A stretch of 64,000 bases of DNA from an uncultured Eubacteriales bacterium (lineage in GTDB: Bacteria > Bacillota > Clostridia > Oscillospirales > Acutalibacteraceae). Below are positions 1 through 64,000 of the stretch, piece by piece. Every line of letters starts with the position of its first letter. Positions within the stretch are counted from its first letter, which is position 1. The translations under genes and the position numbers were made by a program. The notes beneath the pieces are model-generated. The model made no database searches. It saw nothing but the letters and a program-made list of their open reading frames with translations, and was not told where the DNA came from. The stretch covers positions 215 through 64,214 of the forward strand of contig CAYWFB010000001.1 of NCBI GenBank assembly GCA_964457415.1, given 5' to 3'.

Positions 1-876
1 AATTGAGGTCATAAGAGCTGTTTCTTCACCGCAAACGAATGCGCCCGCACCAAGACGGATGTGAAGGTCAAAGTCAAAGCCTGAATTGAAGATATTTTTA
101 CCAAGAAGACCATATTCTTTAGCCTGGTCAATAGCAATCTGAAGTCTGTTAACTGCGATGGGGTACTCAGCACGAACGTAAACATAACCCTCTGTTGCAC
201 CTGTGGCATAACCACAGATAGCCATTGCTTCGATAATACAATGGGGGTCACCTTCAAGAACTGAACGGTCCATAAATGCACCGGGGTCACCCTCGTCAGC
301 ATTACATACTACATATTTCTGGTCGGCAGAGTTAGCAGCTGTGAAGCTCCACTTAAGACCTGTGGGGAATCCGCCACCGCCACGGCCGCGAAGTCCAGAA
401 TCCTTAACAACCTGTACAACCTGCTCGGGTGTGTACTCTGTCAAGCACTTTGCAAGAGCCTGATAGCCGTCATAAGCTATGTACTCATCAATATCTTCGG
501 GGTCGATAACACCGCAGTTACGAAGAGCAACACGCTGCTGCTTTGAATAGAATGTTGTGTCGTTAAGTGATTTGATTTCTTCTGTTGTTACTGTCTCATC
601 ATAGAGAAGTCTTGTAACAATTCTACCCTTAAGAAGATGCTCTTCAACGATTTCGGAAATATCCTCAACCTTAACCTGTGAATAGAAGCTACCTTCGGGA
701 TAAACAATCATAATAGGACCGAGAGCACAAAGACCAAAACAACCTGTTCTGATAACTTTGATTTCTTCAGTTAATCCTTTTTCAGCAATCTGAGCTTCAA
801 GAGCCTCAATGATTGCCTGACTGTTTGAAGAGGTACAACCGGTACCGCCGCAAACAAGCACGTGTGAACGATACAT
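1..876 (-). CDS. NuoF/HydB-like NADH-binding flavoprotein subunit of a multimeric FeFe-hydrogenase (partial, runs off left edge)
   Basis: Absent from the ORF track (no stop in window). Minus-strand ATG at comp(874-876) with AGGAGG upstream. Translation reads MYRSHVLVCGGTGCTSSNSQ...GLRGRGGGGFPTGLKW...NADEGDPGAFMDR, typical NuoF/HydB motifs. Confidence 0.85.
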   Translation of the reverse strand, partial: MYRSHVLVCGGTGCTSSNSQAIIEALEAQIAEKGLTEEIKVIRTGCFGLCALGPIMIVYPEGSFYSQVKVEDISEIVEEHLLKGRIVTRLLYDETVTTEEIKSLNDTTFYSKQQRVALRNCGVIDPEDIDEYIAYDGYQALAKCLTEYTPEQVVQVVKDSGLRGRGGGGFPTGLKWSFTAANSADQKYVVCNADEGDPGAFMDRSVLEGDPHCIIEAMAICGYATGATEGYVYVRAEYPIAVNRLQIAIDQAKEYGLLGKNIFNSGFDFDLHIRLGAGAFVCGEETALMTSI

Positions 877-888
877 TATGTTTCCTCC

Positions 889-1260
889 TTATTTAAGTGC
901 GCTGACTGTGTATTCTGCAACGGGATTGCCGTTAACAATATGGTCGTTAACTACCTTTGCTACCTTGTCAGCTGTCATTTTTACGTATGTTACTTTTTCT
1001 TTGCCGGGCTGAACAATTTCAACGATTGGCTCATACTGGCACATACCGATGCAACCAGTCTGAACAACCTGAACGCCCTTAAGATTTCTCTTTGCCACTT
1101 CTTCAACAAATGCGTTGAGAACGGGACGTGCACCTGCTGCGATACCGCAGGTTGCCATACCGACAACAACTCTGATTGCTTCGTCGCCTGTATCTTCACG
1201 GACTGTCATTCTCTGCTTTGTTGCTTCTCTTATAGCCATAAGCTCTTCAAGAGTTTTCAT
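889..1260 (-). CDS. thioredoxin-like [2Fe-2S] ferredoxin (hydrogenase-cluster accessory, HndB-like)
   Basis: 123 aa. Cys pattern ATCGIAAGA...TGCIGMCQYEP. Lies between the NuoF- and NuoE-like genes. Confidence 0.7.
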   Translation of the reverse strand: MKTLEELMAIREATKQRMTVREDTGDEAIRVVVGMATCGIAAGARPVLNAFVEEVAKRNLKGVQVVQTGCIGMCQYEPIVEIVQPGKEKVTYVKMTADKVAKVVNDHIVNGNPVAEYTVSALK

Positions 1261-1812
1261 TTATAACGCACCTCCGTATAATTCGTTTGTGTTTTCTTCA
1301 ATATAACCTTTTAGCCACTCTGACACCTCGTAAGTGTCAAGGGGCACATCTCCCAGAATATTTTTAATTTCGCGGGTATCAACTGTGAAATCCTCGCCGT
1401 CAACTGAATGGCGATAAATAAAATCACGGTCGGTATTCATTGTGATGAGCATTACCACGGTTGCAGTAACATCACCGAGAGGAGTAAAATCAACACTATC
1501 GGTTTTAAAGGTTGCACGCACTTCAGTGCCCACGCCCAATTCAGATTTGATTGTGAGTCCCCCACCCGTTTGCTCAGCCGCCATTTTGAAAAGCGGAATT
1601 CCCATACCTACCTTGCGGGTAGTTCTTGTTGTAAAAAACGGGTCGATTACGCTTTTTACCTGACTCTCACTCATACCCTTACCGTTATCATAAATACCAA
1701 TCAGCAAGGTTTTTTCGCTTGTATTTTCGGCAATCTCAATTGTTATTAAAGACGCCCCCGCCGAGATTGAGTTCTGGGCAATATCCAGAATATTAAGAGA
1801 CAGTTCTCTCAT
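1261..1812 (-). CDS. stand-alone GHKL/HATPase_c-type ATP-binding protein
   Basis: LNILDIAQNS (N-box-like), YDNGKGM, GMGIPL and GGGLTIKSELGVGT (G-boxes). No HisKA or sensor part. Start and stop abut the neighbouring genes. Confidence 0.7.
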   Translation of the reverse strand: MRELSLNILDIAQNSISAGASLITIEIAENTSEKTLLIGIYDNGKGMSESQVKSVIDPFFTTRTTRKVGMGIPLFKMAAEQTGGGLTIKSELGVGTEVRATFKTDSVDFTPLGDVTATVVMLITMNTDRDFIYRHSVDGEDFTVDTREIKNILGDVPLDTYEVSEWLKGYIEENTNELYGGAL

Positions 1813-2309
1813 TATGCCATGTACTTATCAAGGATACCGGCAATATCGTTACCTGTGAGCTTACCGTAAACCTCATCATTAACTGTGAGGACGGGAGCAA
1901 GTCCGCAAGCGCCGATGCAACGGCAAGCCTCAAGTGAGAATTTACCGTCAGCAGTACATTCGTCGGGACCGATACCAAGTTTTTCAGTAATCTTGTCAAC
2001 AAGGTCCTGTGCGCCTTTAACGTAGCAAGCAGTACCGAGACAAACTGAAATGTTGTACTCACCCTTAGGGGAAAGTGAGAACTGTGCATAGAAGGTTGAT
2101 ACACCGTAAACCTTTTCAAGCGGAACGTCCATACCCTCTGCAATCATTACCTGAACCTCATAAGGAAGATAGCCGTAAATAGCCTGTGCTTCCTGCATAA
2201 CATGCATAAGCATACTCTTGTCGTCCTTATTTGCTTCAATTACAGTTTTGAGCTGTGCTTCCTGCTCGGGTGTTCCCTTGAAGGGAATAGAACTGATTTT
2301 TTTGAGCAT
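1812..2309 (-). CDS. NuoE/HydC-like [2Fe-2S] subunit of the hydrogenase/NADH dehydrogenase module
   Basis: CLGTACYVKG...CRCIGACGLAPV motifs. Start moved to M15 of the track ORF (ATG comp 2307-2309) because AGGAGG lies 7 nt upstream. Confidence 0.85.
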   Translation of the reverse strand: MLKKISSIPFKGTPEQEAQLKTVIEANKDDKSMLMHVMQEAQAIYGYLPYEVQVMIAEGMDVPLEKVYGVSTFYAQFSLSPKGEYNISVCLGTACYVKGAQDLVDKITEKLGIGPDECTADGKFSLEACRCIGACGLAPVLTVNDEVYGKLTGNDIAGILDKYMA

Positions 2310-2463
2310 TTTTAGGTTTCCTCCTTTTAAAAATTGGTGGATTTTATCCACCGCTGAATATACTAAAATTCGACAGAACAGTATATGTTAAAATTATAAC
2401 AGACTATTGTCAAAATGTCTATTAAAATTTTAGATTTTTTTACTATTTATTAGTATTATAAAT

Positions 2464-2490
2464 AAAAGCCCTCATAGGAAGGCTTTTTTT
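2464..2490. terminator. stem-loop with T7 run between the pdxR-like stop and the hydrogenase operon start
   Basis: aaaagccctcataggaaggcttttttt. An imperfect 7-8 bp stem with A/T runs on both sides. Confidence 0.5.
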
Positions 2491-2494
2491 GTGC

Positions 2495-3799
2495 TTATTC
2501 ACCACCGCAAAGGGCGACGCACAGGGAATTTATGGCAATTGGAAGTGCTGAAAGGCTGATGCTTGACACGGAAAACGCAATCACACCGCAAAGGTCGTTT
2601 TCTTCGGCAGAAATCAGCATTATTCCGTTTTTATATGCCTTTTCTATAATCTCATTTGTTGAAAGCCCAAGGCGAAACCGACAACGCACATAAAGCGGTG
2701 AATTTGTTTTTAATATTTCGACATTTTCACTAAATTTTTCAGTGAGTAAATCCGCAAGAATTTTTGATTTCTGTGCATAGAGCTTTCTTGATTTTCTGAT
2801 TTGTGAATAGAGATGTCCATCTCGTATATAACTGCACAAAGCTATCTGGTCCGCCTTTGAAACGGTCTGGTTGTAGAGGTTTGCTTTACGTTTGTATTCC
2901 TTTAAAAGTCGGGTGGGCAAAATCATAAAGCTTATACGGATTGAGGGCAATAAAAGCTTTGAAAATGTGCCTAAATACACCACATTTTCACCGCCGTCAA
3001 GACCCTGAAGTGACGGTGTGGGGCGGTTAAAATAACGAAATTCGCTACCGTAGTCATCTTCGATAATAAGCTTGCCGTTTTTACGGGCAAAATCCACCAA
3101 TTCAAAGCGGTCGTGAACGCTCATTGTGTCGCCCCAACGGGTTGAATACGAGGGTGAAACATATAAAATATTGCTATTTTCTTTGTTGTCGGTGACGCGA
3201 AATTCGTAGTCGTGAAAAACGGCAATACCCTGCTTATATGACAAGTCGTCAAAGCACACATCCCTTTTGTTTTTTACAAGAGGACAAAGAATATTCAATA
3301 GGGTCTGCACTCCTGCACCGATTACAATATCTTCTTCGTTGCAGACACAGTTTCGTGTTTCGCGGGCATAAGTGGCTATCTCACGGCGCAAATCGGGCTC
3401 ACCCTGTGGCTCACCGTAAAAAAGCAGACGCTCGGTCTGTCGCAGAGCACTTTTCACATAGCGACGCCAGATATTCATATCAAAAACCTCTTCATCAACA
3501 CCTGCTGATGAAAAGTCATAGATTATTTCATTTTTTTCGTTTTGAGTGCTTGCTTTGATTTCTTCTTTTTTCGGCAGATTTCCGCGTTTTGAGACATAGT
3601 ATCCACTTTGACTTTTGGGCAATATGTAGCCATCATCGCAAAGGCACAAATATGCAAGCTCTGCCGTGGTTTTGCTGACTCCCCTCTCCTCTGCACAACG
3701 GCGAATTGAGGGAAGGCGCTCACCCTCCGGCAATTTTCCGCTTTCAATCAAATCCTTATAATAATCATAAATCTGCATATATAATTTTCGGCTTTTCAC
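2495..3799 (-). CDS. MocR/PdxR-like GntR-family regulator with aminotransferase-fold domain
   Basis: N-terminal wHTH (LPSIRRCAEERGVSKTTAELAY) plus a ~330 aa class-I aminotransferase-like domain. Divergent from a pyridoxal kinase gene. Confidence 0.8.
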   Translation of the reverse strand: MKSRKLYMQIYDYYKDLIESGKLPEGERLPSIRRCAEERGVSKTTAELAYLCLCDDGYILPKSQSGYYVSKRGNLPKKEEIKASTQNEKNEIIYDFSSAGVDEEVFDMNIWRRYVKSALRQTERLLFYGEPQGEPDLRREIATYARETRNCVCNEEDIVIGAGVQTLLNILCPLVKNKRDVCFDDLSYKQGIAVFHDYEFRVTDNKENSNILYVSPSYSTRWGDTMSVHDRFELVDFARKNGKLIIEDDYGSEFRYFNRPTPSLQGLDGGENVVYLGTFSKLLLPSIRISFMILPTRLLKEYKRKANLYNQTVSKADQIALCSYIRDGHLYSQIRKSRKLYAQKSKILADLLTEKFSENVEILKTNSPLYVRCRFRLGLSTNEIIEKAYKNGIMLISAEENDLCGVIAFSVSSISLSALPIAINSLCVALCGGE

Positions 3800-3901
3800 G
3801 ACTAACTGTCCCCTTAAAAATTATCAAATTTGTATATTTTATTAAAGACACTTTTGTTATATTATATACCCATAAAATTAACTTTGCAAGGGGTGAAATC
3901 G

Positions 3902-4726
3902 GTGAAAAAAATTGCAGTTATAAATGACCTTTCGGGCTTTGGAAAATGCTCGCTTACGGTGGCTTTGCCCATTATTTCTGTTCTTGGAATTGAAGCCTGC
4001 CCACTGCCAACTGCAGTACTTTCAAATCAAACGGGTTTTGAGAGCTTTTATTGTGCCGATTTCACCGAAAATATATCCCCTTATATTGATGTGTGGAAAA
4101 AGCAGAATGTGAAATTCGATGCAATTCTCACGGGGTATCTTGCAAGTGAAAAGCAGGTTGATGTTATTCTCGATTTTATTGACCATTTTGGCGAGAATTC
4201 ACTTGTTTTTGTTGACCCCATTATGGCGGACGACGGCGTGCTTTATGACACCTACAATGCAGAGCTTTGCGAAAAGGTGAAAATGCTCACTGAAAAAGCA
4301 AATATAATCACTCCCAACCTTACTGAATTATGTATTCTTTGCGGTGCAGATTACAATGAAATCGCAAAAGAAAACTGCGTTGAAAAAACATCTGAATTAG
4401 CAAAATCACTTCTTACAAAAACCACCAGAACAGTCATTGTTACGGGTGTTAAAAAGAACGACGAAATCTGCAATATTATAATTGAAGAAAACGGCACAAG
4501 CGTTGTAAAATCAAGGTTTTTAAAGGGTAGCTTTTCGGGTACGGGCGACATTTTTTCAAGTATCGTATGCGGTGCTGTGATAAATGGAAAATCCGTTGTT
4601 GATGCAGTTACTCTTGCCACGGAATTTATCTTTAAATCGATAAAAAATACCCCGACAGAACTCGACTACGAGCCCAACGGAGTGAACTTTCAAGAGCATT
4701 TGGAGATGCTTATAAATGCGAAATAA
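3902..4726 (+). CDS. pdxK: pyridoxal/pyridoxamine kinase
   Basis: VKKIAVINDLSGFGKCSLTVALPIISVLGIEACPLPTAVLSNQTG is the typical PdxK/PdxY N-terminus. GTG at 3902 is in frame with the track ORF and follows AAGGGGTG. The upstream 24 codons look non-coding. Confidence 0.8.
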   Translation: MKKIAVINDLSGFGKCSLTVALPIISVLGIEACPLPTAVLSNQTGFESFYCADFTENISPYIDVWKKQNVKFDAILTGYLASEKQVDVILDFIDHFGENSLVFVDPIMADDGVLYDTYNAELCEKVKMLTEKANIITPNLTELCILCGADYNEIAKENCVEKTSELAKSLLTKTTRTVIVTGVKKNDEICNIIIEENGTSVVKSRFLKGSFSGTGDIFSSIVCGAVINGKSVVDAVTLATEFIFKSIKNTPTELDYEPNGVNFQEHLEMLINAK

Positions 4727-5240
4727 AAAATCAATTTTGAACATTGCTTATACGGCAGTTTTTTCGGCAATCATTATGCTTTTTACCGCGTTGATTAAGA
4801 TTTCAACGGGGCTTGGCGAGGGGTATATTCACCTTGGCGACAGTGTAATTTACCTCTGTGCTTGCGTGCTACCCTTCCCCTATTGCATTATTGCCGCGGC
4901 TTTGGGCGGTGCACTCGCAGACATGCTTGCAGGCTTTGCAATCTGGAGTGTACCAACGGCAATTATAAAAATGCTGATTGCATTGCCCTTTGCCTTGGTA
5001 TGTAAAAAGAATAATTCAAACAGAATCCTTAACAAGAAAACGTCACTTATGCCCGCGATGTCGGGTATAATTTCAATAGTGGGTTATTTTGTGGCAGAAT
5101 GTATTTTGTATTCTGTGGCATCGGCGACACTTTCAATTTTTGGCAATATAATTCAGGCTATGGGAAGCGCAATCGTCTTTTACATAATGGCAATCGCTCT
5201 TGATAAAACGAATTTTAAAAGGAGAATAAATAATGGCTGA
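4716..5240 (+). CDS. small polytopic membrane protein, ECF-transporter S-component-like (possible B6 vitamer uptake)
   Basis: 174 aa with 5-6 hydrophobic helices. Overlaps the pdxK stop by 11 nt (translational coupling). The functional guess comes from context only. Confidence 0.55.
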   Translation: MRNKKSILNIAYTAVFSAIIMLFTALIKISTGLGEGYIHLGDSVIYLCACVLPFPYCIIAAALGGALADMLAGFAIWSVPTAIIKMLIALPFALVCKKNNSNRILNKKTSLMPAMSGIISIVGYFVAECILYSVASATLSIFGNIIQAMGSAIVFYIMAIALDKTNFKRRINNG

Positions 5241-5838
5241 TATAGTTTATACTTACGGAAATCAGGCTTATCTGAATATTACTAACGCTTGCCCCTGCAG
5301 ATGCACTTTCTGTATCCGCAATAACGGGGATTCTGTTGGCGAGGCAACAACGCTTTGGTTTGAGCACAGCCCCTCAATTGATGAAATCAAGGCAGAAATT
5401 GATGCTTTTGATTTTTCAAAATATAATAATTCAATTATTATTTGCGGTTATGGTGAGCCCACCTGCGCACTCAAGAATTTGCTTGAGGCTTGCAAATATT
5501 TAAAGACCAAGGGAATAAGTATCCGTCTTAACACAAACGGACTTTCTGACCTCATTAATAAGCGCGAAACCGCAAAGGAAATCTGCGAAGTGATTGACAC
5601 GGTTTCAATAAGCCTTAATGCCCCAACCGCAGAGAAATATAATGAAGTTACACGACCCTCGTTCGGTAGGCCCGCATTCGACGCAATGCTGAAATTTGCA
5701 AAGGAATGTAAGGAATATGGTATCAAAACCATTTTAACCGTTGTTGATGTTATAAGCGAAGAAGATATTGAAGCTTGCAAAAAGCTTTGCGAGGAAATTG
5801 GTATACCGCTCCGAGTGAGAGAATATACGGCGGAATAA
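5233..5838 (+). CDS. radical SAM protein (small, TatD-associated-type)
   Basis: NACPCRCTFCIRN contains CX3CX2C, and GYGEP is present. Overlaps the upstream gene by 8 nt. Confidence 0.8.
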   Translation: MADIVYTYGNQAYLNITNACPCRCTFCIRNNGDSVGEATTLWFEHSPSIDEIKAEIDAFDFSKYNNSIIICGYGEPTCALKNLLEACKYLKTKGISIRLNTNGLSDLINKRETAKEICEVIDTVSISLNAPTAEKYNEVTRPSFGRPAFDAMLKFAKECKEYGIKTILTVVDVISEEDIEACKKLCEEIGIPLRVREYTAE

Positions 5839-5883
5839 GTGCAAAAGGCAAAACGCAAAGTGCAAAACTATACACATAAATCT

Positions 5884-5960
5884 TGTAGGGGCGCTTCACG
5901 AAGTGCCCGAAATAATTACATATCAAACTACAACGAACGCAACGTGCAAGCGTCCCTACA
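5884..5960. repeat. pair of inverted REP-like elements (GTAG + GC-rich hairpin)
   Basis: tgtaggggcgcttcacgaagtgccc ... gaacgcaacgtgcaagcgtccctaca. Same TGTAGGG/CCCTACA ends as at 34084-34164 and inside the RAYT genes. Confidence 0.7.
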
Positions 5961-5998
5961 ATATCACTACTCTTAATTTAAATATATTTATAAAAATA

Positions 5999-6032
5999 AC
6001 CGAACAACATTCCTCGTTGTTCGGTCTTTTTT
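5999..6032 (+). terminator. rho-independent terminator after the radical SAM gene
   Basis: Perfect 10-bp stem accgaacaac/gttgttcggt followed by cttttttc. Confidence 0.8.
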
Positions 6033-6241
6033 CATCTTAACGGTCTTGGTTCATCAATCAAGCCAAGTATATAATCAACAGAAATATTATAAAACTCTGC
6101 TAATAATTTCAACTTCTCACCACTTATATCTGACTTTCCTGTTTCGATTTTACTGTACTGTTGTTGAGTGGTTTTTATTACTTGTGCTAATTCGTTTTGA
6201 CTTAAATCGCGGTCTTCACGCAAATCTCTGATTCTATTCAT
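6032..6241 (-). CDS. XRE-family HTH transcriptional regulator
   Basis: 69 aa. LSQNELAQVIKTTQQQYSKIETGKSD is a classic HTH_3 sequence. Confidence 0.85.
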   Translation of the reverse strand: MNRIRDLREDRDLSQNELAQVIKTTQQQYSKIETGKSDISGEKLKLLAEFYNISVDYILGLIDEPRPLR

Positions 6242-6291
6242 AATATCAGCTCCCCTTACATATATATTTTAACTCACATCGAAAAGTTGTA

Positions 6292-6337
6292 TTGACAATT
6301 ACTACTTTTAGATGTAATATATTAAATAATACATCTA
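6292..6337 (+). promoter_or_regulatory. sigma-A-type promoter with overlapping palindromic operator
   Basis: TTGACA (6292-6297), 17-nt spacer, TAATAT (6315-6320). Perfect inverted repeat TAGATGTA (6309-6316) / TACATCTA (6330-6337). Confidence 0.6.
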
Positions 6338-6358
6338 ATAATTGTAAGGGGTGATACA

Positions 6359-6601
6359 ATGAAAATCAATTTATATCAAGAGTCTTGGGATATTTTTGTC
6401 CGCAACATAATATGGTTACGAAAACACTATAAAATTCCCAAAAATAAAATGGCTGAAATTCTCGGCATAGATATCGCTGCACTAAACAAAATTGAAAAAA
6501 ATGAAATACCTGACGAAGTGACTGTTGAAATATTACTAAATGCTGAAAAATTCTTCGGCATTCCCATAAAAGATTTTATTGGACATTTTATTTATGAATA
6601 A
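6359..6601 (+). CDS. small HTH-like (XRE/Cro-like) protein
   Basis: 80 aa. KIPKNKMAEILGIDIAALNKIEKNE resembles an HTH. Divergent from the XRE gene. GGGGTGA RBS. Confidence 0.55.
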   Translation: MKINLYQESWDIFVRNIIWLRKHYKIPKNKMAEILGIDIAALNKIEKNEIPDEVTVEILLNAEKFFGIPIKDFIGHFIYE

Positions 6602-6610
6602 AAACAAGAA

Positions 6611-6647
6611 AAAGCACCCGAGTTTAAAAACTTGGGTGCTTTTCCGT
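6611..6647 (+). terminator. rho-independent terminator
   Basis: Stem aaagcacccgag / cttgggtgcttt with T-rich tail. Confidence 0.7.
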
Positions 6648-6692
6648 TTAGATGTGAAAGAGAAAGATATTAAAATGACAAAATCAAATTGA

Positions 6693-6935
6693 TTATGCTA
6701 CTGTTGAGTTTTTTACGCGTGTGTGATTCTGTGAGTTATACGCTCTTAAATGCTCGCCACGAGCCACTGCCTTTTTGTGATTTCTGATACGGATTGCACG
6801 ACGGATATTGCCTACTACAATTCTTTTAACATTCTGCTCAAAAGCGATAACCTTTTCTTCGTGCATAAAGCCATATATGAGAAGAATTGAAACTGCGAGT
6901 TCTATTAAAGTTGTGATTGCAAATGTTGCTGACAT
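6693..6935 (-). CDS. 80-aa membrane protein with basic tail, apparently SOS (LexA)-regulated
   Basis: GGAGG RBS 8 nt before the ATG. N-terminal TM segment FAITTLIELAVSILLIYGF. Promoter flanked by Cheo boxes (next feature). Confidence 0.65.
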   Translation of the reverse strand: MSATFAITTLIELAVSILLIYGFMHEEKVIAFEQNVKRIVVGNIRRAIRIRNHKKAVARGEHLRAYNSQNHTRVKNSTVA

Positions 6936-6988
6936 AAAATCTACCTCCGAATGAGTTAATATTTTTATTTTCGTTACCGAGCAAACTT

Positions 6989-7052
6989 GAACAAATGTTC
7001 TTTACAAATCTAATTATATCCATTTTTTTGCAAAAGTCAATACAAATGTTCG
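6989..7052 (-). promoter_or_regulatory. promoter bracketed by two LexA/Cheo-type boxes
   Basis: On the minus strand: CGAACATTTGTA (7052-7041) abuts TTGACT (7040-7035). A 16-nt spacer follows, then TATAAT (7018-7013), then GAACATTTGTTC (7000-6989), a perfect GAAC-N4-GTTC core. Confidence 0.65.
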
Positions 7053-7258
7053 TAATGTTTTGCATTTTCAGTCCGTTTTTACGGACACAAAATTATTAAT
7101 TTTTACCGATATTTCCTTTTGTAATTAAATAATAACACAACATATTGTGGTTGTCAATATAAATTAACACAAAATATTTGATTTTTGAGTATTTTTCGAC
7201 TATTCAGATAAATTTTACGGTTTTTTATTTTTGTTCGGTAAAATATGGGGAATATTTA

Positions 7259-7368
7259 GCCTTCCCCCAACGAGGGGAAGGTGGCACGAGCAACGCGAGT
7301 GACAGAAGGGGGGCTTTTCAGATACCCCCTCAGTCGCTTCGTGACAGCTCCCCCTCAAGTGTGGAGCC
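7259..7368 (+). repeat. GC-rich three-hairpin repeat element, copy A
   Basis: gccttccccc..gaggggaagg / gggggg..ccccc / gctcc..ggagc. Related to 38162-38272 and 34208-34264. The track ORF 7178-7441 is read through this repeat. Confidence 0.75.
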
Positions 7369-7507
7369 TAATTTCACAAGTCATCAAAACAAAATCAAAA
7401 ATAATCAAAAAATATTATTTTACCTATTTATTATTTTATAAAAATAGTGTAGAATATTAAGGATAATGGGAATTTATGTTTAATTGTATGTAAATCGAGG
7501 TAAAAAA

Positions 7508-8779
7508 ATGTTTGTTGATATTGCAAAAATTAAAATCAAGGCGGGTGACGGCGGTAACGGTGCCGTGGCTTTTCACAGAGAAAAATATATAAACGCAGGC
7601 GGTCCCGACGGCGGCGACGGCGGTCGAGGTGGCAACATTGTTTTCAAGGTTGATGACAACCTTTCTACCCTTGCGGATTTCCGTTACAAGAGAAAATACA
7701 AGGCAGAGCCCGGCGCTAACGGCAGTGGCGGTAAGCGCAGCGGAAGAAAAGGTAAGGATTTAATAATCAAGGTTCCGCGTGGCACTATTATCCGCGAGGT
7801 TGAGAGTGGAGTAATTATGGCTGATATGTCCACAGATGATGAATTTATCGGCGCTAAAGGTGGTCGTGGTGGTTGGGGTAACTCACATTTTGCCACATCA
7901 ACACGTCAGACCCCCAAATTTGCTAAAAACGGTGCTCCCGGTGAAGAATGGGAAGTAAGTCTTGAGCTTAAGCTTATTGCAGACGTTGGACTTTTAGGCT
8001 TCCCCAACGTTGGTAAATCCTCATTCATTTCAGTTGTGAGTCAGGCAAAGCCCCTTGTTGGCGATTATCATTTCACCACAATCATTCCCGTATTGGGTGT
8101 TGTTTCAATGGGTCCCGAGCAGAGCTTTGTTATGGCGGATATCCCCGGTCTTATTGAGGGTGCCGCTGACGGAATTGGCTTAGGTCACGAGTTTTTGCGT
8201 CACGTAGAAAGATGCAGAATGCTTGTGCACATTGTTGACGTTGCAGGCAGTGAGGGTCGCGACCCCATTGAAGATTTTGAGGCAATCAACGCAGAGCTCC
8301 ATAAATTCAATCCCGAATTGGCAAAGTGCCCACAGATTGTAGTTGGTAACAAAATCGACCTTGCAGAAGACGAGCAACTCGCCCGTTTCAGAGAGTATAT
8401 TGAAGCCCGTGGCTACGAATACTATGAAATGGTAGCACCAATTCAGCACGGCACAAAAGAAGTAATCAACGCGGTGGCAAGAATGCTGGCAACTCTCCCA
8501 CCTGTCAAGCAATATGAAAGTGAAGAAATCCCAATGGAAGTCCTCGCCAAAAAGAGCAAGGACGGCTTCACAATCACAGTTGAAGACGGTGTTTACATTG
8601 TTGAAGCAGACTGGATTTACAGAATTCTCTGCAAGACAGACCTTGACGACTACGAGTCACTCCAATATTTCCAGAGAGTTATTCAGGAACGCGGTGTAAT
8701 TCAGGCACTTATTGACAAGGGAATCACCGAGGGTGACACAGTAAGCATTTACGACCTTGAATTTGATTATGTACCGTAA
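7508..8779 (+). CDS. obg: GTPase Obg/CgtA
   Basis: MFVDIAKIKIKAGDGGNG..., glycine-rich Obg fold, G1 GFPNVGKSS, G3 DIPGLIEGA, G4 NKID. Start at M9 of the track ORF (GAGG RBS). Confidence 0.95.
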   Translation: MFVDIAKIKIKAGDGGNGAVAFHREKYINAGGPDGGDGGRGGNIVFKVDDNLSTLADFRYKRKYKAEPGANGSGGKRSGRKGKDLIIKVPRGTIIREVESGVIMADMSTDDEFIGAKGGRGGWGNSHFATSTRQTPKFAKNGAPGEEWEVSLELKLIADVGLLGFPNVGKSSFISVVSQAKPLVGDYHFTTIIPVLGVVSMGPEQSFVMADIPGLIEGAADGIGLGHEFLRHVERCRMLVHIVDVAGSEGRDPIEDFEAINAELHKFNPELAKCPQIVVGNKIDLAEDEQLARFREYIEARGYEYYEMVAPIQHGTKEVINAVARMLATLPPVKQYESEEIPMEVLAKKSKDGFTITVEDGVYIVEADWIYRILCKTDLDDYESLQYFQRVIQERGVIQALIDKGITEGDTVSIYDLEFDYVP

Positions 8780-8791
8780 GGATTTTCTGAT

Positions 8792-9220
8792 ATGAGATTA
8801 TATAACAAAGATGTTAACGCGGATAGGTTAAGTCCGCTGACACTTGCATTCACGGGTGACGCAGTATTTTCGCTGTTTGTCCGTGAAATGTTAGTGTGTG
8901 ATGCCAACAGACCCGTTGGCGAGTTACATAGGCTTTCGGTTCAATCGGTTAAGGCTTCGGCTCAGGCGGCGGCAATGAGAAAAATTATGCCCCTGCTCAC
9001 CGAGAAAGAGACAGAGGTATTCAAACGTGGCAGAAATGCTCACACCTCTCACACTCCGAAGAACCAGAGCGGATGTGACTATCATTATGCAACGGGCTTT
9101 GAGGCACTTATTGGATATTTGTATTTAAAAGACGAAAAAGAACGCCTTAATTTCTTGCTTAATGAGGTCATTAACTGTCTTGGGGATGACCAGAGTGACA
9201 AGGTTAAAAAGGCTGACTGA
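8792..9220 (+). CDS. mrnC: Mini-ribonuclease 3
   Basis: LAFTGDAVFSLFVRE...YATGFEALIGYLYL, typical Mini-III motifs. Confidence 0.85.
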   Translation: MRLYNKDVNADRLSPLTLAFTGDAVFSLFVREMLVCDANRPVGELHRLSVQSVKASAQAAAMRKIMPLLTEKETEVFKRGRNAHTSHTPKNQSGCDYHYATGFEALIGYLYLKDEKERLNFLLNEVINCLGDDQSDKVKKAD

Positions 9221-10058
9221 AATTAAGGAATTCGCTATTGATACGCTGATTTTTATAATCGGCGGTGTGCTTTGTTCCATTGATGTGAACTGCTTTACGG
9301 CGAGAAATCACATTCTTGACGGTGGATTTACGGGGCTTGCAATAATTCTCAATTATCTTTTCAACACACCAATCGGCACGGTAATTTTTATTATGAACAT
9401 TCCCCTTTTCGTCATAGCTTTTCGCAAATTGGGCACAAAATTTGTGTTCCGCACAGTATGGGCAACCTTTATTATGTCACTTCTCATTGATGTGGGCACA
9501 ATTCTGCCTATCTACAAAAACGATTTGTTGCTTTGCTCACTTTTCGGCGGAGCGCTTTCGGGAATAGGCTTGGGAATTATCTTTGTGCGAAACGCCACAA
9601 CCGGCGGAATTGATATAATTGCAAAACTTATTCAGATAAAACATCCGCAGATTTCAATCGGCAGAACCTTTCTGATTTTCGATTTTTCGGTGGTACTCTT
9701 GGGCGGAATAATCTACCGCAATGTTGAGTCAATGCTCTACGCGGCGGTGGTAATATTCGTAAGCGCACAGGTGATTGACTATATTATTTACGGCGTGAAC
9801 AAGGGCTCAATGATTATGGTAATCACCGATAACGGCAACGAAATCCGTCAGATGATATTAAACGAATTCAACCGCGGTGTTACGGTGCTTGACGGTCGTG
9901 GCGGATATTCGGGCACAGAAAAGAACGTGCTTATCTGCGCCTGCCACAACAATCAAACGATGAAATTTATTAAGAAAATAAAATCAGCCGACGAAAATGC
10001 TTTTTTCATTGTGACACAATCAAAGCAAATTCTCGGCAATGGTTTCAAAAATATGTAG
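9186..10058 (+). CDS. YitT-family membrane protein (DUF2179 C-terminal domain)
   Basis: Polytopic N-terminal part plus [15 protein letters not shown]...FFIV C-terminal domain. The start is uncertain; M9 of the track ORF was chosen. Confidence 0.75.
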
Positions 10059-10066
10059 AGGTAACT

Positions 10067-11875
10067 ATGGCTAAGAAAGAAAACATCAGAAATTTTTCAA
10101 TTATTGCTCACATTGACCACGGTAAGTCTACCCTTGCTGACAGACTTTTAGAGCTTACAGAAACTGTTGCAAAGCGCGATATGACAGAGCAATTACTTGA
10201 TAATATGGATTTGGAGCGCGAGCGCGGAATTACAATCAAGGCTCACGCGGTAAAGCTTAACTACAAGGCAAACGACGGTGAGGAATACGAGCTTAACTTA
10301 ATCGACACCCCGGGTCATGTGGACTTTAACTACGAGGTTTCACGTTCTCTTGCGGCTTGCGAGGGTGCGGTGCTTATAATTGACGCGTCACAGGGCGTTG
10401 AGGCACAGACACTTGCCAATACATATTTAGCTCTTGACCACGATTTAGAGCTTGTACCCGTAATCAATAAAATTGACTTGCCCGCCGCTGACCCCGACCG
10501 CGTTGCAAACGAGGTTGAAGAGGTTATAGGGCTCCCCTGCGACGAGGCTCCCCGAGTTTCAGCAAAGACAGGCGAAAATGTGGGCGCGGTGCTTGAGAGT
10601 ATTGTTTCACTTGTTCCCCCACCTGAAAATAATGACGATAAGCCACTTCGTGCACTTGTTTTTGACTCGGTTTATGACAGCTACAAGGGTGTTATTGTTT
10701 ATGTTCGTATTGTTGACGGCACTATCCGGCCCGGCGACACAATGCGTATGATGGCAACAGGTGCAGAATTCAATGTTGTTGAGGTTGGTTATATGCGACC
10801 CAACGCTATGGAGCCTGCAAAGGAGCTTTCATCGGGCGAGGTTGGATATATTACCGCATCAATCAAGACAGTTAGTGATGCGCGAGTTGGTGACACTGTT
10901 ACAACTGCTGAAAATCCCGCAAGCGAGGCTCTGGCAGGCTACCGCAAGGTTAATCCAATGGTATTCTGCGGTGTTTATCCCGCTGACGGTGCTGATTATG
11001 AAAACTTGCGTGAAGCTCTTGAAAAATTGCAGTTAAATGACGCGGCACTCTCTTTCGAGCCCGAAACCTCGGGTGCATTGGGATTCGGTTTCCGTTGCGG
11101 TTTCTTAGGTCTTTTACACCTTGAAATTATTCAGGAAAGACTTGAACGTGAATACAATCTTGACCTTGTTACCACAATTCCAAGCGTTATTTATAAGGTG
11201 CACCTTACAAACGGCGAAATTATTGAAATTGACAACCCAAGTCATTATCCCGACCCAGCAAATATTGATTATTGCGAAGAACCAACTGTTGAGGCACATA
11301 TTTATGCTCCACCCGAATATATCGGCTCAATTATGAATCTTTGTCAGGACAGACGCGGTGTTTATGTGAACACCACTCACCTCGCCTCTGACCGTGTTGA
11401 TTTGCACTATATTTTGCCACTTAACGAAATTATTTATGACTTTTTCGATGTTCTCAAATCGAGAACACGCGGATATGCCTCATTCGACTATGAAATGAGT
11501 GATTATCAACGTTCAAGCATAATAAAACTTGACGTACTTCTCAACGGTGACATTATTGACGCACTTTCGTTTATGATTCACAGCGAAAAGGCTTACGCCA
11601 AGGCTCGCAGAATCGCCGAAAAGCTCAAAGATAACATTCCGCGTCAGATGTTTGAAATCCCTATTCAGATGGCTATCGGTGGCAAGGTTATTGCCCGCGA
11701 AACCGTTAAAGCTATGAGAAAAGACGTTCTTGCGAAGTGCTACGGCGGTGACATCACCCGTAAAAAGAAATTGCTTGAAAAACAGAAGGAAGGTAAAAAG
11801 CGCATGCGCCACTTCGGTACTGTTGAAGTACCCCAAGAGGCATTTATGGCTGTGCTCAAACTCGATGATGAATAA
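10067..11875 (+). CDS. lepA: translation elongation factor 4
   Basis: [35 protein letters not shown], and the characteristic LepA C-terminus. Confidence 0.97.
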
Positions 11876-12350
11876 AGAGATTTTTGAAAAATTAGCAGAA
11901 TTAGAAATTGAATATAAAAAAATCGAGCACCCCGCCGTTTTCACAATGGAAGAAATCGCAGAATATGATTTACATTCACACGGTCATATTCCGAAAAATC
12001 TTGTTCTCCGTGATGTTAAGGGCACCCGAAATATGCTTGTTGTTCTTCACGGTGATAAGCGTGCAGATTTGCGACTTATCCGTGACGAAATCGACTCAAC
12101 AAAGTTGAGCTTTGCCTCTGACCAAAGACTTGAGAAATATTTAAAAGTTGAAAAAGGCTCGGTGTCCCCTTTTGGTGTGATTTATGATACTGAAAGAGAG
12201 CTTGAAATCTATTTTGACGCAGATTTAAAGAACGAGGAAATTGTGGGTTGCCACCCCAACGACAACCACGCAACAGTATTTTTAAAATTCACAGATTTGA
12301 AAAAATATGTTGAGGCCTGCGGTCACAGAATTACATTTATTAAAGTATGA
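11865..12350 (+). CDS. YbaK/ProX-type prolyl-tRNA-synthetase-associated (aminoacyl-tRNA editing) domain protein
   Basis: [16 protein letters not shown]...KNLVLRD...GSVSPFG. Start taken at M46 of the track ORF, because the first 45 codons overlap the lepA 3' end. Confidence 0.7.
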
Positions 12351-13456
12351 AAAATATAGGATTATATTTACACATTCCTTTTTGCAAATCGAAATGTCCA
12401 TACTGTGATTTCTATTCATTTTCTGGCAAAGAAAGCCAAAAAGACGAATATGTGACAGCTTTACAGAGCAAAATTTTGTCAAGTATTTCTACTTTACAGA
12501 GCGATTGTAATTGTAAAGGCGATGCACTTTACATAGGTGGCGGAACTCCGTCAGTCTTGGGAGCAAAAAGGCTCCAGAAGCTTGTAAATACGTGCAATTC
12601 GGGATTTTTAACTGACGACGCAGAAATCACTGTTGAGTGCAATCCTTACGGACTCCAAGAGGATTTTTTCAAAGTTTTGCGTGATTGTGGCGTAAATAGA
12701 ATCTCAATGGGACTGCAATCCGCTAATGACCAAGAAAGACGGATTTTGGGAAGATTATCAGACCGAAAGCAAGTTGAAAATGCGGTGAAGTCTGCCCAAA
12801 ATGCAGGGTTTGAAAACATAACTCTTGATGTTATGCTTGGTGTTCCCGAGCAAACAGAAAAAAGTCTTAATGAAACTCTTGATTTCTGCATTTCTCTTGG
12901 TGTGCCACACATAAGTGCTTACATATTGAAGCTTGAAGAAAATACACATTTCTATAAAAATCGTGAGAAATATAATTTCCCCGACGATGATATGACGGCG
13001 GATTTGTATTTACAGATGTGCGAAACCCTTGAAAATCACGGCATAATGCAATATGAGATTTCAAATTTTGCGAAAAAAGGATTTGAAAGCAAACACAATC
13101 TCAAATATTGGCATTGTGAGGAATATTTAGGGCTTGGGCCTTCGGCACATTCATTTTTGAACGGCAAAAGGTTTTATTATGACCGAGATTTTAACGCGTT
13201 TTTGAATGCAAACTCCCCTATTCACGACGGTGACGGCGGAGATTTCACAGAATTCGCAATGCTTGCTCTGCGATTGACAGAAGGTCTTTGCGAAAACAAA
13301 GTTCTTGAGCGCTTTGGACATTCAATTCCAAATGCAATTTATGAAAAATCAAAAATCTTCATTGATAATGGGTATATGACCATTGACGAAAAAGGTTTGG
13401 CATTGACACGCAAAGGATTTTTATTATCAAACAACATTTTAGCAGAAATTTTGTAA
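12347..13456 (+). CDS. hemW: radical SAM heme chaperone HemW (HemN-like, oxygen-independent coproporphyrinogen oxidase family)
   Basis: LYLHIPFCKSKCPYCDF and GGGTPS. Conserved lepA-hemW synteny. Confidence 0.9.
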   Translation: MKNIGLYLHIPFCKSKCPYCDFYSFSGKESQKDEYVTALQSKILSSISTLQSDCNCKGDALYIGGGTPSVLGAKRLQKLVNTCNSGFLTDDAEITVECNPYGLQEDFFKVLRDCGVNRISMGLQSANDQERRILGRLSDRKQVENAVKSAQNAGFENITLDVMLGVPEQTEKSLNETLDFCISLGVPHISAYILKLEENTHFYKNREKYNFPDDDMTADLYLQMCETLENHGIMQYEISNFAKKGFESKHNLKYWHCEEYLGLGPSAHSFLNGKRFYYDRDFNAFLNANSPIHDGDGGDFTEFAMLALRLTEGLCENKVLERFGHSIPNAIYEKSKIFIDNGYMTIDEKGLALTRKGFLLSNNILAEIL

Positions 13457-13459
13457 ATT

Positions 13460-13780
13460 ATGAGTGAAAGTAAATTGCCTAAAAGGAAAAACATAAGATT
13501 AAAAGGGTATGATTATAGCAACGAGGGTTGTTATTTTATAACAATATGCACGGAAAATCGCAAAAACTTATTATCCTCGGTTGTAGGGGGCGACGACCTC
13601 GGCGCCCCGAAAGAAATTATACTCAAACCTTATGGTAAAATCGCAGAAAAATATATTTTATCAATGGAACAGGCTTATGATGCAATATCTGTTGAAAACT
13701 ACATTATAATGCCGAACCATATTCATCTGCTAATTTTAATCGATACATACGGGCTGACAGAGGCCCCCGCCCTACATTGA
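13460..13780 (+). pseudogene. 3'-truncated RAYT / IS200-like Y1 (HUH) transposase
   Basis: 106 aa collinear with the first ~100 aa of the 156-aa copy at 23695-24165. It keeps HIH but lacks the WQRGY.DHIIR and YIEYN C-terminal part. It diverges right after GGGCTGACAGAGGCCCCCGCCCTACA (13751-13776). Confidence 0.75.
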
Positions 13781-13853
13781 CAATTGCTTTTTCTTATGTT
13801 AAAATACTAAATCGTGCATCGCACAAATATTATGAAGAATTGAGGTGGACAGA

Positions 13854-14771
13854 ATGCCTATTAAAATTGATAACCAGTTACCCGCAAGACATAATCTTGA
13901 ATTGGAAAATATTTTCGTTATGACAGAGCAACGAGCAAGTGTTCAGGATATTCGTCCGCTTAAAATAATCCTTTTGAACCTTATGCCCACAAAAATCGAG
14001 ACTGAAACTCAGATTTTAAGGCTTTTAAGTAACTCACCCTTGCAGGTTGAAATTGAGCTTTTGCAGGTTGCAACTCACGAAAGCAAAAACACCTCAAAAG
14101 AGCACATGCTCAAATTCTATAAGACTTTCGACGACATCAAGAGTCAGAAATTTGACGGTATGATTGTTACGGGAGCGCCCGTTGAAATGATGCCTTTTGA
14201 AGAGGTTGACTATTGGGAAGAGCTTTGCAGAATTTTTGAATGGGCGAAGAGTAATGTTTATTCATCATTCCACATTTGTTGGGGTGCTCAGGCGGCACTT
14301 TATTACCATTATGGAATTCCGAAATATCAATTGAGTGAAAAGATGTTCGGTATTTTCCCCCACAAGCCTCTTGATATGTATCACCCATTACTTCGCGGAT
14401 TCAGTGATTTGTTCTATGTTCCCCACTCAAGACACACAGAAACAAAAAAAGAGGACATTGCTCTTGTTAAAGATTTGCAAATCCTCTCTTATTCCGATAT
14501 TTCAGGTGTTCACCTTGTGGCTGATATGGCGTGCCGTAATTTCTATTGCACCGGGCACAGTGAATATGACAGCGACACCCTCGCCCGTGAATATTTCCGC
14601 GATTTACATAAGGGAATGGATATTAAACTGCCCTACAACTATTTCCCCAATGATGATACACGCTTGACACCGCCACTTACTTGGCGCGGTGCAGGTAGCT
14701 TGTTATTCCAGAATTGGCTTAACTACTTTGTGTATCAACGCACACCTTATGACATTAATGATATTAAATAA
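13854..14771 (+). CDS. metA: homoserine O-acyltransferase (MetA family)
   Basis: [11 protein letters not shown]...ILNLMP.K..TE.Q..RLL and GAP...HICWGAQA motifs. ATG at 13854 follows GAGGTGG. Confidence 0.9.
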
Positions 14772-14776
14772 AATTA

Positions 14777-14810
14777 AGACCGAGCAGAAAATTCTGTTCG
14801 GTCTTTGATT
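14777..14810. terminator. bidirectional terminator between convergent metA and GDPD genes
   Basis: Stem aagaccgagcag / ctgttcggtctt followed by tgatttt. Confidence 0.7.
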
Positions 14811-15647
14811 TTAATATGTAAGACAATTTGTAGTAAAGTTTCGCACGCCTAAATCGTATAATTCTTCATAAATTTTTATACTATCAACTGTCCAAGCGGC
14901 AAGCTCAAGATGTTCGTCTTGGGCTTTTTTCAACATTTCTTCATCATACGTTTTACAGTTGAAAGCGATTGTGTAATTATTAAGCGTTGAAAGTCTAATG
15001 ACTTTATCAGTGATTTCGTAAGTAAGATACCAAAGCTCAATTTCACCGTCAAGATTACGGATTTTTTCTAAAACAACTCCGTCGAATGAAATGATAATAG
15101 CATTTTCACGCATACCCTCATATTTATTGAGAGCGGTAAGAACTGTATCAAGACAATCGTAATTGCCCTCTTTGATTTCAATCTGTGGTATGATTTCATA
15201 CTCATTGCAAATAGCGAGATACTCTTCAAGGGTAATTAACTTTTGGTCGGGGTATTTTTCACTATAATAACCGCCGTCAACAGTGTACTGCTGAATTTCG
15301 TCATAAGTCATTTCCCATATTTCGCCCCCACCGTTTGTCATTTTCTTGATGTCACTGTTGTGATTGACAATCCAGACATTGTCTTTTGTCAACTGAATAT
15401 CACACTCGGCGGCAAAAAACCCTGTCTTTCCTGCTTCAACGAATGCTGCTGCGGAATTTTCAGGTGCAACTGCAGAAAATCCACGGTGCGCAATGAGATT
15501 TACGTTTTCTGTTGGCAAGCCCTTTGACGAAAGCGACACAACCTTGGGCGGGATTTTCGGCTCAATGGCAAAAACATATATTAAACCGAGAGCTGCAACG
15601 AGCAGTATTGAAATGATGCCCAAACAAATCTTTTTCTTTTTATTCAT
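14811..15647 (-). CDS. membrane-anchored glycerophosphodiester phosphodiesterase family protein
   Basis: LIAHRGFSAVAPENS...ECDIQLTKD..WIVNHN. N-terminal TM segment. Start at M16 (GGAGG RBS). Confidence 0.8.
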   Translation of the reverse strand: MNKKKKICLGIISILLVAALGLIYVFAIEPKIPPKVVSLSSKGLPTENVNLIAHRGFSAVAPENSAAAFVEAGKTGFFAAECDIQLTKDNVWIVNHNSDIKKMTNGGGEIWEMTYDEIQQYTVDGGYYSEKYPDQKLITLEEYLAICNEYEIIPQIEIKEGNYDCLDTVLTALNKYEGMRENAIIISFDGVVLEKIRNLDGEIELWYLTYEITDKVIRLSTLNNYTIAFNCKTYDEEMLKKAQDEHLELAAWTVDSIKIYEELYDLGVRNFTTNCLTY

Positions 15648-15707
15648 AAAGAAATTCCTCCACCGCCAATGCAGTCTTATTGCCTTAAACAAGAACTGTG
15701 AACATAA

Positions 15708-16559
15708 TTATTTATTTAAGTGTTTCTTAGAAGCGGTTAAAGTATTCTTCAAGAGCATCGTAATTGTCATTGGTCCTACGCCGCCGGGGACGGGAGTGAT
15801 GAACGAGCATTTATCTTTAACTGCGTCAAAATCAACGTCACCGCAAAGCTTACCCTCTGCGTTTCGGTTCATACCGACATCAATTACAACCGCGCCGTCT
15901 TTTACCATATCGGGTGTGACAAAATATGCAATGCCAACCGCGGCAACAAGAATATCTGCACGGCGAGTTACTTCTGCAAGGTCTTTTGTACGGGAGTGAC
16001 AAATTGTAACTGTTCCATTCTGACCAAGTAAAAGCATTGCCATAGGCTTACCCACAATATTACTTCTGCCGATTACAACACATTCTTTACCCTCAACGGA
16101 AATGTCATAATATTTAAGCATTTCCATAATTCCTGCAGGTGTGCAGGGTAAAAACGAGTGGTCGCCAATCATAATATGACCTGTATTTACAGGATGGAAT
16201 GCGTCAACATCCTTATGAGGAACGATTGCATTGAGAACTTTTTTCTCGTCAATCTGCTTTGGTAACGGCAACTGACAGAGAATTCCGTCAACCGCCGTAT
16301 CATTATTGAGTTTTCCAACGAGTTCGAGCAATTCTTCGGTTGTGGTTTCTTCGGGGAGTGCATATTCAAAGGACGTTATGCCCACCTGCTCACAGCCCTT
16401 TTTCTTATTGTTTACATAAACACGTGATGCGGGGTTATTGCCGACAATTACAACCGCCAGACCCGTTGATTTTCCTTGATTTTTAAGGATTTCAACCTCT
16501 GCCTTGATTTCTTCGCGGACTGCCGCTGAAACCTCTTTACCATCGATGATTTTATACAT
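15708..16559 (-). CDS. folD: bifunctional methylenetetrahydrofolate dehydrogenase/cyclohydrolase
   Basis: LAVVIVGNNPAS.VYV..K, VIGRSNIVGKP and PVPGGVGPMT. Confidence 0.95.
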   Translation of the reverse strand: MYKIIDGKEVSAAVREEIKAEVEILKNQGKSTGLAVVIVGNNPASRVYVNNKKKGCEQVGITSFEYALPEETTTEELLELVGKLNNDTAVDGILCQLPLPKQIDEKKVLNAIVPHKDVDAFHPVNTGHIMIGDHSFLPCTPAGIMEMLKYYDISVEGKECVVIGRSNIVGKPMAMLLLGQNGTVTICHSRTKDLAEVTRRADILVAAVGIAYFVTPDMVKDGAVVIDVGMNRNAEGKLCGDVDFDAVKDKCSFITPVPGGVGPMTITMLLKNTLTASKKHLNK

Positions 16560-17466
16560 TTTCCTGCACCTCCGCGGTAGCCTTTTTCGCTTTATTAAGC
16601 TTTACAAAATTATAAATTGTGAGCACAATACAAACCGCTGCAATCGCCATTGAGAGTACCTGAGAAACGCGAAGATTTGTGTCACCGATATAAAGACTGT
16701 CTGTGCGGAGTCCCTCAACAACGGCTCTTTCAAGACCGTAAATTATGCCATAGCCCAAGAAGAGCTGACCGTCAAACTTGCGGAATTTCTGACAAACAAT
16801 ATAAAGAATTACAAAGCCTAAAAGACACCAGAGTGACTCATAAAGGAATGTGGGATGAACGGGTAAATCGGGGTTCATTTCAATACCATTCTGTGCAAAT
16901 TCTGCCTGATGGCTGTTTATGTAAGCCACCACCTTATCGCTGGTCATTCCCCAAGGGAGAGTTGTATTTGTGCCGAATGCTTCCTGATTTGTATAGTTAC
17001 CCCATCTGCCGATACCCTGACCAATCAGCAGGCTCATACCCGCAAGGTCAAGAAGCTTGAGAAAACTCAAATCTACCTTTTTGCAGACGATATATGCGGC
17101 TAAAATTCCACCGATTATTCCGCCGTAAATAGCAAGACCGCCGTTCCAGATTTGCACAATCTCGTCAAGGTGATTTTTAAAATAATCCCACTCAAAGATT
17201 ACATAATAGGCGCGGGCGCCCACAATTCCGCCGATTGTGCCCCAGATGAGTACATCAAGCATTTTGTCGATGCTCATTTTCCAGACATAAGCCTTTCTGC
17301 CACCGAAAAGCACTGCAAGAGTGAAGCCGAATGCGATAATTACGCCATAAAATTTAATTGAAATTGTATTGTCGCCAAAGGGAATTTCAACAAGTGTGTC
17401 ATACACATCAAATTCCCAGCCAAGACCGGGGAATAACACCTCGGTATAACCTGACAACCATCTCAT
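16552..17466 (-). CDS. lgt: prolipoprotein diacylglyceryl transferase
   Basis: Polytopic. GGLAIYGGIIGG, GRWGNY.NQEA.G and HPTFLYESLW. Confidence 0.9.
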   Translation of the reverse strand: MRWLSGYTEVLFPGLGWEFDVYDTLVEIPFGDNTISIKFYGVIIAFGFTLAVLFGGRKAYVWKMSIDKMLDVLIWGTIGGIVGARAYYVIFEWDYFKNHLDEIVQIWNGGLAIYGGIIGGILAAYIVCKKVDLSFLKLLDLAGMSLLIGQGIGRWGNYTNQEAFGTNTTLPWGMTSDKVVAYINSHQAEFAQNGIEMNPDLPVHPTFLYESLWCLLGFVILYIVCQKFRKFDGQLFLGYGIIYGLERAVVEGLRTDSLYIGDTNLRVSQVLSMAIAAVCIVLTIYNFVKLNKAKKATAEVQENV

Positions 17467-17480
17467 ATTTTATTCCCCTT

Positions 17481-18758
17481 TCAGTTGGGTAAAATTACTG
17501 ACATTGCTGAATTTTCAAGATTTATTGCACTGCGAAGTCTGTTGTCAACATCCTTTGCGGTAATGCTTTCAAGAACGCTGAGCTGGTCGAAAAGTCCGTC
17601 ACCATTGAAATATTCGCCCACAAGTGCGTTTGCAAGAGAATCAACATCGTTGAAATTCATAATAAAATTGCCGTAATGCTTTTTCTTAATTCTGTCAAAC
17701 GCCTCACGGTCAACGCCCTCATTCATTATGCGACGAAGCTCTTCGGTAATTCTTTCGCGGACTGTGTCATAGTCGTTACTCTCACCGTTGAAAAGGTGTG
17801 CTGAATAGCCATAGCCCTCAAAATATTCTGCGTCAAAGGTTGTGTTGATAAGACCCTCGTTAAGAAGTGATTCATAAAGGGGTGAGGTTTTACCTGCAAC
17901 AATATCCATAAGAATTGTGCTTTCAAGTGACTCTTTGAGCGTTCTTTCGGGAGTTTTGATATCCTCTTTAAAGCCGATTGCAAAAATAGGCATTGCAACT
18001 GACAATTTGTGCTCAACCTTATCTGCCACAACCTCTGCGGGCTCAACCATAAATTTACGCTCAATATGTTTGCACTCTTTGGGCTTAATCATTTTATCTG
18101 CAAGTGTGAGAACCTGCTCAACAGTTACGTTACCTGCAACGGCAAGCGCCATATTTGCAGGGTTATAGAAAGTTTCATAGCACTCGTAAAGCAAATCTGC
18201 TGTGATATGGCTGATTGACTCAACTGTGCCCGCAATGTCAATTCTTACGGGGTGCTGATGATAGAGCGCACGAAGAAGCTCAAAATGTGAGCGCCAGCCG
18301 GGCTCGTCCTGATACATACTGATTTCCTGACCGATAATACCCTGCTCTTTCTGAACAGTTTTCTCGGTGAAATAAGGGTTCTGCACGAAATCAAGAAGAA
18401 TTTCAAGAGAAGCCTCTAAATTGTCACTGCATTGAAAAAGATAGCAGGTTTTATCAAAGGAAGTATAAGCATTTGCATTGGCGCCTGTTTTTGCATAGCG
18501 TGCAAAGGCGTCAAGCTCTTCACTTTCAAAAAGCTTATGCTCAAGGAAATGGGCAATTCCCTCTGGAACTGTTGTATATTCCTTTTCGCCCTCTAATCTG
18601 AAGCAGGTGTCAATTGAGCCGTATTTTGTGCCGAAAATTGCATAGGTTGAGGCATAATTCTCTTTAGGATAAACAAAGATTTTAAGTCCTGATGAGTGGT
18701 CGATTTCAAAATATCTCTCACCGAGCAACTCGTTTTTAATCTCTTTAATATTACTCAT
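17481..18758 (-). CDS. M16-family (pitrilysin-like) zinc peptidase, active-type subunit
   Basis: GIAHFLEHKLFE contains the HxxEH zinc motif. Confidence 0.85.
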   Translation of the reverse strand: MSNIKEIKNELLGERYFEIDHSSGLKIFVYPKENYASTYAIFGTKYGSIDTCFRLEGEKEYTTVPEGIAHFLEHKLFESEELDAFARYAKTGANANAYTSFDKTCYLFQCSDNLEASLEILLDFVQNPYFTEKTVQKEQGIIGQEISMYQDEPGWRSHFELLRALYHQHPVRIDIAGTVESISHITADLLYECYETFYNPANMALAVAGNVTVEQVLTLADKMIKPKECKHIERKFMVEPAEVVADKVEHKLSVAMPIFAIGFKEDIKTPERTLKESLESTILMDIVAGKTSPLYESLLNEGLINTTFDAEYFEGYGYSAHLFNGESNDYDTVRERITEELRRIMNEGVDREAFDRIKKKHYGNFIMNFNDVDSLANALVGEYFNGDGLFDQLSVLESITAKDVDNRLRSAINLENSAMSVILPN

Positions 18759-18760
18759 TT

Positions 18761-20023
18761 TTACTCTGCCTCCCCTGTCAAAAGATAAATTGTGTCAACT
18801 GTTACGCGCTTTGCACATTCTGTTACCTGCTCGCGAGTAACACTTGCGATAAGCTCTGCATATTCCTTGCCGCTGACAAGCTTCTCGTCAAGTGCCTGTG
18901 AGCCATAAAAGGTGCAGACCGCATTGGGTGAATCCTCAACGCCCTTGTAAGAATCGCAAAGGGCAGTTATTGACGAATTGAATTCTTCGTCTGTGAACTC
19001 ACCGTTTTTCATAACGTTAAGCTGATTTAAAATCTCGTTCTTTGCCTTTTCATAATTCTGATTTTCAATACCGCTCTGAATAAAGATAATGCCCTTATCG
19101 CGTACAATTCTTGAGTTACAGTAATAGCAAAGGCTCATTTTTTCACGCACATTCATAAAAAGTCGTGAGTATGGTCCGCCACCGAAAACATCGGTCATTA
19201 CGCGGTATGCAAAATAATTATCGTCAGCGTCTTTCATACCGGTACGAAGTCCCATAACGAGCTTTGCCTGTGTAATATCCATCGTTTCTTTAAAATAGCG
19301 GATTTCGTCTGCCTTTTCAATGAATATGGTTTCAAGCTTTGCGGGCTCGCGGTCAGAAATTGCGTTTGCAAATTCTGTGAACTTATTTTTAAGCATTTCA
19401 CCGTCAAGACTACCGCAAGCAGTAATAACGATTGTTGCAGTTTTAAGCATATTCTCATAAGCTACAAAAAGAGCTTTACTGTCAAGATTTTTAACATCCT
19501 CATAAAGCTTTTCACGGTCAATTCCGTAAGGCTCATTCGCACACATAAGCTGACGAAGACGAGAAATTGCATAGCTTCTCTTATCATTCTTTTCGGCATC
19601 AAGATTTTCAAGTGTGAAACGGATTTCGCGGACTGTATTTACCTCGTCAAATGTACCGTTTTCTGCGTTGGGGGCAGAAATAATATCAACAAGAAAATCA
19701 ACGGCGTCTTCAGAAATTGATTTACCGTCAAGAGAAAAACGGTCGTCGGGCACTTCAATTGAAAAGCGGATTTTAACATCCTCACCCACGCACATAATTC
19801 CCGAATCAAAGTCCGCACCGTAAAGGCTTTCAACCTTTGAGTTGAACTCTTTTACGGTTTTATAGCTTTTTGAAGTATGGCTCATAAAGGACGAGAGCAC
19901 ATTCTGTGCCGCAAGCTCCTTTGTTATGGGCATACAAAAATCAATTCTGATACAGTTTGTCTTGAATTTATCACTGTTTATGCACAAAAGCTTTACGCCC
20001 TTTGCAATTTCTGTGTAGTTCAT
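18761..20023 (-). CDS. M16-family peptidase, non-catalytic-type partner
   Basis: Same fold and length as the neighbour but no HxxEH. Start at M16 of the track ORF (GGAGG RBS). 2-nt gap to the downstream M16 gene. Confidence 0.75.
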   Translation of the reverse strand: MNYTEIAKGVKLLCINSDKFKTNCIRIDFCMPITKELAAQNVLSSFMSHTSKSYKTVKEFNSKVESLYGADFDSGIMCVGEDVKIRFSIEVPDDRFSLDGKSISEDAVDFLVDIISAPNAENGTFDEVNTVREIRFTLENLDAEKNDKRSYAISRLRQLMCANEPYGIDREKLYEDVKNLDSKALFVAYENMLKTATIVITACGSLDGEMLKNKFTEFANAISDREPAKLETIFIEKADEIRYFKETMDITQAKLVMGLRTGMKDADDNYFAYRVMTDVFGGGPYSRLFMNVREKMSLCYYCNSRIVRDKGIIFIQSGIENQNYEKAKNEILNQLNVMKNGEFTDEEFNSSITALCDSYKGVEDSPNAVCTFYGSQALDEKLVSGKEYAELIASVTREQVTECAKRVTVDTIYLLTGEAE

Positions 20024-20275
20024 TACAAATCCTCCAAAAATTAAGATATTCCCAATACAATCAAACATTTTATCATATTTTTCTTATAATTAAAAGCATT
20101 TATTTATACTCTTTTTTATTTTTCTGTTTATTTTTCCCTTTTTGTGAGCAAAATAAACATGAGTATGTTAAATTTTTGTTAAACAGATAATAAACTTATT
20201 GACTTTGAATTGAAATTACAATAAAATAAATAAGATATTTATTTTTTATATTTTTAACTAATCAGGTGTAATCAA

Positions 20276-21733
20276 ATGAAGTTAGTTTACAACATTCAGA
20301 AGGCGGGAATGAGCATTGTCGTTGACAGATTGCTCAAATACATTGATAAGGACCCGCAGGCTAACATTGTTAAGCTTGCAGACAAAATCGAGCCTATTTT
20401 CAGCAAAATATTCCCACCCGAAAACTTCAAAAGAATAAAAGAAATTGCCAACGATAAAGACAATGTGTGGACTCAGTTTGCGCTTGGTATTATTAACGAT
20501 GTTGACCACAGCGTAATCAAGCAGATGCTCATCTCTTTTGGTATTGACGCGGGCTATTACGGCACAAAGACAGTGCGTGCAAACCGTGAAAAATACAAGT
20601 GCAATATTCCCTTTAACATTTTGTTTGACCCCACAAGCGCCTGCAATCTTAATTGCAAGGGCTGTTGGGCTGCAGAATACGGTCACAAGCAGAATTTAAG
20701 CCTCGAAGAAATGCAGAGTATTGTTACCCAAGGCAAAGAGCTTGGTTGCCATTTTTATTGGCTTACGGGCGGTGAACCTCTTATCAAGAAAAAAGAGGTT
20801 TTGGAAATCTGCCGTAACAATAAAGACTGCATTTTCTTAATCTTCACAAACGCAACTCTTGTTGACCAAGCATTTTGTGACGCTATGAACGAGTGCGGAA
20901 ACATCACACTTGCTTTGAGCATTGAGGGCAGTGAGGAGTCTAACGACTGGCGTCGCGGTGAGGGTGCATATGCCACCACCATCAAGGCTATGGATTTACT
21001 TCGTAAGAACAAGTGTATTTTTGGCGTTTCAGTTTGCTACACAAGTAAAAATCTGCCCGTTGTCACAAGTGACGAGTTTGTTGATATGATTATCGGCAAG
21101 GGTGCAAAATTTATGCTCAACTTCAACTATATGCCCGTGGGTCATGGTGCTGATGTGAGCCTTATTCCCACACCCGAGCAGAGAAAAGAACTTTATATGT
21201 GGAATAAGAAAATGCGCAACGGCAAAACCGGCAAGCCCATTTTCATTATGGATTTCCAGAATGACGGTGAATATGTTGGCGGTTGCATCGCAGGCGGAAG
21301 AAACTATTTCCACATCAACTCCGCAGGTGATATTGAGCCTTGTGTATTTATTCACTATTCAGACTCAAATATCAGAACCCACACATTGCTTGAGGCGCTT
21401 AAAAATCCGTTGTTTATGGCTTATTATCATAATCAGCCTTTTAATGACAATCATCTTCGCCCCTGCCCCATGCTTGAAAATCCCGAAAGACTTCGTGAGA
21501 TGATTAAAGAAACGGGCGCAAAGAGTTCTGACCTTGAGCGTCAGGAAAGTGCTGACGAGCTTTGCAGTAAATGTGACGACTATGCTGCTGCGTGGAAACC
21601 CGTTGCGGAAGAATTGTGGACAACAATTCCACACAAGGAGACTCACACACAGTATTATCGCGACACCCCCGAGGGAAAAGCAGAATTCAACGGTTGCACA
21701 GGAAATTGCGCAAATTGTAACGGACATAAATAA
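20276..21733 (+). CDS. radical SAM protein with Cys-rich C-terminus
   Basis: PTSACNLNCKGCWAAEYG (CX3CX2C). C-terminal CTGNCANCNGH. Confidence 0.8.
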   Translation: MKLVYNIQKAGMSIVVDRLLKYIDKDPQANIVKLADKIEPIFSKIFPPENFKRIKEIANDKDNVWTQFALGIINDVDHSVIKQMLISFGIDAGYYGTKTVRANREKYKCNIPFNILFDPTSACNLNCKGCWAAEYGHKQNLSLEEMQSIVTQGKELGCHFYWLTGGEPLIKKKEVLEICRNNKDCIFLIFTNATLVDQAFCDAMNECGNITLALSIEGSEESNDWRRGEGAYATTIKAMDLLRKNKCIFGVSVCYTSKNLPVVTSDEFVDMIIGKGAKFMLNFNYMPVGHGADVSLIPTPEQRKELYMWNKKMRNGKTGKPIFIMDFQNDGEYVGGCIAGGRNYFHINSAGDIEPCVFIHYSDSNIRTHTLLEALKNPLFMAYYHNQPFNDNHLRPCPMLENPERLREMIKETGAKSSDLERQESADELCSKCDDYAAAWKPVAEELWTTIPHKETHTQYYRDTPEGKAEFNGCTGNCANCNGHK

Positions 21734-21737
21734 AATT

Positions 21738-21778
21738 AATCCCCATAATCCGTTTTGGATTGTGGGGATTTTCATTTT
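21738..21778 (+). terminator. rho-independent terminator
   Basis: Stem aatccccataatcc / ggattgtggggatt followed by ttcatttt. Confidence 0.75.
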
Positions 21779-21788
21779 GCGCTTTGCA

Positions 21789-22601
21789 TTATGCATTTTG
21801 CATTTTTTTGCGGTACTGGGTGGGTGACATTCCCACATAGTTTTTAAAGCAGACCGAGAAGTACCGTTGGTCGCAGTAAGAAAGTCGTTCTGCGATTTCG
21901 CCGATTGACAAGGTGGTATCTTCAAGATAGTTCTTGGCAGCGGCAAATTTTTTCTCCATATAATACTGATACGGAGTTACATCATAGACTTTTTCAAAAA
22001 CCTGAATAATATAGTTTTTGGAATATCCCAATTCTTCGCATACGGTATCAAGAGAAAATTCCTTTTCAATGTAAAAATCAATCTTTTTGCGGATTTTTTC
22101 AGACAAGTCGTCGCGACGGCGCTCTTCACGGTGGCTAATATAAACGAAAAATCGCATAAGCTCAACAGAGATTTCGTCAACCATTCTTATGTAATCGTCG
22201 GCATAGGTGTCGGCGATTTTTATTATATTCTGCACTATATTTTTACAATGACAATCGGGGAAAAAATAAGTATTTGGGGGCAGATAATTTTTAACAAGCA
22301 TATCTGCAAGCGGACCCTCAAAAATCACCCAATATTTATGCCACGGGTTTTCCTTTGAGCTGTAATAATGATGATTTGAGCCTTTTTTGAGAAAGAAAAC
22401 ATCGTTCTTTTGCGGATGATAGGTCTGACCGTCTATTTCAAGAGTGCCCCAACCGTCCGAAATAAACTCAAGGGACATAAGCTCTGATTTTGTGCGGAAA
22501 ACATCAATTCTGTCTTCATATTCAGTTTCACCCATAAGCTTGATATTCAGAGGTAAAGACTTGTCATAATATGGTGCGAAGTTTAAAATTTTCTCTTTCA
22601 T
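21789..22601 (-). CDS. AraC-family transcriptional regulator (cupin N-terminal, HTH_18 C-terminal)
   Basis: The C-terminus (LSIGEIAERLSYCDQRYFSVCFKNYVGMSPTQYR) is typical AraC. Start set to M63 of the track ORF (MKEKILNF). Confidence 0.8.
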   Translation of the reverse strand: MKEKILNFAPYYDKSLPLNIKLMGETEYEDRIDVFRTKSELMSLEFISDGWGTLEIDGQTYHPQKNDVFFLKKGSNHHYYSSKENPWHKYWVIFEGPLADMLVKNYLPPNTYFFPDCHCKNIVQNIIKIADTYADDYIRMVDEISVELMRFFVYISHREERRRDDLSEKIRKKIDFYIEKEFSLDTVCEELGYSKNYIIQVFEKVYDVTPYQYYMEKKFAAAKNYLEDTTLSIGEIAERLSYCDQRYFSVCFKNYVGMSPTQYRKKMQNA

Positions 22602-22746
22602 TGTTATAATCCTTACATTCATATTGTGATTTTCGGGATTTATGCGAATATTCATTGTGATAATTATAACATATGATGCGACATTAAACAAGCATAAAAA
22701 AATACCGCGGGTCAAACGACACGCAGTATTGAAAAAACAATTTTGA

Positions 22747-23478
22747 TTATGCAACTCGGTTAGTTCCCTGCAGATAACTGTAATCATAATATCTGATAAC
22801 CGTAAAATTACGCAAAAATTTAAAACGATGCTTCATAATCTTTTGTGAAATTGCGGTGTCACAAAATGATACCACGGGACCCATAAAGAATGCAGTTACA
22901 ACTGTGCCCGCACCAACAGGGCCACCCATAATGAGTGCTGAAATTGTACAAATTAAATCTGTTGCAACCCTGCACCATTTGTATTTAATCTTTGTTTTCT
23001 CTTCCATAACAAAGCCGAGAGCATCATAAGGTGAAACACCTAAATTGCAGTTAAAATAGAGTGATGCTGAAAGGCTTAAGAGGAATACTCCCAACGCCAT
23101 ACAGATAATTCTGACTGCAAGTGATTTTTCTTCGGGAAGAATTACTTCATAAATTCCTGTAAAGAATTCGCAAATATATCCCACGCCAATCATATTAAAG
23201 ATTGTGCCCACACTTATAAGCTTTTGAGCGACAAAGCCCACAATGATAAGGATTGCACCGTTAAGGCACATTTGCCAGAAGCCGAAGCTTATACCCATTT
23301 TTTCGGCAATGCTCATATTAAGTGCGGTGTAGGGGTCAACACCCATACCCGAATATGAGAAAACAGAAACGGAAAAGCCCATAAGAAGAATGCTTACGGT
23401 CATAAGACCCATTCTTTTAACACCGTGTTTCTGTGACATAAGTAAAATTGGATTCATTTGTTTGATAATTTGTGTCAT
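22747..23478 (-). CDS. polytopic membrane protein (YczE/DUF6198-like two-repeat architecture)
   Basis: Two repeats, each with a G..PYD/PYT motif (GMGVDPYTAL, GVSPYDAL). The start is uncertain (M13 chosen). Confidence 0.5.
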   Translation of the reverse strand: MTQIIKQMNPILLMSQKHGVKRMGLMTVSILLMGFSVSVFSYSGMGVDPYTALNMSIAEKMGISFGFWQMCLNGAILIIVGFVAQKLISVGTIFNMIGVGYICEFFTGIYEVILPEEKSLAVRIICMALGVFLLSLSASLYFNCNLGVSPYDALGFVMEEKTKIKYKWCRVATDLICTISALIMGGPVGAGTVVTAFFMGPVVSFCDTAISQKIMKHRFKFLRNFTVIRYYDYSYLQGTNRVA

Positions 23479-23660
23479 TTTAATGTTTTCGCCTTTGCTT
23501 TGTGAAATTTGCACATAGAATTGTACTTTGATTTGTGAGTATTTTACAAGGAACGGCGCACAAAGTCAAGCAAAAAGGCAAATTTTTTGGAGTTTCTGCG
23601 TTTGGCACAAATTTACAAATGGTCACAATCGTTTTTGTGCAAATCGACGAAAGAGTGGGC

Positions 23661-23689
23661 AAAAAAGATGGTGGGAGCAAGCTCCCACC
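23661..23689 (-). terminator. terminator after the RAYT gene
   Basis: ggtgggagc aa gctcccacc followed on the minus strand by atcttttttg. Confidence 0.7.
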
Positions 23690-23694
23690 AAGTT

Positions 23695-24165
23695 TTATTT
23701 GTATTCCTTTAATGCATTGTATTCAATGTAGTTCCAATGATGTTCAAAATCAGTCTGATTGCGAATTATGTGGTCGATGTAACCGCGTTGCCAAAGATTA
23801 CGTTTGCAATCACGATTCACAAACCTTTTAAAAGCACTTACTACATTAGGAATTGTAGGGGCTGACGACCTCGGCAGCCCGTATGTATCAATTAAAATTA
23901 ACAAGTGAATATGGTTCTGCATTATAATGTAATTTTCAATGCTTATTGCATTATAAGCCTGTTCCATTGATAAAATATATTTTTCTACGATTTCACCATA
24001 AGGTTTGAGTATAATTTCTTTCGGAGCGCCGAGGTCGTCGCCCCCTACAACCGAGGACAACAGGTTTTTACGGTGTTCCGTACATATGGTGAGAAAATAA
24101 CATCCCTCACTACTATAATCATACCCCTTTAACCTTACGCTTTTTCTTTTCGGTAATCCGCTCAT
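23695..24165 (-). CDS. REP-associated tyrosine transposase (RAYT; IS200/IS605-like Y1 HUH transposase)
   Basis: RLKGYDYSSEGCYFLTICT, HUH as NHIHLLI, WQRGYIDHIIR, and YIEYNALK with the candidate catalytic Tyr. Starts 5 nt after the stop of the upstream co-oriented gene. Confidence 0.8.
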   Translation of the reverse strand: MSGLPKRKSVRLKGYDYSSEGCYFLTICTEHRKNLLSSVVGGDDLGAPKEIILKPYGEIVEKYILSMEQAYNAISIENYIIMQNHIHLLILIDTYGLPRSSAPTIPNVVSAFKRFVNRDCKRNLWQRGYIDHIIRNQTDFEHHWNYIEYNALKEYK

Positions 24166-24170
24166 ATTGT

Positions 24171-25412
24171 TTATGACAATTTGTGGATGAACAATCCTGA
24201 TAATAATTTTGGTTCAAACCATGTGGATTTTGGTGGCATAACCTTGCCGGCGTCAGCAATGTCCATCAACTCGCCCAATGATGTGGGGTACATTGCAAAA
24301 GCAAGGCGCATTCCCTCTGCTACTCTTCTTTCCAATTCACCGAGACCGCGGATACCGCCTACAAAGTCAATTCTCTTATCGGTTCTTGGGTCTGTGATAT
24401 TGAGAATGGGAGTAATAAGGTTATTCTGAAGAATTGAAACATCGAGGCACTCAACGGGGTCATTTTCGTTGATAAATTCTGCCTTTGCAGTTACCTTGTA
24501 CCACTTATTATCAAGATACATACCAAATGTATGACGTTCTTTTGGTGCATAGGGGCTTTCTGTTGCCTCTTCTACCACAAATTTCTCGCTCATTTTTGCG
24601 ATGAACTCTTCACTCGTATTGCCGTTTAAATCTGCGATTACACGGTTGTAGTCCATAATTTTAAGCTGGTCGCAGGGGAAAATTACTGAAAGGAAAAAAT
24701 TGAATTCTGCCTGTCTGTCATATTCGCCCTCGCCTCTTCTCTTTTGACCTACGCGGACCGCCGATGCACATCTGTGATGACCGTCGGCAATGTAAAGATA
24801 TGGGATTTCTGCAAATTCCTTAACGAGAGTTTCTATAACTGTGTCGTCATCAATTACCCATACAGTCTGTGAAACACCGTCGTCGCTTACGAAATCATAA
24901 GCGGGTGCATGAGCATTTTTCCAATTCTCTGTGATGTCAGAAACCGTTTTATTCTCACGGTGTGTGAGGAAGATGGGGCCTGTGTTTGCGTCAAGTGTAT
25001 CAACGTGACGAATTCGGTCTGCCTCTTTATCGGCACGGGTAAACTCGTGCTTTTTGATGATGTCGTTAAGATAATCGTCCACGGCGGTACAGCCTACAAT
25101 GCCCGTCTGCTCTCTGCCATTCATAATCTGACGGTAGATATAAAGCATTGGCTTTTCATCCTGCTGACAAATTCCGTTTTCGCTCAAAGCATCAAGATTT
25201 TCTTTTGCTTTAAGGTAAACCTCAGGTGAATAAATATCAATACCTTGGGGCAAATCAACCTCTGCCTTGTCAACGCGCAGAAATGACCAAGGCTTATCCT
25301 TTACCATTTCACGTGCTTCCTCTGAATTCATAACGTCATAGGGAAGTGCACCTACCTGCTCGGCATATTCGTCTTTTGGTCGTACTGCCTTAAAGGGTTT
25401 GAGTATTGCCAT
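24171..25412 (-). CDS. DUF1015 family protein
   Basis: MAILKPFKAVRP...ALPYDVMNSEEA and ADGHHR are characteristic of DUF1015. Confidence 0.8.
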   Translation of the reverse strand: MAILKPFKAVRPKDEYAEQVGALPYDVMNSEEAREMVKDKPWSFLRVDKAEVDLPQGIDIYSPEVYLKAKENLDALSENGICQQDEKPMLYIYRQIMNGREQTGIVGCTAVDDYLNDIIKKHEFTRADKEADRIRHVDTLDANTGPIFLTHRENKTVSDITENWKNAHAPAYDFVSDDGVSQTVWVIDDDTVIETLVKEFAEIPYLYIADGHHRCASAVRVGQKRRGEGEYDRQAEFNFFLSVIFPCDQLKIMDYNRVIADLNGNTSEEFIAKMSEKFVVEEATESPYAPKERHTFGMYLDNKWYKVTAKAEFINENDPVECLDVSILQNNLITPILNITDPRTDKRIDFVGGIRGLGELERRVAEGMRLAFAMYPTSLGELMDIADAGKVMPPKSTWFEPKLLSGLFIHKLS

Positions 25413-25860
25413 TTTTATTTCCTCTTTTCTTAATTGAAAGTATAATTTGAAGTATTATCAACGATGCAATTGCACCGATTAATGCGCCGGTACTGTCAAC
25501 TAAAATGTCGCTTATTTGAAATGCTCTGTCGGGAACGAAAATCTGATGAATTTCGTCAGTGATTGCATAAAGCACTGTTCCACAAAAGGCGATAAATGGT
25601 GTTAATTTGGTTTCAAATGTAGCATAGGTTGCGTTGAAAGTGAGCATGGAAAGTCCCATAAATTCAAGACAATGGGCAAGGGTGCGAAGCATGCCCTCGT
25701 CAACCGTTAACCCTAACCACTCTAAAAATGCCGTTACAAAAGAACCGCTTAAATCTGAAGACTCCTCGCCGTTCTGTGCAGAAAGACAAAAGATTATCCC
25801 CATACAGACTGCAACCAAAAACCAAGAAGCCCCTACATATATTTTTCTTGACCTTGTCAT
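25390..25860 (-). CDS. VanZ-family membrane protein
   Basis: Four TM segments. ITDEIHQIFVPDRAFQISDILVDSTGALIGA. Confidence 0.7.
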   Translation of the reverse strand: MTRSRKIYVGASWFLVAVCMGIIFCLSAQNGEESSDLSGSFVTAFLEWLGLTVDEGMLRTLAHCLEFMGLSMLTFNATYATFETKLTPFIAFCGTVLYAITDEIHQIFVPDRAFQISDILVDSTGALIGAIASLIILQIILSIKKRGNKNGNTQTL

Positions 25861-27455
25861 TATTTTTGTCCTTTATAAAAATAGATATTGGCGCGGTCGC
25901 CCACAAAGAACACACCATTCACGTCTTTTGCCATGGCGAAAACTGAATTCTCGGTGCAGATTGGCAAAAGCACCGCGTTTTTAAGCAGATAGCTTTGTGC
26001 ATAAGCCACTTTTTCGGTGGTGGGATTTGCTTTTAAATCCTTTAAAATTCTGTCATACTCGTCAGAACTGTAATTCAATATATTATAAGAACTATCCGTT
26101 GTAAACATTGAAAGATATTCGGTAGCATTGTCGCTATCAAGAGTCATTGAACAGATTGCGGTGTCGAATTCACCTGAATAAAGCTTTTTATTGAAATCTG
26201 CCTTTTCGGCAACTGTTACCGTGCCGTTAAGCTCAACACCAATATTCTTCTGCCAGCAACTGACTATTGCTTTGGCATAGGTCTCATATTCTTCGGTGCA
26301 GAGAATGTCAACGGTTAAATTGTCAATATTCAGCTCGTCAAAGGCTTTAATCATCTGTGCCCTTGCGGTGTCAATATTATATGAAAGATTTTCAACTGTT
26401 GATGGTTCAATCGCCTTACCGCTCACTTTATAATATGGGGGCACAACAGTTTTTGAGGGATTTTCGGTAACTGTTGAAATGTCAATACAGGCAATCAAGC
26501 CTGTTCGCAAGGTATTATTTTTGAGTGTTTCGTCCGCCATATTGAATACAAGTGAAACGCCTATATTTTCGAGGATTTGCTGTGTGGGTTTTCTGCCCAA
26601 TTCTTCAATTGCTTCGGACGAGGAGAAAAAGCCCAAGTCATAATCGCCCTTGCGCACGGATTTTGCAATATCAAGCTCATCGGTATTAAGATAAAATCCT
26701 ACAGACTGCGGAAGTGCCGAAAAAGTCCCATTATATTCGCTATTATTCCAAATACGGACACTTTTACCCTCGTTGACAGCGGAGAGATAAAATGTACCGT
26801 TTGAAATTATATATCTTCTTTCAAGTCCGTAACGACCTGCGGTGAGATTAAAAAATTCTTCGTCGCAAGGATAAGAAACGGGTTGAGTGAGAGCGTAGAG
26901 AAAATCATTAGTTTTTCTTTCAAGAGTAATTTCAAGGGTATGTTCATCAACTACACGGATACCTAAGTTTTCTTTACCCATTTCGCCCTTGTGCACCTTT
27001 TCAGCATTCTTGATTACGCTTAAAAGCTCATAGTCGGGGGCGTTGGTTTCAGGCAGAATTCCGCGGGTGATACCGAATGCAAAATCCTCGGCGGTAACGT
27101 CAGCAGTGATTGTTACTTCTTTATCCTCTGCAAAGCTTTGTGCCACAGAAGAAACAAAATATTTCATATTTTCATTGAGAATGAATGTGTATGTAAGTCC
27201 GTCGTCAGAAATTTTATAATCTTTAGCTGCACATTTTTGTGGGGCACCGTTTTCGTCGAGCTTAAAAAGTCCGTCAAAAATATTCACGGCGATAGCCCTT
27301 TCGGCAACCGTATCGGCAATCTGGGGGTCAAAGTGCTCGGGTAGTTCGGTAACTGCCACGGCAAAGGTCCCACCCTCTTCGTCGCCCGTGCAGGCAGAAA
27401 GGCAGGTAGTTAACAATATTAATGATATTAAAACAGATAATATTTTCTTAATCAT
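25860..27455 (-). CDS. ABC transporter substrate-binding lipoprotein (family 5, peptide/oligosaccharide type)
   Basis: Lipobox LSAC. DPQIADTVAERAIAVNIFDGLFKLDENG. No cognate permease or ATPase adjacent. Confidence 0.8.
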   Translation of the reverse strand: MIKKILSVLISLILLTTCLSACTGDEEGGTFAVAVTELPEHFDPQIADTVAERAIAVNIFDGLFKLDENGAPQKCAAKDYKISDDGLTYTFILNENMKYFVSSVAQSFAEDKEVTITADVTAEDFAFGITRGILPETNAPDYELLSVIKNAEKVHKGEMGKENLGIRVVDEHTLEITLERKTNDFLYALTQPVSYPCDEEFFNLTAGRYGLERRYIISNGTFYLSAVNEGKSVRIWNNSEYNGTFSALPQSVGFYLNTDELDIAKSVRKGDYDLGFFSSSEAIEELGRKPTQQILENIGVSLVFNMADETLKNNTLRTGLIACIDISTVTENPSKTVVPPYYKVSGKAIEPSTVENLSYNIDTARAQMIKAFDELNIDNLTVDILCTEEYETYAKAIVSCWQKNIGVELNGTVTVAEKADFNKKLYSGEFDTAICSMTLDSDNATEYLSMFTTDSSYNILNYSSDEYDRILKDLKANPTTEKVAYAQSYLLKNAVLLPICTENSVFAMAKDVNGVFFVGDRANIYFYKGQK

Positions 27456-27592
27456 TTACTTCACCAAGTTACAGTATATCAAAAAAAATTGATATACGCT
27501 ATATTTTCATAAAAATTTTTATAAAAATCTCGCTTTTATTATATCTTTTTGATATAATAAAATATATATTTCATAATTATAAGGAGTTAACT

Positions 27593-28912
27593 ATGCCACA
27601 AACAGATATTTTACTGATGATTTCAATTTTAATATCGGTTATTTCTATAATAATTTTGATTGTTGTTTTAAAGAATACAAAAAATAATAAAGCCAACGAC
27701 ATACTTGAGCAAAAGCTTGATTACATAAACAAAAATATGGGTGATGAATTCCACCGTATCCGTGTTGAAAATCAGAACTCAAACAAGGAAATCCGCGAGG
27801 ATGTTAAAAAGAGCCTTGATGAGATGAGTATTCGTATTGACAATATGAACAAGGGCAATTTTGAGCACCGTGAAAAGATGAGCGAAATGCTTGTTTCTAT
27901 GCGCGAGAAAAATGCCGAGCAAAGCGAAAAGCAAAACAAGGTGCTTGAAAGCTCAATTGAGAAAATGCAGAAATCCAATGAAGAAAAGCTTGAGCAGATG
28001 AGAGTTACCGTTGACGAAAAGCTCACTTCAACACTTACCACAAGACTTGATTCATCTTTCAAAACTGTTTCAGAACAGCTTGAAAACTTGTACAAATCTC
28101 TTGGTGAAATGCAGACACTTTCAACGGGAGTTACCGAAAATGTTACTGCGCTTAACCGCGTGCTCACAAACGTTAAGGCTCGTGGCACATGGGCAGAGGT
28201 GCAGTTAGAGGGAATTCTCAATCAGACAATCCCCAATATGTTCGAGAAGAATGTGGCTACTGTGCCCAACTCTAATGACAGAGTTGAATTTGCAATTCGT
28301 ATCCCCTCTTCTGAAAAAGACGGCAAGGATATTCTTCTTCCCGTTGACTCAAAATTTCCTATGGAAGATTATGTTCGCCTTTGCGACGCCGCTGACCGTG
28401 CAGATGCCGATGCGGTAAAACAAGCCCGAAAAGAGCTTGAAAACAGAGTTCTCAGCGAGGCAAAATCAATTGCAAAATACATTAATGTGCCTGACACAAC
28501 ACCTTTTGCGATTATGTACCTTGCAACCGAGGGACTTTATGCTGAAATCGCATCATCAAGAACGGGACTTCCCGAAAAGCTGCAGAACGACTATAACATT
28601 ATGATTGCAGGTCCTACAACGGTTACTGCACTTCTCAATTCGCTTTCAATGGGCTTTAAAACTGTTGCAATCAATGAAAAAGCAAATGAAGTACGTCAGC
28701 TTTTGGGTGCCGCCAAGGTACAGTATGAAAAATTCGGTGATTTGCTCGCAAAAGCAAAGAAAAAGGTTGATGAAGCAGGTAAAACTCTTGAAGACGCAGA
28801 GCGTAAAAACCTGTTTATCCGCAGAAAACTCAAGAATATTGAAGAAATTGACGCACCAACTGCTGATAAGCTTTTATTTGATGGTCTTACAGAAGACACA
28901 GACGAAGAATAA
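27593..28912 (+). CDS. rmuC: DNA recombination protein RmuC
   Basis: N-terminal TM segment, long coiled coil, then an RmuC nuclease-like C-terminal domain (RGTWAEVQLE...FAIMYLATEGLYAE). Confidence 0.88.
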   Translation: MPQTDILLMISILISVISIIILIVVLKNTKNNKANDILEQKLDYINKNMGDEFHRIRVENQNSNKEIREDVKKSLDEMSIRIDNMNKGNFEHREKMSEMLVSMREKNAEQSEKQNKVLESSIEKMQKSNEEKLEQMRVTVDEKLTSTLTTRLDSSFKTVSEQLENLYKSLGEMQTLSTGVTENVTALNRVLTNVKARGTWAEVQLEGILNQTIPNMFEKNVATVPNSNDRVEFAIRIPSSEKDGKDILLPVDSKFPMEDYVRLCDAADRADADAVKQARKELENRVLSEAKSIAKYINVPDTTPFAIMYLATEGLYAEIASSRTGLPEKLQNDYNIMIAGPTTVTALLNSLSMGFKTVAINEKANEVRQLLGAAKVQYEKFGDLLAKAKKKVDEAGKTLEDAERKNLFIRRKLKNIEEIDAPTADKLLFDGLTEDTDEE

Positions 28913-28991
28913 ACACTTGCAAGAATTACCAATTTATTGTATTATGTAATTTAGTACTAAATCTATACACTTTATGAGGAGGATATAAACT

Positions 28992-31433
28992 ATGGCTCTT
29001 AAACACGCTGACCTTATCGCACAGATGACACTTGAAGAAAAGGCAAGTCTTTGCGATGGTCTTGATTACTGGCACAGCCAACCCGTAGAACGCGTTGGCA
29101 TTAAGTCAATAAGCCTTAACGACGGCCCTCACGGTATCCGTAAAAAAGGTGACCCCGATGACACACCAAAGGGTGAAACAAATCTTTTGAAAGGTGTTCC
29201 TGCAATCTGTTTCCCAACAGCATCTGCAACTGCTTGTTCATGGGACCCCGACCTTATCTACAGAATGGGTGAGGCTCTCGGCGAAGAATGCTTAAAGGAA
29301 AAGGTTTCGGTATTGCTCGGACCCGGCACAAACATCAAGCGTTCTCCTCTTTGCGGAAGAAACTTTGAGTATTTCTCAGAAGACGGCGTGCTTGCAGGCG
29401 AAATGGCAGCAGCATTTATCAACGGTGTTCAGAGCAAGGGTATCGGTACTTCTCTTAAGCACTATGCGGCTAACAATCAGGAAACACGCCGAATGACAGT
29501 GAACGCTGTTGTCGACGAGAGAGCTCTTCGTGAAACATATCTTGTTCCCTTTGAAATTGCAGTTAAAAAGGCTCAACCATGGACTGTTATGAACTCATAT
29601 AACAGACTTAACGGCACTTATGCCGCTGAAAACAAATGGCTCTTAACTGATGTTCTTCGCAATGACTTTGGCTATGAGGGTCTTGTAGTTACTGACTGGG
29701 GTGCAGAGAACCAGAGAGTTCCCGGACTTCTCGCAGGTCAGGAGCTTGAAATGCCCACTTCATCAGGTGAGGGCACTCGTCTTATTGTTGAGGCAGTTCA
29801 GAACGGCACACTCGACGAAGCTATTCTTGACGCTGCTTGCGATAAGCTTATTGAAATGACAAAGAAAGCTGAAAAGGTTCTCGGTAATTATACATACGAC
29901 CCTGTTGAGCATCACAAGCTTGCACGCGAAATCGCAAGTCAGTGTATGGTCCTTATGAAGAATGACGATAATCTTCTTCCTCTTAAGAAAGATGCAAACA
30001 TTGCGGTGATTGGTGAAATGGCAATGAACCCACGCTATCAGGGTGCAGGCTCATCACTTATTAACCCCATAAGCCTTGATTCTGCATACTCAACAATGAT
30101 GGGTATGGGCGTTAAATTCCAGTACGCACAGGGCTACGCAACAAATAAAAAGGGTAGAAAGAGTGACGATACATATATTGCAGAGGCAGTAAATGTTGCC
30201 AAGAATGCGGATGTTGCAGTTCTCTTTATCGGTCTTACAGACGAATTTGAAACAGAGGGTAACGACAGAAAGCACCTCGGAATCCCCCCTCTTCACAACA
30301 AGCTTGTTACTGAGGTTCTTAAGGTTAACAAGAATGTGGTCGTTGTGCTTTCAGGCGGTGCTTCAATTGAAATGCCATGGGCAGATAATGTTCCCGCAAT
30401 TCTCAATATGTTCCTTACAGGTCAGGCAGGCGGAAGTGCAGTTTGCGACGTACTCTTCGGTGACGTTAACCCAAGCGGTAAGCTTTCAGAAACTTACCCA
30501 ATGGCTCTTGAAGACAACTCAAGCTATAACTACTTCCCAGGTACTCCCGTTTCTGTTGAATACAGAGAAAGCGTATATGTTGGTTACAAGTATTATGATA
30601 CAGCAAATAAAGAGGTTCGTTTCCCATTTGGTCATGGTCTTTCGTACACAACATTTGAGTACAGCGACATTAAGGTAAGCGCTGAAAACATTAAGGATAC
30701 TGACACAGTAACAGTTTCTTTCAAGGTTAAGAATACAGGTGCAGTTGACGGCGCTGAGATTGCTCAGCTTTATGTTTCTGACATTGAGAGCACAATTTAC
30801 CGTCCTGTTAAAGAGCTTCGCGGATTTAAGAAGGTATTCTTAAAGGTAGGCGAAGAAACAGAAATCTCAATTGACCTTGATAAGCGCGCATTTGCTTACT
30901 ACAATGTAAAGCTTGGCGACTGGCATGTTGAGAGCGGTGAATTTAAGATTCTTGTAGGTGCATCAAGCCGTGATATTAAGCTTGAAGCAACAGTTAATGT
31001 TGAGTCAACAGTTGAGGCTGAAATCCCCGATTACAAGACAACTGCTCCCTCATACTATGGTGCAAACATTATGAACATCGGTGACGAGGAATTTAAGGCA
31101 GTTTACGGCGCAGAGCTTCCCCCATCACAGAGAGATAAGAGCAAGCCTCTTACAATTCTCAACACACTTGAGGATGCCGCAGACGGCAAGTGGGGCGGAA
31201 GAATCAACAGACTTCTCAAGAAGATGCTCGGTACTGAAACAATGGCAGGTGCAGTAGCACTTCAGACACCTATCAAGAACTTCATTTCAATGAGCTTCAG
31301 CATTTTCAGTCCGCAGATGGCAGAGGGACTTCTCATTATTCTCAATGAAGATAAAATGTGGAAGGGTCTTAAGGTAATTCTTAAGGGCGCACCCAATGCA
31401 ATTAAGAATCTTGGTAAGCTTAAGCAGATTTAA
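28992..31433 (+). CDS. glycoside hydrolase family 3 beta-glucosidase/xylosidase-like
   Basis: NDGPHGIRK, GPG.NIKRSPLCGRNFEYFSEDG, VVTDWGA, and an Fn3-like C-terminal region. Confidence 0.88.
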   Translation: MALKHADLIAQMTLEEKASLCDGLDYWHSQPVERVGIKSISLNDGPHGIRKKGDPDDTPKGETNLLKGVPAICFPTASATACSWDPDLIYRMGEALGEECLKEKVSVLLGPGTNIKRSPLCGRNFEYFSEDGVLAGEMAAAFINGVQSKGIGTSLKHYAANNQETRRMTVNAVVDERALRETYLVPFEIAVKKAQPWTVMNSYNRLNGTYAAENKWLLTDVLRNDFGYEGLVVTDWGAENQRVPGLLAGQELEMPTSSGEGTRLIVEAVQNGTLDEAILDAACDKLIEMTKKAEKVLGNYTYDPVEHHKLAREIASQCMVLMKNDDNLLPLKKDANIAVIGEMAMNPRYQGAGSSLINPISLDSAYSTMMGMGVKFQYAQGYATNKKGRKSDDTYIAEAVNVAKNADVAVLFIGLTDEFETEGNDRKHLGIPPLHNKLVTEVLKVNKNVVVVLSGGASIEMPWADNVPAILNMFLTGQAGGSAVCDVLFGDVNPSGKLSETYPMALEDNSSYNYFPGTPVSVEYRESVYVGYKYYDTANKEVRFPFGHGLSYTTFEYSDIKVSAENIKDTDTVTVSFKVKNTGAVDGAEIAQLYVSDIESTIYRPVKELRGFKKVFLKVGEETEISIDLDKRAFAYYNVKLGDWHVESGEFKILVGASSRDIKLEATVNVESTVEAEIPDYKTTAPSYYGANIMNIGDEEFKAVYGAELPPSQRDKSKPLTILNTLEDAADGKWGGRINRLLKKMLGTETMAGAVALQTPIKNFISMSFSIFSPQMAEGLLIILNEDKMWKGLKVILKGAPNAIKNLGKLKQI

Positions 31434-31570
31434 AATATTAAACTTACATACAAATTCAAAACCTCCCGTATGGGAGGTACTATTACATTAGATATTACAA
31501 CGATTTATTTAAAATAACTGAAAAATAATTCAACGGCGGGGTATAAAATACCTCGCCGCATTTTGTATTT

Positions 31571-32578
31571 TTATAGAAGAACTATTCCGTTCTCTGCACA
31601 GATTTTCCGGGTTTGTTCGTCCCAGAGAGAAACTTGAACTTCGCCGATGTGGGCTTTGCCGAGAAGTAGCATTGAAAGTCTTGACTGACCGATACCGCCA
31701 CCGATTGTGAGAGGTAATTTGCCCTCTAAAAGCTCTTTATGGAAAGGAAGATTTCTTCTTTCATCCTTGCCTGAAATTCTCAACTGCTCGTCAAGGCTCT
31801 TTTCGTCAACACGGATACCCATTGATGAGATTTCAAATGCACAATCAAGCACATCGTTCCAGAAAAGAATGTCGCCGTTAAGTGACCAGTCGTCATAGTC
31901 AGGTGCGCGGTGGTCATGGGATTTGCCTGACTTGAGCGCACAACCGATTTTCATAATGAAAACTGTTTTATGCTCTTTTACAAAAAGATTTTCGCGCTCT
32001 TTGGGGGTTTTATCGGGATACATATCCTCAAGCTCTTGTGAAGTGATGAATGTCACATTCTTTTCAAGCTGAACATTAAGCTGGGGATAAACACATTTAA
32101 GAAAATCGAGAGTTTCACAAATTGCATTTACAATGCTTTTCACAACCGCTTTGAGATAATCTTCATTGCGGTTTTCTTTTGTGATAATCTTTTCCCAGTC
32201 CCACTGGTCCGTGTAAATTGAATGGAGATTATCCATTTCTTCGTCACGGCGGATAGCGTTCATATCAGTATAAAGCCCCTCACCTGCCGAAAAGCCGTAG
32301 GTACGAAGTGCCATTCTCTTCCACTTTGCAAGGGAGTGAACAATTGCCGCGTCCTTGCCCGTTTCTTTAACCTCAAAGGTAACTGCACGCTCAACACCGC
32401 TCAAATCGTCATTCATACCTGTTGCGGGGTCAACGAAAATGGGCGCAGAAACTCGCTTGAGATTAAGTGCGGGACACAATTTATCTTCAAATATTCTTTT
32501 TAACATTCCGATGGCTTTTTGAGTTTCATACATACTCAAAACTGATTTGTAACCCTCGGGAACTATGACTTTGCTCAT
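31571..32578 (-). CDS. asnA: aspartate--ammonia ligase
   Basis: 335 aa, AsnA-type class II synthetase-like fold (LSMLLLGKAHIGEVQ at the C-terminus). Confidence 0.9.
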   Translation of the reverse strand: MSKVIVPEGYKSVLSMYETQKAIGMLKRIFEDKLCPALNLKRVSAPIFVDPATGMNDDLSGVERAVTFEVKETGKDAAIVHSLAKWKRMALRTYGFSAGEGLYTDMNAIRRDEEMDNLHSIYTDQWDWEKIITKENRNEDYLKAVVKSIVNAICETLDFLKCVYPQLNVQLEKNVTFITSQELEDMYPDKTPKERENLFVKEHKTVFIMKIGCALKSGKSHDHRAPDYDDWSLNGDILFWNDVLDCAFEISSMGIRVDEKSLDEQLRISGKDERRNLPFHKELLEGKLPLTIGGGIGQSRLSMLLLGKAHIGEVQVSLWDEQTRKICAENGIVLL

Positions 32579-32593
32579 TGAAATCGCCTCAAA

Positions 32594-33970
32594 TTAAAGA
32601 TTACCTACTGTTCTTGGGAACATAATTGCGTCGCGGATGTTCTGAACGCCTGTGATGTACATAAGCATTCTTTCAAAACCAAGACCGAAACCACTGTGCG
32701 GAACACTACCGAATTTTCTTGTATCGATATATTCCTGATATGCTTCAATCGGCATACCCTTTTTCTGCATTGCATTAAGAAGCTTCTGTAAATCTGCTTC
32801 TCTTTCGCTGCAACCGATAATTTCGCCGATACCGGGAACAAGAAGGTCAGTTGCTGCAACGGTTTTGCCGTCGTCATTTTGCTTCATATAGAACGACTTG
32901 ATGTCTGCGGGATAGTTATAAACGAAAACAGGTCTCTTGAAATATTCGTCAGCAAGATATTTTTCGTGCTCTGTTGCCAAATCGCAACCCCACTCAACTT
33001 TGTACTCAAAGTTTTTGCCTGATTTAAGAAGAATATCAATCGCGTCAGTATAAGTTACCTTTGCGAAATCGTTATTTATAACTGTTTGAAGCTTTTCGAT
33101 AACTCCCTTTTCAACCCACTGATTGAAGAATTCCATTTCATCAGGGCAGTTATCGAGAATGTCTTTAATGATGTGCTTTATGAAATCCTCTGCGATTTCG
33201 ATAATATCCTGCAAATCACAGAAGCAAACCTCGGGCTCAACATGCCAGAATTCTGCGGCGTGACGGGTTGTGTTACTGTTTTCTGCGCGGAATGTGGGAC
33301 CGAATGTGTAAATTCTGCCAAGACCCATTGCCGCCATTTCGCCCTCAAGCTGTGCAGAAACGGTGAGGCCTGCCTTTTTGCCGAAGAAATCGTTTGCGTA
33401 GTATTCCTCTTCACTCTCATACTCTGTTTTAAAGGGATGAGTTGTAACGCGGAACATCTCGCCTGCGCCCTCACAATCACTACCTGTGAGAATTGGAGCG
33501 TGAACATATTTATAGCCGTTATTGTGGAAATAGTTATGAATTGCAATGGAGAGCTGATGACGGATTGCCATTACTGCCTCAAAATATCTTGTGCGGACAC
33601 GAAGATGGGGAATTGTTCTTAAGAATTCCATTGAGTGACGCTTTTTCTGCAAGGGGAAATCTGATGGGCAAGAGCCGAGAACCTGAACCTCTGTAAGCTC
33701 GATTTCGTAGCCGTTACGCTCTGATGCAACGAGAGTACCCTCAACCTTTAAAGCAGTACCAACAGGCATAAAGGATTTAACCTGCTCGTCACTAAACTTT
33801 TCTTTATCGGCAACAAGCTGAATACTTCTAAAGCTTGTGCCGTCATTAAGCTCTGCAAACGCAACATTTTTAGAATCACGCGCAGTTCTTACCCAACCGC
33901 AAACTGTAACACTCTGGTTAACATATTTTTCGCCGTTTGCAAAAAGCTCCTTAATATCTGTATGTTTCAT
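32594..33970 (-). CDS. asnS: asparagine--tRNA ligase
   Basis: OB-fold N-terminus and class IIb motifs (FRAENS.T.RH..EF and GFGLGFERM). Confidence 0.95.
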   Translation of the reverse strand: MKHTDIKELFANGEKYVNQSVTVCGWVRTARDSKNVAFAELNDGTSFRSIQLVADKEKFSDEQVKSFMPVGTALKVEGTLVASERNGYEIELTEVQVLGSCPSDFPLQKKRHSMEFLRTIPHLRVRTRYFEAVMAIRHQLSIAIHNYFHNNGYKYVHAPILTGSDCEGAGEMFRVTTHPFKTEYESEEEYYANDFFGKKAGLTVSAQLEGEMAAMGLGRIYTFGPTFRAENSNTTRHAAEFWHVEPEVCFCDLQDIIEIAEDFIKHIIKDILDNCPDEMEFFNQWVEKGVIEKLQTVINNDFAKVTYTDAIDILLKSGKNFEYKVEWGCDLATEHEKYLADEYFKRPVFVYNYPADIKSFYMKQNDDGKTVAATDLLVPGIGEIIGCSEREADLQKLLNAMQKKGMPIEAYQEYIDTRKFGSVPHSGFGLGFERMLMYITGVQNIRDAIMFPRTVGNL

Positions 33971-34030
33971 TTGAACATCGCCTCCAAAAGCAATATTTCG
34001 CTATTATAATATTATTTATATATACAGAAT

Positions 34031-34059
34031 ATTTTATTCTTTTTGAGTGTATAAGTCAA
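34031..34059 (-). promoter_or_regulatory. sigma-A-type promoter of asnS-asnA
   Basis: Minus strand: TTGACT (34059-34054), 17-nt spacer, TAAAAT (34036-34031). About 60 nt upstream of the asnS ATG. Confidence 0.6.
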
Positions 34060-34083
34060 TATTTTTTTGGAAAATAACAAACA

Positions 34084-34164
34084 TTGTAGGGGTCGGCGTC
34101 CTCGACGACCCTAAATAAAATCGCAATTAAACTGCAAAGGGTCGTCGAGGTCGCCGACCCCTAC
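34084..34164. repeat. pair of inverted REP-like elements (GTAG + GC hairpin), 27/28 matching arms, 25-bp spacer
   Basis: tgtaggggtcggcgtcctcgacgaccct (34084-34111) against the reverse complement of agggtcgtcgaggtcgccgacccctaca (34137-34164). Confidence 0.8.
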
Positions 34165-34207
34165 AAAATTACCATATTAGTGCCATATAAAATACTACTT
34201 ATTTACC

Positions 34208-34264
34208 CCCCTCAGTCATTTTCTGCAAAAATTTCGGCTCCCCCTCAAGAGTGGAGCCGAAATT
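34208..34264 (-). repeat. 57-bp module of the GC-rich repeat family (copy B), terminator-like, downstream of the ABC permease gene
   Basis: Identical over 57 bp to 38216-38272. Contains a perfect 12-bp stem aatttcggctcc/ggagccgaaatt, followed on the minus strand by TTTTG. Confidence 0.8.
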
Positions 34265-34272
34265 GGGAGAAC

Positions 34273-36777
34273 TTATTTTAATACTGATACATTCGCTTCA
34301 GGGAGATAGTAGCATACAATGGGTCCTTCTTCATAGACCACATAAACATATCTGCCGTTGTCGCCTGAAGTCATAAACTGTGAAACTGATTTTTCGGCAA
34401 TTGCCTCTGCTTTTGCGGTGTCAGTAACACTTGTCAAGGGGTGACCTGCGTCTTTATATACTCGTTTAAGAATATCAATATCAATATTTGATATTTGTTC
34501 ATTGTTGATAAATGAGCTTGTAGCTTCAAATGTGTACCAAATCAATTCACCGCTTGTAAAGGTTACATCTTTAATTGTATCGTAAATCCAATAATGATAA
34601 CCGCTTCTCTCGTCATAGGTATCTTCATTTGCCTTATAGAATTTCTGCAAGGCTTCACCGATTTCAAGAGGACTATCTGTATAAAGCACCTCTTTAACCG
34701 TTAATTGAGGGTCATTTGCTACATAGCCGTTATCTTTAAGGAATGCCAAGGTTTCGGTCATATCGACATAAACGGGGATACCGTCATATACAAGTGCATA
34801 TTCACTCGTGATTTCCATAACACTATTGGGAGTGAGTTTAGTATCATCCTGCATACATTCGGCACCCATAAAATCGCTACCGCCCATTGCCAAGATACCG
34901 AGGGGCTTTTCTTTTCTTTCAAAAAGCTGTTCATAAGTCATTTTTGTAAGGTCATTGTAAAGAGCCTTGCAAAGTGCTTCTGTATCTTCTACCCATTCAA
35001 CCTTAGGAACGTTGGTTGTTTCAGGAACACTTTCTTCACTGTACTGAATTTTTTCCTCTTTAAGCTCATATACACCTGTGTTTGAAATGAATGACCATGG
35101 TTTTGTTTTAAGATAGCCTGCGGAACTGTTTGTGTCGCCAGCATAATAAATATTACCATATTCATCGTAATATTCGACCATTTCATCCGTTTCAACTTCG
35201 GGTGGGTCGTTTATGAGATATTCCTTTAAAATCTCATCAAAGAAATCTGAACCATAAACTGCTTTGAGATATTCAACATAAAGTTCTTCTGACTGAATGT
35301 AGAAATGACGGTATTTAAGTTCATTGTTATTATCGCGGAATGCAAAGGTAACACCTGAAAAGCTATCTTCACCATACTGAACTTTTTCGTCCTTAATCTT
35401 ATTGAAAAGTCCGATAATTGCTTCTTTTGCATTATCGCTTGTTCCCTCAACAAAATCCTCGTCAGCATCATATGCATAAAGATAGTGCACATAAGGGTCA
35501 AGTGCATAAGCATCAATTGAAACGCTCTTGATTTCTGACTTGTCGGGAGTTTTATTGAATATACCAAAAAATCCTGAAACAACAACTGCCAAAAATACTG
35601 CGGTAACGCTGACAAGTACACCGTACCATTTAAGAGATTTGAATGTGGTTTTGAGCTTTCTTGTCATTATAAGCTGAAGCACAAAATATGCAACAAGACC
35701 TGCAACCGCAAGGATAATAAAATACGCAAGCGGGCTGATTGTATCGTAACACATTTCGCAAATCAAATATGCCATTAACAAGAATACAAATGTTGTATTG
35801 ATTGCTCTTGAAATTGCAAAGTGACCGAATGAATTTGCGTGTTCTGCCTTGCGAGCTTTGTAAAGAACATAGCCGATAGCGATAAGCACAACTGAAATTG
35901 CGAGCCACACAAGAATGGGGGTGATAAAGCCCCAATCTACCTTTGCGGTATCCGGAATTACATATTTATCGGCATCAACACCGCCGCGGTCTAAAAGTCC
36001 GAGAAGCGTTAAGGCACTTCTGGTTTCCTCATAACCGTACATATTTATCACGGTTTCTGTACTTGCAGAGCTCATCATATGATAAGGGCTGACAAGTCCG
36101 AGCCACCAAAAAATTGAAGAAACATTTACATATCCCTTAAGGAAGTTTCTGAGAATACTTTCGCCTGCTGTAACTGCAAGAATAGGGATAAATGATGCGG
36201 AAAGTGCAGTAAGAGCAACCTCAAAAACATTGCCGCCAATCATTGTAGCCATTGCGCCGATTGCAAAGCCGGCAAGTCCGCTGACAAAGAACATTGAAAC
36301 TGCATATAAGAAGATTTGTGTGGCGTGTGCCGCGTAGTCAAATGTCGTAATATTCACAATGTAAATAATTAACATAGGAATAAGAACAGCAACAAAAAGT
36401 GATATAATGCCTGCAAGTATTCTGTTAATGAACATTGTTTTTCTGTTCACGCCAAGGCTGAAAAATACATTTACCTGCTTTTTAGAAAGCATATAATAAA
36501 ATGATTTTATTGCTGTCATCATTCCGCAGAGCACCATTCCAATAGGGAAAAGTGAAAATAAATCACTACCAAGCGAATTACGAGCCACGAACATTGAAAC
36601 TTCTTCGTGTTCCATTACCACAAGGAATTCTTCGCTTGTCACATAAGAAATAACGGGGAAAGTAAATGCAATAAGCAATACAACCAATGCAATTGCGGGG
36701 AAAAGAATTGAGCCCAGCAGACTTCGTTTGAAATCGTTAAGATTTACATTATTTTTCAAAGATTTTTGTGACGTCAT
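34273..36777 (-). CDS. large ABC-2-type permease-like membrane protein with ~430-aa extracytoplasmic C-terminal domain
   Basis: 834 aa. About 10 hydrophobic helices in the first ~400 aa. Overlaps the upstream ABC ATPase gene by 29 nt. Confidence 0.55.
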   Translation of the reverse strand: MTSQKSLKNNVNLNDFKRSLLGSILFPAIALVVLLIAFTFPVISYVTSEEFLVVMEHEEVSMFVARNSLGSDLFSLFPIGMVLCGMMTAIKSFYYMLSKKQVNVFFSLGVNRKTMFINRILAGIISLFVAVLIPMLIIYIVNITTFDYAAHATQIFLYAVSMFFVSGLAGFAIGAMATMIGGNVFEVALTALSASFIPILAVTAGESILRNFLKGYVNVSSIFWWLGLVSPYHMMSSASTETVINMYGYEETRSALTLLGLLDRGGVDADKYVIPDTAKVDWGFITPILVWLAISVVLIAIGYVLYKARKAEHANSFGHFAISRAINTTFVFLLMAYLICEMCYDTISPLAYFIILAVAGLVAYFVLQLIMTRKLKTTFKSLKWYGVLVSVTAVFLAVVVSGFFGIFNKTPDKSEIKSVSIDAYALDPYVHYLYAYDADEDFVEGTSDNAKEAIIGLFNKIKDEKVQYGEDSFSGVTFAFRDNNNELKYRHFYIQSEELYVEYLKAVYGSDFFDEILKEYLINDPPEVETDEMVEYYDEYGNIYYAGDTNSSAGYLKTKPWSFISNTGVYELKEEKIQYSEESVPETTNVPKVEWVEDTEALCKALYNDLTKMTYEQLFERKEKPLGILAMGGSDFMGAECMQDDTKLTPNSVMEITSEYALVYDGIPVYVDMTETLAFLKDNGYVANDPQLTVKEVLYTDSPLEIGEALQKFYKANEDTYDERSGYHYWIYDTIKDVTFTSGELIWYTFEATSSFINNEQISNIDIDILKRVYKDAGHPLTSVTDTAKAEAIAEKSVSQFMTSGDNGRYVYVVYEEGPIVCYYLPEANVSVLK

Positions 36778-37651
36778 ACTTCTTATCCTCCATTTCGTTT
36801 AAGAATACCTCTTCCATTGTGAGCTGATACTCGTCGATTGCGATTGGAAGAAGTGCGTTGAGCTTCTGCTTTTCTTCGGCGGTTGTTTTATCAAATATAA
36901 TCATTGCAACCTTGCCGTCGATATCAAGAGATTTATACTTGATTCCTCTGAAATCGAATTCACTGATATCACGGTCAAAAATAAGACGGAATTTGCTGTA
37001 ATTCTTGGAAATATCATAAACCGAGCAATCCATTGTAAGCTTTTTGCCGTTAATAAGTCCTACATTGTCGCAAAGGTCAGAAAGCTCCGACAAGTTGTGC
37101 GATGAGATTATGAGTGAGCACTCGCTCTCTGCCACATACTCGATAAATAATTTCTTTGTAATCTCTTTCTTCTGCGGGTCAAGACCGTCAAAGGTTTCGT
37201 CAAGCAACATAAATCGGGGATGTGACGCCAATGCTAAAATAATCTCGGTCTGTCTTTGCATACCCTTTGAAAATCCACGGATTTTCTTCTTTTCGTCAAG
37301 TCCGAAAACCTCAACAAGATTATTGAGTGTTTTAAAGCTGAAATTGGGGTAATAATCAGCATAAAACCTTGCCATTGACTTGATTGTAGCATTCATTGGG
37401 AAATAAAGGTCATCGGGAATATAGAACATTTCTCTGCGGATGTCAGCGTTATCAAAGGTGGGAATACCGTCCATAAGCACTTCGCCGCCCTCTGCCTTAT
37501 AAATGCCTGCTGCAGTTTTTAAAAGTGTGGTTTTACCTGCGCCGTTGTAGCCGATAAGGCCGTATATACTTGAGGGCTCTACTTTGAAAGAAATGTCCTC
37601 AACGGCTGTGAAATCGCCGAATTTTTTAGTAACATTCTTAAATTCAATCAT
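36749..37651 (-). CDS. ABC transporter ATP-binding protein
   Basis: Walker A GYNGAGKTT, signature FSKGMQRQ, Walker B FMLLDETFDGLD. Start at M10 of the track ORF. Confidence 0.9.
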   Translation of the reverse strand: MIEFKNVTKKFGDFTAVEDISFKVEPSSIYGLIGYNGAGKTTLLKTAAGIYKAEGGEVLMDGIPTFDNADIRREMFYIPDDLYFPMNATIKSMARFYADYYPNFSFKTLNNLVEVFGLDEKKKIRGFSKGMQRQTEIILALASHPRFMLLDETFDGLDPQKKEITKKLFIEYVAESECSLIISSHNLSELSDLCDNVGLINGKKLTMDCSVYDISKNYSKFRLIFDRDISEFDFRGIKYKSLDIDGKVAMIIFDKTTAEEKQKLNALLPIAIDEYQLTMEEVFLNEMEDKKYDVTKIFEK

Positions 37652-38024
37652 TATTTTCAGCTCCTTTGAAAATATCATTGACCAGCTTTAAGACTTGTTC
37701 ACGGTCAGCACCCATATTTTTGGCATTGACAAGTGAAGCCTTTAATGAATCTAAAGACTGTTCAAGATAAATGTTTTGAGATTTGGTATCACCGCTAACG
37801 AATACGCCTTTTCCTGCAATTGTGTAAATTATGCCCTCGTTTTCTAACTCCGATAATGCGCGCTTTACGGTGTTGATATTAAGGCTTAATTGTGCAGAAA
37901 GCTGTCTTAAAGACGGTAGCCGGTCGTCTTTTTTCAGCACTCCCCTTTGAATATCAAGAACAATTTGTTCTTTAATCTGTTCATAGATGGGAGTTCTTGA
38001 ATGGTAATCAAGAAAAATATTCAC
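37644..38024 (-). CDS. GntR-family (YtrA-subfamily) transcriptional regulator
   Basis: 126 aa. LPSLRQLSAQLSLNINTVKRALSELE. GTG start with AGGAGGTG RBS. Confidence 0.85.
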   Translation of the reverse strand: MNIFLDYHSRTPIYEQIKEQIVLDIQRGVLKKDDRLPSLRQLSAQLSLNINTVKRALSELENEGIIYTIAGKGVFVSGDTKSQNIYLEQSLDSLKASLVNAKNMGADREQVLKLVNDIFKGAENND

Positions 38025-38043
38025 GGTGTTTCACCTCCTGTTC

Positions 38044-38109
38044 ACTGTGCTAACTGTGCTATTTCAATTAGCACAGTTTGATAATACAGTATATTTTTCC
38101 AATTGTCAA
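38044..38109 (-). promoter_or_regulatory. promoter plus YtrA-type operator of the GntR-ABC operon
   Basis: Minus strand: TTGACA (38109-38104), 17-nt spacer, TATTAT (38086-38081). Then a perfect inverted repeat ACTGTGCTA/TAGCACAGT (38053-38061 / 38069-38077) and an extra tandem half-site at 38044-38052. Confidence 0.65.
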
Positions 38110-38161
38110 TAGGTTTTTTGAGAATTTATTTTTTCTTAAAGAAATCTTAAAAATAAAAATA

Positions 38162-38272
38162 GCCTTCCACCGCCGAGGGGAAGGTGCCGAGGAACGAGGC
38201 GGAAGGGGGATTTAACCCCTCAGTCATTTTCTGCAAAAATTTCGGCTCCCCCTCAAGAGTGGAGCCGAAATT
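38162..38272 (-). repeat. GC-rich three-hairpin repeat element, copy C (downstream of the GH51 gene)
   Basis: gccttccaccgccgaggggaagg... collinear with copy A. The last 57 bp are identical to copy B. Confidence 0.8.
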
Positions 38273-38280
38273 TTTGTTTA

Positions 38281-40545
38281 TTATTTATCTCCTCTTATTT
38301 CTTTGTGGTGTTTAATTCTAACTCCAAGGATTACTGCGCCGGTGCCGAGTACAAATACTACCATTAAAGCAGAAATTGTAACCCATACCCAATCGGGAAG
38401 ATATGGCGTTGTGGCTTCGGTAAGAGGCAATTTATAAAGCTCTGTTCCGTCATTTTCTCCGTAAGGAATACGGATTACGCTGACAGAATAACTGCTCGCC
38501 TCGTATTTCACCGTACCGTCATTGACTTCAAGCGCCATTTCTTCGGGGGCTACGTGCAGGGGCTCGTTAATTTCATTACAAGCCGCTTTGAAGTTCTCAC
38601 TCATATACTGCACAGATGGGTTATTTGCATTTTCAAAGCCCGTAAGATTAATGTCAAATCTATATGCCTTATTGGTACTGTTAACAAGCTTTACGTAAAT
38701 AACCTGATTTTCAGTATCCACCGTTGAGCACTGATAAACCCCCTCGGCGGTCATATCAAAATCATTATTGAGATAATTTGTGCCGTAGTTGTTTGCAAAG
38801 AGCATCTGCACATAGTAATCGGGAGTAAGAACAACGTTTTGAGAATCAAACCAGATAAGGTTTACATCCCAGCACTGTGCGTTGATTTTGGCAAGGGTTG
38901 GTGCGTAAGAAATCATACTCACCACATCTGCGTTGCGTTCAACGCCCGTAAGATAGGCGGCATTTTCAATTGCACCCCAGATGTTGCTCTTGGTCTGTAT
39001 TGTGCCCACGCCGTCGGCTTTGGGTGCATATTCGCCCACCATTACCTTTGCGTCGCTACGCTCATATGTGTCATAACGGTCAGTTGTACGGAAAAGCTCA
39101 CCGCCCACGGTATAATAATGCTCGTCGGCAATTGTGTCGCGGTAATTGGCATTGATTGCTGACCGGTTTGCGTCAAAATCTTCACCCGAGCCTGAATGTC
39201 CCGCAGAAGAAATAATTGTGATTTCGGGGTATTTTTCTTTTACTGCCTTATAAATGGCATCGAAGTTCCGCCAATAAACCTCGCCCCAGTTTTCGTTGCC
39301 AATTGCGAGATATTTCATATTAAAGGGTGCGGGATAACCGTTTTCCGCACGGCGTGCTCCCCACTCGGTTGAAATATCGCCGTTTGCGTATTCAATCAAA
39401 TCAAAAATATCCTGCAGATATTGATTGAACTCATCAGTTTCGGGAGTATAGGCAATGGATTTTACATATTCGTGCCATTCTGCCTCGGTAATTTCGCCGT
39501 TTTTGTATTTCGCGAGAGTATCATTATAGCCTGCTCTGCCCTGACAAATCAGCCCTGCATTGAGTACGGGTATGGGCTCTGCACCAAGTTCTGCACAAAG
39601 AGTGAAATACTCGTGGAAGCCCAATGAATTTGTATTCACATAATATCTGCCGTTTTCATCGTCTGCCCAGAGATTATAGGTCTGTTTGCGTTCTTCAGGC
39701 TTGCCGATTGTGTCTTTCCAGTTATAAAAGGTTTCCATACTGTTACCCTCGGCAAGACAACCGCCGGGGAAACGGATAAATTGAGGTGAAAGCCCCATCA
39801 GCGCATCATAAAGGTCGGTGCGGAGTGTAGTATATTTCCACTCCTCTGTGCCATAACCGTGACTGCTTGTAGGTATAAGTGACACGAAATCCATATAAAA
39901 ACTGCCGTTACCTGTAAAAGTGAGCTGAAGCGCACCGTCTGCAGTCACATCGGAATCTACGGTCATAACTATTTTAGTCCAATCTGAGCAAGAGGAAATG
40001 TCGAATTCATAAAAATCCTTATTACCCTTTGCGTTGAGAGTGACTTTTGCGGTTCCCTCAAAATCAACATTTTTGAAATATGCCGAGAAGTAGTATTCCT
40101 CGCCTGCCTTAAAGCCCATATCAGCGGTTTTCGCTTTATTTGAGTTATATTTATATGATTTATAATTGTAAAGCTCTGTAAAACCGAGATTTTTAATGGT
40201 TGCACTTTCTTCCACGGTCACAGAAAGATAATTTGTGTTGTTCTCGTTAAGTCCGTCAGCAGTAAGCACTGCATAATCAGCGGCTTTAACCTGCCACGCA
40301 GCATCGGGCTTGGCATCATATTCAAAGGAATTGTTATTCACAAGATTTGAAACGAGACCGCCGTCACCCGAAAAGCTTATATCCTCAAGGAAAATGCCGT
40401 AAAGATTGTCGCTGATTTCATAAGAAATATTTTCTGCAGAGAGGTTTATTGTTTTTTTCTGCGGGTCTGCCACGGTGCCTGTAAACATAAGCACTGATGC
40501 AAAGAGCACCATAATTGCCAATACAAGCGACAAAAATCTTTTCAA
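38281..40545 (-). CDS. secreted GH51-type alpha-L-arabinofuranosidase with N-terminal CBM-like domain and C-terminal TM anchor
   Basis: Signal peptide. FIRFPGGCLAEG, YLAIGNENWG (acid/base GNE). C-terminal WVWVTISALMVVFVLGTGAVILGV plus a basic tail. Confidence 0.75.
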   Translation of the reverse strand: MKRFLSLVLAIMVLFASVLMFTGTVADPQKKTINLSAENISYEISDNLYGIFLEDISFSGDGGLVSNLVNNNSFEYDAKPDAAWQVKAADYAVLTADGLNENNTNYLSVTVEESATIKNLGFTELYNYKSYKYNSNKAKTADMGFKAGEEYYFSAYFKNVDFEGTAKVTLNAKGNKDFYEFDISSCSDWTKIVMTVDSDVTADGALQLTFTGNGSFYMDFVSLIPTSSHGYGTEEWKYTTLRTDLYDALMGLSPQFIRFPGGCLAEGNSMETFYNWKDTIGKPEERKQTYNLWADDENGRYYVNTNSLGFHEYFTLCAELGAEPIPVLNAGLICQGRAGYNDTLAKYKNGEITEAEWHEYVKSIAYTPETDEFNQYLQDIFDLIEYANGDISTEWGARRAENGYPAPFNMKYLAIGNENWGEVYWRNFDAIYKAVKEKYPEITIISSAGHSGSGEDFDANRSAINANYRDTIADEHYYTVGGELFRTTDRYDTYERSDAKVMVGEYAPKADGVGTIQTKSNIWGAIENAAYLTGVERNADVVSMISYAPTLAKINAQCWDVNLIWFDSQNVVLTPDYYVQMLFANNYGTNYLNNDFDMTAEGVYQCSTVDTENQVIYVKLVNSTNKAYRFDINLTGFENANNPSVQYMSENFKAACNEINEPLHVAPEEMALEVNDGTVKYEASSYSVSVIRIPYGENDGTELYKLPLTEATTPYLPDWVWVTISALMVVFVLGTGAVILGVRIKHHKEIRGDK

Positions 40546-40740
40546 GCATTACACCTTCTTAAACAAAATTTAATAGTACCTTAAACTTTCTTAATATATT
40601 TTAACAGTTCACAAGGCTTATGTCGAGTAATTTTTACAAATTTTTTATACAATATATATGATTTTTCACAGTTGTATTTTTTCGCAATACAATATATAAT
40701 TGAATTATCAAATTTTTACAGTTTTTTGAGGGCAAAGCAT

Positions 40741-43700
40741 ATGCAGAAGAAAAAGATTTACACAATTGCAGACGCACATCTTGACACAATCTGGAGTTGG
40801 GATTTTGAAACTACCGTTGACAAGTATATTTTTAATACTCTCAACGACAATTTCAAGCTTTTTGAAAAGTACCCCGACTACAAATTCAATTTTGAGGGCT
40901 CATACCGTTATGAGCTTATGCACGAATACTACCCTGAAATGTGGGAGAAGATGAAATCTTACATAGCAGAGGGCAGATGGAATGTTTGCGGTAGTGCATT
41001 TGAAAACGGTGACGTAAACGTGCCCTCACCCGAGGCGCTTTTCAGAAACATACTGCTCGGCAACAATTATTTTGAAAAGAATTTCGGTAAGCGAAGCTGT
41101 GATATTTTCTTACCTGACTGCTTCGGCTTTGGCTATGCCCTGCCATCAATTATGCACCACGCAAATTTAAAAGGCTTTACAACACAAAAGCTTTCTTGGG
41201 GCTCGGCATACGGAATTCCCTTTGACCTTGGCAAATGGTACGGCGTTGACGGTAATTTTGTTTACGGCAACACAAACTGCGGTGATTACACACGCATTTT
41301 CACAAAAATCCGCGAATTAGATTTCATTAAGAAAAAACTCAGTGAAAACGAGCAATATGACTTGGATGTTACCACCTGTTTCCACGGTACAGGTGACCGT
41401 GGTGGTGCACCGAAGGAATTATCAGTAAAAACTCTCACCGCCGAAATGGCTGAAAATGGAGAAAGCGATACAGAAATAGTATCGGCATCCGCTGATGAAA
41501 TATTCCGCGTTCTTGACGATATGCCCGACGAGGCAAAGCAAAAGCTCCCCGTATGGAACAACGAGCTCGTTATGACAAACCACGCGGTTGGCGGTTACAC
41601 CTCACGTGCTATCGGTAAGCGCTGGAACAGAAGAAACGAAGAAATCGCAGATATGGCAGAGAGAGCAAGCGTTGCAGCTATGACTTTAGGCGGATATGAA
41701 TATCCACAAGAAACGCTTACAAAGGCTTGGAAGAGAGTTATTGCTCACCAGTTCCACGACGATTTGCCCGGAACATCGGTTCAGCGTGCATATCGCCGTA
41801 GCTGGAACGATTATGCAATGTCGCTCAACCAGTTCACCAACGAATATGAGGGCGCAGTTAAAAACATTGCATCACTTATTGACACATCTGCTTGCAAGGG
41901 AATTCCCGTTGTAATTAACAATCCGATGGAATATGAGAGAACGGGCGTTGTGAAAATCACAATTCCCGCAAAGCTCCGTTACAAGAATATGGCGGCATTT
42001 GACACCGACGGCAATGAATTGCCCACACAGGTTATTGAAAGCACTGCCACACATTCAGTTCTTCTCGTTTATGTAACAGTTGCACCGATGGGATATAAGC
42101 TTCTTGACATTCAAAGCAAGCGTGCAAGAGTTTCAACTCCCCTCAAGGCATCAATTCACGGACTTGAAAATGAGAAATACAAGGTTACCTTTAACAGTAA
42201 TGGTAATATCCGTTCAATTTTTGATAAGGAATTAAAGAAAGAAATTCTTAAAAAGCCAATTTATACGGGCATTTTTGATTACAACGGCAGTAAGGATTGG
42301 CCTGCTTGGGAATTAAATTATGAAGAGCTCAACCGCGAGCCGCAACACGCGCCAAAGGTTAAATCTATTGAAGTTATTGAAGAGGGCGTGTGCCGTGTTG
42401 CAATGAAGATTGTAAAGGCATACAAGGACAGTACTTTTACCTCAATTGTGGCACTTTCTCGTGGTGGCAAAACTGTTGAGATTTATGACGAAACCGAATG
42501 GCGAAGCACCTGCTCGGCGGCTAAAGAGATTTTCAGCTTCACCGCCGAAAGCCCCGTTGCAACCTATGATTTAGGTCTTGGTGCAATCAAGCGCGGAAAT
42601 ATGACCGAAAAGCTTTTTGAGGTGCCTGCACAGAAATGGGCAGACATCACAGACGAAAGCGGTGAATTTGGTGTATCCGTCATCAGCGAATGCAAATACG
42701 GTTGGGATAAATTTGATAACAACACTCTTCGCCTGACCCTTATGCACACTCCCCTTAAAAATTACCGCGTTGACAGTATGCAGTCAATGCTCGAATTGGG
42801 TCTTAACCGCTATTCTTATGCGATTTATTCACACGAGGGTGCAATTGGTCACGCAACACAATGCGAGGCAAGAAATTTTGTAATGCCGATGGCAAGCTTT
42901 ATCTGTTCAAAGCACGAGGGTGCTGAAATCGGTGAGCTTTCATTTGCAAGACTTTCGGGTAATGCAATTTTACGCGCAATGAAAAAGGCAGAAAACAGTG
43001 ACGAAATTGTTATCCGCGTTGGTGAGGACGAGAAAAAAGCACAGAAAAATGTTGAATTCTCACTTTGCACCGAAATTTTAAGTGCCAGAGAAATTTATGC
43101 ATCAGAAGAGCATATTGATGATGTTGAAATCAAAAATGGCAAGCTGATTTTCGATTTGAAGCCCTATGAAACCCGTTCATTTGCTCTTACTGTGAAATCC
43201 GCTGACAGAAAAGGAAGCTCTAAAGCAGTTGATTTTGCGGGTAATATTGGCGCATATTCAACAAACGAAGAGCCAAAAGCCTCTCTGCCCGTGATTAACA
43301 AGAGTATTCCCGCAGAAATGCGACCTGATACAGTTTATGTGGGTGGTGTGAAGTTTGAGCTTGGCAACAAGGCAATTCTTTGCGGTGGACAGACCTTAAA
43401 TCTCCCCGAAAATACAAAGAAAATCAATCTTCTTGTGGCTTCACTTAACGGGGATAAATATATTACAATCGGCGGAAATTCTGTAAAGGTCAACGATATT
43501 CGCGAATACTACGCAGGCTGGGATTTATACGATTTCGGCGAAGTAGCATTCACAAAAGATGGCAAGTTAGGTTACGAATTCACACATTCACACAATGACA
43601 ACGGTGATGCAAAATGTCAGCAGTTGTTCTTCTGGAATGTTGAGTTAGCCACAGAGGGCGACACGATTACCCTGCCCGTTGACCGCGATATTCTTATTCT

Positions 43701-43890
43701 TGCAATAAGCGCTGACGGTGATGAAAACATCTGTACTCTCGCAACAGAGCTTTATGACAACATAAAGGGCAGATATTTTGATTACAAAATGAGTGTTCGT
43801 GAGAAACTCACATATTTCAACAGCAAGCGCGTGCACAGGCTCAACGACAAGGGCGGCGCATTCAGAGACAGAAATAAGGGAAGGAGATAA
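40741..43890 (+). CDS. glycoside hydrolase family 38 alpha-mannosidase
   Basis: TIADAHLDTIWSWDFE and QFHDDLPGTS motifs. Start at ATG 40741 (M24 of the track ORF). Confidence 0.85.
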   Translation: MQKKKIYTIADAHLDTIWSWDFETTVDKYIFNTLNDNFKLFEKYPDYKFNFEGSYRYELMHEYYPEMWEKMKSYIAEGRWNVCGSAFENGDVNVPSPEALFRNILLGNNYFEKNFGKRSCDIFLPDCFGFGYALPSIMHHANLKGFTTQKLSWGSAYGIPFDLGKWYGVDGNFVYGNTNCGDYTRIFTKIRELDFIKKKLSENEQYDLDVTTCFHGTGDRGGAPKELSVKTLTAEMAENGESDTEIVSASADEIFRVLDDMPDEAKQKLPVWNNELVMTNHAVGGYTSRAIGKRWNRRNEEIADMAERASVAAMTLGGYEYPQETLTKAWKRVIAHQFHDDLPGTSVQRAYRRSWNDYAMSLNQFTNEYEGAVKNIASLIDTSACKGIPVVINNPMEYERTGVVKITIPAKLRYKNMAAFDTDGNELPTQVIESTATHSVLLVYVTVAPMGYKLLDIQSKRARVSTPLKASIHGLENEKYKVTFNSNGNIRSIFDKELKKEILKKPIYTGIFDYNGSKDWPAWELNYEELNREPQHAPKVKSIEVIEEGVCRVAMKIVKAYKDSTFTSIVALSRGGKTVEIYDETEWRSTCSAAKEIFSFTAESPVATYDLGLGAIKRGNMTEKLFEVPAQKWADITDESGEFGVSVISECKYGWDKFDNNTLRLTLMHTPLKNYRVDSMQSMLELGLNRYSYAIYSHEGAIGHATQCEARNFVMPMASFICSKHEGAEIGELSFARLSGNAILRAMKKAENSDEIVIRVGEDEKKAQKNVEFSLCTEILSAREIYASEEHIDDVEIKNGKLIFDLKPYETRSFALTVKSADRKGSSKAVDFAGNIGAYSTNEEPKASLPVINKSIPAEMRPDTVYVGGVKFELGNKAILCGGQTLNLPENTKKINLLVASLNGDKYITIGGNSVKVNDIREYYAGWDLYDFGEVAFTKDGKLGYEFTHSHNDNGDAKCQQLFFWNVELATEGDTITLPVDRDILILAISADGDENICTLATELYDNIKGRYFDYKMSVREKLTYFNSKRVHRLNDKGGAFRDRNKGRR

Positions 43891-43895
43891 CAACA

Positions 43896-45359
43896 ATGGC
43901 TGAAAATAAAGGCGACATCCGTTATGTAGGTGTCAAAGAAACTCTGGCATACGGTATTGCAAACGCGGGTCAATGCTTCGGTTACAATATTATTGCAGGC
44001 AGTTATCTCTCGCTTTTCTTTACAAAGGTATTCGGTGTTCCACCTGAAGCCGTTGCGGCAATGATGCTCTTTTTAGGACTTTGGGACACAATCAACGACC
44101 CTCTTATGGGTTCAATTATCGACAGGACACGAACACGGTATGGCAAGCTTCGTCCATATCTTTTGATTGTTCCCATTCCCTTGGGAATTGCTACAATTAT
44201 GCTTTTTGCAGGTCCTGCCCTACTGGGCGATAAAACAGAGGACGTTGCAAAAATCATTTATATGTTTATCACCTATTTTATATGGGAGCTTTTCTATACC
44301 CTTGGCGATGTGCCGTTCTGGGGAATGAGCGCGGCAATAAGCCCCTCGCCCTCTGACAGAACGCGTGTTATTTCTTCTGCCCGCTTTATTTCAGGTCTCA
44401 TCGGCGGACTTTCAACAACAATCCTCGTTGTTCTTATGGACTTGAGCAACAGCGGTGCAATCGGACTTTCGCTTTCACAAGTTTATCTTATGATGGCAAT
44501 AATTTCAGGCACATTTGGAATGGGGCTTTTCTCATTGGCAGGACTTTGTACAAAAGAAAGAGTTGTGCAGACTATTAAAGAGCCAAGTGTTCTTGACGGA
44601 TTCAAGGCTCTTGTAAGAAACAAACCTCTGCTTTTAATTGTTATAGGTAATGTTCTTGGTGCAATTAGTGGTATCGGTGGATTTTTCCAGACATATTACT
44701 ATTCCGAGGTTGTGCAGATGAACTCATTGACCTTGATTGTTTATCTGCCCGGCACAATTTTGGGGTTTGTTACATATCTGCTCATTCCAAAAATTAAGCA
44801 GAAATTTGACAACCGTCAGATTATCTTTTTGAACGGCTTTGCAAGACTTATTATGGGTACAATCGTATTCCTTGTAGGTTTCAAGTGCTTTACAAATCTT
44901 TGGGTTGTTGTGCCTCTTCTTATGGTGCAGAATCTTTTATTCAGCTTCTTCAACACAATTAATATGGTTATTCCAACTGAAATGATTGGTGATACCATTG
45001 ACTATATGGAATGGAAAACAGGTGAGCGAAACGAGGGCGTTTCATTCTCGGTGCTTACATTCGTAGGCAAGCTTACAGGCTCAATTTCGGGCACTATCGG
45101 CAACGCGCTTCTTCCGGTTATCGGTCTTTCATTCATGACAATGGGTACAGAAACCATTACTGTTAAGGCTTATGAATACACAGACACTCTAATCTGGGGT
45201 ATGTTCACATTGGCTCCCGCAATTTTAGGTCTTCTTCCGCTTATTCCTTACATCTGGTATGACCTTACGGGCGACAAGTTAAAGCAGGTTCGTGAAGAAA
45301 TGGCAGAACGCCGTACTGCTCTTTCTGCCAAGGTTTCGGGAGGTGGCAACAATGAGTAA
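43896..45359 (+). CDS. GPH-family (MelB-like) glycoside:cation symporter
   Basis: 12 TM segments. DTINDPLMGSIIDRTRTRYGKLRPY is the typical GPH signature. Confidence 0.85.
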   Translation: MAENKGDIRYVGVKETLAYGIANAGQCFGYNIIAGSYLSLFFTKVFGVPPEAVAAMMLFLGLWDTINDPLMGSIIDRTRTRYGKLRPYLLIVPIPLGIATIMLFAGPALLGDKTEDVAKIIYMFITYFIWELFYTLGDVPFWGMSAAISPSPSDRTRVISSARFISGLIGGLSTTILVVLMDLSNSGAIGLSLSQVYLMMAIISGTFGMGLFSLAGLCTKERVVQTIKEPSVLDGFKALVRNKPLLLIVIGNVLGAISGIGGFFQTYYYSEVVQMNSLTLIVYLPGTILGFVTYLLIPKIKQKFDNRQIIFLNGFARLIMGTIVFLVGFKCFTNLWVVVPLLMVQNLLFSFFNTINMVIPTEMIGDTIDYMEWKTGERNEGVSFSVLTFVGKLTGSISGTIGNALLPVIGLSFMTMGTETITVKAYEYTDTLIWGMFTLAPAILGLLPLIPYIWYDLTGDKLKQVREEMAERRTALSAKVSGGGNNE

Positions 45360-45969
45360 TAAATGTCCCAAATGTAATGAAAAATTATCACCCTTCTATA
45401 TGAAACAAACCTGCCCCAAGTGCAACACAAATCTTGTGTATTACGACCTTGATAAACGACTTGAGGCCGACCACGAAAAAGCAATTCGTGAGCAAGCGGC
45501 AGTTGACAGAGTATTAAACAATATCAAAACCTCTGCCTTCGGCGGTGCGGTACAGATTATTCGCTTTGTTTTGATGTTCTCACCTCTTTTATGGATGTGT
45601 TTGCCGATGTTCAAGGCAAATGATGGTGAATATATTACACTTATAAGCGTGATTATGGGAATAATCAATGGTGGTTTTGATTTTGGTAATCCGTCTTATT
45701 TATTCCCATTTATCACAATGGTGTGCATAATTCTTTTCTCATTGGCGGTGATTATTTCTTCGCTTTTCTCTGTTGGCAAAAAAGCATTTATGAGAAACGC
45801 TCTTTTAAGCACACTTAATGCAATTGTTTTACTGATTTGTATGACACTTTCTGTAATAAATGGTGCTCATCTTAAAATCGGATTTGCAATAGTTGTATTT
45901 GTTTATTGTTGCGAGTTATATTCACATAAAATTGTTGACAAGATAATAAATCAATCTACAAATGAATAA
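45352..45969 (+). CDS. membrane protein with N-terminal zinc-ribbon
   Basis: MSNKCPKCNEKL...CPKCNTNL followed by 4 TM segments. ATG 45352 follows GGAGGTGG. Overlaps the MFS stop by 8 nt. Confidence 0.5.
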   Translation: MSNKCPKCNEKLSPFYMKQTCPKCNTNLVYYDLDKRLEADHEKAIREQAAVDRVLNNIKTSAFGGAVQIIRFVLMFSPLLWMCLPMFKANDGEYITLISVIMGIINGGFDFGNPSYLFPFITMVCIILFSLAVIISSLFSVGKKAFMRNALLSTLNAIVLLICMTLSVINGAHLKIGFAIVVFVYCCELYSHKIVDKIINQSTNE

Positions 45970-46081
45970 AAGTGGAAAAAGCGGAAATGTTTGAATTATC
46001 AAAGTATTTCCGCTTTTCTATTGCAATTTTTCGATAATATGATAAAATATAGTCGCAAATTTTCAGACGAGGTAAAATATA

Positions 46082-46801
46082 ATGATTCTTCATATTTTTG
46101 ATAACGCAGAACAAATCGGTGCGGCAGTTGCAAATATGATTGCTGACCATGTAAACGAAAAGCCAAATTCGGTTTTGGGTTTTGCAACGGGTGCTTCACC
46201 ACTCACCACATACAATCATCTTGTTAAGGCTTATAACAACGGCAAGGTAAGCTTTAAAGACATTACAACCTTTAACCTTGACGAATACTGCGATTTGCCA
46301 CAGAGTGATAAAAACAGCTATTACACATTTATGCACGAAAACCTTTTCAATCATATTGACGTTAAAGAAGAAAACATCAATTTCTTAAACGGCAACGCAG
46401 AGGATTCAGACGAAGAATGTCAGCATTATGACGATTTGATTACCGAAAAGAAGATTGATATTCAGCTTTTGGGTGTTGGCAGAAACGGTCACATTGGCTT
46501 TAATGAGCCCTCAAACAAATTCACAAAGGGCACATTCAAGGTTCGTCTTACACAAAGCACAATCGACGCAAACTCAGTTTATTTTGATGAGGACACAATG
46601 CCCCACTTTGCGCTTACAATGGGTACAGTTTCAATTATGAAATCAAAGACCATTGTCCTTATTGCAACGGGAAGAAGCAAGCAAGACGCAATCTACGGCA
46701 TGGTAAACGGTGACATCACACCCGCCTGCCCCGCATCAGTTCTTCAGCTTCACCCCGATGTGCATGTATTCCTCGACAAAGCCGCCGCAGGAAGATTATA
46801 A
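46082..46801 (+). CDS. nagB: glucosamine-6-phosphate deaminase
   Basis: LGFATGASPL, FNLDEY and LGVGRNGHIGFNEP. Confidence 0.93.
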   Translation: MILHIFDNAEQIGAAVANMIADHVNEKPNSVLGFATGASPLTTYNHLVKAYNNGKVSFKDITTFNLDEYCDLPQSDKNSYYTFMHENLFNHIDVKEENINFLNGNAEDSDEECQHYDDLITEKKIDIQLLGVGRNGHIGFNEPSNKFTKGTFKVRLTQSTIDANSVYFDEDTMPHFALTMGTVSIMKSKTIVLIATGRSKQDAIYGMVNGDITPACPASVLQLHPDVHVFLDKAAAGRL

Positions 46802-46819
46802 TTAAAAATTCACAAAAGC

Positions 46820-46858
46820 AAAGCCTTGGGAATTCTGCACAAGTCCCAAGGCTTTTTT
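46820..46858. terminator. bidirectional terminator after nagB
   Basis: 12-bp stem aaagccttggga / tcccaaggcttt followed by tttt. Confidence 0.8.
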
Positions 46859-46868
46859 ACGTTTTATA

Positions 46869-47246
46869 TTATTTTTTAACTCCCCAAATACACTCATTAT
46901 TGTTGCCCATGGCAGAAAAAACAAGCTTTTCTGTTTTATCTGTTTCGTCTTTTTGTATACAGAACACGCCCTCATAGGTTACGCCGTCTATTACAAAGGT
47001 GGCATAAGCCGTGCCATCTGTAACACTCCAAGTGCCACTTACATCTTTTGACGAAACGGCGGTGTTATCCTTTACACTTTCGTATTTTTTAAGTCCTGTA
47101 ATTGTGCCATCGGCATTGAAAGTTATACTTTGGATTGGTGCAATAAGTCGGTCAACATAAACCCAACTTGATGCTCCGTTTGTAATATTACCGTGAGCAA
47201 CAAACTCATATTCACCACAGATTTCATAAGTGCCCTTTGTGTATGT
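46869..47246 (-). pseudogene. 5'-decapitated remnant of a GH43-type arabinanase/xylosidase (C-terminal beta-sandwich only)
   Basis: Manually translated stop-free minus-strand frame 46872-47258 with no start codon: ...YTKGTYEICGEYEFVAHGN...ITFNADGTITG...GTWSVTDGTAYATFVIDGVTYEGVFCIQKDE...LVFSAMGNNNECIWGVKK*. The frame opens exactly at the tRNA-like repeat. Confidence 0.6.
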
Positions 47247-47270
47247 TTTCGACTCCTGTCACGACCACCA
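47247..47270 (+). repeat. tRNA-3'-end-like direct repeat, copy 1 (ends ...CACGACCACCA)
   Basis: TTTCGACTCCTGTCACGACCAC is identical to 52281-52302. It reads as T-loop, T-stem 3' strand, acceptor 3' strand, then ACCA. No matching 5' half lies upstream. Confidence 0.65.
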
Positions 47271-47295
47271 CTTGAGTATAAAGTAATTGATACAA

Positions 47296-47332
47296 AAAGA
47301 ATTTCCATTAAATTGGAACTTCTTTTTGTTTT
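47296..47332 (+). terminator. stem-loop with T-run following repeat copy 1
   Basis: aaagaatttcca ttaaat tggaacttcttt ttgtttt. Confidence 0.55.
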
Positions 47333-47342
47333 ACTATAACAC

Positions 47343-47371
47343 TTGACAAATCAAAAATTTCCCTCTACAAT
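47343..47371 (+). promoter_or_regulatory. near-consensus sigma-A promoter of the toxin-immunity pair
   Basis: TTGACA (47343-47348), 17-nt spacer, TACAAT (47366-47371). Confidence 0.65.
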
Positions 47372-47414
47372 AATTTTCAGAACATTTGTTCTGCTACTTG
47401 AATGGAGGAATTTA

Positions 47415-47879
47415 ATGAATATAAATGAATGGAAAATTGTAGAGCCACCATTACATGAGAACTGTCGTTGTAAAATCGAACCAATGGAAGCCATTTTTGT
47501 AGGCGGAGCAACAAAAAATGGTGAAGCCGGTGCTGACTTTTGGTTGAAACATTTCAATAAATTACCGGATTATTATGTGACAGAAAGTGAAGCTGTTTCT
47601 ATGGGGTGGAGAAGAGGTAAATCACCTGTGAAATATTTGCCAGGAAAAATGCTAACAATGGGAATATATAATAATTCTAATGAACACTTACCACAAGCAG
47701 AAGGTCGTATATGGTACGAAGCGGATATAAATTATTATGAAGGCAAAAGAAATAAGCATAGGATTCTGTGGTCAAATGATGGATTAATATTTGTAACATA
47801 CGACCATTATGCGACTTTTTATGAAATTATAGGAGAAAATTATGGAGAAGAAAAAAATCATTACTTTAGACTTAACTGA
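47415..47879 (+). CDS. barnase-family ribonuclease toxin preceded by the terminal motif of a phage MuF (head-morphogenesis) domain
   Basis: PPLHENCRCKI (MuF C-terminal signature), then LPDYYVTESEAVSMGW...GRIWYEADINYYEGKRNKHRILWSNDGLIFVTYDHYATFYEI. This is collinear with barnase LPDNYITKSEAQALGW...GRTWREADINY...RILYSSDWLIYKTTDHYQTF. ATG 47415 follows GGAGG. Confidence 0.8.
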   Translation: MNINEWKIVEPPLHENCRCKIEPMEAIFVGGATKNGEAGADFWLKHFNKLPDYYVTESEAVSMGWRRGKSPVKYLPGKMLTMGIYNNSNEHLPQAEGRIWYEADINYYEGKRNKHRILWSNDGLIFVTYDHYATFYEIIGENYGEEKNHYFRLN

Positions 47880-48135
47880 TTGCAAATATTTAGGTGAAAT
47901 ACACGAGAGAATACAAGTTGCCTTTGATTTTCCAGAATGGTATGGAGCAAATTGGGATGCATTTTGGGATTTGTTGCGAAGCGAATGTGATGCAGATAAA
48001 TTGGAAATAATAGGAATTGATACGTTGTCTGAAAAATTTGATGAACACATTAAAATGATGATAATTATGCTTGATAAGTTTAAAGATAATTGCATAAAGT
48101 ATAATGATTATTTCGATTATGAAATTATCAATTAA
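47842..48135 (+). CDS. barstar-family immunity protein
   Basis: KIITLDLTDCKYLGEIHERIQVAFDFPEWYGANWDAFWDLL is a typical barstar N-terminus. Overlaps the toxin 3' end by 38 nt. Confidence 0.8.
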   Translation: MEKKKIITLDLTDCKYLGEIHERIQVAFDFPEWYGANWDAFWDLLRSECDADKLEIIGIDTLSEKFDEHIKMMIIMLDKFKDNCIKYNDYFDYEIIN

Positions 48136-48148
48136 TTTGAGGAATTTT

Positions 48149-48187
48149 ATGAACGAAAAGAAAATAATTACTTTAGACTTCACTTAA
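48149..48187 (+). pseudogene. 12-codon stump of a second barstar-like gene
   Basis: GAGGA RBS plus ATGAACGAAAAGAAAATAATTACTTTAGACTTCACTTAA (MNEKKIITLDFT*). Parallels MEKKKIITLDLT of the intact gene. It ends 5 nt before repeat copy 2. Confidence 0.6.
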
Positions 48188-48192
48188 AATAG

Positions 48193-48214
48193 TTCAGCTA
48201 CTGTCACGACCACC
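48193..48214 (+). repeat. tRNA-3'-end-like direct repeat, degenerate copy 2
   Basis: TTCAGCTACTGTCACGACCACC shares CTGTCACGACCAC with copies 1 and 3. Followed by a stem-loop and T-run at 48219-48255. Confidence 0.55.
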
Positions 48215-48303
48215 GCCGAAAGCTCTGCAAAATAATTTTCAGGGCTTATTTTATTGTTTATAGCATAGAAATTTTTACTATAATATTATCACTTTTATAT
48301 TTT

Positions 48304-48384
48304 CCCTTATTTTGAGTACAATATTAAGGGAATAATTGCTTAAAAGGTTGACTTTCCCCTTATATTGCGTTAGAATATAAGGGA
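48304..48384 (+). promoter_or_regulatory. Fic promoter with two related palindromic operator-like sites
   Basis: TTGACT (48348-48353), 17-nt spacer, TAGAAT (48371-48376). Inverted repeat CCCCTTATAT (48357-48366) / ATATAAGGGA (48375-48384). An upstream related site is CCCTTAT (48304-48310) / ATTAAGGG (48323-48330). Confidence 0.6.
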
Positions 48385-48404
48385 ATAAGTAAGGAGGTAA
48401 GGGA

Positions 48405-49451
48405 ATGAGAACTTTTAACTACTCCAAAATTAAAGAGCAAAAATGGGATTCTGACATTCTCGGCTTGATTGCTGCTATTTATAAAGAGGCAGGAAAGCAG
48501 GAATTGTATCTCAAGCAAAAGCCCGAAAAACTTGAAAAGCTTGTTGAGATTGCAAAGGTGCAAAGTACAGAGGCTTCTAACGCCATTGAAGGTATCGTTA
48601 CAACAAGCACTCGTGTTAGGCAGTTAGTTGAAGAAAAGACTACTCCCAGAACTCGTGACGAGCAAGAAATCGCAGGTTATCGTGATGTATTGAATATAAT
48701 TCATGAAAGTTTTGATGCAATTCCGTTGACTCAGAATTATATACTTCAGCTTCACAAAATGTTATACAGCCATATGAACAACCCAATGGCAGGTAAAACC
48801 AAGAGTGTGCAGAATTATATAAGTTCCACATATCCTGATGGTCATACTGAAACGCTATTCACTCCACTTTCACCTTTTGAAACACCTGAAGCACTTGATA
48901 AAATTTGTGAGGAGTTCAACAGAGTTATCGGCAATATGGAAGTTGAGCCATTGATTGCAATTCCGATTTTCATTCACGACTTCCTTTGCATCCATCCATT
49001 TAACGATGGCAATGGTAGAATGAGTCGTCTGCTTACCACATTACTCCTTTACAGAAGTGGTTTTCATGTTGGTAAGTATATTTCACTTGAAGCTAAAATA
49101 GCAAAAAATAAAGACCTTTACTATGATGCACTCAGCAAGGCACAAATTGGTTGGCACGAAGGGAATGAAGATAATGTTCCTTTCATCAAATACCTTCTTG
49201 GCACAATTCTTGCAGCATACAAGGATTTTGAAGAACGATTTAAGTTGATTGAGGAAAAACTGCCTGCAATTGAAATTGTGAGAAAAGCAACTCAGATTAA
49301 AATCGGGCGTTTTACCAAGCAGGATATTCGCGAACTCTGTCCTTCACTCAGTATAAGCACTCTCGAAGGTGCATTACGCAAAATGGTTGAATCCGGCGAA
49401 TTAAAGCGTGAAGGTAATGGTAAAAATACCTACTATTATCGATTGAGATAA
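48405..49451 (+). CDS. Fic-family protein (AMPylase-type) with N-terminal inhibitory helix motif and C-terminal wHTH-like region
   Basis: HPFNDGNGRMSRLL (HxFx[D/E]GNGRxxR). SNAIEG fits the [S/T]xxxE[G/N] auto-inhibition motif. AAGGAGGT RBS. Confidence 0.88.
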   Translation: MRTFNYSKIKEQKWDSDILGLIAAIYKEAGKQELYLKQKPEKLEKLVEIAKVQSTEASNAIEGIVTTSTRVRQLVEEKTTPRTRDEQEIAGYRDVLNIIHESFDAIPLTQNYILQLHKMLYSHMNNPMAGKTKSVQNYISSTYPDGHTETLFTPLSPFETPEALDKICEEFNRVIGNMEVEPLIAIPIFIHDFLCIHPFNDGNGRMSRLLTTLLLYRSGFHVGKYISLEAKIAKNKDLYYDALSKAQIGWHEGNEDNVPFIKYLLGTILAAYKDFEERFKLIEEKLPAIEIVRKATQIKIGRFTKQDIRELCPSLSISTLEGALRKMVESGELKREGNGKNTYYYRLR

Positions 49452-49556
49452 AAATCTCCACCCTGACAAATTTGCAACAGTTTTCGCTATTGTTTTTTGT
49501 TTTGTGAGTGGTATAATTTATTTATATTCAAGTACTATTATGAAAGAAGTGGAAAT

Positions 49557-51101
49557 ATGGTAAAAAACTATGATGCAGTTGTTATCGGTGCAGGTAATGG
49601 CGGACTTGTGGCATCAGCACGACTTGCCAAAGAGGGAAAAAAGACGTTACTTATTGAACGTCACAATTTACCCGGTGGTTTTGCCACAAGCTTTGTGAGA
49701 GGTAGATTTGAATTTGAAGCATCTCTTCACGAACTCTGTGGCATAGGCTCAATTACGGAAAAATCACCACTGCTTAAAATCTTTCAGGAGGTTGGTGCAG
49801 CAGATAAAATGGAATGGGTTGCACTTGATGAAGCATTCAGGTTGCTCACATTGGATGAAAACGATAAGTGCGACTATTCAATGCCTTTGGGTAAAGAGGC
49901 TTTTATTGCTAAACTCGAAGAATATGACCCCGGCTCTGCTCCTGTAGTTACAAAGATTTTTGACCTTATTGAAAGTATTGAAAAAACCTTGGTTTTCGTA
50001 AGCAATATTGAAGATTTCAAACCATCAATGATAAAAGAAATTTTTTCTGAGCATACAGATTTTCTTAAAATAGCAAACTATTCTGTTGATGAGGTACTGA
50101 AATCATTCGGAGCAAGTCAGAAAACAAAGGATATACTTAACGGATATTGGTGTTATCTTGGTCAACCTACTGATGAACTTAATGTTATTCACTATTTCAC
50201 AATGCTTCATTCATACATTATTGATGGTGCTGTTATTCCTAAGGGCAGAAGTCACCAGATAAGCACTGCTTTGCTTGAGGCATTTACCGAAAATGGTGGT
50301 GAGGCCTGGTTTAACACAAGCGTTAAGAAAATAAACGTTGAAAATGGCGTGGCAACAGGTGTTGTACTTGATGACGGTACACAAATAAACGCTAAAGCAG
50401 TTATCTGCAACGCTTCACCATATAATGCTTACACAAAACTTATAGATGAAAGTGCTATTCCTGAGAAACTTAAAAAAGAAGTCAATGCTAAAACATTGGG
50501 GGCAAAAGGTTTTGTAGTATTTTTAGGACTTAACCGTTCTGTAGATGAGTTAGGACTGAACAACCACACATATTTCATTTATCCGACTAACGACAACAGA
50601 AAGTGCTATGAACTCAGCAAACGCATTGAAACAAATGATGTTCAAGCAACAGTTTGTCTTAACAGAGCATTTGACGATTGTTCCCCTGAGGGTACAAGCA
50701 TCCTTTATATGACTTCTATTTTTGCAGGAGATGAATGGAGCAAGGTTTCTGTTAAGGATTACCATAAAACAAAGCATGCCTTTGCAGAAAAAATGATAGA
50801 TAACTTTGAAAAAGCAACAGGTGTTAAAATTAAGGATTATATTGAAGAAATTGAAATTGCGACTCCTATGACTTATGCCCGTTATACAGATGCTCCTGCA
50901 GGAACTATTTACGGATACGAAGCAAGCAAGGAAGACGGTATCGTTAAAAGAATTGTTTTTGATTTGATAGATAAAGGCATACCGGGGCTTTACTTTGCAG
51001 GTGGCTATACTACAAGGCATATGGGTTATTCACCAAGCTATACAACCGGTGATATGGCAGCAAAGGCTGCAATACTCGCTATGGAAAAGGAGGTAAAGTA
51101 A
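49557..51101 (+). CDS. FAD-dependent oxidoreductase, phytoene-desaturase (CrtI)-like family
   Basis: YDAVVIGAGNGGLVASARLAKEGKKTLLIERHN.PGG. Start at M21 of the track ORF. Confidence 0.8.
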   Translation: MVKNYDAVVIGAGNGGLVASARLAKEGKKTLLIERHNLPGGFATSFVRGRFEFEASLHELCGIGSITEKSPLLKIFQEVGAADKMEWVALDEAFRLLTLDENDKCDYSMPLGKEAFIAKLEEYDPGSAPVVTKIFDLIESIEKTLVFVSNIEDFKPSMIKEIFSEHTDFLKIANYSVDEVLKSFGASQKTKDILNGYWCYLGQPTDELNVIHYFTMLHSYIIDGAVIPKGRSHQISTALLEAFTENGGEAWFNTSVKKINVENGVATGVVLDDGTQINAKAVICNASPYNAYTKLIDESAIPEKLKKEVNAKTLGAKGFVVFLGLNRSVDELGLNNHTYFIYPTNDNRKCYELSKRIETNDVQATVCLNRAFDDCSPEGTSILYMTSIFAGDEWSKVSVKDYHKTKHAFAEKMIDNFEKATGVKIKDYIEEIEIATPMTYARYTDAPAGTIYGYEASKEDGIVKRIVFDLIDKGIPGLYFAGGYTTRHMGYSPSYTTGDMAAKAAILAMEKEVK

Positions 51102-52265
51102 ATGAGCAAGAAATTTTCTGTAAACGGCACTTTCAAGGATAGTATAAATACTATAAAGTTTTTAACCGAGAGAAATCAGTTTATAAACAGTGCCGATGCG
51201 ACTTTACCAACCCGTACTGATGATTTTGGTGTAAACAAGGTTGCTAAAAGTATTCACCCTAAAGAGCAAAAACTTGTAATCAGCAGAATTGAAGAACATG
51301 GAAATATTGCAAAAAGTTATTATTTCAAAAGCGAAACAGCACTTGCATATTTCAAAGCAGGTCAATATCTTACCTTTAAGCTTGAAATAGGTAATTCAGT
51401 TGTTACTCGTTCATATTCAATTGCTTCATCCCCCGCAAGTGCATTAAATGGTGAATATCAGATTACTGTTAAACGCATCAGTGATGGTTTTGTTTCCGAT
51501 TACATTCTTGATAACTGGAGTGTGGGAGATGAAGTTACTGCTTATGCACCAGAAGGAAATATGACATATTGCCCATTAAGAGATGCTGAAAACATAGTTG
51601 CCATCGCAGGTGGTAGTGGTATTACTCCTTTCCTTTCACTTGCAAGAGCAATCGACCAAGGCGATGAGAATTGTACTCTTACTTTACTTTATGGTTGCAG
51701 AACATCGGACGAAATTCTTTTCAAATCAGAGCTTGATTCACTTTCTGAGAAAAACGAGAAAATCAATGTGATTTATGTGTTGAGTGACGGTGATGAAGAT
51801 GGCTATGAAAAAGGCTTTGTTGGTGCAGATATTATAAAGAAATATGCTCCTGAAGGAAATTACAGTATTTTTGTTTGTGGACCAGGTGGTTTATATGAAT
51901 TCCTTGAAACAGAGCTTCCAAAACTTGAAAAAGAAAGAAAATATATACGCTTTGAAGTTTTTTCTTCAGGTAAAAAGAAAGAAGAACCAAAAGAATTCAG
52001 CATCACGGTAATTAACCGTGGAAATGAGTCAGTAATTAAAGCAAGTAGTAATGAAACTGTTCTTTGTGCATTTGAACGTGCAGGTATAGAAGTTCCTGCA
52101 AGATGTCACACAGGTGAATGTGGTTTTTGCAGAAGTAAGCTTGTAAACGGTAAGGTTTATATACCTGAGGGCGAAGATAAGCGCCGTATAGCAGATATGC
52201 AATTTAATTTTATACATCCTTGCTGTTGCTACCCCGAAAGCGACCTTGTTGTAAGGATTAATTAG
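51102..52265 (+). CDS. ferredoxin-NAD(P) reductase-like flavoprotein with C-terminal plant-type [2Fe-2S] domain
   Basis: RSYSIAS (RxYS FAD motif), GGSGITPF, and CHTGECGFCRSKL (Cx4Cx2C). The ATG abuts the upstream stop (TAAATG). Confidence 0.8.
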   Translation: MSKKFSVNGTFKDSINTIKFLTERNQFINSADATLPTRTDDFGVNKVAKSIHPKEQKLVISRIEEHGNIAKSYYFKSETALAYFKAGQYLTFKLEIGNSVVTRSYSIASSPASALNGEYQITVKRISDGFVSDYILDNWSVGDEVTAYAPEGNMTYCPLRDAENIVAIAGGSGITPFLSLARAIDQGDENCTLTLLYGCRTSDEILFKSELDSLSEKNEKINVIYVLSDGDEDGYEKGFVGADIIKKYAPEGNYSIFVCGPGGLYEFLETELPKLEKERKYIRFEVFSSGKKKEEPKEFSITVINRGNESVIKASSNETVLCAFERAGIEVPARCHTGECGFCRSKLVNGKVYIPEGEDKRRIADMQFNFIHPCCCYPESDLVVRIN

Positions 52266-52280
52266 TGAATTGAATCTATA

Positions 52281-52302
52281 TTTCGACTCCTGTCACGACC
52301 AC
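52281..52302 (+). repeat. tRNA-3'-end-like direct repeat, copy 3
   Basis: TTTCGACTCCTGTCACGACCAC is identical to copy 1. It lies 16 nt after the reductase stop. Confidence 0.65.
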
Positions 52303-52329
52303 AACCTCAGCACCTCGGTATTGATACAC

Positions 52330-52366
52330 GAGAAATCCCTTGAAATATAGGGGTTTCTTCATTTTG
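52330..52366 (+). terminator. stem-loop with T-run following repeat copy 3
   Basis: gagaaatccc ttgaaatata ggggtttcttc attttg. Confidence 0.55.
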
Positions 52367-52535
52367 CAAGCAAAATTAGTGCTCTTTTTAGGGCACTTTT
52401 TTGTTTTTAGAATTTCTCAAAAAATCAAATCGTAAACGGAGTACAAAAAATCGGACAGTTTCAAATATTTTTAATTGAGTATAAATACTTATTGTGATAT
52501 TATAGTCTTAGCAAATTATAAAAGGATGGTGCAAA

Positions 52536-52847
52536 ATGTATAGATGGGAAACTGACAAAAAGACTTATTTAAGATTAAAAGAATGTTTGAACGAATTGCA
52601 CCCTGAAATCAAGATTGAATTGATTGCTTATGACGAAAACCTTGAAAAATTAGCATTTACTCAATCCGCACCTTGTGTAGTTAACTTGTATTTAACTAAA
52701 GAACAACGTAGAATTCTATTAGATGAACTTGAAATGATTGAAATGGATGCAATCGATATCAGTGATAAAAAATCTAATGAAAGATATGAAAAATACGGCT
52801 GGCTTTGGGCTGTTTTTTATGATTTAGAGGAAGAAAAATATGAGTAA
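52536..52847 (+). CDS. hypothetical acidic 103-aa protein
   Basis: ORF with AAAGGATGG RBS. No recognisable motif. Confidence 0.4.
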   Translation: MYRWETDKKTYLRLKECLNELHPEIKIELIAYDENLEKLAFTQSAPCVVNLYLTKEQRRILLDELEMIEMDAIDISDKKSNERYEKYGWLWAVFYDLEEEKYE

Positions 52848-53286
52848 AGGTTATGAAGCTATTTGCATTAAAGAAGCAGAAGATGAAAATATGGTGAATG
52901 CAGATTGCTCTACTCTTTGGGAATTCTGGGACGCTTGGCGTGGCACTAAAAACCACGCATGGAGTGGTGGACCACTTGTGATAATGAGTAAACATTTTGC
53001 AGGTATCACTCCCCTTTCACCAGGCTATGAAAAGGTTAAAATCGACCCTCAATACACCTTGTCTAACAGTATGAATTGTACTGTCCCAAGTGTAAAAGGG
53101 TTATTCACTCTGGATTATGAAAAGGTTTCAGATAATTACACTATCAACCTTACCCTCCCACAAGATGCGAATGCTGTTTTATATGTGCCAACCGACGCTA
53201 CAGTAAATATCAATTCAGAAACTTATTACCAAAACGGTAATTACATAAACACCGAAATCGGTAATGTGGAGATTGTGGAAAAGTAA
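52840..53286 (+). pseudogene. C-terminal remnant of a GH78 alpha-L-rhamnosidase-like gene
   Basis: STLWEFWDAW.GTKNHAWSGGPLVIMSKHFAGITPLSPGYEKVKIDPQ plus a beta-sandwich tail matches the last ~125 aa of bacterial rhamnosidases. The ~700-aa N-terminal part is absent. Confidence 0.55.
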
Positions 53287-53318
53287 TCTAAAATTTAATA
53301 AATCAACAATAAAAAAAG

Positions 53319-53365
53319 CAACGCCTATGAAGTTATCATTTAACCTCATGGGTGTTGTTGTTTGC
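53319..53365 (+). terminator. imperfect stem-loop with T-rich tail
   Basis: caacgcctatgaag ... cctcatgggtgttg ttgtttg. Shares GCCTATGAAGTT...ACCTCAT.GG with 54541-54585. Confidence 0.5.
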
Positions 53366-53484
53366 TAATACCACAAAAACGGACTATCCACATGAAACAT
53401 TTCTTCTGTTTCATGTACGTTTATATGTACACTTATCAAATTATTATAGTTACAAAATACTGATTATATGTTAAAATCATATCG

Positions 53485-53721
53485 GTGATGAAAATGAAAA
53501 ATTTATCATGTGAAGAACTTAATAAATTAATTGAAGAAGGCAAGAAAAAATACGGTAGAGCTTTCACATGTTATTGGAAAAGCAATCCCGATTGGTATGA
53601 TTACGATGAAAACGATGAGCCATATTTAACTTTATTAGCGCCACCTGAAGCACAGGCAAGTTTTAAGATGAGTATGGATAAATTAAAAAAATCGATAGAA
53701 ACAGGGATTATTTACGATTAA
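53485..53721 (+). CDS. hypothetical 78-aa protein
   Basis: ORF only. No recognisable motif. Confidence 0.35.
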   Translation: MMKMKNLSCEELNKLIEEGKKKYGRAFTCYWKSNPDWYDYDENDEPYLTLLAPPEAQASFKMSMDKLKKSIETGIIYD

Positions 53722-53766
53722 GCAAATTTAAATATTTTTTGATATATAGTATTTAGGTGAAGAATT

Positions 53767-54531
53767 ATGAACGGTTTATTTGTACGCGAAATAAGTATAA
53801 AATGCGATATACCACGCGGGAATTACATCAACAATCTTCCCGTGGTGGATTGGCTTAAAAGCAACTCTTTGGAATTCAACAAACCTGTGACTTTTATTGT
53901 AGGCGAAAACGGAATTGGCAAGTCAACACTTATTGAGGGGCTTGCGGTTGCTTTGGGCTTCAATGCCGAGGGCGGAAGTAAGAATTTCAACTTTTCAACC
54001 GAGAATTCACACTCAGATTTGCACGAATATTTAAGTGTCCGCAGAGGATTAAAGCAACCTCGTGACGGATTTTTCTTGCGTGCCGAGAGCTTTTACAATG
54101 TGGCATCCAACATTGACCAGATGGACAGAATGCCTGCCGCCGCTCCGCCTGTAATCGACAGCTACGGCGGTGTGTCACTCCACGCGCAATCCCATGGCGA
54201 AAGCTTTATCGCTCTCACCGAAAACCGATTTGGCGGAAACGGACTTTATATCCTTGACGAGCCTGAAGCCGCACTCTCTCCAATGCGAATCATGAGGCTT
54301 ATGTGCAATATCGACCACCTTGTAAAGCAAGGCTCACAGTTTATAATCTCAACCCATTCTCCAATCCTGATGACCTTCCCCGACGCCGATGTTTACGAAA
54401 TAACTCACGAGGGAATAAACCTCGTCCCCTACTCCCAAACCGAGCATTTCCAAATCACAAAACAATTCCTCAACAACCCCGAACGAATGCATAAATATTT
54501 GTTTGAGGAGCAAATACCTATTTTAAAATAA
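53767..54531 (+). CDS. stand-alone ABC/SMC-like AAA ATPase (COG3910-type)
   Basis: Walker A GENGIGKST, signature-like SHGESF, Walker B LYILDEPEAALSP, H-loop STHSPIL. Confidence 0.85.
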   Translation: MNGLFVREISIKCDIPRGNYINNLPVVDWLKSNSLEFNKPVTFIVGENGIGKSTLIEGLAVALGFNAEGGSKNFNFSTENSHSDLHEYLSVRRGLKQPRDGFFLRAESFYNVASNIDQMDRMPAAAPPVIDSYGGVSLHAQSHGESFIALTENRFGGNGLYILDEPEAALSPMRIMRLMCNIDHLVKQGSQFIISTHSPILMTFPDADVYEITHEGINLVPYSQTEHFQITKQFLNNPERMHKYLFEEQIPILK

Positions 54532-54540
54532 GAGTATAAA

Positions 54541-54585
54541 AAAGCCTATGAAGTTTGAAACTCAATCTTACCTCATAGGCTTTTC
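54541..54585. terminator. bidirectional terminator between the ATPase and the MBL operon
   Basis: aaagcctatgaag ... cctcataggcttt, 12/13 stem. Confidence 0.7.
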
Positions 54586-54635
54586 ACTGTTTGTCTGCAG
54601 TTAATTTTGGATAGTAATTTTATTATTCTCTCCCT

Positions 54636-55478
54636 TCAATAATCAGCCCTTCCCCAATCTACATTACAGTGTCCATCTTCAATATCAAAGGTTATTGTAC
54701 CTTCATTTCTTGTTGTCAGAACATACCTGTAATTACCATCCAATTTTGCTCCTCTGCCTTTATAAAGGCGTGCTGTATCGTTCTGTGTTTCATGTTCAAT
54801 AGATTTATCTGATACAACGGTAAGATATGGATTAACACAATTGAAAAAATCCTGACAAAACTCGCCGGTTCTTCCATGATGAGGCGCCAATAAAACTGTT
54901 GCATTTTTTACTTTTGAGCAAATATCTTCATGATTTTCATCCATCATTCTTTGAAGAATTGATTTCGGATTATCTCCTGTTAAAACGAATTTATATCTAT
55001 ATGCATTAACTACTACTATGCTTGAAAAAGTATTTAAATCTTGCTTGGTGGTCCACTGTGATTTAGGTAATATAAACTCAAAAGAGACGCCCCCATTTGC
55101 CGTTTTTTCTGTTGGCAATTCATTCATATTTACGGGCTGATTATATGAAGCATTCATCTTGTTAGCGATGTCTGCTATATTTCTATGTATATATGTATTT
55201 TGTGTCGGTATAATGTTGAATGCTTCTGTGGGTCTATTTAGAACTCTTGGGTGGAGTTCTGCATATAATTTAGGCAAATCATAAATATGGTCTTCGTGAG
55301 GGTGTGTGATAATTAGCTCATCAACAGCACCACTATAACCGTTAAAATATTTTCTTTTAATATGTTCTACAATACTTTTATCAGTTTTGCTACCGACATC
55401 TACCAATATATGTTTATTATTTGGTGTAATAATATGACAACAACTACCATGGTCTACATCATAAAAAATTATTTTCAT
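54636..55478 (-). CDS. ComEC/Rec2-type MBL-fold metallo-hydrolase (280 aa)
   Basis: FYDVDHGSCCHI...LVDVG, ITHPHEDHIYDL (HxHxDH), LTGD, LLAPHHGR. Confidence 0.8.
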   Translation of the reverse strand: MKIIFYDVDHGSCCHIITPNNKHILVDVGSKTDKSIVEHIKRKYFNGYSGAVDELIITHPHEDHIYDLPKLYAELHPRVLNRPTEAFNIIPTQNTYIHRNIADIANKMNASYNQPVNMNELPTEKTANGGVSFEFILPKSQWTTKQDLNTFSSIVVVNAYRYKFVLTGDNPKSILQRMMDENHEDICSKVKNATVLLAPHHGRTGEFCQDFFNCVNPYLTVVSDKSIEHETQNDTARLYKGRGAKLDGNYRYVLTTRNEGTITFDIEDGHCNVDWGRADY

Positions 55479-55529
55479 AAAACTATACTCCTTTAAATAT
55501 TAATAAGTAAACATACCTTTCATAATTTT

Positions 55530-57010
55530 CTATATACTTCCTATTGGCACATCTATTCTATCTTGTGCTACACAAACTCCATTTTTCACAAGATAGCATT
55601 CTACAAAGTGCTCACCATAAAAATCTGTGTGTTCTTTGTGATGTGTGTTACCGAGCTTAATCTGCCCTCGAATACAGTCTCTTTCTTCTGCAACTACTCC
55701 CACATTTCTGACTTTCCAATAGATATCGTATGGGCACGGACAAGTTGTGCTTTCTATGAAAAAGTCTAGTGATTTATGCCTTCTTAAATATCCCCTGCTT
55801 TTAAGAAAATCAATTAAAAAGAAATCTCTCCAACCATTTTGTGATACTTTACAATTTATTCTTAATCTATATTGTTCTCTTACAGGAAACATATCTGTTA
55901 TAAACTGCTCCGTATTTCTAAAAGAAGGACGACAATAACTACTCTTTTCAACAACGGTGCTATCTTCGTTAGCAAATTCGTTTAATGTAATGCCATTATC
56001 ATCAACAGTAAATACAATTGGAGAAGGCTTGCTATCTTTCTTCCGTTTATGTTCCATCGTCACCAAAAACGATACATCTGATGCAGTGTATTTTTTATAT
56101 GCATGTTTAGCAATCATGTGTGGCGGAGAAGTATCTTCCGTTATCTCCTTACAAGAAGCAACCATATAGCCATTTTCTTGAGCTTGTTCTAATAACCACT
56201 GTACATTTTCAGTTGGTGTGATAATTCTAGTATCTTTTTCATCTTTTTCGTTTAACCCAGTATGGCTACAATGATGTGGTATATCATAAATATCCCATAC
56301 AAGTTTATCTTCATTTTTATTCTCTTTTGTTATGTCAACTATCTTATCTGAAACTGCATATTGAGTGTCACCCGTAATTAAAATGTTCGCTTCGTTATCT
56401 CCATAATACAAACGGACTTGCATCACAATTGATGGGTCGTTCTTGTCTTGCACTTCTTCGCTATCATCTGAAAAAGGAGCATGGACAAAAATCTCTATTT
56501 CATCTTCAGCTCCAGATATTGATAATGTATCTCCTGCATGGACAATCAAATGTTTAACATCATCATACTTTATTTCTTCTTTATCAATCCATTTTTTAAT
56601 TCTTCAGGTTCTCCAAATATTCTCACACCATAGCCCGACTTAAATCTATGTCTTGCTTCTTGTCTTATTATTTTCGCATCAGACCCATTCTCTAAGTTTG
56701 TATCTAATAAGAATGCAGCAGATATCCACAATTCTTCTATCTTCGCTCTTGAATCTGACTGATATTCTTTTGCATAATCCAAGTAAAAGAATTTGCTGGC
56801 ACCTTTTGTGTGGTCTTCATGTGCATGCGAAAACATAACAACCTGAAATTCTTGGATTTCTGATAAATCTTTTTTTATATCATAACGCTCATCATCTTCT
56901 GCGCCTTCATACACATCAGCAAAATCAAATAGTAAGCATTTCCCATTATCTAGTTCCAACAAACTTGTTTCTGCGTTACCAATTGGGAAAAATGTCAACT
57001 TATGTGCCAT
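55530..57010 (-). pseudogene. MBL-fold metallo-hydrolase fused to an AGS-C-like C-terminal domain, split by a 1-nt frameshift in an A6/T6 run (track ORFs 56570-57010 and 55530-56549)
   Basis: The N-terminal ORF has FFPIGNAETSLL and FSHAHEDHTKG. The C-terminal ORF continues the same fold (ILITGD, IPHHCSH). The two frames overlap around T6 at 56592-56597. One extra A gives ...EPEELKKWIDKEEIKYDDVKHLIVHAGD... Confidence 0.75.
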
Positions 57011-57025
57011 AATTTACTCCTCCTA

Positions 57026-57559
57026 TTAACTTTTTTCCATATAGTTTTTAATTCGTTTATTTATGTAATTTGTTTGCTTTTTATAACTAACTACAAAAAC
57101 TATCATTAACACTAAAAAAGCCACTACAACTAACCAATCATTACTAATTTTATTAATTAAAATATCATGTATTTTCCAATCATATAACTTTGCAATCAGT
57201 AATGAAAAACCAATAGAAATTGTTGTTCTGTACAAATTATTTGTTTCATTTAACACTTCAATAAATGGTTCGGCTTTTGATGCCGCAATGTAATCCTTGT
57301 AGTCACTTTTTTTAATAAACGGACCGATTGCCTTTATTTTTACTTTTGTTAAAAGAGGTTCTATAATTAGTGAACCTATTCTACTTATTATCATTCCAAC
57401 AAAATAATATATAAAAAGATTTTCTAACAAGCTGCCATTAGCAATTGTAAAACGAGTAGTTTTATCAAGAATATAGCAAAACGCTATTCCGGGCAACAAA
57501 TTATTGAATATGTTATATGATGAAATCTTTTCAGATACACTTTTAACAATATCTTCCAT
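57026..57559 (-). CDS. small integral membrane protein (about 4 TM segments)
   Basis: 177 aa. Hydrophobic segments IFNNLLPGIAFCYIL, LFIYYFVGMIISRIGSLII, TTISIGFSLLIAKLY and WLVVVAFLVLMIVFVVSY. Gaps of 15 and 18 nt to the flanking MBL genes. Confidence 0.6.
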   Translation of the reverse strand: MEDIVKSVSEKISSYNIFNNLLPGIAFCYILDKTTRFTIANGSLLENLFIYYFVGMIISRIGSLIIEPLLTKVKIKAIGPFIKKSDYKDYIAASKAEPFIEVLNETNNLYRTTISIGFSLLIAKLYDWKIHDILINKISNDWLVVVAFLVLMIVFVVSYKKQTNYINKRIKNYMEKS

Positions 57560-57577
57560 ACAAAAACCTCCGCGTTT

Positions 57578-58714
57578 TTAATAATTAACGACTAAGTGCA
57601 CTGCACTTCCACAATCTTCTGTCACAATAAATGGATAACGATTATTAAACATCAAATTTTTAATTACTTTAGAATGTGGATGACGATATTTATTACTCCT
57701 ACCTACAGAAATAACAAAAAATGAATTTAGTGTTGAAAAACAACTATTATAATTATGGCTAGAACCATGATGTGGAATTTGCAAACAACCTATTTGATTC
57801 CATTGTTTCAAATACATATCTTTTAAATCCTCAAACTGTTGTTTTTTTGAAGCATCATAATCACCCGTATATAAACAACCGGAAGGTTTAATACAATATT
57901 TACAATAATGTCTGCAAAAGTTATTAGGCTGTGCAACCTGATATCCACCGTGTTGGATTGGACCTGAAAAAAGTGTCATCGAGTTCGTGTTATGGTCTCC
58001 GTCAATTTCTTGATAAGCTTTTTTTATTTTTTTCTTATTATCATTATTTTCATTCCATAAATTTTGTAAATTTCTCAATCCTTCAAATTCAAATCCAAAA
58101 GCAATTTCTAATTTTTCTTTTAATAATTCTGTTCTTTCCTTGTTCTTAAAATTAAATGGAATATAACACCAATCCTTTAACAATCCTATTTTTGTTCTTT
58201 CAATAACGCCATTCACATTTTCTCCAGAATAAATAGGTTTAGCACGCAACTGATTGGAGACGTCATATCTAACTTCCTCTCCATAAGGAATAATTGGGAA
58301 TAACATCGGCCGCGACTCGCCCAAATCGATGCTGTCTAATGCATGCCTTGGATTATCAACAAACAAATTCACAAAAGAATCTTTTTTAACCCCATTTATA
58401 AGATTACTAACTAACACAATATTCTTTTCATCTTCATTCATCAAGGGAAAGAAAATATTTTTAACATTACAATATTTCAACAAATATTTTAATCCGTTGA
58501 TATGGTCGTTATGCAAATGAGAAATAAAAACAGCATGAATAATTTCATCCTTATCAAATATTGCTCTAATTTCTGCTTCCACCCATTTAACATCCGTAGA
58601 CGAACCACAATCGTAAACAATATTAACCTTTTTATTATTAGATAACAGACCATCAAATTGTTCGCAATAAAAGGCACCTTGTCCGACAGGCAAAAAACTT
58701 CTTATCATTCTCAT
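57578..58714 (-). CDS. ComEC/Rec2-type MBL-fold metallo-hydrolase (378 aa) with inserted Cys cluster
   Basis: FLPVGQGAFY, FISHLHNDHINGL, IPHHGSSHN, and the insert CRHYCKYCIKPSGC. Start at M7 of the track ORF (GAAGGTG RBS). Confidence 0.8.
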   Translation of the reverse strand: MRMIRSFLPVGQGAFYCEQFDGLLSNNKKVNIVYDCGSSTDVKWVEAEIRAIFDKDEIIHAVFISHLHNDHINGLKYLLKYCNVKNIFFPLMNEDEKNIVLVSNLINGVKKDSFVNLFVDNPRHALDSIDLGESRPMLFPIIPYGEEVRYDVSNQLRAKPIYSGENVNGVIERTKIGLLKDWCYIPFNFKNKERTELLKEKLEIAFGFEFEGLRNLQNLWNENNDNKKKIKKAYQEIDGDHNTNSMTLFSGPIQHGGYQVAQPNNFCRHYCKYCIKPSGCLYTGDYDASKKQQFEDLKDMYLKQWNQIGCLQIPHHGSSHNYNSCFSTLNSFFVISVGRSNKYRHPHSKVIKNLMFNNRYPFIVTEDCGSAVHLVVNY

Positions 58715-58928
58715 AGTACAACACCTTCTCATATTCTATAAATTTATAAAATCCTAATATAATATAAATCGAAATTAAGATTCCTTTTGTGACAAAATAT
58801 TACAAACTTTTTCATCATAAAGCAAACAAAACACTTTACCTTTACGTTCAAATTACATTTATAAACAAATTGGTGCTTACCATTGTTTATAGCGGTAGAA
58901 TTACTGCTATACCAAGTGGATATAAAAA

Positions 58929-58961
58929 TTAAAGGTGTTAGCCAATGGTTAACACCTTTAA
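58929..58961 (-). terminator. long hairpin downstream of the helicase gene
   Basis: ttaaaggtgtta gccaatgg(t) taacacctttaa, followed on the minus strand by tttttata. Confidence 0.6.
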
Positions 58962-59140
58962 TTCATTGATTCAATTATAAGTCTTGTGCTGAATTTGAAG
59001 TCTTGCAGAAAACTTTCCCTTTCCGCGATACTGATAAGGTCTTCATTACAGATAAACATTTTCAAGCATTTCTATATATTTGTACTACTTTCGCAGCACA
59101 AATGTATATCACACATTTTTGCATAAGTTTAGCTAATCTC

Positions 59141-61615
59141 TCAACTTTTAATATTTCTTATATACCTGCAACCATAGTTTCTGTAATTTGAACACCCAAA
59201 AAACTCACCGTATGGACCAGAACGTTTTACTAATCGACCACCACACAAAGGACATTCATATTGTTCTTTCTTCATACTATCACCATACCTCAACTGCAGT
59301 TCTTTTACAAAATCAGATTCCTGCTTATCAACAGTCACCAAAATTGCTTTTTCTTTAGCCCTCGTCATTGCTACATAAAACAATCGGCGTTCCTCAGCAA
59401 ATGGATACTGGTCACAGTTATCAAGAAGCAATTCAAGAATTGCCGCCTCCTGAACTTTACTCGGAAATCCCATTCGAGATTTTTTATTATTAATAATAAA
59501 CACGTAATCTGCCTGCAACCCCTTAGATTTATGTGCTGTAATAAAGTTCATTTTTAGGTCATGACGATTTTTATAAACAACATCAATCAAGCCACTAATG
59601 TTATTATATTTGCAATCAAACAAACCATTTTCACTAAGTAATTTACTATCAAAAGTGTACCGTCCAATAAAGAATACTGAACTCCCTTTGGGTAAATCAT
59701 CTAATCTTGAGGCCATAAACTCTATAGCAAATTTATCTGTATAACCAGTTACCTGACCTAATACAAAACTTTTTGAATCAATATTTCCTTTGATTGATTT
59801 TTTTATCTGAATGGGATTTTGCATTATAAAATTGCCACTTATTTCAATAAGTTGCTGACTGAAACGATATGTAGTTTCTATTTTGCTTAATTCCGTTGCA
59901 CCCCAATATTTTTCAAAGTTCAGTATATATCCTATATCACTACCTGCAAAACGATATATGCTCTGCCAGTCGTCTCCAACACAGAACAAATCAAAATCTT
60001 GTGAATCACGCAATGCTTTAAGTAATGAATACCTCGCCTTTGAAATATCCTGGTATTCATCGACAATTACACATTTATATGGACTGTAGTATTTCTTTTC
60101 ATTGACATATTGCGTTGCAAGATTAATCATATCATTAAAATCAATCTCGTTATTTTGTTTTAAATAATCACAATAAGCATTGAAAATAGGCTCAATTAAA
60201 TTAAGTATTGTAAAATTGCTTTGGGCGTTGCTATTACCAACATTTAATTGTCTAACAGTACTAATCGTATATCCATTACTTTTAATAAGATTTATCACTG
60301 TCTCAAATAATTCAATAATACCATCAAGAATCGAAGGCTCCGTTGCAAGTTGAGACCATAATTCCTGTGCAGATTTCGGGTTTAATTCAACACCATTTTC
60401 TTTGAGTTTTTTCTTAAGATTATCTAGCAAAGTCCCCTCAAACTTTTCATAAGCATAACACTCTATCATTGTCGTGTTATTTGCCTCATGTAATTCTCTC
60501 TTCCAATTCATTGACTCTTGATAAACCTGAGTTGCGGTCTTACCTTTTGAGCCGTTGAAATATGCTGGAACCTCACCATTTTTGTTTATACCAAAATATT
60601 CAATATAAATATTATACTTTGGAAGGTGAAAATCTGGTTGATATTGCGTATTCTCTTTTGTGCGAGTATCTATCCCATAAGGGCATTCATAAATATACTC
60701 CACTCCGTTTTGAGCAAGAAAATTTGCAATATCCATTTCACCATAACTTTTTACTATTTCATTACTTACGGTCGTAGGTGGATTCAGTTTTAAGTAATCT
60801 TCGTATTCTGCACGTGTCTGAAAGTCAAATTCGGATTTTGCAACTACTCGATTATAGAGCAAATATAAGCTCAAAAGTTGAAGATATGCATCTGACTCCA
60901 TTAAATCAGATATTTTTTCTTTTATGAACTTACGCAAATTAAGTTGAGTTATCTTAGGTGCAATACCATTAAATTCCGTAATAATATTCAGTCCCAATTT
61001 GTGAAATGTAGAAGCTGCAATTTCATATCCTGTTTCTTTATTTATTCTCTGACACATTTCACTTGCAGAAGCGTTTGTGAAAGATAAGACAAGAATATCT
61101 TCTGGCTTATATTGCTTTGTTTTCAATAAAAATTTAATTTTTCCAACAACAGTAGTTGTTTTACCAGTTCCTGCCCCGGCGATTACCAAATGGTTATGTG
61201 CATCTTTCAGGATGCATGTCATTTGTTGCTTATCCAACCTGTGTCCTTCAACATCACCTATGAGCGTATACGCATTTTGAATTTTTAATTCTGCAATTCG
61301 ATTATTGTGAGTTTGTATTCGATGTTTTAATTGTTTTAGTGCATCTTGAATGGCTATCCTTTGAGTTAAAAAAGAATTGAAATTATTTGCCTTTTTAATT
61401 GTTTTTATATTAAATAATGAAATTTCATTTAACAATTCCGAATATTGCAATTGCCATTCTTCAGCTTTAGAGGGTTCAATAAAGTCATCATTATTAAACA
61501 AGCTTGAAATTTCTTTTAAAGCAAAAGAAATCCGTGCGATATAACTATCACACAAATCATTTCGTTCTTTTATTTTTGCTTTGTGTCGTTCAATCAGTTT
61601 TTTAATAAAACCCAT
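59141..61615 (-). CDS. helicase IV/UvrD-family SF1 helicase with nuclease-like insert and C-terminal topoisomerase-type zinc ribbon
   Basis: EGHRLDKQQ...VIAGAGTGKTTT, VIVDEYQD, CVGDDWQSIYRFAGS, TAHKSKGLQADYV, FYVAMTRAKE. Insert SYGEMDIANFLAQNGVEYIYE...YQPDFHL..YNIYIEYFG. C-terminal CPLCGG..(16)..CSNY..YGC. Confidence 0.85.
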   Translation of the reverse strand: MGFIKKLIERHKAKIKERNDLCDSYIARISFALKEISSLFNNDDFIEPSKAEEWQLQYSELLNEISLFNIKTIKKANNFNSFLTQRIAIQDALKQLKHRIQTHNNRIAELKIQNAYTLIGDVEGHRLDKQQMTCILKDAHNHLVIAGAGTGKTTTVVGKIKFLLKTKQYKPEDILVLSFTNASASEMCQRINKETGYEIAASTFHKLGLNIITEFNGIAPKITQLNLRKFIKEKISDLMESDAYLQLLSLYLLYNRVVAKSEFDFQTRAEYEDYLKLNPPTTVSNEIVKSYGEMDIANFLAQNGVEYIYECPYGIDTRTKENTQYQPDFHLPKYNIYIEYFGINKNGEVPAYFNGSKGKTATQVYQESMNWKRELHEANNTTMIECYAYEKFEGTLLDNLKKKLKENGVELNPKSAQELWSQLATEPSILDGIIELFETVINLIKSNGYTISTVRQLNVGNSNAQSNFTILNLIEPIFNAYCDYLKQNNEIDFNDMINLATQYVNEKKYYSPYKCVIVDEYQDISKARYSLLKALRDSQDFDLFCVGDDWQSIYRFAGSDIGYILNFEKYWGATELSKIETTYRFSQQLIEISGNFIMQNPIQIKKSIKGNIDSKSFVLGQVTGYTDKFAIEFMASRLDDLPKGSSVFFIGRYTFDSKLLSENGLFDCKYNNISGLIDVVYKNRHDLKMNFITAHKSKGLQADYVFIINNKKSRMGFPSKVQEAAILELLLDNCDQYPFAEERRLFYVAMTRAKEKAILVTVDKQESDFVKELQLRYGDSMKKEQYECPLCGGRLVKRSGPYGEFFGCSNYRNYGCRYIRNIKS

Positions 61616-61637
61616 AAGTGCTCCAAAATCTAATTAA

Positions 61638-62051
61638 TTATATTAATATCCCATCACAATGGTCGATTTCGTGCTGAATTATTTGTGCTGTCCACCCGGT
61701 GAAAGTTTTGATTTGGATTTGGAATTCAGCTGTCTGCCACTGCACTTTTATGCTCTTGAAACGATTACACTTACGTGGGCTACCAAGTAATGAAAGGCAT
61801 CCCTCTTCTGTTTCATAAGGCTCTGATTTCTTAATGATTTCAGGATTGAACATAGTCATATATGTACCATCATTATCAAAACAGATAATGCGTTTATGAA
61901 CACCAATCATATTAGCAGCCATACCAACACAACCTTCAGCATTAGCAATAAGTGTGTCAAGCAAATCCTGTGCCACCTGCAAATCTTCAATTGTAGCCTT
62001 CTCCGATTTCATTGCCAACAAAATCGGGTCATGAATTACTTCTTTAATCAT
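61638..62051 (-). CDS. def: short (137-aa) peptide deformylase paralog
   Basis: Motifs CVGMAANMIG (variant of GxGxAAxQ with Met in place of Gln), EEGCLS and QHEIDH. 22-nt gap to the helicase gene. Confidence 0.8.
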   Translation of the reverse strand: MIKEVIHDPILLAMKSEKATIEDLQVAQDLLDTLIANAEGCVGMAANMIGVHKRIICFDNDGTYMTMFNPEIIKKSEPYETEEGCLSLLGSPRKCNRFKSIKVQWQTAEFQIQIKTFTGWTAQIIQHEIDHCDGILI

Positions 62052-62181
62052 TGTTACTCCTTGTTTATCTTATGCAACAGATTTTTGCATAAGAGTCTAT
62101 GACTATATTTTTATTATAATTAGGCACAAAAACGAACTTTTTGATATCTTTATGTTGTTGGCGCAATCAAAGTGTTGCAAT

Positions 62182-63090
62182 TTATTTTTTCTTAAAACTT
62201 TCCCTTTTTAATGTTCTTTCATCTATAATCCTACGCTTTACAGCTTCACAGATACTACTAAGGTCTGGCATTAAACGAAACGTATTGTATCCTAATGTGT
62301 CAAGATACTGTATAAGTTCATCACGCAAATCCTTATGAATTCTAATCACATGAGAGTTGTTTTGAAGGATGCGCAAATGCTCATCTTTATCTAATGTGTA
62401 AGGGAACATAAATAATCCTTGTTGCATAATAATTCTCTGATTTGATTGGTTCGGATCAATAAATAAAATTGCATGATTCTTGATTTTTTTCTCTTTGTCA
62501 TTAGAATTTTCAATTGTATCAGTAAACCCATCAAGAGACCATATACTCCTATGTAATTTATTATCTCCAAACAAGTCAGTTACACTATCAATACATTGAC
62601 TTGCTTTTTTTGACAGTGAATCTGTTTTCGTCCATTTCATGTTATGTATTTCATCATTCAAAGGAATAGACGAAACACATAAATTTTCTTTTAAAGAAGC
62701 ATATCTTACATAATAATATGTTTTATCATCTTTTTCTTTATATTTGGGTCCTTTAGGCATATATAATGCAAAAGAAAGGGCAATAAACGGATTTCGCGTG
62801 AAGTCGAGCAATCTCGTAGGCAAGCCAAAATGCTGAGCATATGACATGAAGTCTATGGGCGTATTTGCGCGAAAATAATTGCTACCATACTTTTCAAAAT
62901 CATGAAGCAACTCATTTTCAACATCTGCATAGTCTTTATCACGAATAACATTAGGAAACAACTCATCTTGCTTACCGTATCCTCTAAATACATAATCGCC
63001 ATTACGAGCTAAAGCATTTAGTCTATCTATTACACCTTCAATACCGTCTTGTGTCTCTATAGTATTCAAATCAATATTATCTACCTTCAT
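62182..63090 (-). CDS. FRG-domain protein
   Basis: YVFRGYGKQDELFPN...YAQHFGLPTRLLDFTRNPFIALSFAL is the FRG signature. Start at M12 of the track ORF (GGGGGGA RBS). Confidence 0.8.
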   Translation of the reverse strand: MKVDNIDLNTIETQDGIEGVIDRLNALARNGDYVFRGYGKQDELFPNVIRDKDYADVENELLHDFEKYGSNYFRANTPIDFMSYAQHFGLPTRLLDFTRNPFIALSFALYMPKGPKYKEKDDKTYYYVRYASLKENLCVSSIPLNDEIHNMKWTKTDSLSKKASQCIDSVTDLFGDNKLHRSIWSLDGFTDTIENSNDKEKKIKNHAILFIDPNQSNQRIIMQQGLFMFPYTLDKDEHLRILQNNSHVIRIHKDLRDELIQYLDTLGYNTFRLMPDLSSICEAVKRRIIDERTLKRESFKKK

Positions 63091-63198
63091 CTTTAATCCC
63101 CCCGTATTTTTGCATAAAAGCATATCAATCAGTTCCTACACTCCGCAAATCATTTTTACCAAATATCTTGTATCAAAGCAATAAATAAAACCTTTTTA

Positions 63199-63585
63199 TC
63201 ATTGTGCACCTTTAATAATCTTTTCAAGGATTTCTTTATCTGCTGGGCAAAAGTTGTATTTTGGGCTTTCTGCAGGAGTAATCCACTTAATATCGTTGTT
63301 TTCAAGCTTTTGCGGCGCACTTTCAGCAATTATTGCGTTGAACAATGTTAAGTGCACTGTGACGTCTGGATACTCATGAACCACGTCCATAAATACATCG
63401 GCAACAGAAAGCGTTATTGACAATTCTTCCTGACACTCGCGAACGAGTGCCTGTTCTTTTGTTTCACCAGGTTCGACCTTACCACCGACAAATTCCCAAA
63501 GTAAACCACGTGCTTTATGTACAGGTCGTTGACAAATCATAAACTTATCATTATCCCATATTAATGCTGCAACTACTTCCACCAT
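63199..63585 (-). CDS. NUDIX hydrolase (MutT/8-oxo-dGTPase-like)
   Basis: Nudix box GGKVEPGETKEQALVRECQEELSI. Confidence 0.85.
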   Translation of the reverse strand: MVEVVAALIWDNDKFMICQRPVHKARGLLWEFVGGKVEPGETKEQALVRECQEELSITLSVADVFMDVVHEYPDVTVHLTLFNAIIAESAPQKLENNDIKWITPAESPKYNFCPADKEILEKIIKGAQ

Positions 63586-63601
63586 ATATTCAACCTACTT
63601 T

Positions 63602-64000
63602 TTAAGGAATGCGATTTAGATACATTCCACCGTTTTGTTTTAACCACAAGTGGCATTTTTTATAATCCGGGAAAACTTTATCAATTTCTGCATAAAATTT
63701 TGCTGAATGGTTCATGTGTTTTCTGTGGCAAAGCTCGTGTACAACAATACTATCAATGATTTCATCGGGTAGCAACACCAAAAGACAGTTGAAATTCAGA
63801 TTGCCCTTTGAAGAACAGCTGCCCCAACGGGTACGCTGACACCTGATAGTGATTTTGTTGTATGTTACACCGATTTTCTCTGCGTAAAATTCTACACGAT
63901 TGGGAATGTTGAGTTTTGCTTTCAGTGTGAATCGCTTTATTTCTTCCTGTGTGTAAGGCTTCAAACCATCCAGAATCTTCTGTTTTTCATTAAGCTTGGC
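63602..64000 (-). CDS. YgjP/DUF45-type (M48-like) metal-dependent hydrolase, 5' end beyond the window
   Basis: RWGSCS...VVHELCHRKHMNHSAKF (HExxH). The reading frame stays open to position 64000. Confidence 0.8.
   Translation of the reverse strand, partial: AKLNEKQKILDGLKPYTQEEIKRFTLKAKLNIPNRVEFYAEKIGVTYNKITIRCQRTRWGSCSSKGNLNFNCLLVLLPDEIIDSIVVHELCHRKHMNHSAKFYAEIDKVFPDYKKCHLWLKQNGGMYLNRIP

Follow-up and report, generated by a model that had tools for sequence, protein, structure and literature searches.

[quoted passage not shown] We consider them probably to be displaced, non-functional copies of the last 23 nt of that gene, forming the cores of old attachment-site junctions. The locus is a flexible island marked by tRNA fragments, of an already known kind. 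tRNA 3' leftovers usually mark a former insertion of foreign DNA, and here they border a decaying island of defence and sugar-use genes, the features of which are as follows.

46869..47246 (−): GH43 glycoside hydrolase remnant, 5'-truncated, ~125 codons, GH43_C domain (homologs P0001-P0005 with PF16369)
47247..47268 (+): copy 1, tRNA-Pro(UGG) 3'-end-derived core, T-loop to CCA, GACC variant
47292..47329 (+): terminator-like hairpin and T-run after copy 1, 94% complementary
47343..47371 (+): promoter-like site TTGACA-17-TACAAT upstream of the toxin gene (consensus match alone, 11/12 positions)
47415..47879 (+): barnase-family RNase toxin (PF00545, 6.6e-9)
47842..48135 (+): barstar immunity gene (PF01337, 1.2e-13)
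48149..48187 (+): second barstar-like gene, a 12-codon stub ending 5 nt before copy 2
48193..48214 (+): copy 2, degenerate core, followed by a weak hairpin and T-rich run
48405..49451 (+): Fic/SoFic-like gene (PF02661; SoFic 4e-40)
49557..52265 (+): conserved two-gene oxidoreductase operon, FAD amine-oxidase-like (49557-51101) and FNR-like/2Fe-2S (51102-52265)
52272..52302 (+): copy 3, core with a 9-nt left extension GAATCTATA, from sequence comparison with relatives
52303..52443 (+): conserved leader after copy 3, with hairpin 52330-52359, terminator 52378-52397 and one iteron (52430-52443)
52840..53286 (+): chimeric ORF, ~17 island-gene codons joined to a C-terminal alpha-L-rhamnosidase remnant (52867-53286; PF17390)

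The repeats and their relation to tRNA-Pro(UGG)

The 22-mer TTTCGACTCCTGTCACGACCAC occurs exactly on the + strand at 47247-47268 (copy 1) and 52281-52302 (copy 3), with a chance expectation of 0 in 100 shuffles. Copy 2 (48193-48214, +) matches it at 18/22 positions and shares the exact 13-mer CTGTCACGACCAC, so that both the identical pair and the degenerate third copy reported by the first-pass annotation were recovered. A search at ≤2 mismatches returned only these three in the 64-kb window, all co-oriented. Copies 1 and 3 are 79% alike over a 48-nt stretch, and the core-to-core spacings are 0.95 kb and 4.1 kb (the Islander length range, from tDNA to fragment, is 2-200 kb). GC content steps from 39-46% left of the core to 29-38% right of it, with defence genes to the right of the step; the low-GC island spans at least 17 kb and extends past the window edge. 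The same junctions occur in two independent assemblies, L011 and L012, which agree with the window at 100% and 99.9%, and copy 1 with its junction is present again at ~95% in L034 and L041. In these last two, the left half of copy 2 reads TTCGGCTAC (7/9 to the core), and copies 1 and 2 carry the same G-to-A change. The left flank of copy 1 varies among near-identical strains.

In related Clostridia MAGs (Ca. Fimenecus-like), tRNA-Pro(UGG) ends in TTCGACTCCTGTCAC-TCCG-ACCA, and the motif matches 20 of these 23 terminal nucleotides from T-loop to CCA, departing solely in a 4-nt block with GACC for TCCG. The three substitutions fall at acceptor positions 69, 70 and 72 and leave the motif unable to pair with the tRNA-Pro 5' strand CGGGGTG, so the acceptor stem is broken. 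The alignment agrees with the earlier parsing into T-loop, T-stem, acceptor strand and discriminator A, with CCA in copy 1. Copy 1 has 0/5 identity to the T-stem 5' strand, and GGTCGTG is absent 30-110 nt upstream of the window's three copies; among 27 cores one match, with 1 mismatch, was found at that distance. ARAGORN returned no tRNA or tmRNA in the 64-kb window (0 genes), and neither the copies nor the window matched Rfam. The 5' tRNA half is missing, as had been stated, and with no cloverleaf and no 5' acceptor strand the copies are ruled out as tRNA genes.

The proposed tRNA 3'-end origin was upheld through tRNA-Pro(UGG), although the expected tRNA ending in exactly ...CACGACCA did not appear: when 185,579 species genomes were scanned for an exact 20-mer, 9 loci came up, 0 of them within a tRNA. 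The related loci described here were retrieved with this exact query, which biases the retrieval. No phage or viral contigs with the motif were found. tRNA homology ends at the first T-loop base in 16/17 displaced copies, and the DNA further left is unrelated in nearly all. The GACC variant is the commonest core form (at least 12 genomes) and also precedes flank types that elsewhere follow the true tRNA (L006, L009, L016).

In relatives, the core lies 80 bp to 3.5 kb downstream of an intact, co-oriented tRNA-Pro(UGG) (L002, L003/L015, L004, L005, L009), and in L026/L027 the intact tRNA-Pro is immediately upstream of the oxidoreductase operon (by ~260 nt in L026, a 94%-identity relative). Partial tRNA copies separate the units as in tandem accretion, with three copies here and four after tRNA-Pro in L003/L015. 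The modules bounded by the four co-oriented fragments of L003, one of which has the authentic TCCG, are GH32+ABM, BNR-sialidase and sigma/anti-sigma. The GH32+ABM module also lies between cores in L007, with different neighbours, and the L007/L003 reshuffling breakpoint, the single case mapped, falls in the leader hairpin region after the core, not in the core. Leader families (D, D', E and others) are combined with differing cargo. A mini-element beside tRNA-Pro, closed by the core, folds strongly (z -6.2), and its right end shares the 9-nt extension with copy 3 and its orthologous copies. L002 contains a lox-like palindrome, ACAGGAGTCGAA-N10-TTCGACTCCTGT, the arms of which are ~90-210 nt apart in L003, L004 and L005. 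Unbiased core copies differ at 1-5 of 21 nt, roughly the same divergence as the surrounding DNA.

Genes and hairpins beside the repeats

Folding bore out the earlier description of a different stem-loop and T-run after every copy, most weakly at copy 2. The hairpin and T-run after copy 1 (47292-47329) lie within a -17.9 kcal/mol fold (z -4.1), and those after copy 2 (hairpin 48220-48247) reach -10.1 kcal/mol with a z of just -1.6. Copy 3 is followed by hairpins 52330-52359 and 52368-52406 (hairpin core 52378-52397), jointly at -34.6 kcal/mol (z -5.3), and its leader (52303-52443) is 89.6% identical to that after core L003:3917. A different intrinsic-terminator-like hairpin at each copy would follow from a need for incoming DNA to supply the regenerated tRNA gene with a terminator.

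Homology of the GH43 remnant extends to the core edge, its truncation point being the left edge of copy 1; in an intact relative (L019), a GH43 gene of 487 aa precedes a frameshifted C-terminal ORF of 92 aa. Over 43 nt, the barstar-like stub shares 79% identity with the intact barstar start and upstream bases. The coincidence of copy 1 with the GH43 truncation and of copy 2 with the barstar-like truncation was thus confirmed, with a 5-nt gap at copy 2. The barnase-family ORF starts right after a PPLHENCRC motif, which we take to be the end of MuF-type phage head proteins; on that reading the gene resembles a toxin tip that has been orphaned. L034 and L041, two near-identical strains, lack the toxin gene; both show deletions between short direct repeats, and hairpin 47292-47329 is deleted between CACTTGA repeats. 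Deletions are removing the barnase/barstar unit, a relic in decay. The first-pass view of 47271-48192 as a relic of integration stands as regards decay and deletion, and an integrase may have had a part in its arrival.

Operator-like repeats (48300-48388) precede the Fic gene, which has >8000 homologs at E<1e-80; one, 94% identical, lies beside a type I R-M operon, and no core is reported near it. Judged by these homologs, Fic is an independent, widely spread gene or module. Homology of the oxidoreductase block to relatives begins at 49474-49487, and the block occurs with or without a core. The proposal that 48215-52280 is one integrated cassette was abandoned, since the operon is a conserved block and Fic is separately promiscuous.

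The core of copy 3 begins 15 nt after the FNR-like stop codon, ahead of strong terminators. This copy is orthologous across several species and is thus not a recent scar. It forms the left end of a variable segment that replaces ABM and the 5' part of the rhamnosidase gene, and its presence or absence is bracketed by the conserved oxidoreductase operon and rhamnosidase. This polymorphism is explicable by recombination in the flanking conserved genes, and was counted against site-specific integration. The rhamnosidase remnant is 82% identical to L023:13536-13952, the 3' end of a full-length gene, and L010 has an intact 136-aa version of the island gene fused in the chimeric ORF. The alpha-L-rhamnosidase is the ancestral neighbour of the oxidoreductase operon.

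Origin of the junctions

Pfam revealed no tyrosine or serine recombinase in the window (ORFs in 38-63 kb and 10/34 ORFs ≥150 aa within 1-38 kb), nor did phmmer searches of all window ORFs ≥70 aa, with one tyrosine and three serine recombinases as queries, give any match at E≤10. No recombinase adjoins any core in ~30 related loci, and integration or replication hallmark genes are absent from the window units and those of L003 and L007. The integrases seen in relatives lie only in an element at a split tRNA-Trp-like gene (L028) and in an element with three large serine recombinases (L020/L021), the latter meeting the leader exactly at the core right edge. Comparable loci supply the intact tRNA that the first-pass annotation proposed to look for, but not a recombinase linked to the core. 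The integrase and tRNA 5' part, said to have been lost from the window, are indeed both absent; that an integrase was once involved is plausible.

In the history that we favour, elements would have inserted site-specifically at the tRNA-Pro T-loop, each bringing its own copy of the tRNA 3' end and a terminator. Repeated insertions would have displaced earlier junctions downstream, leaving co-oriented core-terminator-promoter-cargo units. We infer that a tyrosine integrase made the junctions. In the window, the tRNA gene is no longer adjacent, no recombinase is left and deletion is eroding the units; the cores would now be no more than passive marks of a boundary or short stretches of homology. 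Of the serial-integration reading, the tRNA-Pro origin, the arrays and the relic unit survived; the exact tRNA end and the single Fic/oxidoreductase cassette did not. The truncation of the GH43 and barstar-like genes at the same core edge was counted for site-specific integration, and the very small size of the units (0.9-4 kb) and the lack of phage or viral contigs with the motif against it.

The junctions themselves give a divided answer: the left edge is sharp in 16/17, near-identical strains differ by ordinary deletions, and the L007/L003 breakpoint lies in the leader. A sharp left edge at the T-loop is predicted by site-specific crossover and not by homologous recombination, whereas a breakpoint in the leader hairpin region points to homologous recombination. 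A core with a 60-250 nt leader (terminators, iterons, promoter) could have arisen once from tRNA-Pro and then spread without repeated integrase events, through RecA-type recombination, duplication, gene conversion and deletion alone, an explanation that we consider unlikely while giving it some weight. It would account for the breakpoint outside the core, the recombination of leader families D, D' and E with varied cargo, the conserved genes flanking the presence or absence of copy 3, the short-direct-repeat deletions and shared G-to-A change in L034 and L041, and the lack of an integrase near any core examined. It fits poorly with the common left edge at the first T-loop base and unrelated DNA beyond, with two different genes truncated exactly there, and with the permuted module order of L003 versus L007, since direct-repeat recombination favours deletions and duplications. 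The dominance of GACC, which is unable to rebuild tRNA-Pro, is not predicted by a simple attL/attR model. That variant being widespread though not a tRNA end would suit an active site instead, in which the core (~31 nt with GAGTCTATA) and leader are recognised by a recombinase encoded elsewhere and small promoter-bearing cassettes are inserted and excised in an integron- or pdif/Xer-like manner. Arrays of 2-4 cores bounding 0.9-3 kb integrase-less units (GH32+ABM, sialidase, sigma factor, toxin-immunity), the same cassette in different order in two genomes, the lox-like palindrome of L002 and the serine-recombinase element joined precisely at the core right edge agree with such activity. We nevertheless regard it as improbable: recombinases are not consistently linked to cores, cassettes come with promoters and terminators of their own, inspection showed no attC-like paired inverted repeats, cores diverge roughly as the surrounding DNA does, the mapped breakpoint is off the core, the window units are visibly decaying, and locus retrieval was biased by the exact query.

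That the core works as a functional RNA or a regulatory element, being transcribed at the 3' ends of operons and serving together with the hairpins as a tRNA-like signal for processing, stability or termination, seems to us very improbable. The position of copy 3 between the FNR-like stop and strong terminators and the strong fold of the relatives' core-closed mini-element speak for it; against it are the lack of an Rfam family match, acceptor and T stems without a 5' partner, and left-hand sequences unrelated among copies. Copy 1, moreover, lies behind a minus-strand gene remnant, so no same-strand upstream transcript is expected there. Chance similarity or an assembly artefact is effectively refuted. 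The source is probably a metagenome-assembled contig in which repeats could lead to misassembly, and strains that are nearly identical do differ to the left of copy 1; however, 0 chance matches are expected, the same junctions recur in independent assemblies (L011, L012, L034, L041), and many species have orthologous copies.

Comparison with known systems

Cis-mobilisable elements (CIMEs), which take part in ICE accretion in Streptococcus, are small att-flanked segments without their own integrase, in tandem at an integration site. The window units resemble them as small integrase-less segments in tandem, but no cognate ICE or integrase was identified for them. Integron arrays, and CALINs with no integrase nearby, have co-oriented short recombination-site repeats between small diverse cargo units, an arrangement also seen here. 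Their attC sites are imperfect inverted repeats (R''-L''...L'-R') with a GTTRRRY core, their cassettes are promoterless, and their integrase is IntI. By contrast, the core here is tRNA-derived with no internal dyad and no attC-type imperfect palindrome (by inspection), the units have their own promoter-like sites and terminators, their boundaries are not cleanly at the core, and no IntI was found. We rejected assignment to integrons or CALINs, as the hairpins differ in sequence and look like terminators and phmmer gave no integrase match.

In the tycheposons of Prochlorococcus, new arrivals push older ones inward, with partial tRNA copies between them (Hackl et al., bioRxiv 10.1101/2020.12.28.424599). 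The window shares with them a tRNA-seeded flexible island, scattered degenerate remnants with extra partial tRNAs, and cargo for defence and nutrient use. Tycheposons are, however, defined by integrase and replication modules, none of which were seen here; the host lineage here is gut Clostridia, and the target tRNA sequence differs.

The T loop is among the crossover subsites named for tDNA integration (PMC4383910), and 3' tDNA fragments mark island ends and tandem islands (PMC4383910; bioRxiv 10.1101/2020.12.28.424599). The same sources document tDNA fragments in tandem, degenerate remnants without an integrase and 'damaged' fragments, in keeping with the first-pass premise that insertion into tRNA 3' ends leaves repeats that accumulate in tandem islands. 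Damage just upstream of the discriminator is a known class (Islander; Hudson, Lau & Williams 2015, PMC4383910). The window differs from Islander islands in having no integrase and no intact tRNA (which is present in L002-L005, L009 and L026), in units of 0.9-4 kb, at or below Islander's 2-kb lower limit, and in a damaged GACC form that is dominant and common to many genomes rather than a one-off. With no intact tDNA and no tyrosine integrase found, the window was not classed as a full Islander-type island. It is like these islands in its composition shift and accessory cargo, and in multiple tandem fragments that span the T-loop region to the 3' end. The displaced, co-oriented terminal 3' tDNA piece of such islands is itself present (20/23, including CCA), and in relatives it lies downstream of its tRNA.

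Repeats in the window and their tRNA source

The 22-mer TTTCGACTCCTGTCACGACCAC occurs exactly at two places on the plus strand of the window, where 100 shuffles gave no expectation of a match. A co-oriented third copy agrees with it at 18 of 22 positions and has the exact 13-mer CTGTCACGACCAC in common; with up to two mismatches allowed, the motif matched the window at three sites only. Copies 1 and 3 are 79% alike over 48 nt, and the hairpins behind the copies differ from one copy to another.

Repeats and the structures that follow them
47247-47268, plus strand: copy 1, exact 22-mer
47292-47329: hairpin and T-run after copy 1
48193-48214, plus strand: copy 2, degenerate
48220-48247: hairpin and T-run after copy 2, weak (z -1.6)
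52281-52302, plus strand: copy 3, exact 22-mer
52330-52359 and 52368-52406 (the latter with its core at 52378-52397): hairpins and T-run after copy 3

Copy 1 adjoins a 5'-truncated minus-strand GH43_C remnant, and a second barstar gene, reduced to a stub of 12 codons, ends 5 nt before copy 2. In the 30-110 nt upstream of all three copies the pairing partner GGTCGTG is absent. The first-pass annotation, which had described the copies, their orientation, the hairpins, the missing 5' half and the truncated genes, was confirmed in every detail, and its parse of the motif into T-loop, T-stem and acceptor strand agrees with an alignment to the intact tRNA-Pro(UGG) of relatives.

To locate the source, the exact 20-mer TTCGACTCCTGTCACGACCA was searched GTDB-wide in one genome per species (185,579 species). 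Nine loci were found, all in gut or rumen Clostridia MAGs, several of them named Candidatus Fimenecus, and none of the nine lies within a tRNA. A metagenome scan for the motif gave four loci, including a chance match in a coding region (L014). Together, the two scans rule out a tRNA ending in the exact motif, so the tRNA ending ...CACGACCA that had been predicted does not exist. Five related loci (L002, L003, L004, L005 and L009) instead have an intact tRNA-Pro(UGG) upstream in the same orientation, at distances of 80 bp to 3.5 kb. Its 3' end reads GCAGG-TTCGACTCCTGTCAC-TCCG-ACCA and the motif reads TTCGACTCCTGTCAC-GACC-ACCA, an identity of 20/23 from the first T-loop base through CCA, which bears out the earlier attribution to a tRNA 3' end. 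The three mismatches, at acceptor positions 69, 70 and 72, leave the motif unable to pair with the 5' strand CGGGGTG. Judged by sequence, the copies represent the tRNA-Pro end in a disabled, variant form.

A functional RNA role for the core, the tRNA-like repeat itself, is unlikely, since it matches no known RNA family (neither ARAGORN nor Rfam detected a tRNA or any other RNA family across the window), its pairing partner is missing and the DNA left of each copy is unrelated. By inspection, a small peptide (FDSCHDH...) was rejected, its frame and start not being conserved between copies. Inspection likewise went against DGR, dif/Xer and attC readings, revealing no template/variable repeat pair, no 11-6-11 dyad and no GTTRRRY.

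Arrays in relatives and the origin of the repeats

In L003/L015, tRNA-Pro is followed by four co-oriented fragments, one with the authentic TCCG, one with GACC and two more diverged, which bound modules encoding GH32+ABM, a BNR-sialidase and sigma/anti-sigma/MazE. Two cores in L007 flank the same GH32+ABM module as in L003 (90% identity), with the sigma module before it in L007 and after it in L003. Sixteen of the 17 displaced copies resemble the tRNA precisely as far as the first T-loop base and no further, with matches at 0-2 of 5 bases of the T-stem 5' strand; in the exception, L009, the similarity runs on for 8 nt. To the right of every core lies one of several terminator types, and many cores are followed by a longer conserved leader with another terminator, iterons of 21 nt and a promoter. 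This anatomy of core and terminator is that expected if incoming DNA brings a new tRNA 3' end together with a terminator.

Crossover subsites known for such integrations include the T loop, and both tandem and "damaged" tDNA fragments are on record (PMC4383910); in tycheposon islands, successive integrations leave partial tRNAs and degenerate remnants (bioRxiv 10.1101/2020.12.28.424599). We consider it reasonably probable that the repeats are attachment-site scars of T-loop-targeted integration at tRNA-Pro. Incoming DNA would have supplied the new tRNA end and terminator, and the scars would later have become inactive and begun to erode. In its simple form, this scar model does not explain the dominance of the disabled GACC form, shared by 15 of the 17 displaced copies, nor its occurrence before flank types that follow a genuine tRNA in other genomes (L006, L009, L016), nor the tiny size of the units. 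Nor does it explain why the only mappable shuffling breakpoint, between L007 and L003, is in the leader hairpin and not at the core, a position that suggests homologous recombination among leaders as the driver of present-day mosaicism. That the module was derived just once from a tRNA-Pro end and spread purely by recombination appears unlikely to us.

We give still less weight to the idea that the core, its GAGTCTATA extension and the structured leader form the working site of a tyrosine or large serine recombinase encoded elsewhere, an enzyme that would shuffle small, self-expressed cassettes serving glycan use, toxin-immunity and defence among gut Clostridia. If true, gut Clostridia would have an integron-like or pdif-like platform whose basis is a tRNA end deliberately disabled, which would be considerably more interesting if later shown. 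Pfam detected no recombinase among the ORFs lying between 38 and 63 kb and 10 of the 34 ORFs of at least 150 aa between 1 and 38 kb. All window ORFs of at least 70 aa were also compared by phmmer with a tyrosine recombinase and three serine recombinases, and nothing was returned at E<=10. No recombinase was found beside the cores in related loci. An element with three large serine recombinases (L020, L021, L042) meets the conserved leader exactly where the core's right edge would be in two IMG/VR contigs (IMGVR_UViG_3300024269_003064 and the 33-kb IMGVR_UViG_3300024272_000329); the junction reads ...GTTAGA|CACCTAAGTAC..., with four TTGCAACC repeats just inside the element, and its second junction was not found in the DNA examined. 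A phage attP was rejected, the motif being absent from IMG/VR and both motif and leader from 50,697 GenBank phages, where a tRNA-Pro query recovered phage-borne tRNA-Pro genes only.

The tyrosine integrase of L028, L029 and L033 was also rejected as the core's integrase, as the element to which it belongs, inserted at a split tRNA-Trp-like gene, is unrelated. At L028:18000-19700 (also L029, L033), a tRNA-Trp-like 5' half (...GGTCTCCAAAACC) is broken in the anticodon arm beside this integrase and an HTH_17 gene; the core-bearing region lies a few kb upstream of the element.

Among known systems, the locus comes nearest to Islander-type tDNA-fragment islands and tandems and to tycheposon-style accretion. 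It resembles both in its tRNA fragments, their orientation and their arrays, and differs within the window in having neither an intact tDNA nor an integrase; it does not conform to an integron. The overall picture is a familiar one, of integration targeted to a tRNA and subsequent decay, broadly as first proposed, although that proposal was wrong about which tRNA end is involved, about the second cassette being a single unit and about how recent copy 3 is. The picture describes a flexible island for defence and carbohydrate use, anchored to the 3' end of tRNA-Pro(UGG) in an uncultured gut Clostridia clade, and provides a 22-31 nt marker of island and module boundaries in MAGs without integrases. 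The shared disabled variant and the integrase-less mini-arrays are mildly unusual and merit a clade-wide survey.

Several further elements accompany the cores. In relatives, between the tRNA-Pro terminator and the first core, lies a mini-element of ~90-210 nt (L004:7628-7758; also L003, L005, L006, L026, L016) ending in inverted repeats GGAGTCGAA...TTCGACTCC and folding into a three-way junction (-47.1 kcal/mol, z -6.2) with no Rfam match. L002 has only its two 12-nt arms around a 10-nt spacer, resembling a lox-type site. The inverted partner GGAGTCGAAC is absent from the window. Between the post-core terminators and the next promoter, relatives carry 3-4 copies of the 21-nt direct repeat GGGTAATCGTTTACGGAGTAT and 2-3 GTGTACGGAGTA repeats; the former may be binding sites of a regulator or arm-type sites of a recombinase. 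A recurrent terminator-promoter module, GCAACAG-N7-CTGTTGC, a T-run and then ...GTGGTATAAT, separates many island genes in relatives and could provide homology for module exchange.

Locations of the recurrent elements
21-nt repeats: L001:3130-3260, L007:4860-4975, L032:3680-3790, L020/L021; window 52430-52443 (single copy)
Terminator-promoter module: window 49473-49517 (only window copy); intergenic regions of L001, L023, L026, L028

History of the units between the repeats

The FNR-like protein (51102-52265) of the oxidoreductase operon has thousands of close homologs, and relatives carry the operon in several contexts.

Context of the operon in relatives, with amino-acid identity of the FNR-like protein
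L023, 97%: operon, then ABM and full-length rhamnosidase; no core
L026/L027, 94%: tRNA-Pro(UGG) ~260 nt upstream of operon
L028-L033, 91%: operon, then orthologous core and leader, then variable genes
L001, L008: operon, likewise then orthologous core and leader, then variable genes

The rhamnosidase of L032 is intact and lies 7.3 kb further on, past the variable genes. These contexts show copy 3 to be old and common to several species, the left end of a variable segment that took the place of ABM, and not a recent scar. In the window, the rhamnosidase 3' remnant (52867-53286) was joined to an island gene through a later deletion. The resulting chimeric ORF (52840-53286) takes its first ~17 codons from the island gene and ~140 C-terminal codons from the ancestral alpha-L-rhamnosidase. 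The sister contig L010 retains the island gene in intact form (136 aa), and its DNA downstream of copy 3 is a longer version of that in the window.

Homology of the operon to relatives begins at 49474-49487, which places Fic (48405-49451) outside its unit; the second cassette (48215-52280), proposed as one unit of Fic and oxidoreductases, is composite. Fic is SoFic-like, with >8000 homologs at E<1e-80, and is a promiscuous gene. It was rejected as a cassette marker, since a 94%-identical homolog adjoins a type I R-M operon that has no reported core in its vicinity. Upstream of Fic, two 36-nt direct repeats (48300-48388), each with an internal palindrome (CCCTTAT...ATAAGGG), overlie promoter-like sites and are probably operators. 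Exact-protein look-ups of Fic, the NagB-like protein and barstar returned no record.

Decay of the barnase/barstar unit was followed in Logan contigs of sister samples, 98% identical to the window. In L041 the terminator that follows copy 1 is gone, deleted between CACTTGA repeats, and so is the barnase gene. L034 shares these losses and has also lost barstar by recombination between the two barstar 5' ends. In both, just 27 nt of the GH43 remnant are left, joined to another left flank with a GH4-like gene. These deletions support the earlier view of the units as relics. Synteny through the GH43 remnant yielded no more than 5 homologs, short or partial and with unrelated surroundings. The barnase-like toxin ORF (47415-47879) begins immediately after a PPLHENCRC motif, which we take to be the end of MuF-type phage head proteins, suggesting an orphaned C-terminal tip of a polymorphic toxin, accompanied by its barstar immunity gene. 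Copies 1 and 2 share a G-to-A change (CACAACC) in L034 (1394 and 1584) and L041 (848 and 1345) that copy 3 lacks, a hint of gene conversion between neighbouring cores.

Downstream, a defence-gene cluster occupies 53767-63585, in low-GC DNA (29-35% over most of the stretch).

Members of the defence cluster
AAA ATPase, mads3/AriA/GajA-like
PDC-M48A and PDC-M48B
Protein with only the AGS_C sensor end of a CBASS-type cyclase
GajB/RTasHel-like UvrD helicase with Zn ribbon
PDC-S15 (FRG domain) and PDC-S07

Follow-up and report, generated by a model that had tools for sequence, protein, structure and literature searches.

A 6A-MBL-family gene with a C-terminal AGS-C domain, frameshifted within a TM and MBL gene cluster: a possible type I-like variant of the 6A-MBL anti-phage system

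A block of four minus-strand genes was identified in the window, i.e., the whole 64-kb stretch of DNA that was analyzed. The first gene of the operon, MBL-384 (57578–58732), encodes a ComEC-type MBL-fold hydrolase of 384 aa when read from the first ATG; homologues and the NCBI gene call favor the ATG at 58714, giving 378 aa. It is followed by TM-177 (57026–57559), encoding an all-helical membrane protein of 177 aa that belongs to the PDC-M48A family and is a candidate membrane effector, by a disrupted gene for a 6A-MBL-family enzyme with a C-terminal AGS-C domain (55530–57010), and by the last gene, MBL-280 (54636–55478), encoding a ComEC-type MBL-fold hydrolase of 280 aa from the PDC-M48B family. 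Successive genes are separated by 18, 15, and 51 nt, and each gap contains a GGAGG-like ribosome-binding site. The 15-nt and 51-nt gaps indicate co-transcription. The G+C content of the four genes was 0.26–0.35, compared with 0.39 for the whole window. Genes for a barnase-like RNase, Fic, an FRG protein (PADLOC PDC-S15), a UvrD-like helicase and an AAA_21 ATPase were found as neighbors, and a syntenic relative carries GmrSD in the slot where the window carries the FRG gene, the cassettes differing as well. The original prediction of a tightly spaced, co-oriented and AT-rich block, lying in an island with toxin, Fic, FRG and helicase genes, was thus borne out. No Cap2_3, patatin or TM-228 gene was found anywhere in the 64-kb window.

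The gene between TM-177 and MBL-280 is split into two open reading frames, 56570–57010 and 55530–56549, both on the minus strand. The first frame ends at 56570, and the second is open from 56603. Extending the A6 run at 56592–56597 by a single A restored a protein of 493 aa, which differed from the intact database protein P0001 by only two residues. The same four-gene array was found on an independent contig (L007), so it is more than a chance arrangement. There the middle gene is intact, and the alignment of the two copies shows a gap at 56597. The reading frames, the repair and this alignment all point to a 1-nt deletion in the homopolymer, and the suspected frameshift is real in the window sequence, although it could be an assembly error. 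The two copies showed only four differences: the frameshift, a synonymous change, and the substitutions P217Q and L221S, the latter in a column that is almost invariant. Given the frameshift and the two substitutions, which fall at conserved positions, the AGS-C branch in this genome is probably inactive. MBL-384, TM-177 and MBL-280 are all intact.

The repaired protein matched NCBIfam NF058524 (6A-MBL_enzyme), an equivalog described as "anti-phage 6A-MBL system MBL-fold protein", over residues 7–340 with 322.5 bits (cut-off 220). Residues H62, H64, D66, H67, H177, D215, H246 and H247 are invariant, and H298 is conserved in at least 90% of sequences. An AF2 model of P0001 (pLDDT 86.9) had the ComEC beta-lactamase-like domain 9ic4 as its best PDB match (E 1.2e-13, target-normalised TM-score 0.73). 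The Ig-like AGS-C domain, encoded at 55542–55919, matched Pfam PF18134 at 9.6e-45, was hit by the C-termini of PADLOC CBASS cyclase models at up to 4.5e-54, and matched the AGS-C structure of EcPycC (9ard_A) in Foldseek. It shared 52–59% identity with CD-NTase AGS-C domains and, at the DNA level, 70–80% with the 3'-terminal parts of DncV-like CD-NTase genes carried by Firmicute plasmids. CD-NTases are the enzymes on which AGS-C otherwise occurs: among 67 full-length relatives, 59 matched SMODS and only one other carried a 6A-MBL domain. The sensor-like domain predicted at this C-terminus is therefore AGS-C, for which a role in phage sensing has been proposed in the literature, and from its sequence we assign the middle gene to the 6A-MBL family as a member with a C-terminal AGS-C.

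The canonical 6A-MBL system (van den Berg et al. 2024, Cell Host Microbe 32:1427) consists of the NF058524 enzyme and NF058523 cap2_3. A survey of 36 species genomes yielded 30 short-form enzymes and 6 AGS-C forms. All 28 short forms with downstream sequence were followed by a gene for an E2-E1-JAB (Cap2/Cap3-like) protein, which matched NF058523 at 491 bits; of the remaining two, one lies on a contig that stops within the gene, and the other is a disrupted locus that retained an E2-E1-JAB fragment. No E2-E1-JAB gene was found beside the AGS-C forms in the 36 genomes (0/6) or in loci L001–L007 and L129–L131. The short forms ended in a conserved APRAG plus 0–5 residues, and in the AGS-C forms this PRAG tail was absent, with AGS-C in its place. 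The AGS-C forms fell into three separate lineages in a neighbor-joining tree of the MBL domain; the swap to AGS-C arose at least three times. In CBASS, according to the literature, AGS-C is found on type I CD-NTases only and never in types with Cap2/Cap3, and it also occurs on Pycsar-2 cyclases with TM effectors. The split between AGS-C and Cap2/Cap3-like regulators in 6A-MBL mirrors that between type I and type II CBASS and is the same dichotomy.

The MBL domain from the window is an equivalog-level member, 46–70% identical to the enzymes of canonical loci, with the same metal-site residues and the same kind of adjacent partner (TM-228, TM-177 or patatin). However, the window lacks E2-E1-JAB and the PRAG tail, carries a fused AGS-C instead, contains two extra ComEC-type MBL genes, and has a frameshifted copy of the enzyme. 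With type I CBASS and Pycsar it shares both the either/or use of AGS-C and Cap2/Cap3 and the layout, in which an enzyme with a C-terminal AGS-C lies beside a small multi-TM protein without Cap2/Cap3. In contrast to those systems, whose enzymes are nucleotidyltransferases or cyclases, the enzyme here is an MBL-fold hydrolase. It has neither a SMODS nor a cyclase domain, and none of the known second messengers can therefore be assumed. MBL-fold enzymes are hydrolases, and we know of none that makes an immune second messenger.

A membrane-directed partner (patatin, TM-228 or TM-177) was present at nearly all loci. At the 30 canonical loci, the partner was patatin in 12, TM-228 in 6 and TM-177 in 5. 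The patatin partners gave no match to the PADLOC CBASS phospholipase models, which is a point against the mechanism proposed below. Minimal AGS-C loci consisted of TM-228 and MBL-AGS-C (L129) or of MBL-AGS-C and a 2-TM protein (L131). No homology was detected between TM-228 and TM-177, and the two are interchangeable analogues, like CBASS effectors. TM-177 matched PADLOC PDLC04670 (PDC-M48A) over its full length at 1e-56 and no other PADLOC model, had no Pfam family, showed a partial, sub-threshold match in NCBIfam, and matched PHROG phrog_11864 (function unknown). The family comprised 847 homologues. The AF2 model of TM-177 (pLDDT 88.5) contained six helices, four of them long, and gave no Foldseek match in the PDB or BFVD.

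MBL-280 matched PADLOC PDLC04675 (PDC-M48B) over its full length at 5.5e-38 and Pfam Lactamase_B at 6.3e-8, with weak sequence matches to the ComEC MBL-domain structures 9ic4 and 30bt. MBL-384 matched Lactamase_B at 2.4e-8 and, below cut-off, the NCBIfam models ComEC_Rec2 and Avs1a at 4.2e-13 and 2.8e-8, respectively; the PADLOC models LmuA, PDC-M48B, RTasMBL and Avs1a matched its N-terminal part only, making it a weak B match. In L001, L013 and L014, an orthologue of MBL-384 with 50% identity lies upstream of the TM gene; the orthologues in L007 and L132 were 90% identical. All three hydrolases retained the F.P/D.G/D.G N-terminus, the motif-1 Asp, HxHxDH, TGD and PHH, as the original prediction had noted in part. 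These lie at D41, HLHNDH 72, TGD 289 and PHH 320 in MBL-384 and at HPHEDH 59, TGD 167 and PHH 199 in MBL-280, while the middle protein carries HAHEDH. No pair was found by BLASTP at E<=1e-3 among the three, and their likeness was confined to the surroundings of the motifs, in local alignments of 42–65 residues; they are old paralogues, in agreement with the earlier view. A nuclease role for all three is putative, by analogy with ComEC and the Avs-type MBL dsDNase.

It had been suggested that the composition maps onto no named system. This does not apply to the parts: the middle gene is NF058524, and TM-177 and MBL-280 are PDC-M48A and PDC-M48B of PADLOC-DB v2. PDC-M48 (A, a small TM protein; B, an MBL) is a computational candidate only, of which no mention was found in the literature searched, and in the window A and B are separated by the 6A-MBL–AGS-C gene and two B-like genes are present. 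The suggestion held for the whole, since the literature searched yielded no description of a 6A-MBL–AGS-C fusion that lacks a Cap2/Cap3-like partner and is coupled to TM and MBL genes, and this architecture is apparently undescribed. Secondary citations describe the 6A-MBL system as validated against phage. It is named among the defence systems known to act on jumbo phages, is listed in a review, and has been placed alongside type II CBASS and Pycsar among the pathways using an E2-E1 fusion. The NCBIfam anti-phage family, the PADLOC models, the modular partner swaps and the variable slot agree with the proposed defence-type module of a sensor-bearing MBL, other MBLs and a membrane protein.

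We give a probability of about 0.5 to the reading of the cluster as a 6A-MBL anti-phage system in a "type I-like" variant, set within a PDC-M48-type TM and MBL module, with a phage-sensing enzyme and a membrane effector; the most likely function would be abortive infection. On the model of type I CBASS and Pycsar-2, the 6A-MBL-family enzyme would be the regulated, infection-sensing component. In canonical systems, the E2-E1-JAB protein would control the enzyme via the C-terminal PRAG tail, and in the window the fused AGS-C may stand in for both tail and partner, gating or targeting the enzyme upon a phage cue. The activated binuclear-metal site would then cut a phosphodiester substrate (DNA or a molecule derived from a nucleotide), and this cleavage, directly or via its product, would trigger TM-177. 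TM-177 would fill the slot taken elsewhere by the patatin phospholipase or TM-228, and membrane damage would abort the infection. MBL-384 and MBL-280, of the kind that usually accompanies TM-177, are probably parallel or back-up enzymes, most likely DNases.

It is possible, though on the unlikely side, that the three MBLs kill directly as ComEC- or Avs-type Zn-dependent DNases acting on phage or host DNA. AGS-C, like Cap2_3 in canonical systems, would then simply license the nuclease with no small-molecule relay, and the membrane protein would be an accessory that may anchor or concentrate nucleases at the membrane where phage DNA enters, or an independent second effector. The structural match of the 6A-MBL enzyme to the ComEC nuclease domain, the ComEC and Avs1a matches of MBL-280 and MBL-384, and the intact catalytic motifs are consistent with this. 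ComEC itself is a membrane channel joined to an MBL nuclease, and TM-177 nearly always lies beside a plain MBL without a sensor domain. Protease-associated defence MBLs (Avs1a/Avs2 trypsin-MBL, HamMAB) share the ComEC-related fold and, once activated, are Zn-dependent dsDNA nucleases. The Avs1a, LmuA and RTasMBL models matched all three window MBLs weakly (Avs1a, 32.9 bits against a cut-off of 420 bits), but the cluster has no protease, STAND or helicase sensor, and its regulation would be by AGS-C and not by proteolysis. That the characterised relatives are DNases is a point against a relay and favors a direct-effector role. However, a membrane-directed partner at nearly every locus is hard to explain if the MBL alone kills, its free exchange among non-homologous TM proteins and patatin is more in keeping with an effector slot than with a specific anchor, and Cap2/Cap3 and AGS-C are otherwise found only on signal-generating enzymes and not on effectors.

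The reading as one sensor–effector system also has to be weighed against the rather improbable case of two independent systems, a self-sufficient PDC-M48 module (MBL-384, TM-177 and perhaps MBL-280) and a decaying orphan 6A-MBL-AGS-C gene, which cassette shuffling would have placed side by side in a defence hotspot with no functional link. TM-177-family genes had an adjacent ComEC-type MBL in 74/80 metagenomic and 19/21 viral loci, and in 74/80 metagenomic loci this was a plain MBL without the 6A-MBL enzyme; more than 90% of loci have the PDC-M48 pair on its own. In the syntenic relative L132, the corresponding chromosomal site holds MBL-385, TM-182 and MBL-302 but no AGS-C gene. For both reasons, TM-177 is not obligatorily coupled to the AGS-C enzyme. 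MBL-AGS-C and MBL-280 move as one cassette: MBL-280 accompanies MBL-AGS-C in L006 and L007, and the two genes in L006 showed 85.6% DNA identity to the window. Divergence from L007 was mosaic (93–96% identity for MBL-384 and TM-177, 99.7–99.9% for the other two genes). In L044, the AGS-C gene is broken, as it is in the window. On the other hand, at all other AGS-C-type loci a TM partner of their own lies directly adjacent, and in the window, L007 and L006 the TM-177-family gene is the only candidate. TM-177-family genes also abut 6A-MBL and Cap2_3 in 6/80 metagenomic and 5/30 genomic loci with gaps of about 10–60 nt, far above chance for two rare families, and four of these loci contain no other MBL. 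In L023, L025, L100 and L116, TM-177 is the sole partner of 6A-MBL. The signs of co-transcription in the window likewise argue against two systems.

A ComEC-related housekeeping or DNA-uptake role, or a mobile-element processing module, is highly improbable: the MBL domains resemble the ComEC type, some TM-177 and MBL pairs lie on prophage-like contigs and one canonical 6A-MBL locus lies on an ICE- or plasmid-like element, but the window proteins are stand-alone and soluble hydrolases without the competence channel (TM) or OB domains of ComEC/Rec2, all scores are below the ComEC cut-offs, the genomic context differs, 2.9 million viral contigs yielded no 6A-MBL enzyme, no phage or plasmid counterpart of the region was found by DNA comparison, and the patchy distribution, low G+C content, swapping of FRG and GmrSD cassettes and matches to an anti-phage equivalog and PADLOC models all point to defence.

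The cluster consisted of four minus-strand ORFs encoding, in order of transcription, the MBL-fold protein MBL-384 (57578-58732), the small membrane protein TM-177 (57026-57559), a split middle gene (56570-57010, 146 aa, and 55530-56549, 339 aa) and the MBL-fold protein MBL-280 (54636-55478). For MBL-384, an ATG at 58714 was favoured by the homologues and by the NCBI gene call, giving a protein of 378 aa. The genes were separated by gaps of 18, 15 and 51 nt, and a GGAGG resembling a Shine-Dalgarno sequence was present in every gap. Their G+C content was 0.26-0.35, compared with 0.39 for the whole window, and the low-GC stretch extended from about 55 to 63 kb. All three hydrolases retained the N-terminal F.P/D.G/D.G, the motif-1 Asp, HxHxDH, TGD and PHH, and beyond these shared motifs they were unrelated at BLAST level. 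The two frames of the middle gene overlapped at 56570-56603, and one A inserted in the A6 run at 56592-56597 restored a protein of 493 aa. The original prediction had described an AT-rich block of co-oriented, closely spaced minus-strand genes, one of them frameshifted, with three strongly diverged hydrolases sharing ComEC-type motifs, and each of these points was borne out. Promoter and terminator scans returned no more matches than shuffled controls, the Rfam search of the window found no RNA family, and no repeats of the kind that marks an insertion were found flanking the cluster. The spacer separating the helicase gene from MBL-384 (408 nt) contained an almost perfect inverted repeat of 31 nt at 58914-58976 (AAGGTGTTAGCCA/TGGTTAACACCTT core), which might act as a terminator of the helicase gene or as an operator of the operon.

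The repaired middle protein was 99.6% identical to the intact database protein P0001. Its residues 7-340 matched NCBIfam NF058524 (322.5 bits, E 3.2e-96), an equivalog model with a cut-off of 220 bits named 'anti-phage 6A-MBL system MBL-fold protein', and its C-terminus matched Pfam AGS_C (PF18134, 9.6e-45). A Foldseek search with the AlphaFold2 model of P0001 (pLDDT 86.9) retrieved 9ic4, the beta-lactamase-like domain of ComEC (E 1.2e-13), and 9ard_A, the AGS-C of EcPycC, a Pycsar cyclase. The C-terminal domain that had been predicted to be sensor-like was thus identified as AGS-C by both Pfam and structure. PADLOC models of CBASS cyclases aligned to the middle protein only through their C-terminal (AGS-C) ends. 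L007, a locus from an independent assembly, had the same array of four genes, and its middle gene was intact. The two copies of the middle gene differed at four positions: the 1-nt deletion, two substitutions (P217Q, and L221S at an almost invariant alignment position) and a synonymous change. As three of the four differences were damaging, the comparison points to inactivation of the gene in this genome, and the frameshift could also be an assembly error. A second disrupted AGS-C copy was present in another locus (L044).

TM-177 matched PADLOC PDC-M48A (PDLC04670, 1e-56) over residues 6-175 and profile positions 2-162 of 164. Pfam contained no family for TM-177, and NCBIfam gave only a sub-threshold partial match. 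Its structural model (pLDDT 88.5) was all-helical, with six helices, four of them long. Despite this confident model, no structural neighbour was found by Foldseek in PDB and BFVD, no relative was found by sequence search of the PDB, and no recognisable ligand-binding domain was found in the protein. MBL-280, one gene distant from TM-177, matched PDC-M48B over its full length (PDLC04675, 5.5e-38). MBL-384, the direct neighbour of TM-177, matched PDC-M48B weakly in its N-terminal part (PDLC04676, 4.1e-12), and an MBLb HMM built in this analysis matched both proteins. The cluster therefore contained a B-type MBL beside an A protein, as PDC-M48 is defined. Further weak N-terminal matches of MBL-384 were to the LmuA, RTasMBL and Avs1a models of PADLOC, and its ComEC match was below the family cut-off. 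In the PDC-M48B subtype PDLC04673, MBL-303 (L002, 441-1352) had HPDEDH, with Asp for the second His of HxHxDH, and MBL-302 (L132, 7651-8559) of the same subtype was 73.5% identical to it; metal may be bound differently or catalysis altered in this subgroup.

In the original prediction, the composition of the cluster could not be matched to any named system. This does not hold for its parts, which the PADLOC, Pfam and NCBIfam HMMs placed in the 6A-MBL enzyme family, AGS-C and PDC-M48. The proposal of a defence-type module is supported by homology and genomic context. NCBIfam names two 6A-MBL components, the enzyme and 'cap2_3', and secondary accounts cite a Pseudomonas aeruginosa 6A-MBL system with ubiquitin-related elements as validated against jumbo phages. 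The window cluster encoded an enzyme scoring above the NF058524 cut-off, but both the adjacent E2-E1-JAB protein (NF058523) and the APRAG tail of canonical loci were absent. The Ig-like AGS-C domain has a mass of about 18 kDa and is found on some 40% of the CD-NTases of type I CBASS but in no other CBASS type. PycC cyclases also carry it, among them the Pycsar-2 subclade, whose effectors are exclusively transmembrane, and the domain has been proposed to modify phage sensing. With type I CBASS and Pycsar-2, the cluster shared an AGS-C on the enzyme without Cap2/Cap3. CBASS proper was rejected because a CD-NTase (SMODS/DncV-like) was absent from the cluster, with no SMODS or NTase Pfam domain. 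Lamassu, DRT and AVAST were also rejected, as their weak hits were confined to the MBL domain.

The homologues of the middle gene occurred in two forms, one of about 490 aa with AGS-C (P0001-P0009) and many of about 362 aa without it, at 46-70% identity. Every short form in the alignment (15/15) ended in a conserved ...APRAG plus 0-5 residues, presumed to be the conjugation site on the enzyme. The AGS-C forms, that of the window among them, had a linker and AGS-C instead of precisely this tail, and the binuclear-metal ligands were conserved across both forms. Loci were surveyed with one genome per species, giving 36 loci, and BLAST together with purpose-built HMMs served to classify the neighbours. 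In all 28 short forms having downstream sequence, the gene immediately after the enzyme encoded an E2-E1-JAB protein of about 720-750 aa; the one from L008 scored 491 bits against NF058523. In the AGS-C forms, from Acutalibacteraceae and other Clostridia MAGs, this protein was absent in 6/6, and an MBL and the membrane protein TM-228 were found upstream instead. Cap2_3 was likewise absent from the AGS-C loci L001-L007 and L129-L131. No match in the 64-kb window was found with an HMM made from the single L008 E2-E1-JAB sequence, and the operon and its neighbours gave no hits to E1, E2 or JAB Pfam domains.

When the MBL domains were placed in a neighbour-joining tree, the AGS-C forms made up three distinct lineages nested within the Cap2_3-type enzymes, a grouping that is provisional pending confirmation by a better phylogeny. 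The AGS-C of the window was 52-59% identical to AGS-C of CD-NTases, whereas its identity to the AGS-C of the two remaining MBL lineages was 50% and 37%. AGS-C relatives were gathered by exhaustive HMMER search, since a word-indexed search with AGS-C alone gave only short fragments. Among the 67 full-length AGS-C proteins scanned, SMODS was present in 59 and the DncV-like NTase family in 22, and just one other carried a 6A-MBL domain. At the DNA level, the end encoding AGS-C matched DncV-like genes of Firmicute plasmids at their 3' ends, and the phage and plasmid collections contained no counterpart of the cluster apart from this end. The 6A-MBL enzyme therefore obeys the same rule as CD-NTases, Cap2/Cap3 or AGS-C and never both, by way of repeated domain exchange with them. 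System finders that demand a cap2_3 gene will miss the AGS-C variant. The literature searched contained no mention of AGS-C together with a metallo-beta-lactamase, nor of PDC-M48. The type I-like fusion of AGS-C without Cap2_3 and the systematic link to a membrane partner appear undescribed, the primary 6A-MBL report being known through secondary citations.

A third gene lay beside the enzyme in almost all canonical loci. It encoded a patatin-like phospholipase (PF01734) in 12 loci, TM-228 in six and a member of the TM-177 family in five. Seven loci were without a recognised partner, and most of these lacked room for one; three started at a contig end, one was on a short contig and one was disrupted. 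With the order effector-enzyme-E1/E2/JAB, these loci appear to be laid out like type II CBASS operons. TM-228 matched no Pfam, PADLOC or NCBIfam model, and profile-profile comparison (hhalign) detected no homology with TM-177 (probability 1%); both proteins had hydrophobic segments near the two ends around a conserved central stretch. The patatin partners had no hit to PADLOC models of CBASS effectors. Minimal AGS-C loci consisted of TM-228 and MBL-AGS-C (L129), or of MBL-AGS-C and a 2-TM protein (L131). In a proteobacterial locus from Sphingosinicella (L045, 7947-13357), 6A-MBL, Cap2_3, patatin and a PDC-M48B-like MBL stood in a row, showing that an extra plain MBL accompanies patatin-type systems too and not TM-177 alone. 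A canonical system of TM-228, 6A-MBL and Cap2_3 was found in L008-L012 (about 6256-11274). The element that carries it is ICE- or plasmid-like and encodes ParA/ParB, RepA_N and a serine recombinase, and IS110 fragments were present just upstream, which shows that the system is mobile in gut Firmicutes.

The TM-177 family comprised 847 homologues. An adjacent ComEC-type MBL, on either side, was found in 74 of 80 metagenomic TM-177 loci (on both sides in five), and six of the 80 adjoined a 6A-MBL enzyme with Cap2_3 at gaps of about 10-60 nt. In IMG/VR, TM-177 relatives were found on 21 prophage-like contigs, 19 of them with an MBL, often convergent, and no 6A-MBL enzyme was found on the viral contigs. 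By these counts, TM-177 is always paired with an MBL-fold enzyme, either plain or of the 6A-MBL type.

We consider a CBASS/Pycsar-like logic to be the preferred reading, with a probability of about one half. By analogy with those systems, the 6A-MBL enzyme would be a regulated, infection-sensing enzyme, AGS-C would take over from Cap2_3 control, TM-177 would act as the membrane effector, and the flanking plain MBLs would be parallel enzymes of the TM-177 module. This logic is favoured on architectural evidence, because regulators and effector types are shared with CBASS and Pycsar, non-homologous effectors are swapped and the regulators are mutually exclusive. To our knowledge, a signal made by a hydrolase is without precedent in the MBL fold. 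The exchange of regulators with retention of a membrane partner gives a testable model in which the MBL works upstream as the regulated enzyme, with the TM protein or patatin as the effector. The minimal form of the system, with two or three genes and free of ubiquitin-like machinery, offers a simpler test system. The analysis also ties the orphan PADLOC candidate PDC-M48 to a validated system, and it makes AGS-C a portable sensor module beyond nucleotide-synthesising enzymes, which bears on what AGS-C senses.

The strongest rival, somewhat unlikely in our judgement, is that the MBLs are themselves the effectors, acting as DNases like ComEC and the Avs-type MBL, with the membrane protein as an accessory. 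Protease-associated defence MBLs are Zn-dependent dsDNA nucleases once activated, and no protease or STAND gene was found near the cluster. Against the ComEC/Rec2 model TIGR00361 the scores were 48.3 and 40.2 bits versus a cut-off of 190, with the MBL part alone aligning, and against the Avs1a-type model NF041809 they were 32.9 and 17.9 bits versus 420. A chance juxtaposition of PDC-M48 and an orphan 6A-MBL-AGS-C gene is improbable; the 6A-MBL enzyme was the sole MBL beside TM-177 in L100 and L116 and in the genomic loci L023 and L025. A non-defence role is very improbable.

A wider extension of the CBASS/Pycsar-like logic, which we regard as tentative and unlikely, is that ComEC-like MBL enzymes form a third regulated 'sensor enzyme' class of CBASS-like immunity beside CD-NTases and cNMP cyclases. 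Such enzymes would share with those two classes both regulatory modules (Cap2/Cap3 conjugation and AGS-C fusion) as well as the kinds of adjacent membrane effector (patatin and small TM proteins). This would imply that the MBL generates a signal, a nucleotide or oligonucleotide derived by hydrolysis, which switches those effectors on. The AGS-C fusion of the window would then be the 'type I' architecture, and the widespread PDC-M48 pairs of TM protein and MBL would be its minimal version.

The DNA identity between the window and L007 was mosaic: it was highest for the 3' end of the helicase gene (99.6%), the middle gene (99.7%) and MBL-280 (99.9%), and lower for MBL-384 (93.2%) and TM-177 (95.7%). 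This pattern suggests a recent recombination in which the MBL-384/TM-177 pair (57026-58732) was replaced as one unit. L132 was syntenic, with about 96% identity across the peptide deformylase, the helicase, MBL-385 and TM-182, and had a single MBL-302 of PDC-M48B type in place of MBL-AGS-C and MBL-280. In L006, MBL-AGS-C, MBL-280 and TM-171 were present in a different order. The site is a cassette-swapping defence hotspot, in which MBL-AGS-C and MBL-280 travel as a pair.

The UvrD-like helicase (824 aa, 59141-61615, minus strand) was encoded directly upstream of the operon and carried a C-terminal Top1-type zinc ribbon; its top PADLOC hits were RTasHel and GajB. It was kept beside the cluster in L007 and L132, and a NERD and zinc-ribbon protein occupied its position in L006. 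The helicase is probably outside the system, because it was absent from other AGS-C-type loci. An SMC_N/AAA_21 ATPase of 254 aa (53767-54531, plus strand), convergent with the operon and found at the same place in L132, had weak hits to the mad3, AriA, GajA and PtuA ATPase models. Gabija was rejected, since the helicase was GajB-like but this ATPase had no detectable Toprim nuclease domain and lay on the far side of the operon. The FRG-domain protein (62182-63123, minus strand) matched PADLOC PDC-S15 (4.4e-39), and its slot was filled by a GmrSD type IV restriction enzyme in L132 (435-2552); this slot beside the peptide deformylase looks like a hotspot of defence-gene exchange. The toxin-immunity pair and Fic protein predicted near the operon were located on the plus strand at 47343-49451, as a barnase-like ribonuclease (47343-47879; Pfam Ribonuclease, 6.6e-9), a small overlapping ORF (47842-48135) that may encode its inhibitor, and a Fic-domain protein (48405-49451). 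An ORF of 148 aa (52840-53286, plus strand) matched just the C-terminal domain of bacterial alpha-L-rhamnosidase; it is probably the relic of a gene and the trace of an old rearrangement where the variable region borders its surroundings.

Follow-up and report, generated by a model that had tools for sequence, protein, structure and literature searches.

A frameshifted gene for a 6A-type MBL hydrolase with a C-terminal AGS-C domain in an uncultured Eubacteriales bacterium

The 64,000-nucleotide stretch of DNA analysed here (the window) comes from an uncultured Eubacteriales bacterium and contains two neighbouring minus-strand reading frames, 56570-57010 and 55530-56549. Their arrangement raises the question of whether they belong to one gene, what an AGS-C domain does at the end of an MBL-fold hydrolase, and whether the break between the frames is an error, a switch or the mark of decay.

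One gene in two frames

ORF reading of the window showed that the two frames are one split gene (55530-57010, minus strand), a frameshifted pseudogene allele of a 493-aa 6A-type MBL hydrolase with AGS-C. The 5' frame (56570-57010) starts at an ATG with AGGAGG 8 nt upstream, carries the HxHxDH motif (H62-H67, 56810-56827) and ends at a premature stop, cutting the product of this allele short after residue 146. The 3' frame as far as the linker (55920-56603, minus strand) holds H177, TGD215 and HH246-247, followed by a disordered linker at residues 348-363. ORF 55530-56549 measures 339 aa if counted from a TTG, but this TTG start is an artefact of ORF listing. The lesion, a -1 deletion, lies in an A6 tract (56592-56597, minus strand), where the coding strand reads GAA GAA TTA AAA AAT GG. 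Adding one A joined the frames into a 493-aa product reading ...EPEELKKWIDKEEIKYDDVKHLIVHAGD... / ...EPEELKKWIDKEE.... Indeed, an intact allele that is 491/493 identical to this repaired protein exists (protein P0001, locus L001, Logan run SRR14307663); its locus carries the four genes found here in the window, reads A7 at this tract (TTA AAA AAA TGG) and has an uninterrupted 493-aa ORF. The initial annotation had read the two ORFs as halves of one MBL-fold gene broken at this homopolymer, had predicted the fused product and had proposed a search for an intact orthologue, all of which was borne out.

The tail of the gene is a true AGS-C domain. Residues 365-490 (55542-55919, minus strand) matched positions 1-128/129 of the Pfam AGS_C profile (PF18134) with an E-value of 1.9e-44 and a score of 151 bits, where the cut-off is 26.7. 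For the intact allele, an AlphaFold2 model computed from a 108-sequence alignment (mean pLDDT 87.7) comprised an MBL core, the disordered linker and a C-terminal domain that was beta-rich over residues 383-488. In Foldseek, the tail of the model resembled 9ard_A, the solved Ig-like AGS-C of the Pycsar cyclase EcPycC (E 7.2e-4, TM 0.60, rmsd 4.5). The similarity to AGS-C suggested by the initial annotation was thus upheld by the profile and by the predicted structure, whose comparison with cyclase C-termini had been proposed as a check. Searches of PDB chains with the sequences of the tail and of the MBL core yielded nothing useful, and the fold search alone worked.

At the N-terminus, general MBL models matched weakly (Pfam Lactamase_B, 7.8e-4). 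The top PDB match of the model was the beta-lactamase-like nuclease domain of ComEC (9ic4; E 2.6e-13, TM 0.71 over the target). The full MBL metal-binding motif set (HxHxDH, H, D, H) was found in the gene; H62, H64, D66, H67, H177, D215, H246 and H247 do not vary across 57 homologues, and the window copy has them all. The PADLOC 'Cyclase' models for CBASS CD-NTases covered residues ~346-491 only, corresponding to their last ~147 profile positions, and the fusion protein gave no SMODS Pfam match and has no CD-NTase catalytic domain of the type I CBASS kind. Whereas AGS_C is defined as lying C-terminal to an adenylyl/guanylyl cyclase or a SMODS/CD-NTase domain, its N-terminal partner here is an MBL hydrolase. 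Such a fusion is invisible to standard annotation because the Pfam MBL models stay below threshold and databases list 'AGS_C only'.

AGS-C and the conjugation tail of 6A-MBL enzymes

A search of 5.8 billion proteins, with homologues at E-values down to 1e-161, returned fused proteins of 482-493 aa in nine 90%-identity clusters, P0001 being one of them, and hundreds of AGS-C-free homologues of ~360 aa (about 364). In a scan of one genome per species, gut MAGs of Acutalibacteraceae and other Clostridia supplied six fused loci, and ~20 unfused loci came from Bacillota, Thermodesulfobacteriota, Bacteroidota, Brocadiaceae and others. Among the unfused cores compared, the nearest shared 73-74% identity with the window allele and as much as 76% with other fused proteins.

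The unfused MBLs have a ...SAPRAG tail, and in 101 of 105 the protein ends in PRAG plus 0-4 residues. Judged by its residues, this is a Gly-exposing, ubiquitin-like tail. Directly downstream of the MBL gene, in all 18 unfused loci with enough sequence, lies a gene for an E2-E1-JAB protein of ~720-770 aa, composed of Prok-E2_A, ThiF (E1) and Prok-JAB. In contrast, none of the 10 fused proteins has the PRAG tail, and an HMM made from 15 E2-E1-JAB proteins detected no such gene in the window, nor in the fused loci (0/14). Fused and unfused sequences part directly after a common 'GITL' motif at residue ~343, past which the fused protein runs into the linker and AGS-C instead of ...SAPRAG. AGS-C is therefore mutually exclusive with the tail and with E2-E1-JAB in the sampled set, and we conclude that it replaces the conjugation tail together with the enzyme that serves it.

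The MBL of the window gene falls in the specialised MBL family that is encoded beside E2-E1-JAB triple-module proteins. This arrangement was described as operon type 6a by Iyer, Burroughs and Aravind in 2006 (PMC1779556), and the system was later named '6A-MBL' or the 'MBL pathway'. In PMC13276650 and 10.1101/2025.09.30.679545, 6A-MBL is cited as an experimentally confirmed anti-phage system and its activity is credited to van den Berg et al. 2024. Text from the Corbett laboratory terms the 6A MBL a 'signaling enzyme'. On sequence grounds, the first 345 residues are a member of the 6A-MBL defence family and no orphan MBL; the initial annotation had the fold right and missed its place in this known family. 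The fused and canonical loci also have in common the metal motifs, the defence-island setting and the neighbouring TM proteins and MBL paralogues.

AGS-C was originally proposed as a sensor of nucleotides made by its own fused cyclase. It is an Ig-like domain of ~18 kDa that occurs on about 40% of type I CBASS CD-NTases, is absent from other CBASS types and alters the range of phages that are restricted (10.1101/2023.05.21.541620). It also marks one Pycsar clade, another Pycsar-like clade having E2-like proteins instead (10.64898/2026.08.12.744502). Fusion of the domain to an MBL is rare. An exhaustive search found 790 AGS-C carriers among 1.84 billion cluster representatives, the architecture survey being one of this representative library. 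Of the best 150 among the 790, only two were MBL fusions, P0009 from the window's own cluster and the distant P0360; the other nine proteins of at least 470 aa among these 150, and one typical protein of 427 aa, were checked singly and all matched SMODS/DncV-type CD-NTases. A protein homologue search that used the tail alone as query gave just short fragments. The nearest relatives of the window AGS-C, at 55-73% identity, were C-terminal fragments or full CBASS CD-NTases (PADLOC PDLC00796, PDLC00778); by this comparison, the AGS-C of the window gene is closest to that of CBASS CD-NTases. In line with the initial annotation, which knew of no such fusion, no description of an AGS-C-MBL fusion came to light: no paper linking AGS-C to MBL was found in the searchable literature, a set that excludes van den Berg 2024, Ledvina 2023 and Burroughs 2015, and queries for PDC-M48 and for AGS-C with lactamase found no relevant paper there. 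The MBL family, its E2-E1-JAB partnership and the AGS-C domain are already known; that literature did not yield the fusion, the strict way in which it excludes the tail and E2-E1-JAB, or its recurrent origin.

Recurrence is suggested by the trees. In neighbour-joining trees of AGS-C and of the MBL core, built without support values, the fused proteins took three separate positions (P0001-7, P0008/9 and P0360), and in the core tree they were nested among tail-bearing MBLs. P0360 has just 46% identity in the core and 38% in AGS-C, which makes at least two independent fusions very likely. AGS-C fusions thus appear to have arisen two or three times. Such repeated grafting onto a non-cyclase enzyme argues against AGS-C sensing the nucleotides of its own cyclase. 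Moreover, AGS-C sits exactly where the relatives carry the conjugation tail served by E2-E1-JAB, which suggests a portable regulatory or phage-sensing module, equivalent in function to E1-E2-JAB priming.

The CBASS and Pycsar cyclases that bear AGS-C offer a close parallel. They too carry a C-terminal Ig-like AGS-C on a flexible linker, show the same either/or relation with E1-E2/JAB regulation and are often paired with a small TM protein. Their enzymes, however, have a Pol-beta fold or are class III nucleotide cyclases, whereas the window enzyme is an MBL-fold hydrolase with no SMODS or cyclase domain, and its partners have no known signal-receptor domain. Since the MBL family repeats the either/or pattern of the cyclases, the most economical model, by analogy, would treat AGS-C and E2-E1-JAB as alternative modules that couple infection to activation of whichever enzyme is attached. 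A bolder version would make the two modules interchangeable, enzyme-agnostic units for sensing and priming, with MBL hydrolases as the third unrelated enzyme class to use them after CD-NTases and PycC; in its strongest form, the 6A-type MBL would not be a terminal nuclease: it would generate or process the signal in a messenger pathway that has no cyclase and uses the small membrane protein as effector. We regard this bolder version as rather doubtful. If true, it would divide the 6A-MBL pathway into a 'type I' and a 'type II'.

The gene cluster and the possible activity of the enzyme

The fusion gene lies in a cluster of four minus-strand genes separated by gaps of 15-51 nt. First comes an MBL paralogue of 384 aa (MBL384, 57578-58732) that matched Pfam Lactamase_B at 2.4e-8 and the PADLOC models LmuA, PDC-M48B and RTasMBL. 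It is followed by a small membrane protein of 177 aa with at least two TM segments (TM177, 57026-57559; PDC-M48A, PADLOC PDLC04670, E 1e-56), whose gene ends 15 nt upstream of the fusion gene. After the fusion gene, the cluster closes with an MBL paralogue of 280 aa (MBL280, 54636-55478; PDC-M48B, PADLOC PDLC04675, E 5.5e-38). TM177 and MBL280 match the A and B components of PDC-M48, an untested two-gene PADLOC candidate made up of a small TM protein (A) and an MBL of ~280-300 aa (B). Both genes are in one same-strand cluster, but here the pair flanks MBL-AGS-C and is accompanied by a third MBL, the 384-aa paralogue; in other loci the PDC-M48 pair adjoins canonical 6A-MBL genes.

The cluster occupies an island of 29-35% GC, compared with ~41% elsewhere in the window. 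This island also contains an AAA_21 ATPase, a UvrD-like helicase with a zinc ribbon, a short peptide deformylase and an FRG protein (PDC-S15). The sister strain at locus L035 has the same flanks around a cluster of MBL385, TM182 and MBL302 with no AGS-C gene. A domain HMM found no second AGS-C gene anywhere in the window. The absence of a cyclase or CD-NTase from the window, which the initial annotation had also remarked on, held for the ORFs scanned between 44 and 64 kb, the first 44 kb having been scanned in part with profile libraries. A cyclase was likewise unlinked to the fused gene in 13 of 14 related loci, the exception being L002, with a separate Pycsar 4-8 kb away. A scan of the cluster for promoters and terminators gave no more sites than shuffled sequence.

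A small TM protein adjoins every fused gene that has enough flank, in varying order. In L002-L008, MBL379 or MBL303 precedes a four-TM protein of ~228 aa and then the fusion; L031 has a TM protein and then the fusion; L033 and L036 have the fusion, MBL280 and then a TM protein; and in L037 the fusion is followed by a 188-aa TM protein. These small TM proteins form at least three families, unrelated or very distant from one another. The two main ones showed no relationship by hhalign (probability 0.2%) and were therefore treated as separate. Canonical 6A-MBL genes (L009-L024) have members of the same TM families beside them. What stays constant is therefore the pairing of a 6A-type MBL with a small membrane protein, to which further MBL paralogues are often added.

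The domain identities, the family relationships, the exclusivity of AGS-C with tail and E2-E1-JAB and the nature of the lesion are seen in the data; the substrate of the MBL, the cue for AGS-C and the role of the TM protein are inferred. In canonical 6A-MBL systems, by analogy with Cap2 and Cap3 of type II CBASS, the E2-E1-JAB partner would shorten the tail and join the enzyme to a target. In the fused lineage, tail and partner would have been exchanged for an Ig-like AGS-C taken from a type I CBASS CD-NTase. The AGS-C would then act as an infection-sensing or regulatory module that probably recognises a phage-derived cue, and recognition would unleash the MBL domain, which is ComEC-like and probably nucleolytic. 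Phages that escape type I CBASS systems with AGS-C have been seen to carry mutations in virion-assembly proteins. In the window, co-effector roles may fall to the membrane protein and the MBL paralogues encoded alongside. Taken as a whole, the reading of this locus as a low-GC four-gene defence cluster built around an AGS-C-gated 6A-type MBL, here a recent null allele, has in our estimate a probability of about 0.6. It would give 6A-MBL a simpler variant, with the sensing part and the catalytic part joined in a single polypeptide, and so a convenient handle for experiments.

The ComEC-like fold, together with weak profile matches of the MBL to RTasMBL, LmuA and Avs1a, favours a role for MBL-AGS-C as a nuclease effector. 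The HxHxDH / H / D / HH metal site is common to both proteins, although the MBL core is just 16% identical in sequence to ComEC, so that the nuclease assignment is one of fold similarity, and ComEC itself is a competence DNA channel with no functional tie to defence. The 'ligand-gated nuclease' of the initial annotation can be kept in part. Invariant metal motifs and the ComEC match make a gated nuclease a reasonable working model; AGS-C, on the other hand, is now regarded as tuning phage specificity and is not an established nucleotide sensor, so the ligand need not be a nucleotide.

The alternative to a nuclease is that the MBL handles a signal, making or destroying a small nucleotide-like messenger; AGS-C would sense a nucleotide, as first proposed for cyclases, and the TM protein would be the effector. 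AGS-C and E1-E2-JAB otherwise decorate only signal-producing enzymes (CD-NTases and PycC), and the small TM protein is as constant a neighbour here as in CBASS and Pycsar systems with TM effectors. The neighbouring MBL paralogues also have weak precomputed matches to the Apyc1 cyclic-nucleotide phosphodiesterase family, and the Corbett-laboratory wording quoted above would place the MBL upstream of an effector. The fusion protein itself, however, has no Apyc1 match and is structurally closest to the ComEC nuclease domain; in a viral structure library (BFVD), nothing informative and nothing Apyc1-like turned up. Nor does any cyclase accompany the gene, either in the window as scanned or, apart from the distant Pycsar of L002, in the related loci. 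Finally, we know of no MBL enzyme that synthesises a messenger. A signal-handling MBL is thus unlikely, and the gated nuclease remains the preferred reading.

The broken frame

The frameshift in the window looks like real and recent gene decay, a loss-of-function allele, and not a phase switch. Within the gene, the window differs from the intact L001 by one A, the substitutions P217Q (56361-56363) and L221S (56349-56351), and one synonymous change. Both substitutions are specific to the window and lie directly past the TGD motif (56349-56363, minus strand), in the helix right after the metal ligand D215. Position 217 is Pro in 42 of 57 homologues and never Gln, and position 221 is Leu or Ile in 57 of 57 and never Ser. 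Synonymous and non-synonymous differences between the window and L001 are too few to reveal relaxed selection, and the ratios in neighbouring intact genes are similar; our reading of the lesion is based on the residues changed and not on this ratio. The deletion in an incidental A7 run, combined with two radical substitutions near the active site, would make this a null allele. Inactivation, one of the readings offered by the initial annotation, is accordingly the one that fits, given the recurrence of A6 in an independent assembly and changes at conserved positions.

A sequencing or assembly error, with A7 in the true genome and an intact gene, would be another explanation. Consensus errors are most often homopolymer miscounts, and a single base is all that breaks the frame. 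Against this, Logan contig L034 matches the window over 8164 bp with 100% identity, A6 included; it was assembled from SRR14307646, a run from which the MAG itself may derive. The lesion thus cannot be put down to a single assembler. Ten other pairs of closely spaced or overlapping ORFs tested in the window proved to be complete genes, showing that the assembly is not riddled with homopolymer errors, and two further unusual substitutions occur in the same gene. Although two assemblies of one run could share a consensus miscall, an error is quite improbable, and the identical independent assembly tells against a simple miscall, an outcome that the initial annotation had allowed for.

The initial annotation had also raised an on/off switch: through slippage between A6 and A7, some members of the population would have an expensive defence gene reversibly turned off. 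Contingency switching is known to act on defence genes, and both tract lengths exist in nature: A6 in the window and in L034 (SRR14307646), A7 in L001, from a run with a nearby accession number (SRR14307663). The tract, however, does not behave like a maintained repeat. At just 6-7 bases, it falls short of the long repeat tract kept across orthologues that marks phase-variable genes, and the window contains 120 A/T runs of at least 6 bases and 26 of at least 7. A7 (TTA AAA AAA TGG) occurs in only three of 11 orthologous loci, the closest alleles L001, L033 and L036; the other eight have no homopolymer at this site, reading AAA GAT or similar, so the tract is not maintained. By its sequence, it is just two Lys codons that happen to be adjacent. 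The gene has one more A7 run (56870-56876), which is unbroken. In addition, the strains of the window and L001 differ by 2.4% across the locus, and the A6 and A7 alleles are therefore not variants within one clone. Because the A6 allele also carries P217Q and L221S, restoring A7 may not restore function. We consider a switch very improbable, and decay the better account of the lesion.

Expression of the A6 allele by recoding, either -1 ribosomal frameshifting on A_AAA_AAT or transcriptional slippage, is the least credible of the alternatives and can be given hardly any weight. The 0-frame TTA AAA AAT does hold an X_XXY_YYZ heptamer, and the shift needed is indeed -1. RNA folding found no stimulatory structure downstream of the slip site, however (z-score +1.04), and programmed frameshifting was therefore dropped. 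A six-base run is a poor substrate for slippage, and the near-identical alleles are simply in frame with A7.

The dead allele in the window is in itself ordinary, one more case of fast loss of a defence gene; the interest lies in the architecture, of which intact alleles exist (P0001-P0009 and P0360). Decay is also seen elsewhere in the family: at L008, two in-frame nonsense codons interrupt the fused copy and the MBL upstream of it is truncated, and the unfused copy at L020 is broken too.

A low-GC island with a cassette-like AGS-C gene

The island spans positions 53767-63585 of the window, where GC content falls to 29-35% vs ~41%. Several defence-type genes lie inside it. The + strand encodes an AAA_21/AAA_15 ATPase (53767-54531). 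On the - strand are genes for a GajB/RTasHel-like helicase of UvrD type that carries a Top1-type zinc ribbon (59141-61615), a peptide deformylase that is short at 137 aa (61638-62051), a protein with an FRG domain that matches PDC-S15 (62182-63123) and a NUDIX protein (63199-63585). Close to the island, outside it, are genes for a protein with a barnase-type ribonuclease domain (47343-47879) and one with a Fic domain (48405-49451), which may be toxin-like.

A sister strain carries its own version of this island (L035, Logan run SRR27235322, 1-11540). The flanks match those of the window (Pep_deformylase, UvrD and ATPase, with GmrSD additionally present), and the cluster contains MBL385, TM182 and MBL302; the AGS-C gene is absent from this 1-11540 island. 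With common flanks and no AGS-C gene in the sister strain, the AGS-C gene and MBL280 therefore behave as a swappable cassette.

A divergent patch within the cluster

The window was also compared with L001, the Logan locus with the same four genes and an intact MBL-AGS-C allele. Divergence was sharp in window 57250-58000, which covers the 3' part of the MBL384 gene and the 5' part of the TM gene and holds ~104 of the 130 differences, vs ~99.5% identity over the rest of the locus. Codon differences were 26 synonymous and 36 non-synonymous in the MBL384 gene, and 17 synonymous and 6 non-synonymous in the TM gene. The patch looks like the product of recombination or diversifying selection.

Neighbours of 6A-type MBL genes

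Directly upstream of the 6A-type MBL in L009-L016 and L031 is a conserved family of four-TM proteins of ~225 aa (for example, L011 7306-8001) with the motifs YENSNWYKIY...CRDL...NRFVNTVIA.D, for which Pfam and PADLOC gave no match. The family is tightly linked to tail-bearing as well as AGS-C-bearing MBLs. At L025 7312-7974 and L026 3059-3721, the position upstream of the 6A-type MBL holds a soluble 220-aa protein in place of a TM protein; read by eye, it looks like a putative LexA/S24-type repressor.

At L002, an intact MBL-AGS-C cluster is preceded, 4-8 kb upstream, by a Pycsar-like pair consisting of a PycTM protein and a 561-aa protein (1404-3609). The arrangement looks like two systems sharing a defence island, not a conserved link.

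Decayed copies in other genomes

An independently arisen MBL-AGS-C pseudogene is present in the Acutalibacteraceae MAG JAZQVR010000008.1 (L008 6612-9482). Its reading frame is interrupted by two nonsense codons, and its upstream MBL neighbour is truncated. A further decayed copy, here of the canonical 6A-MBL system, is found in Clostridiales UBA4821 (L020 7956-9354), where the unfused 6A-type MBL is broken into ORFs of 153 aa and 106 aa and its E2-E1-JAB partner has shrunk to ~218 aa.
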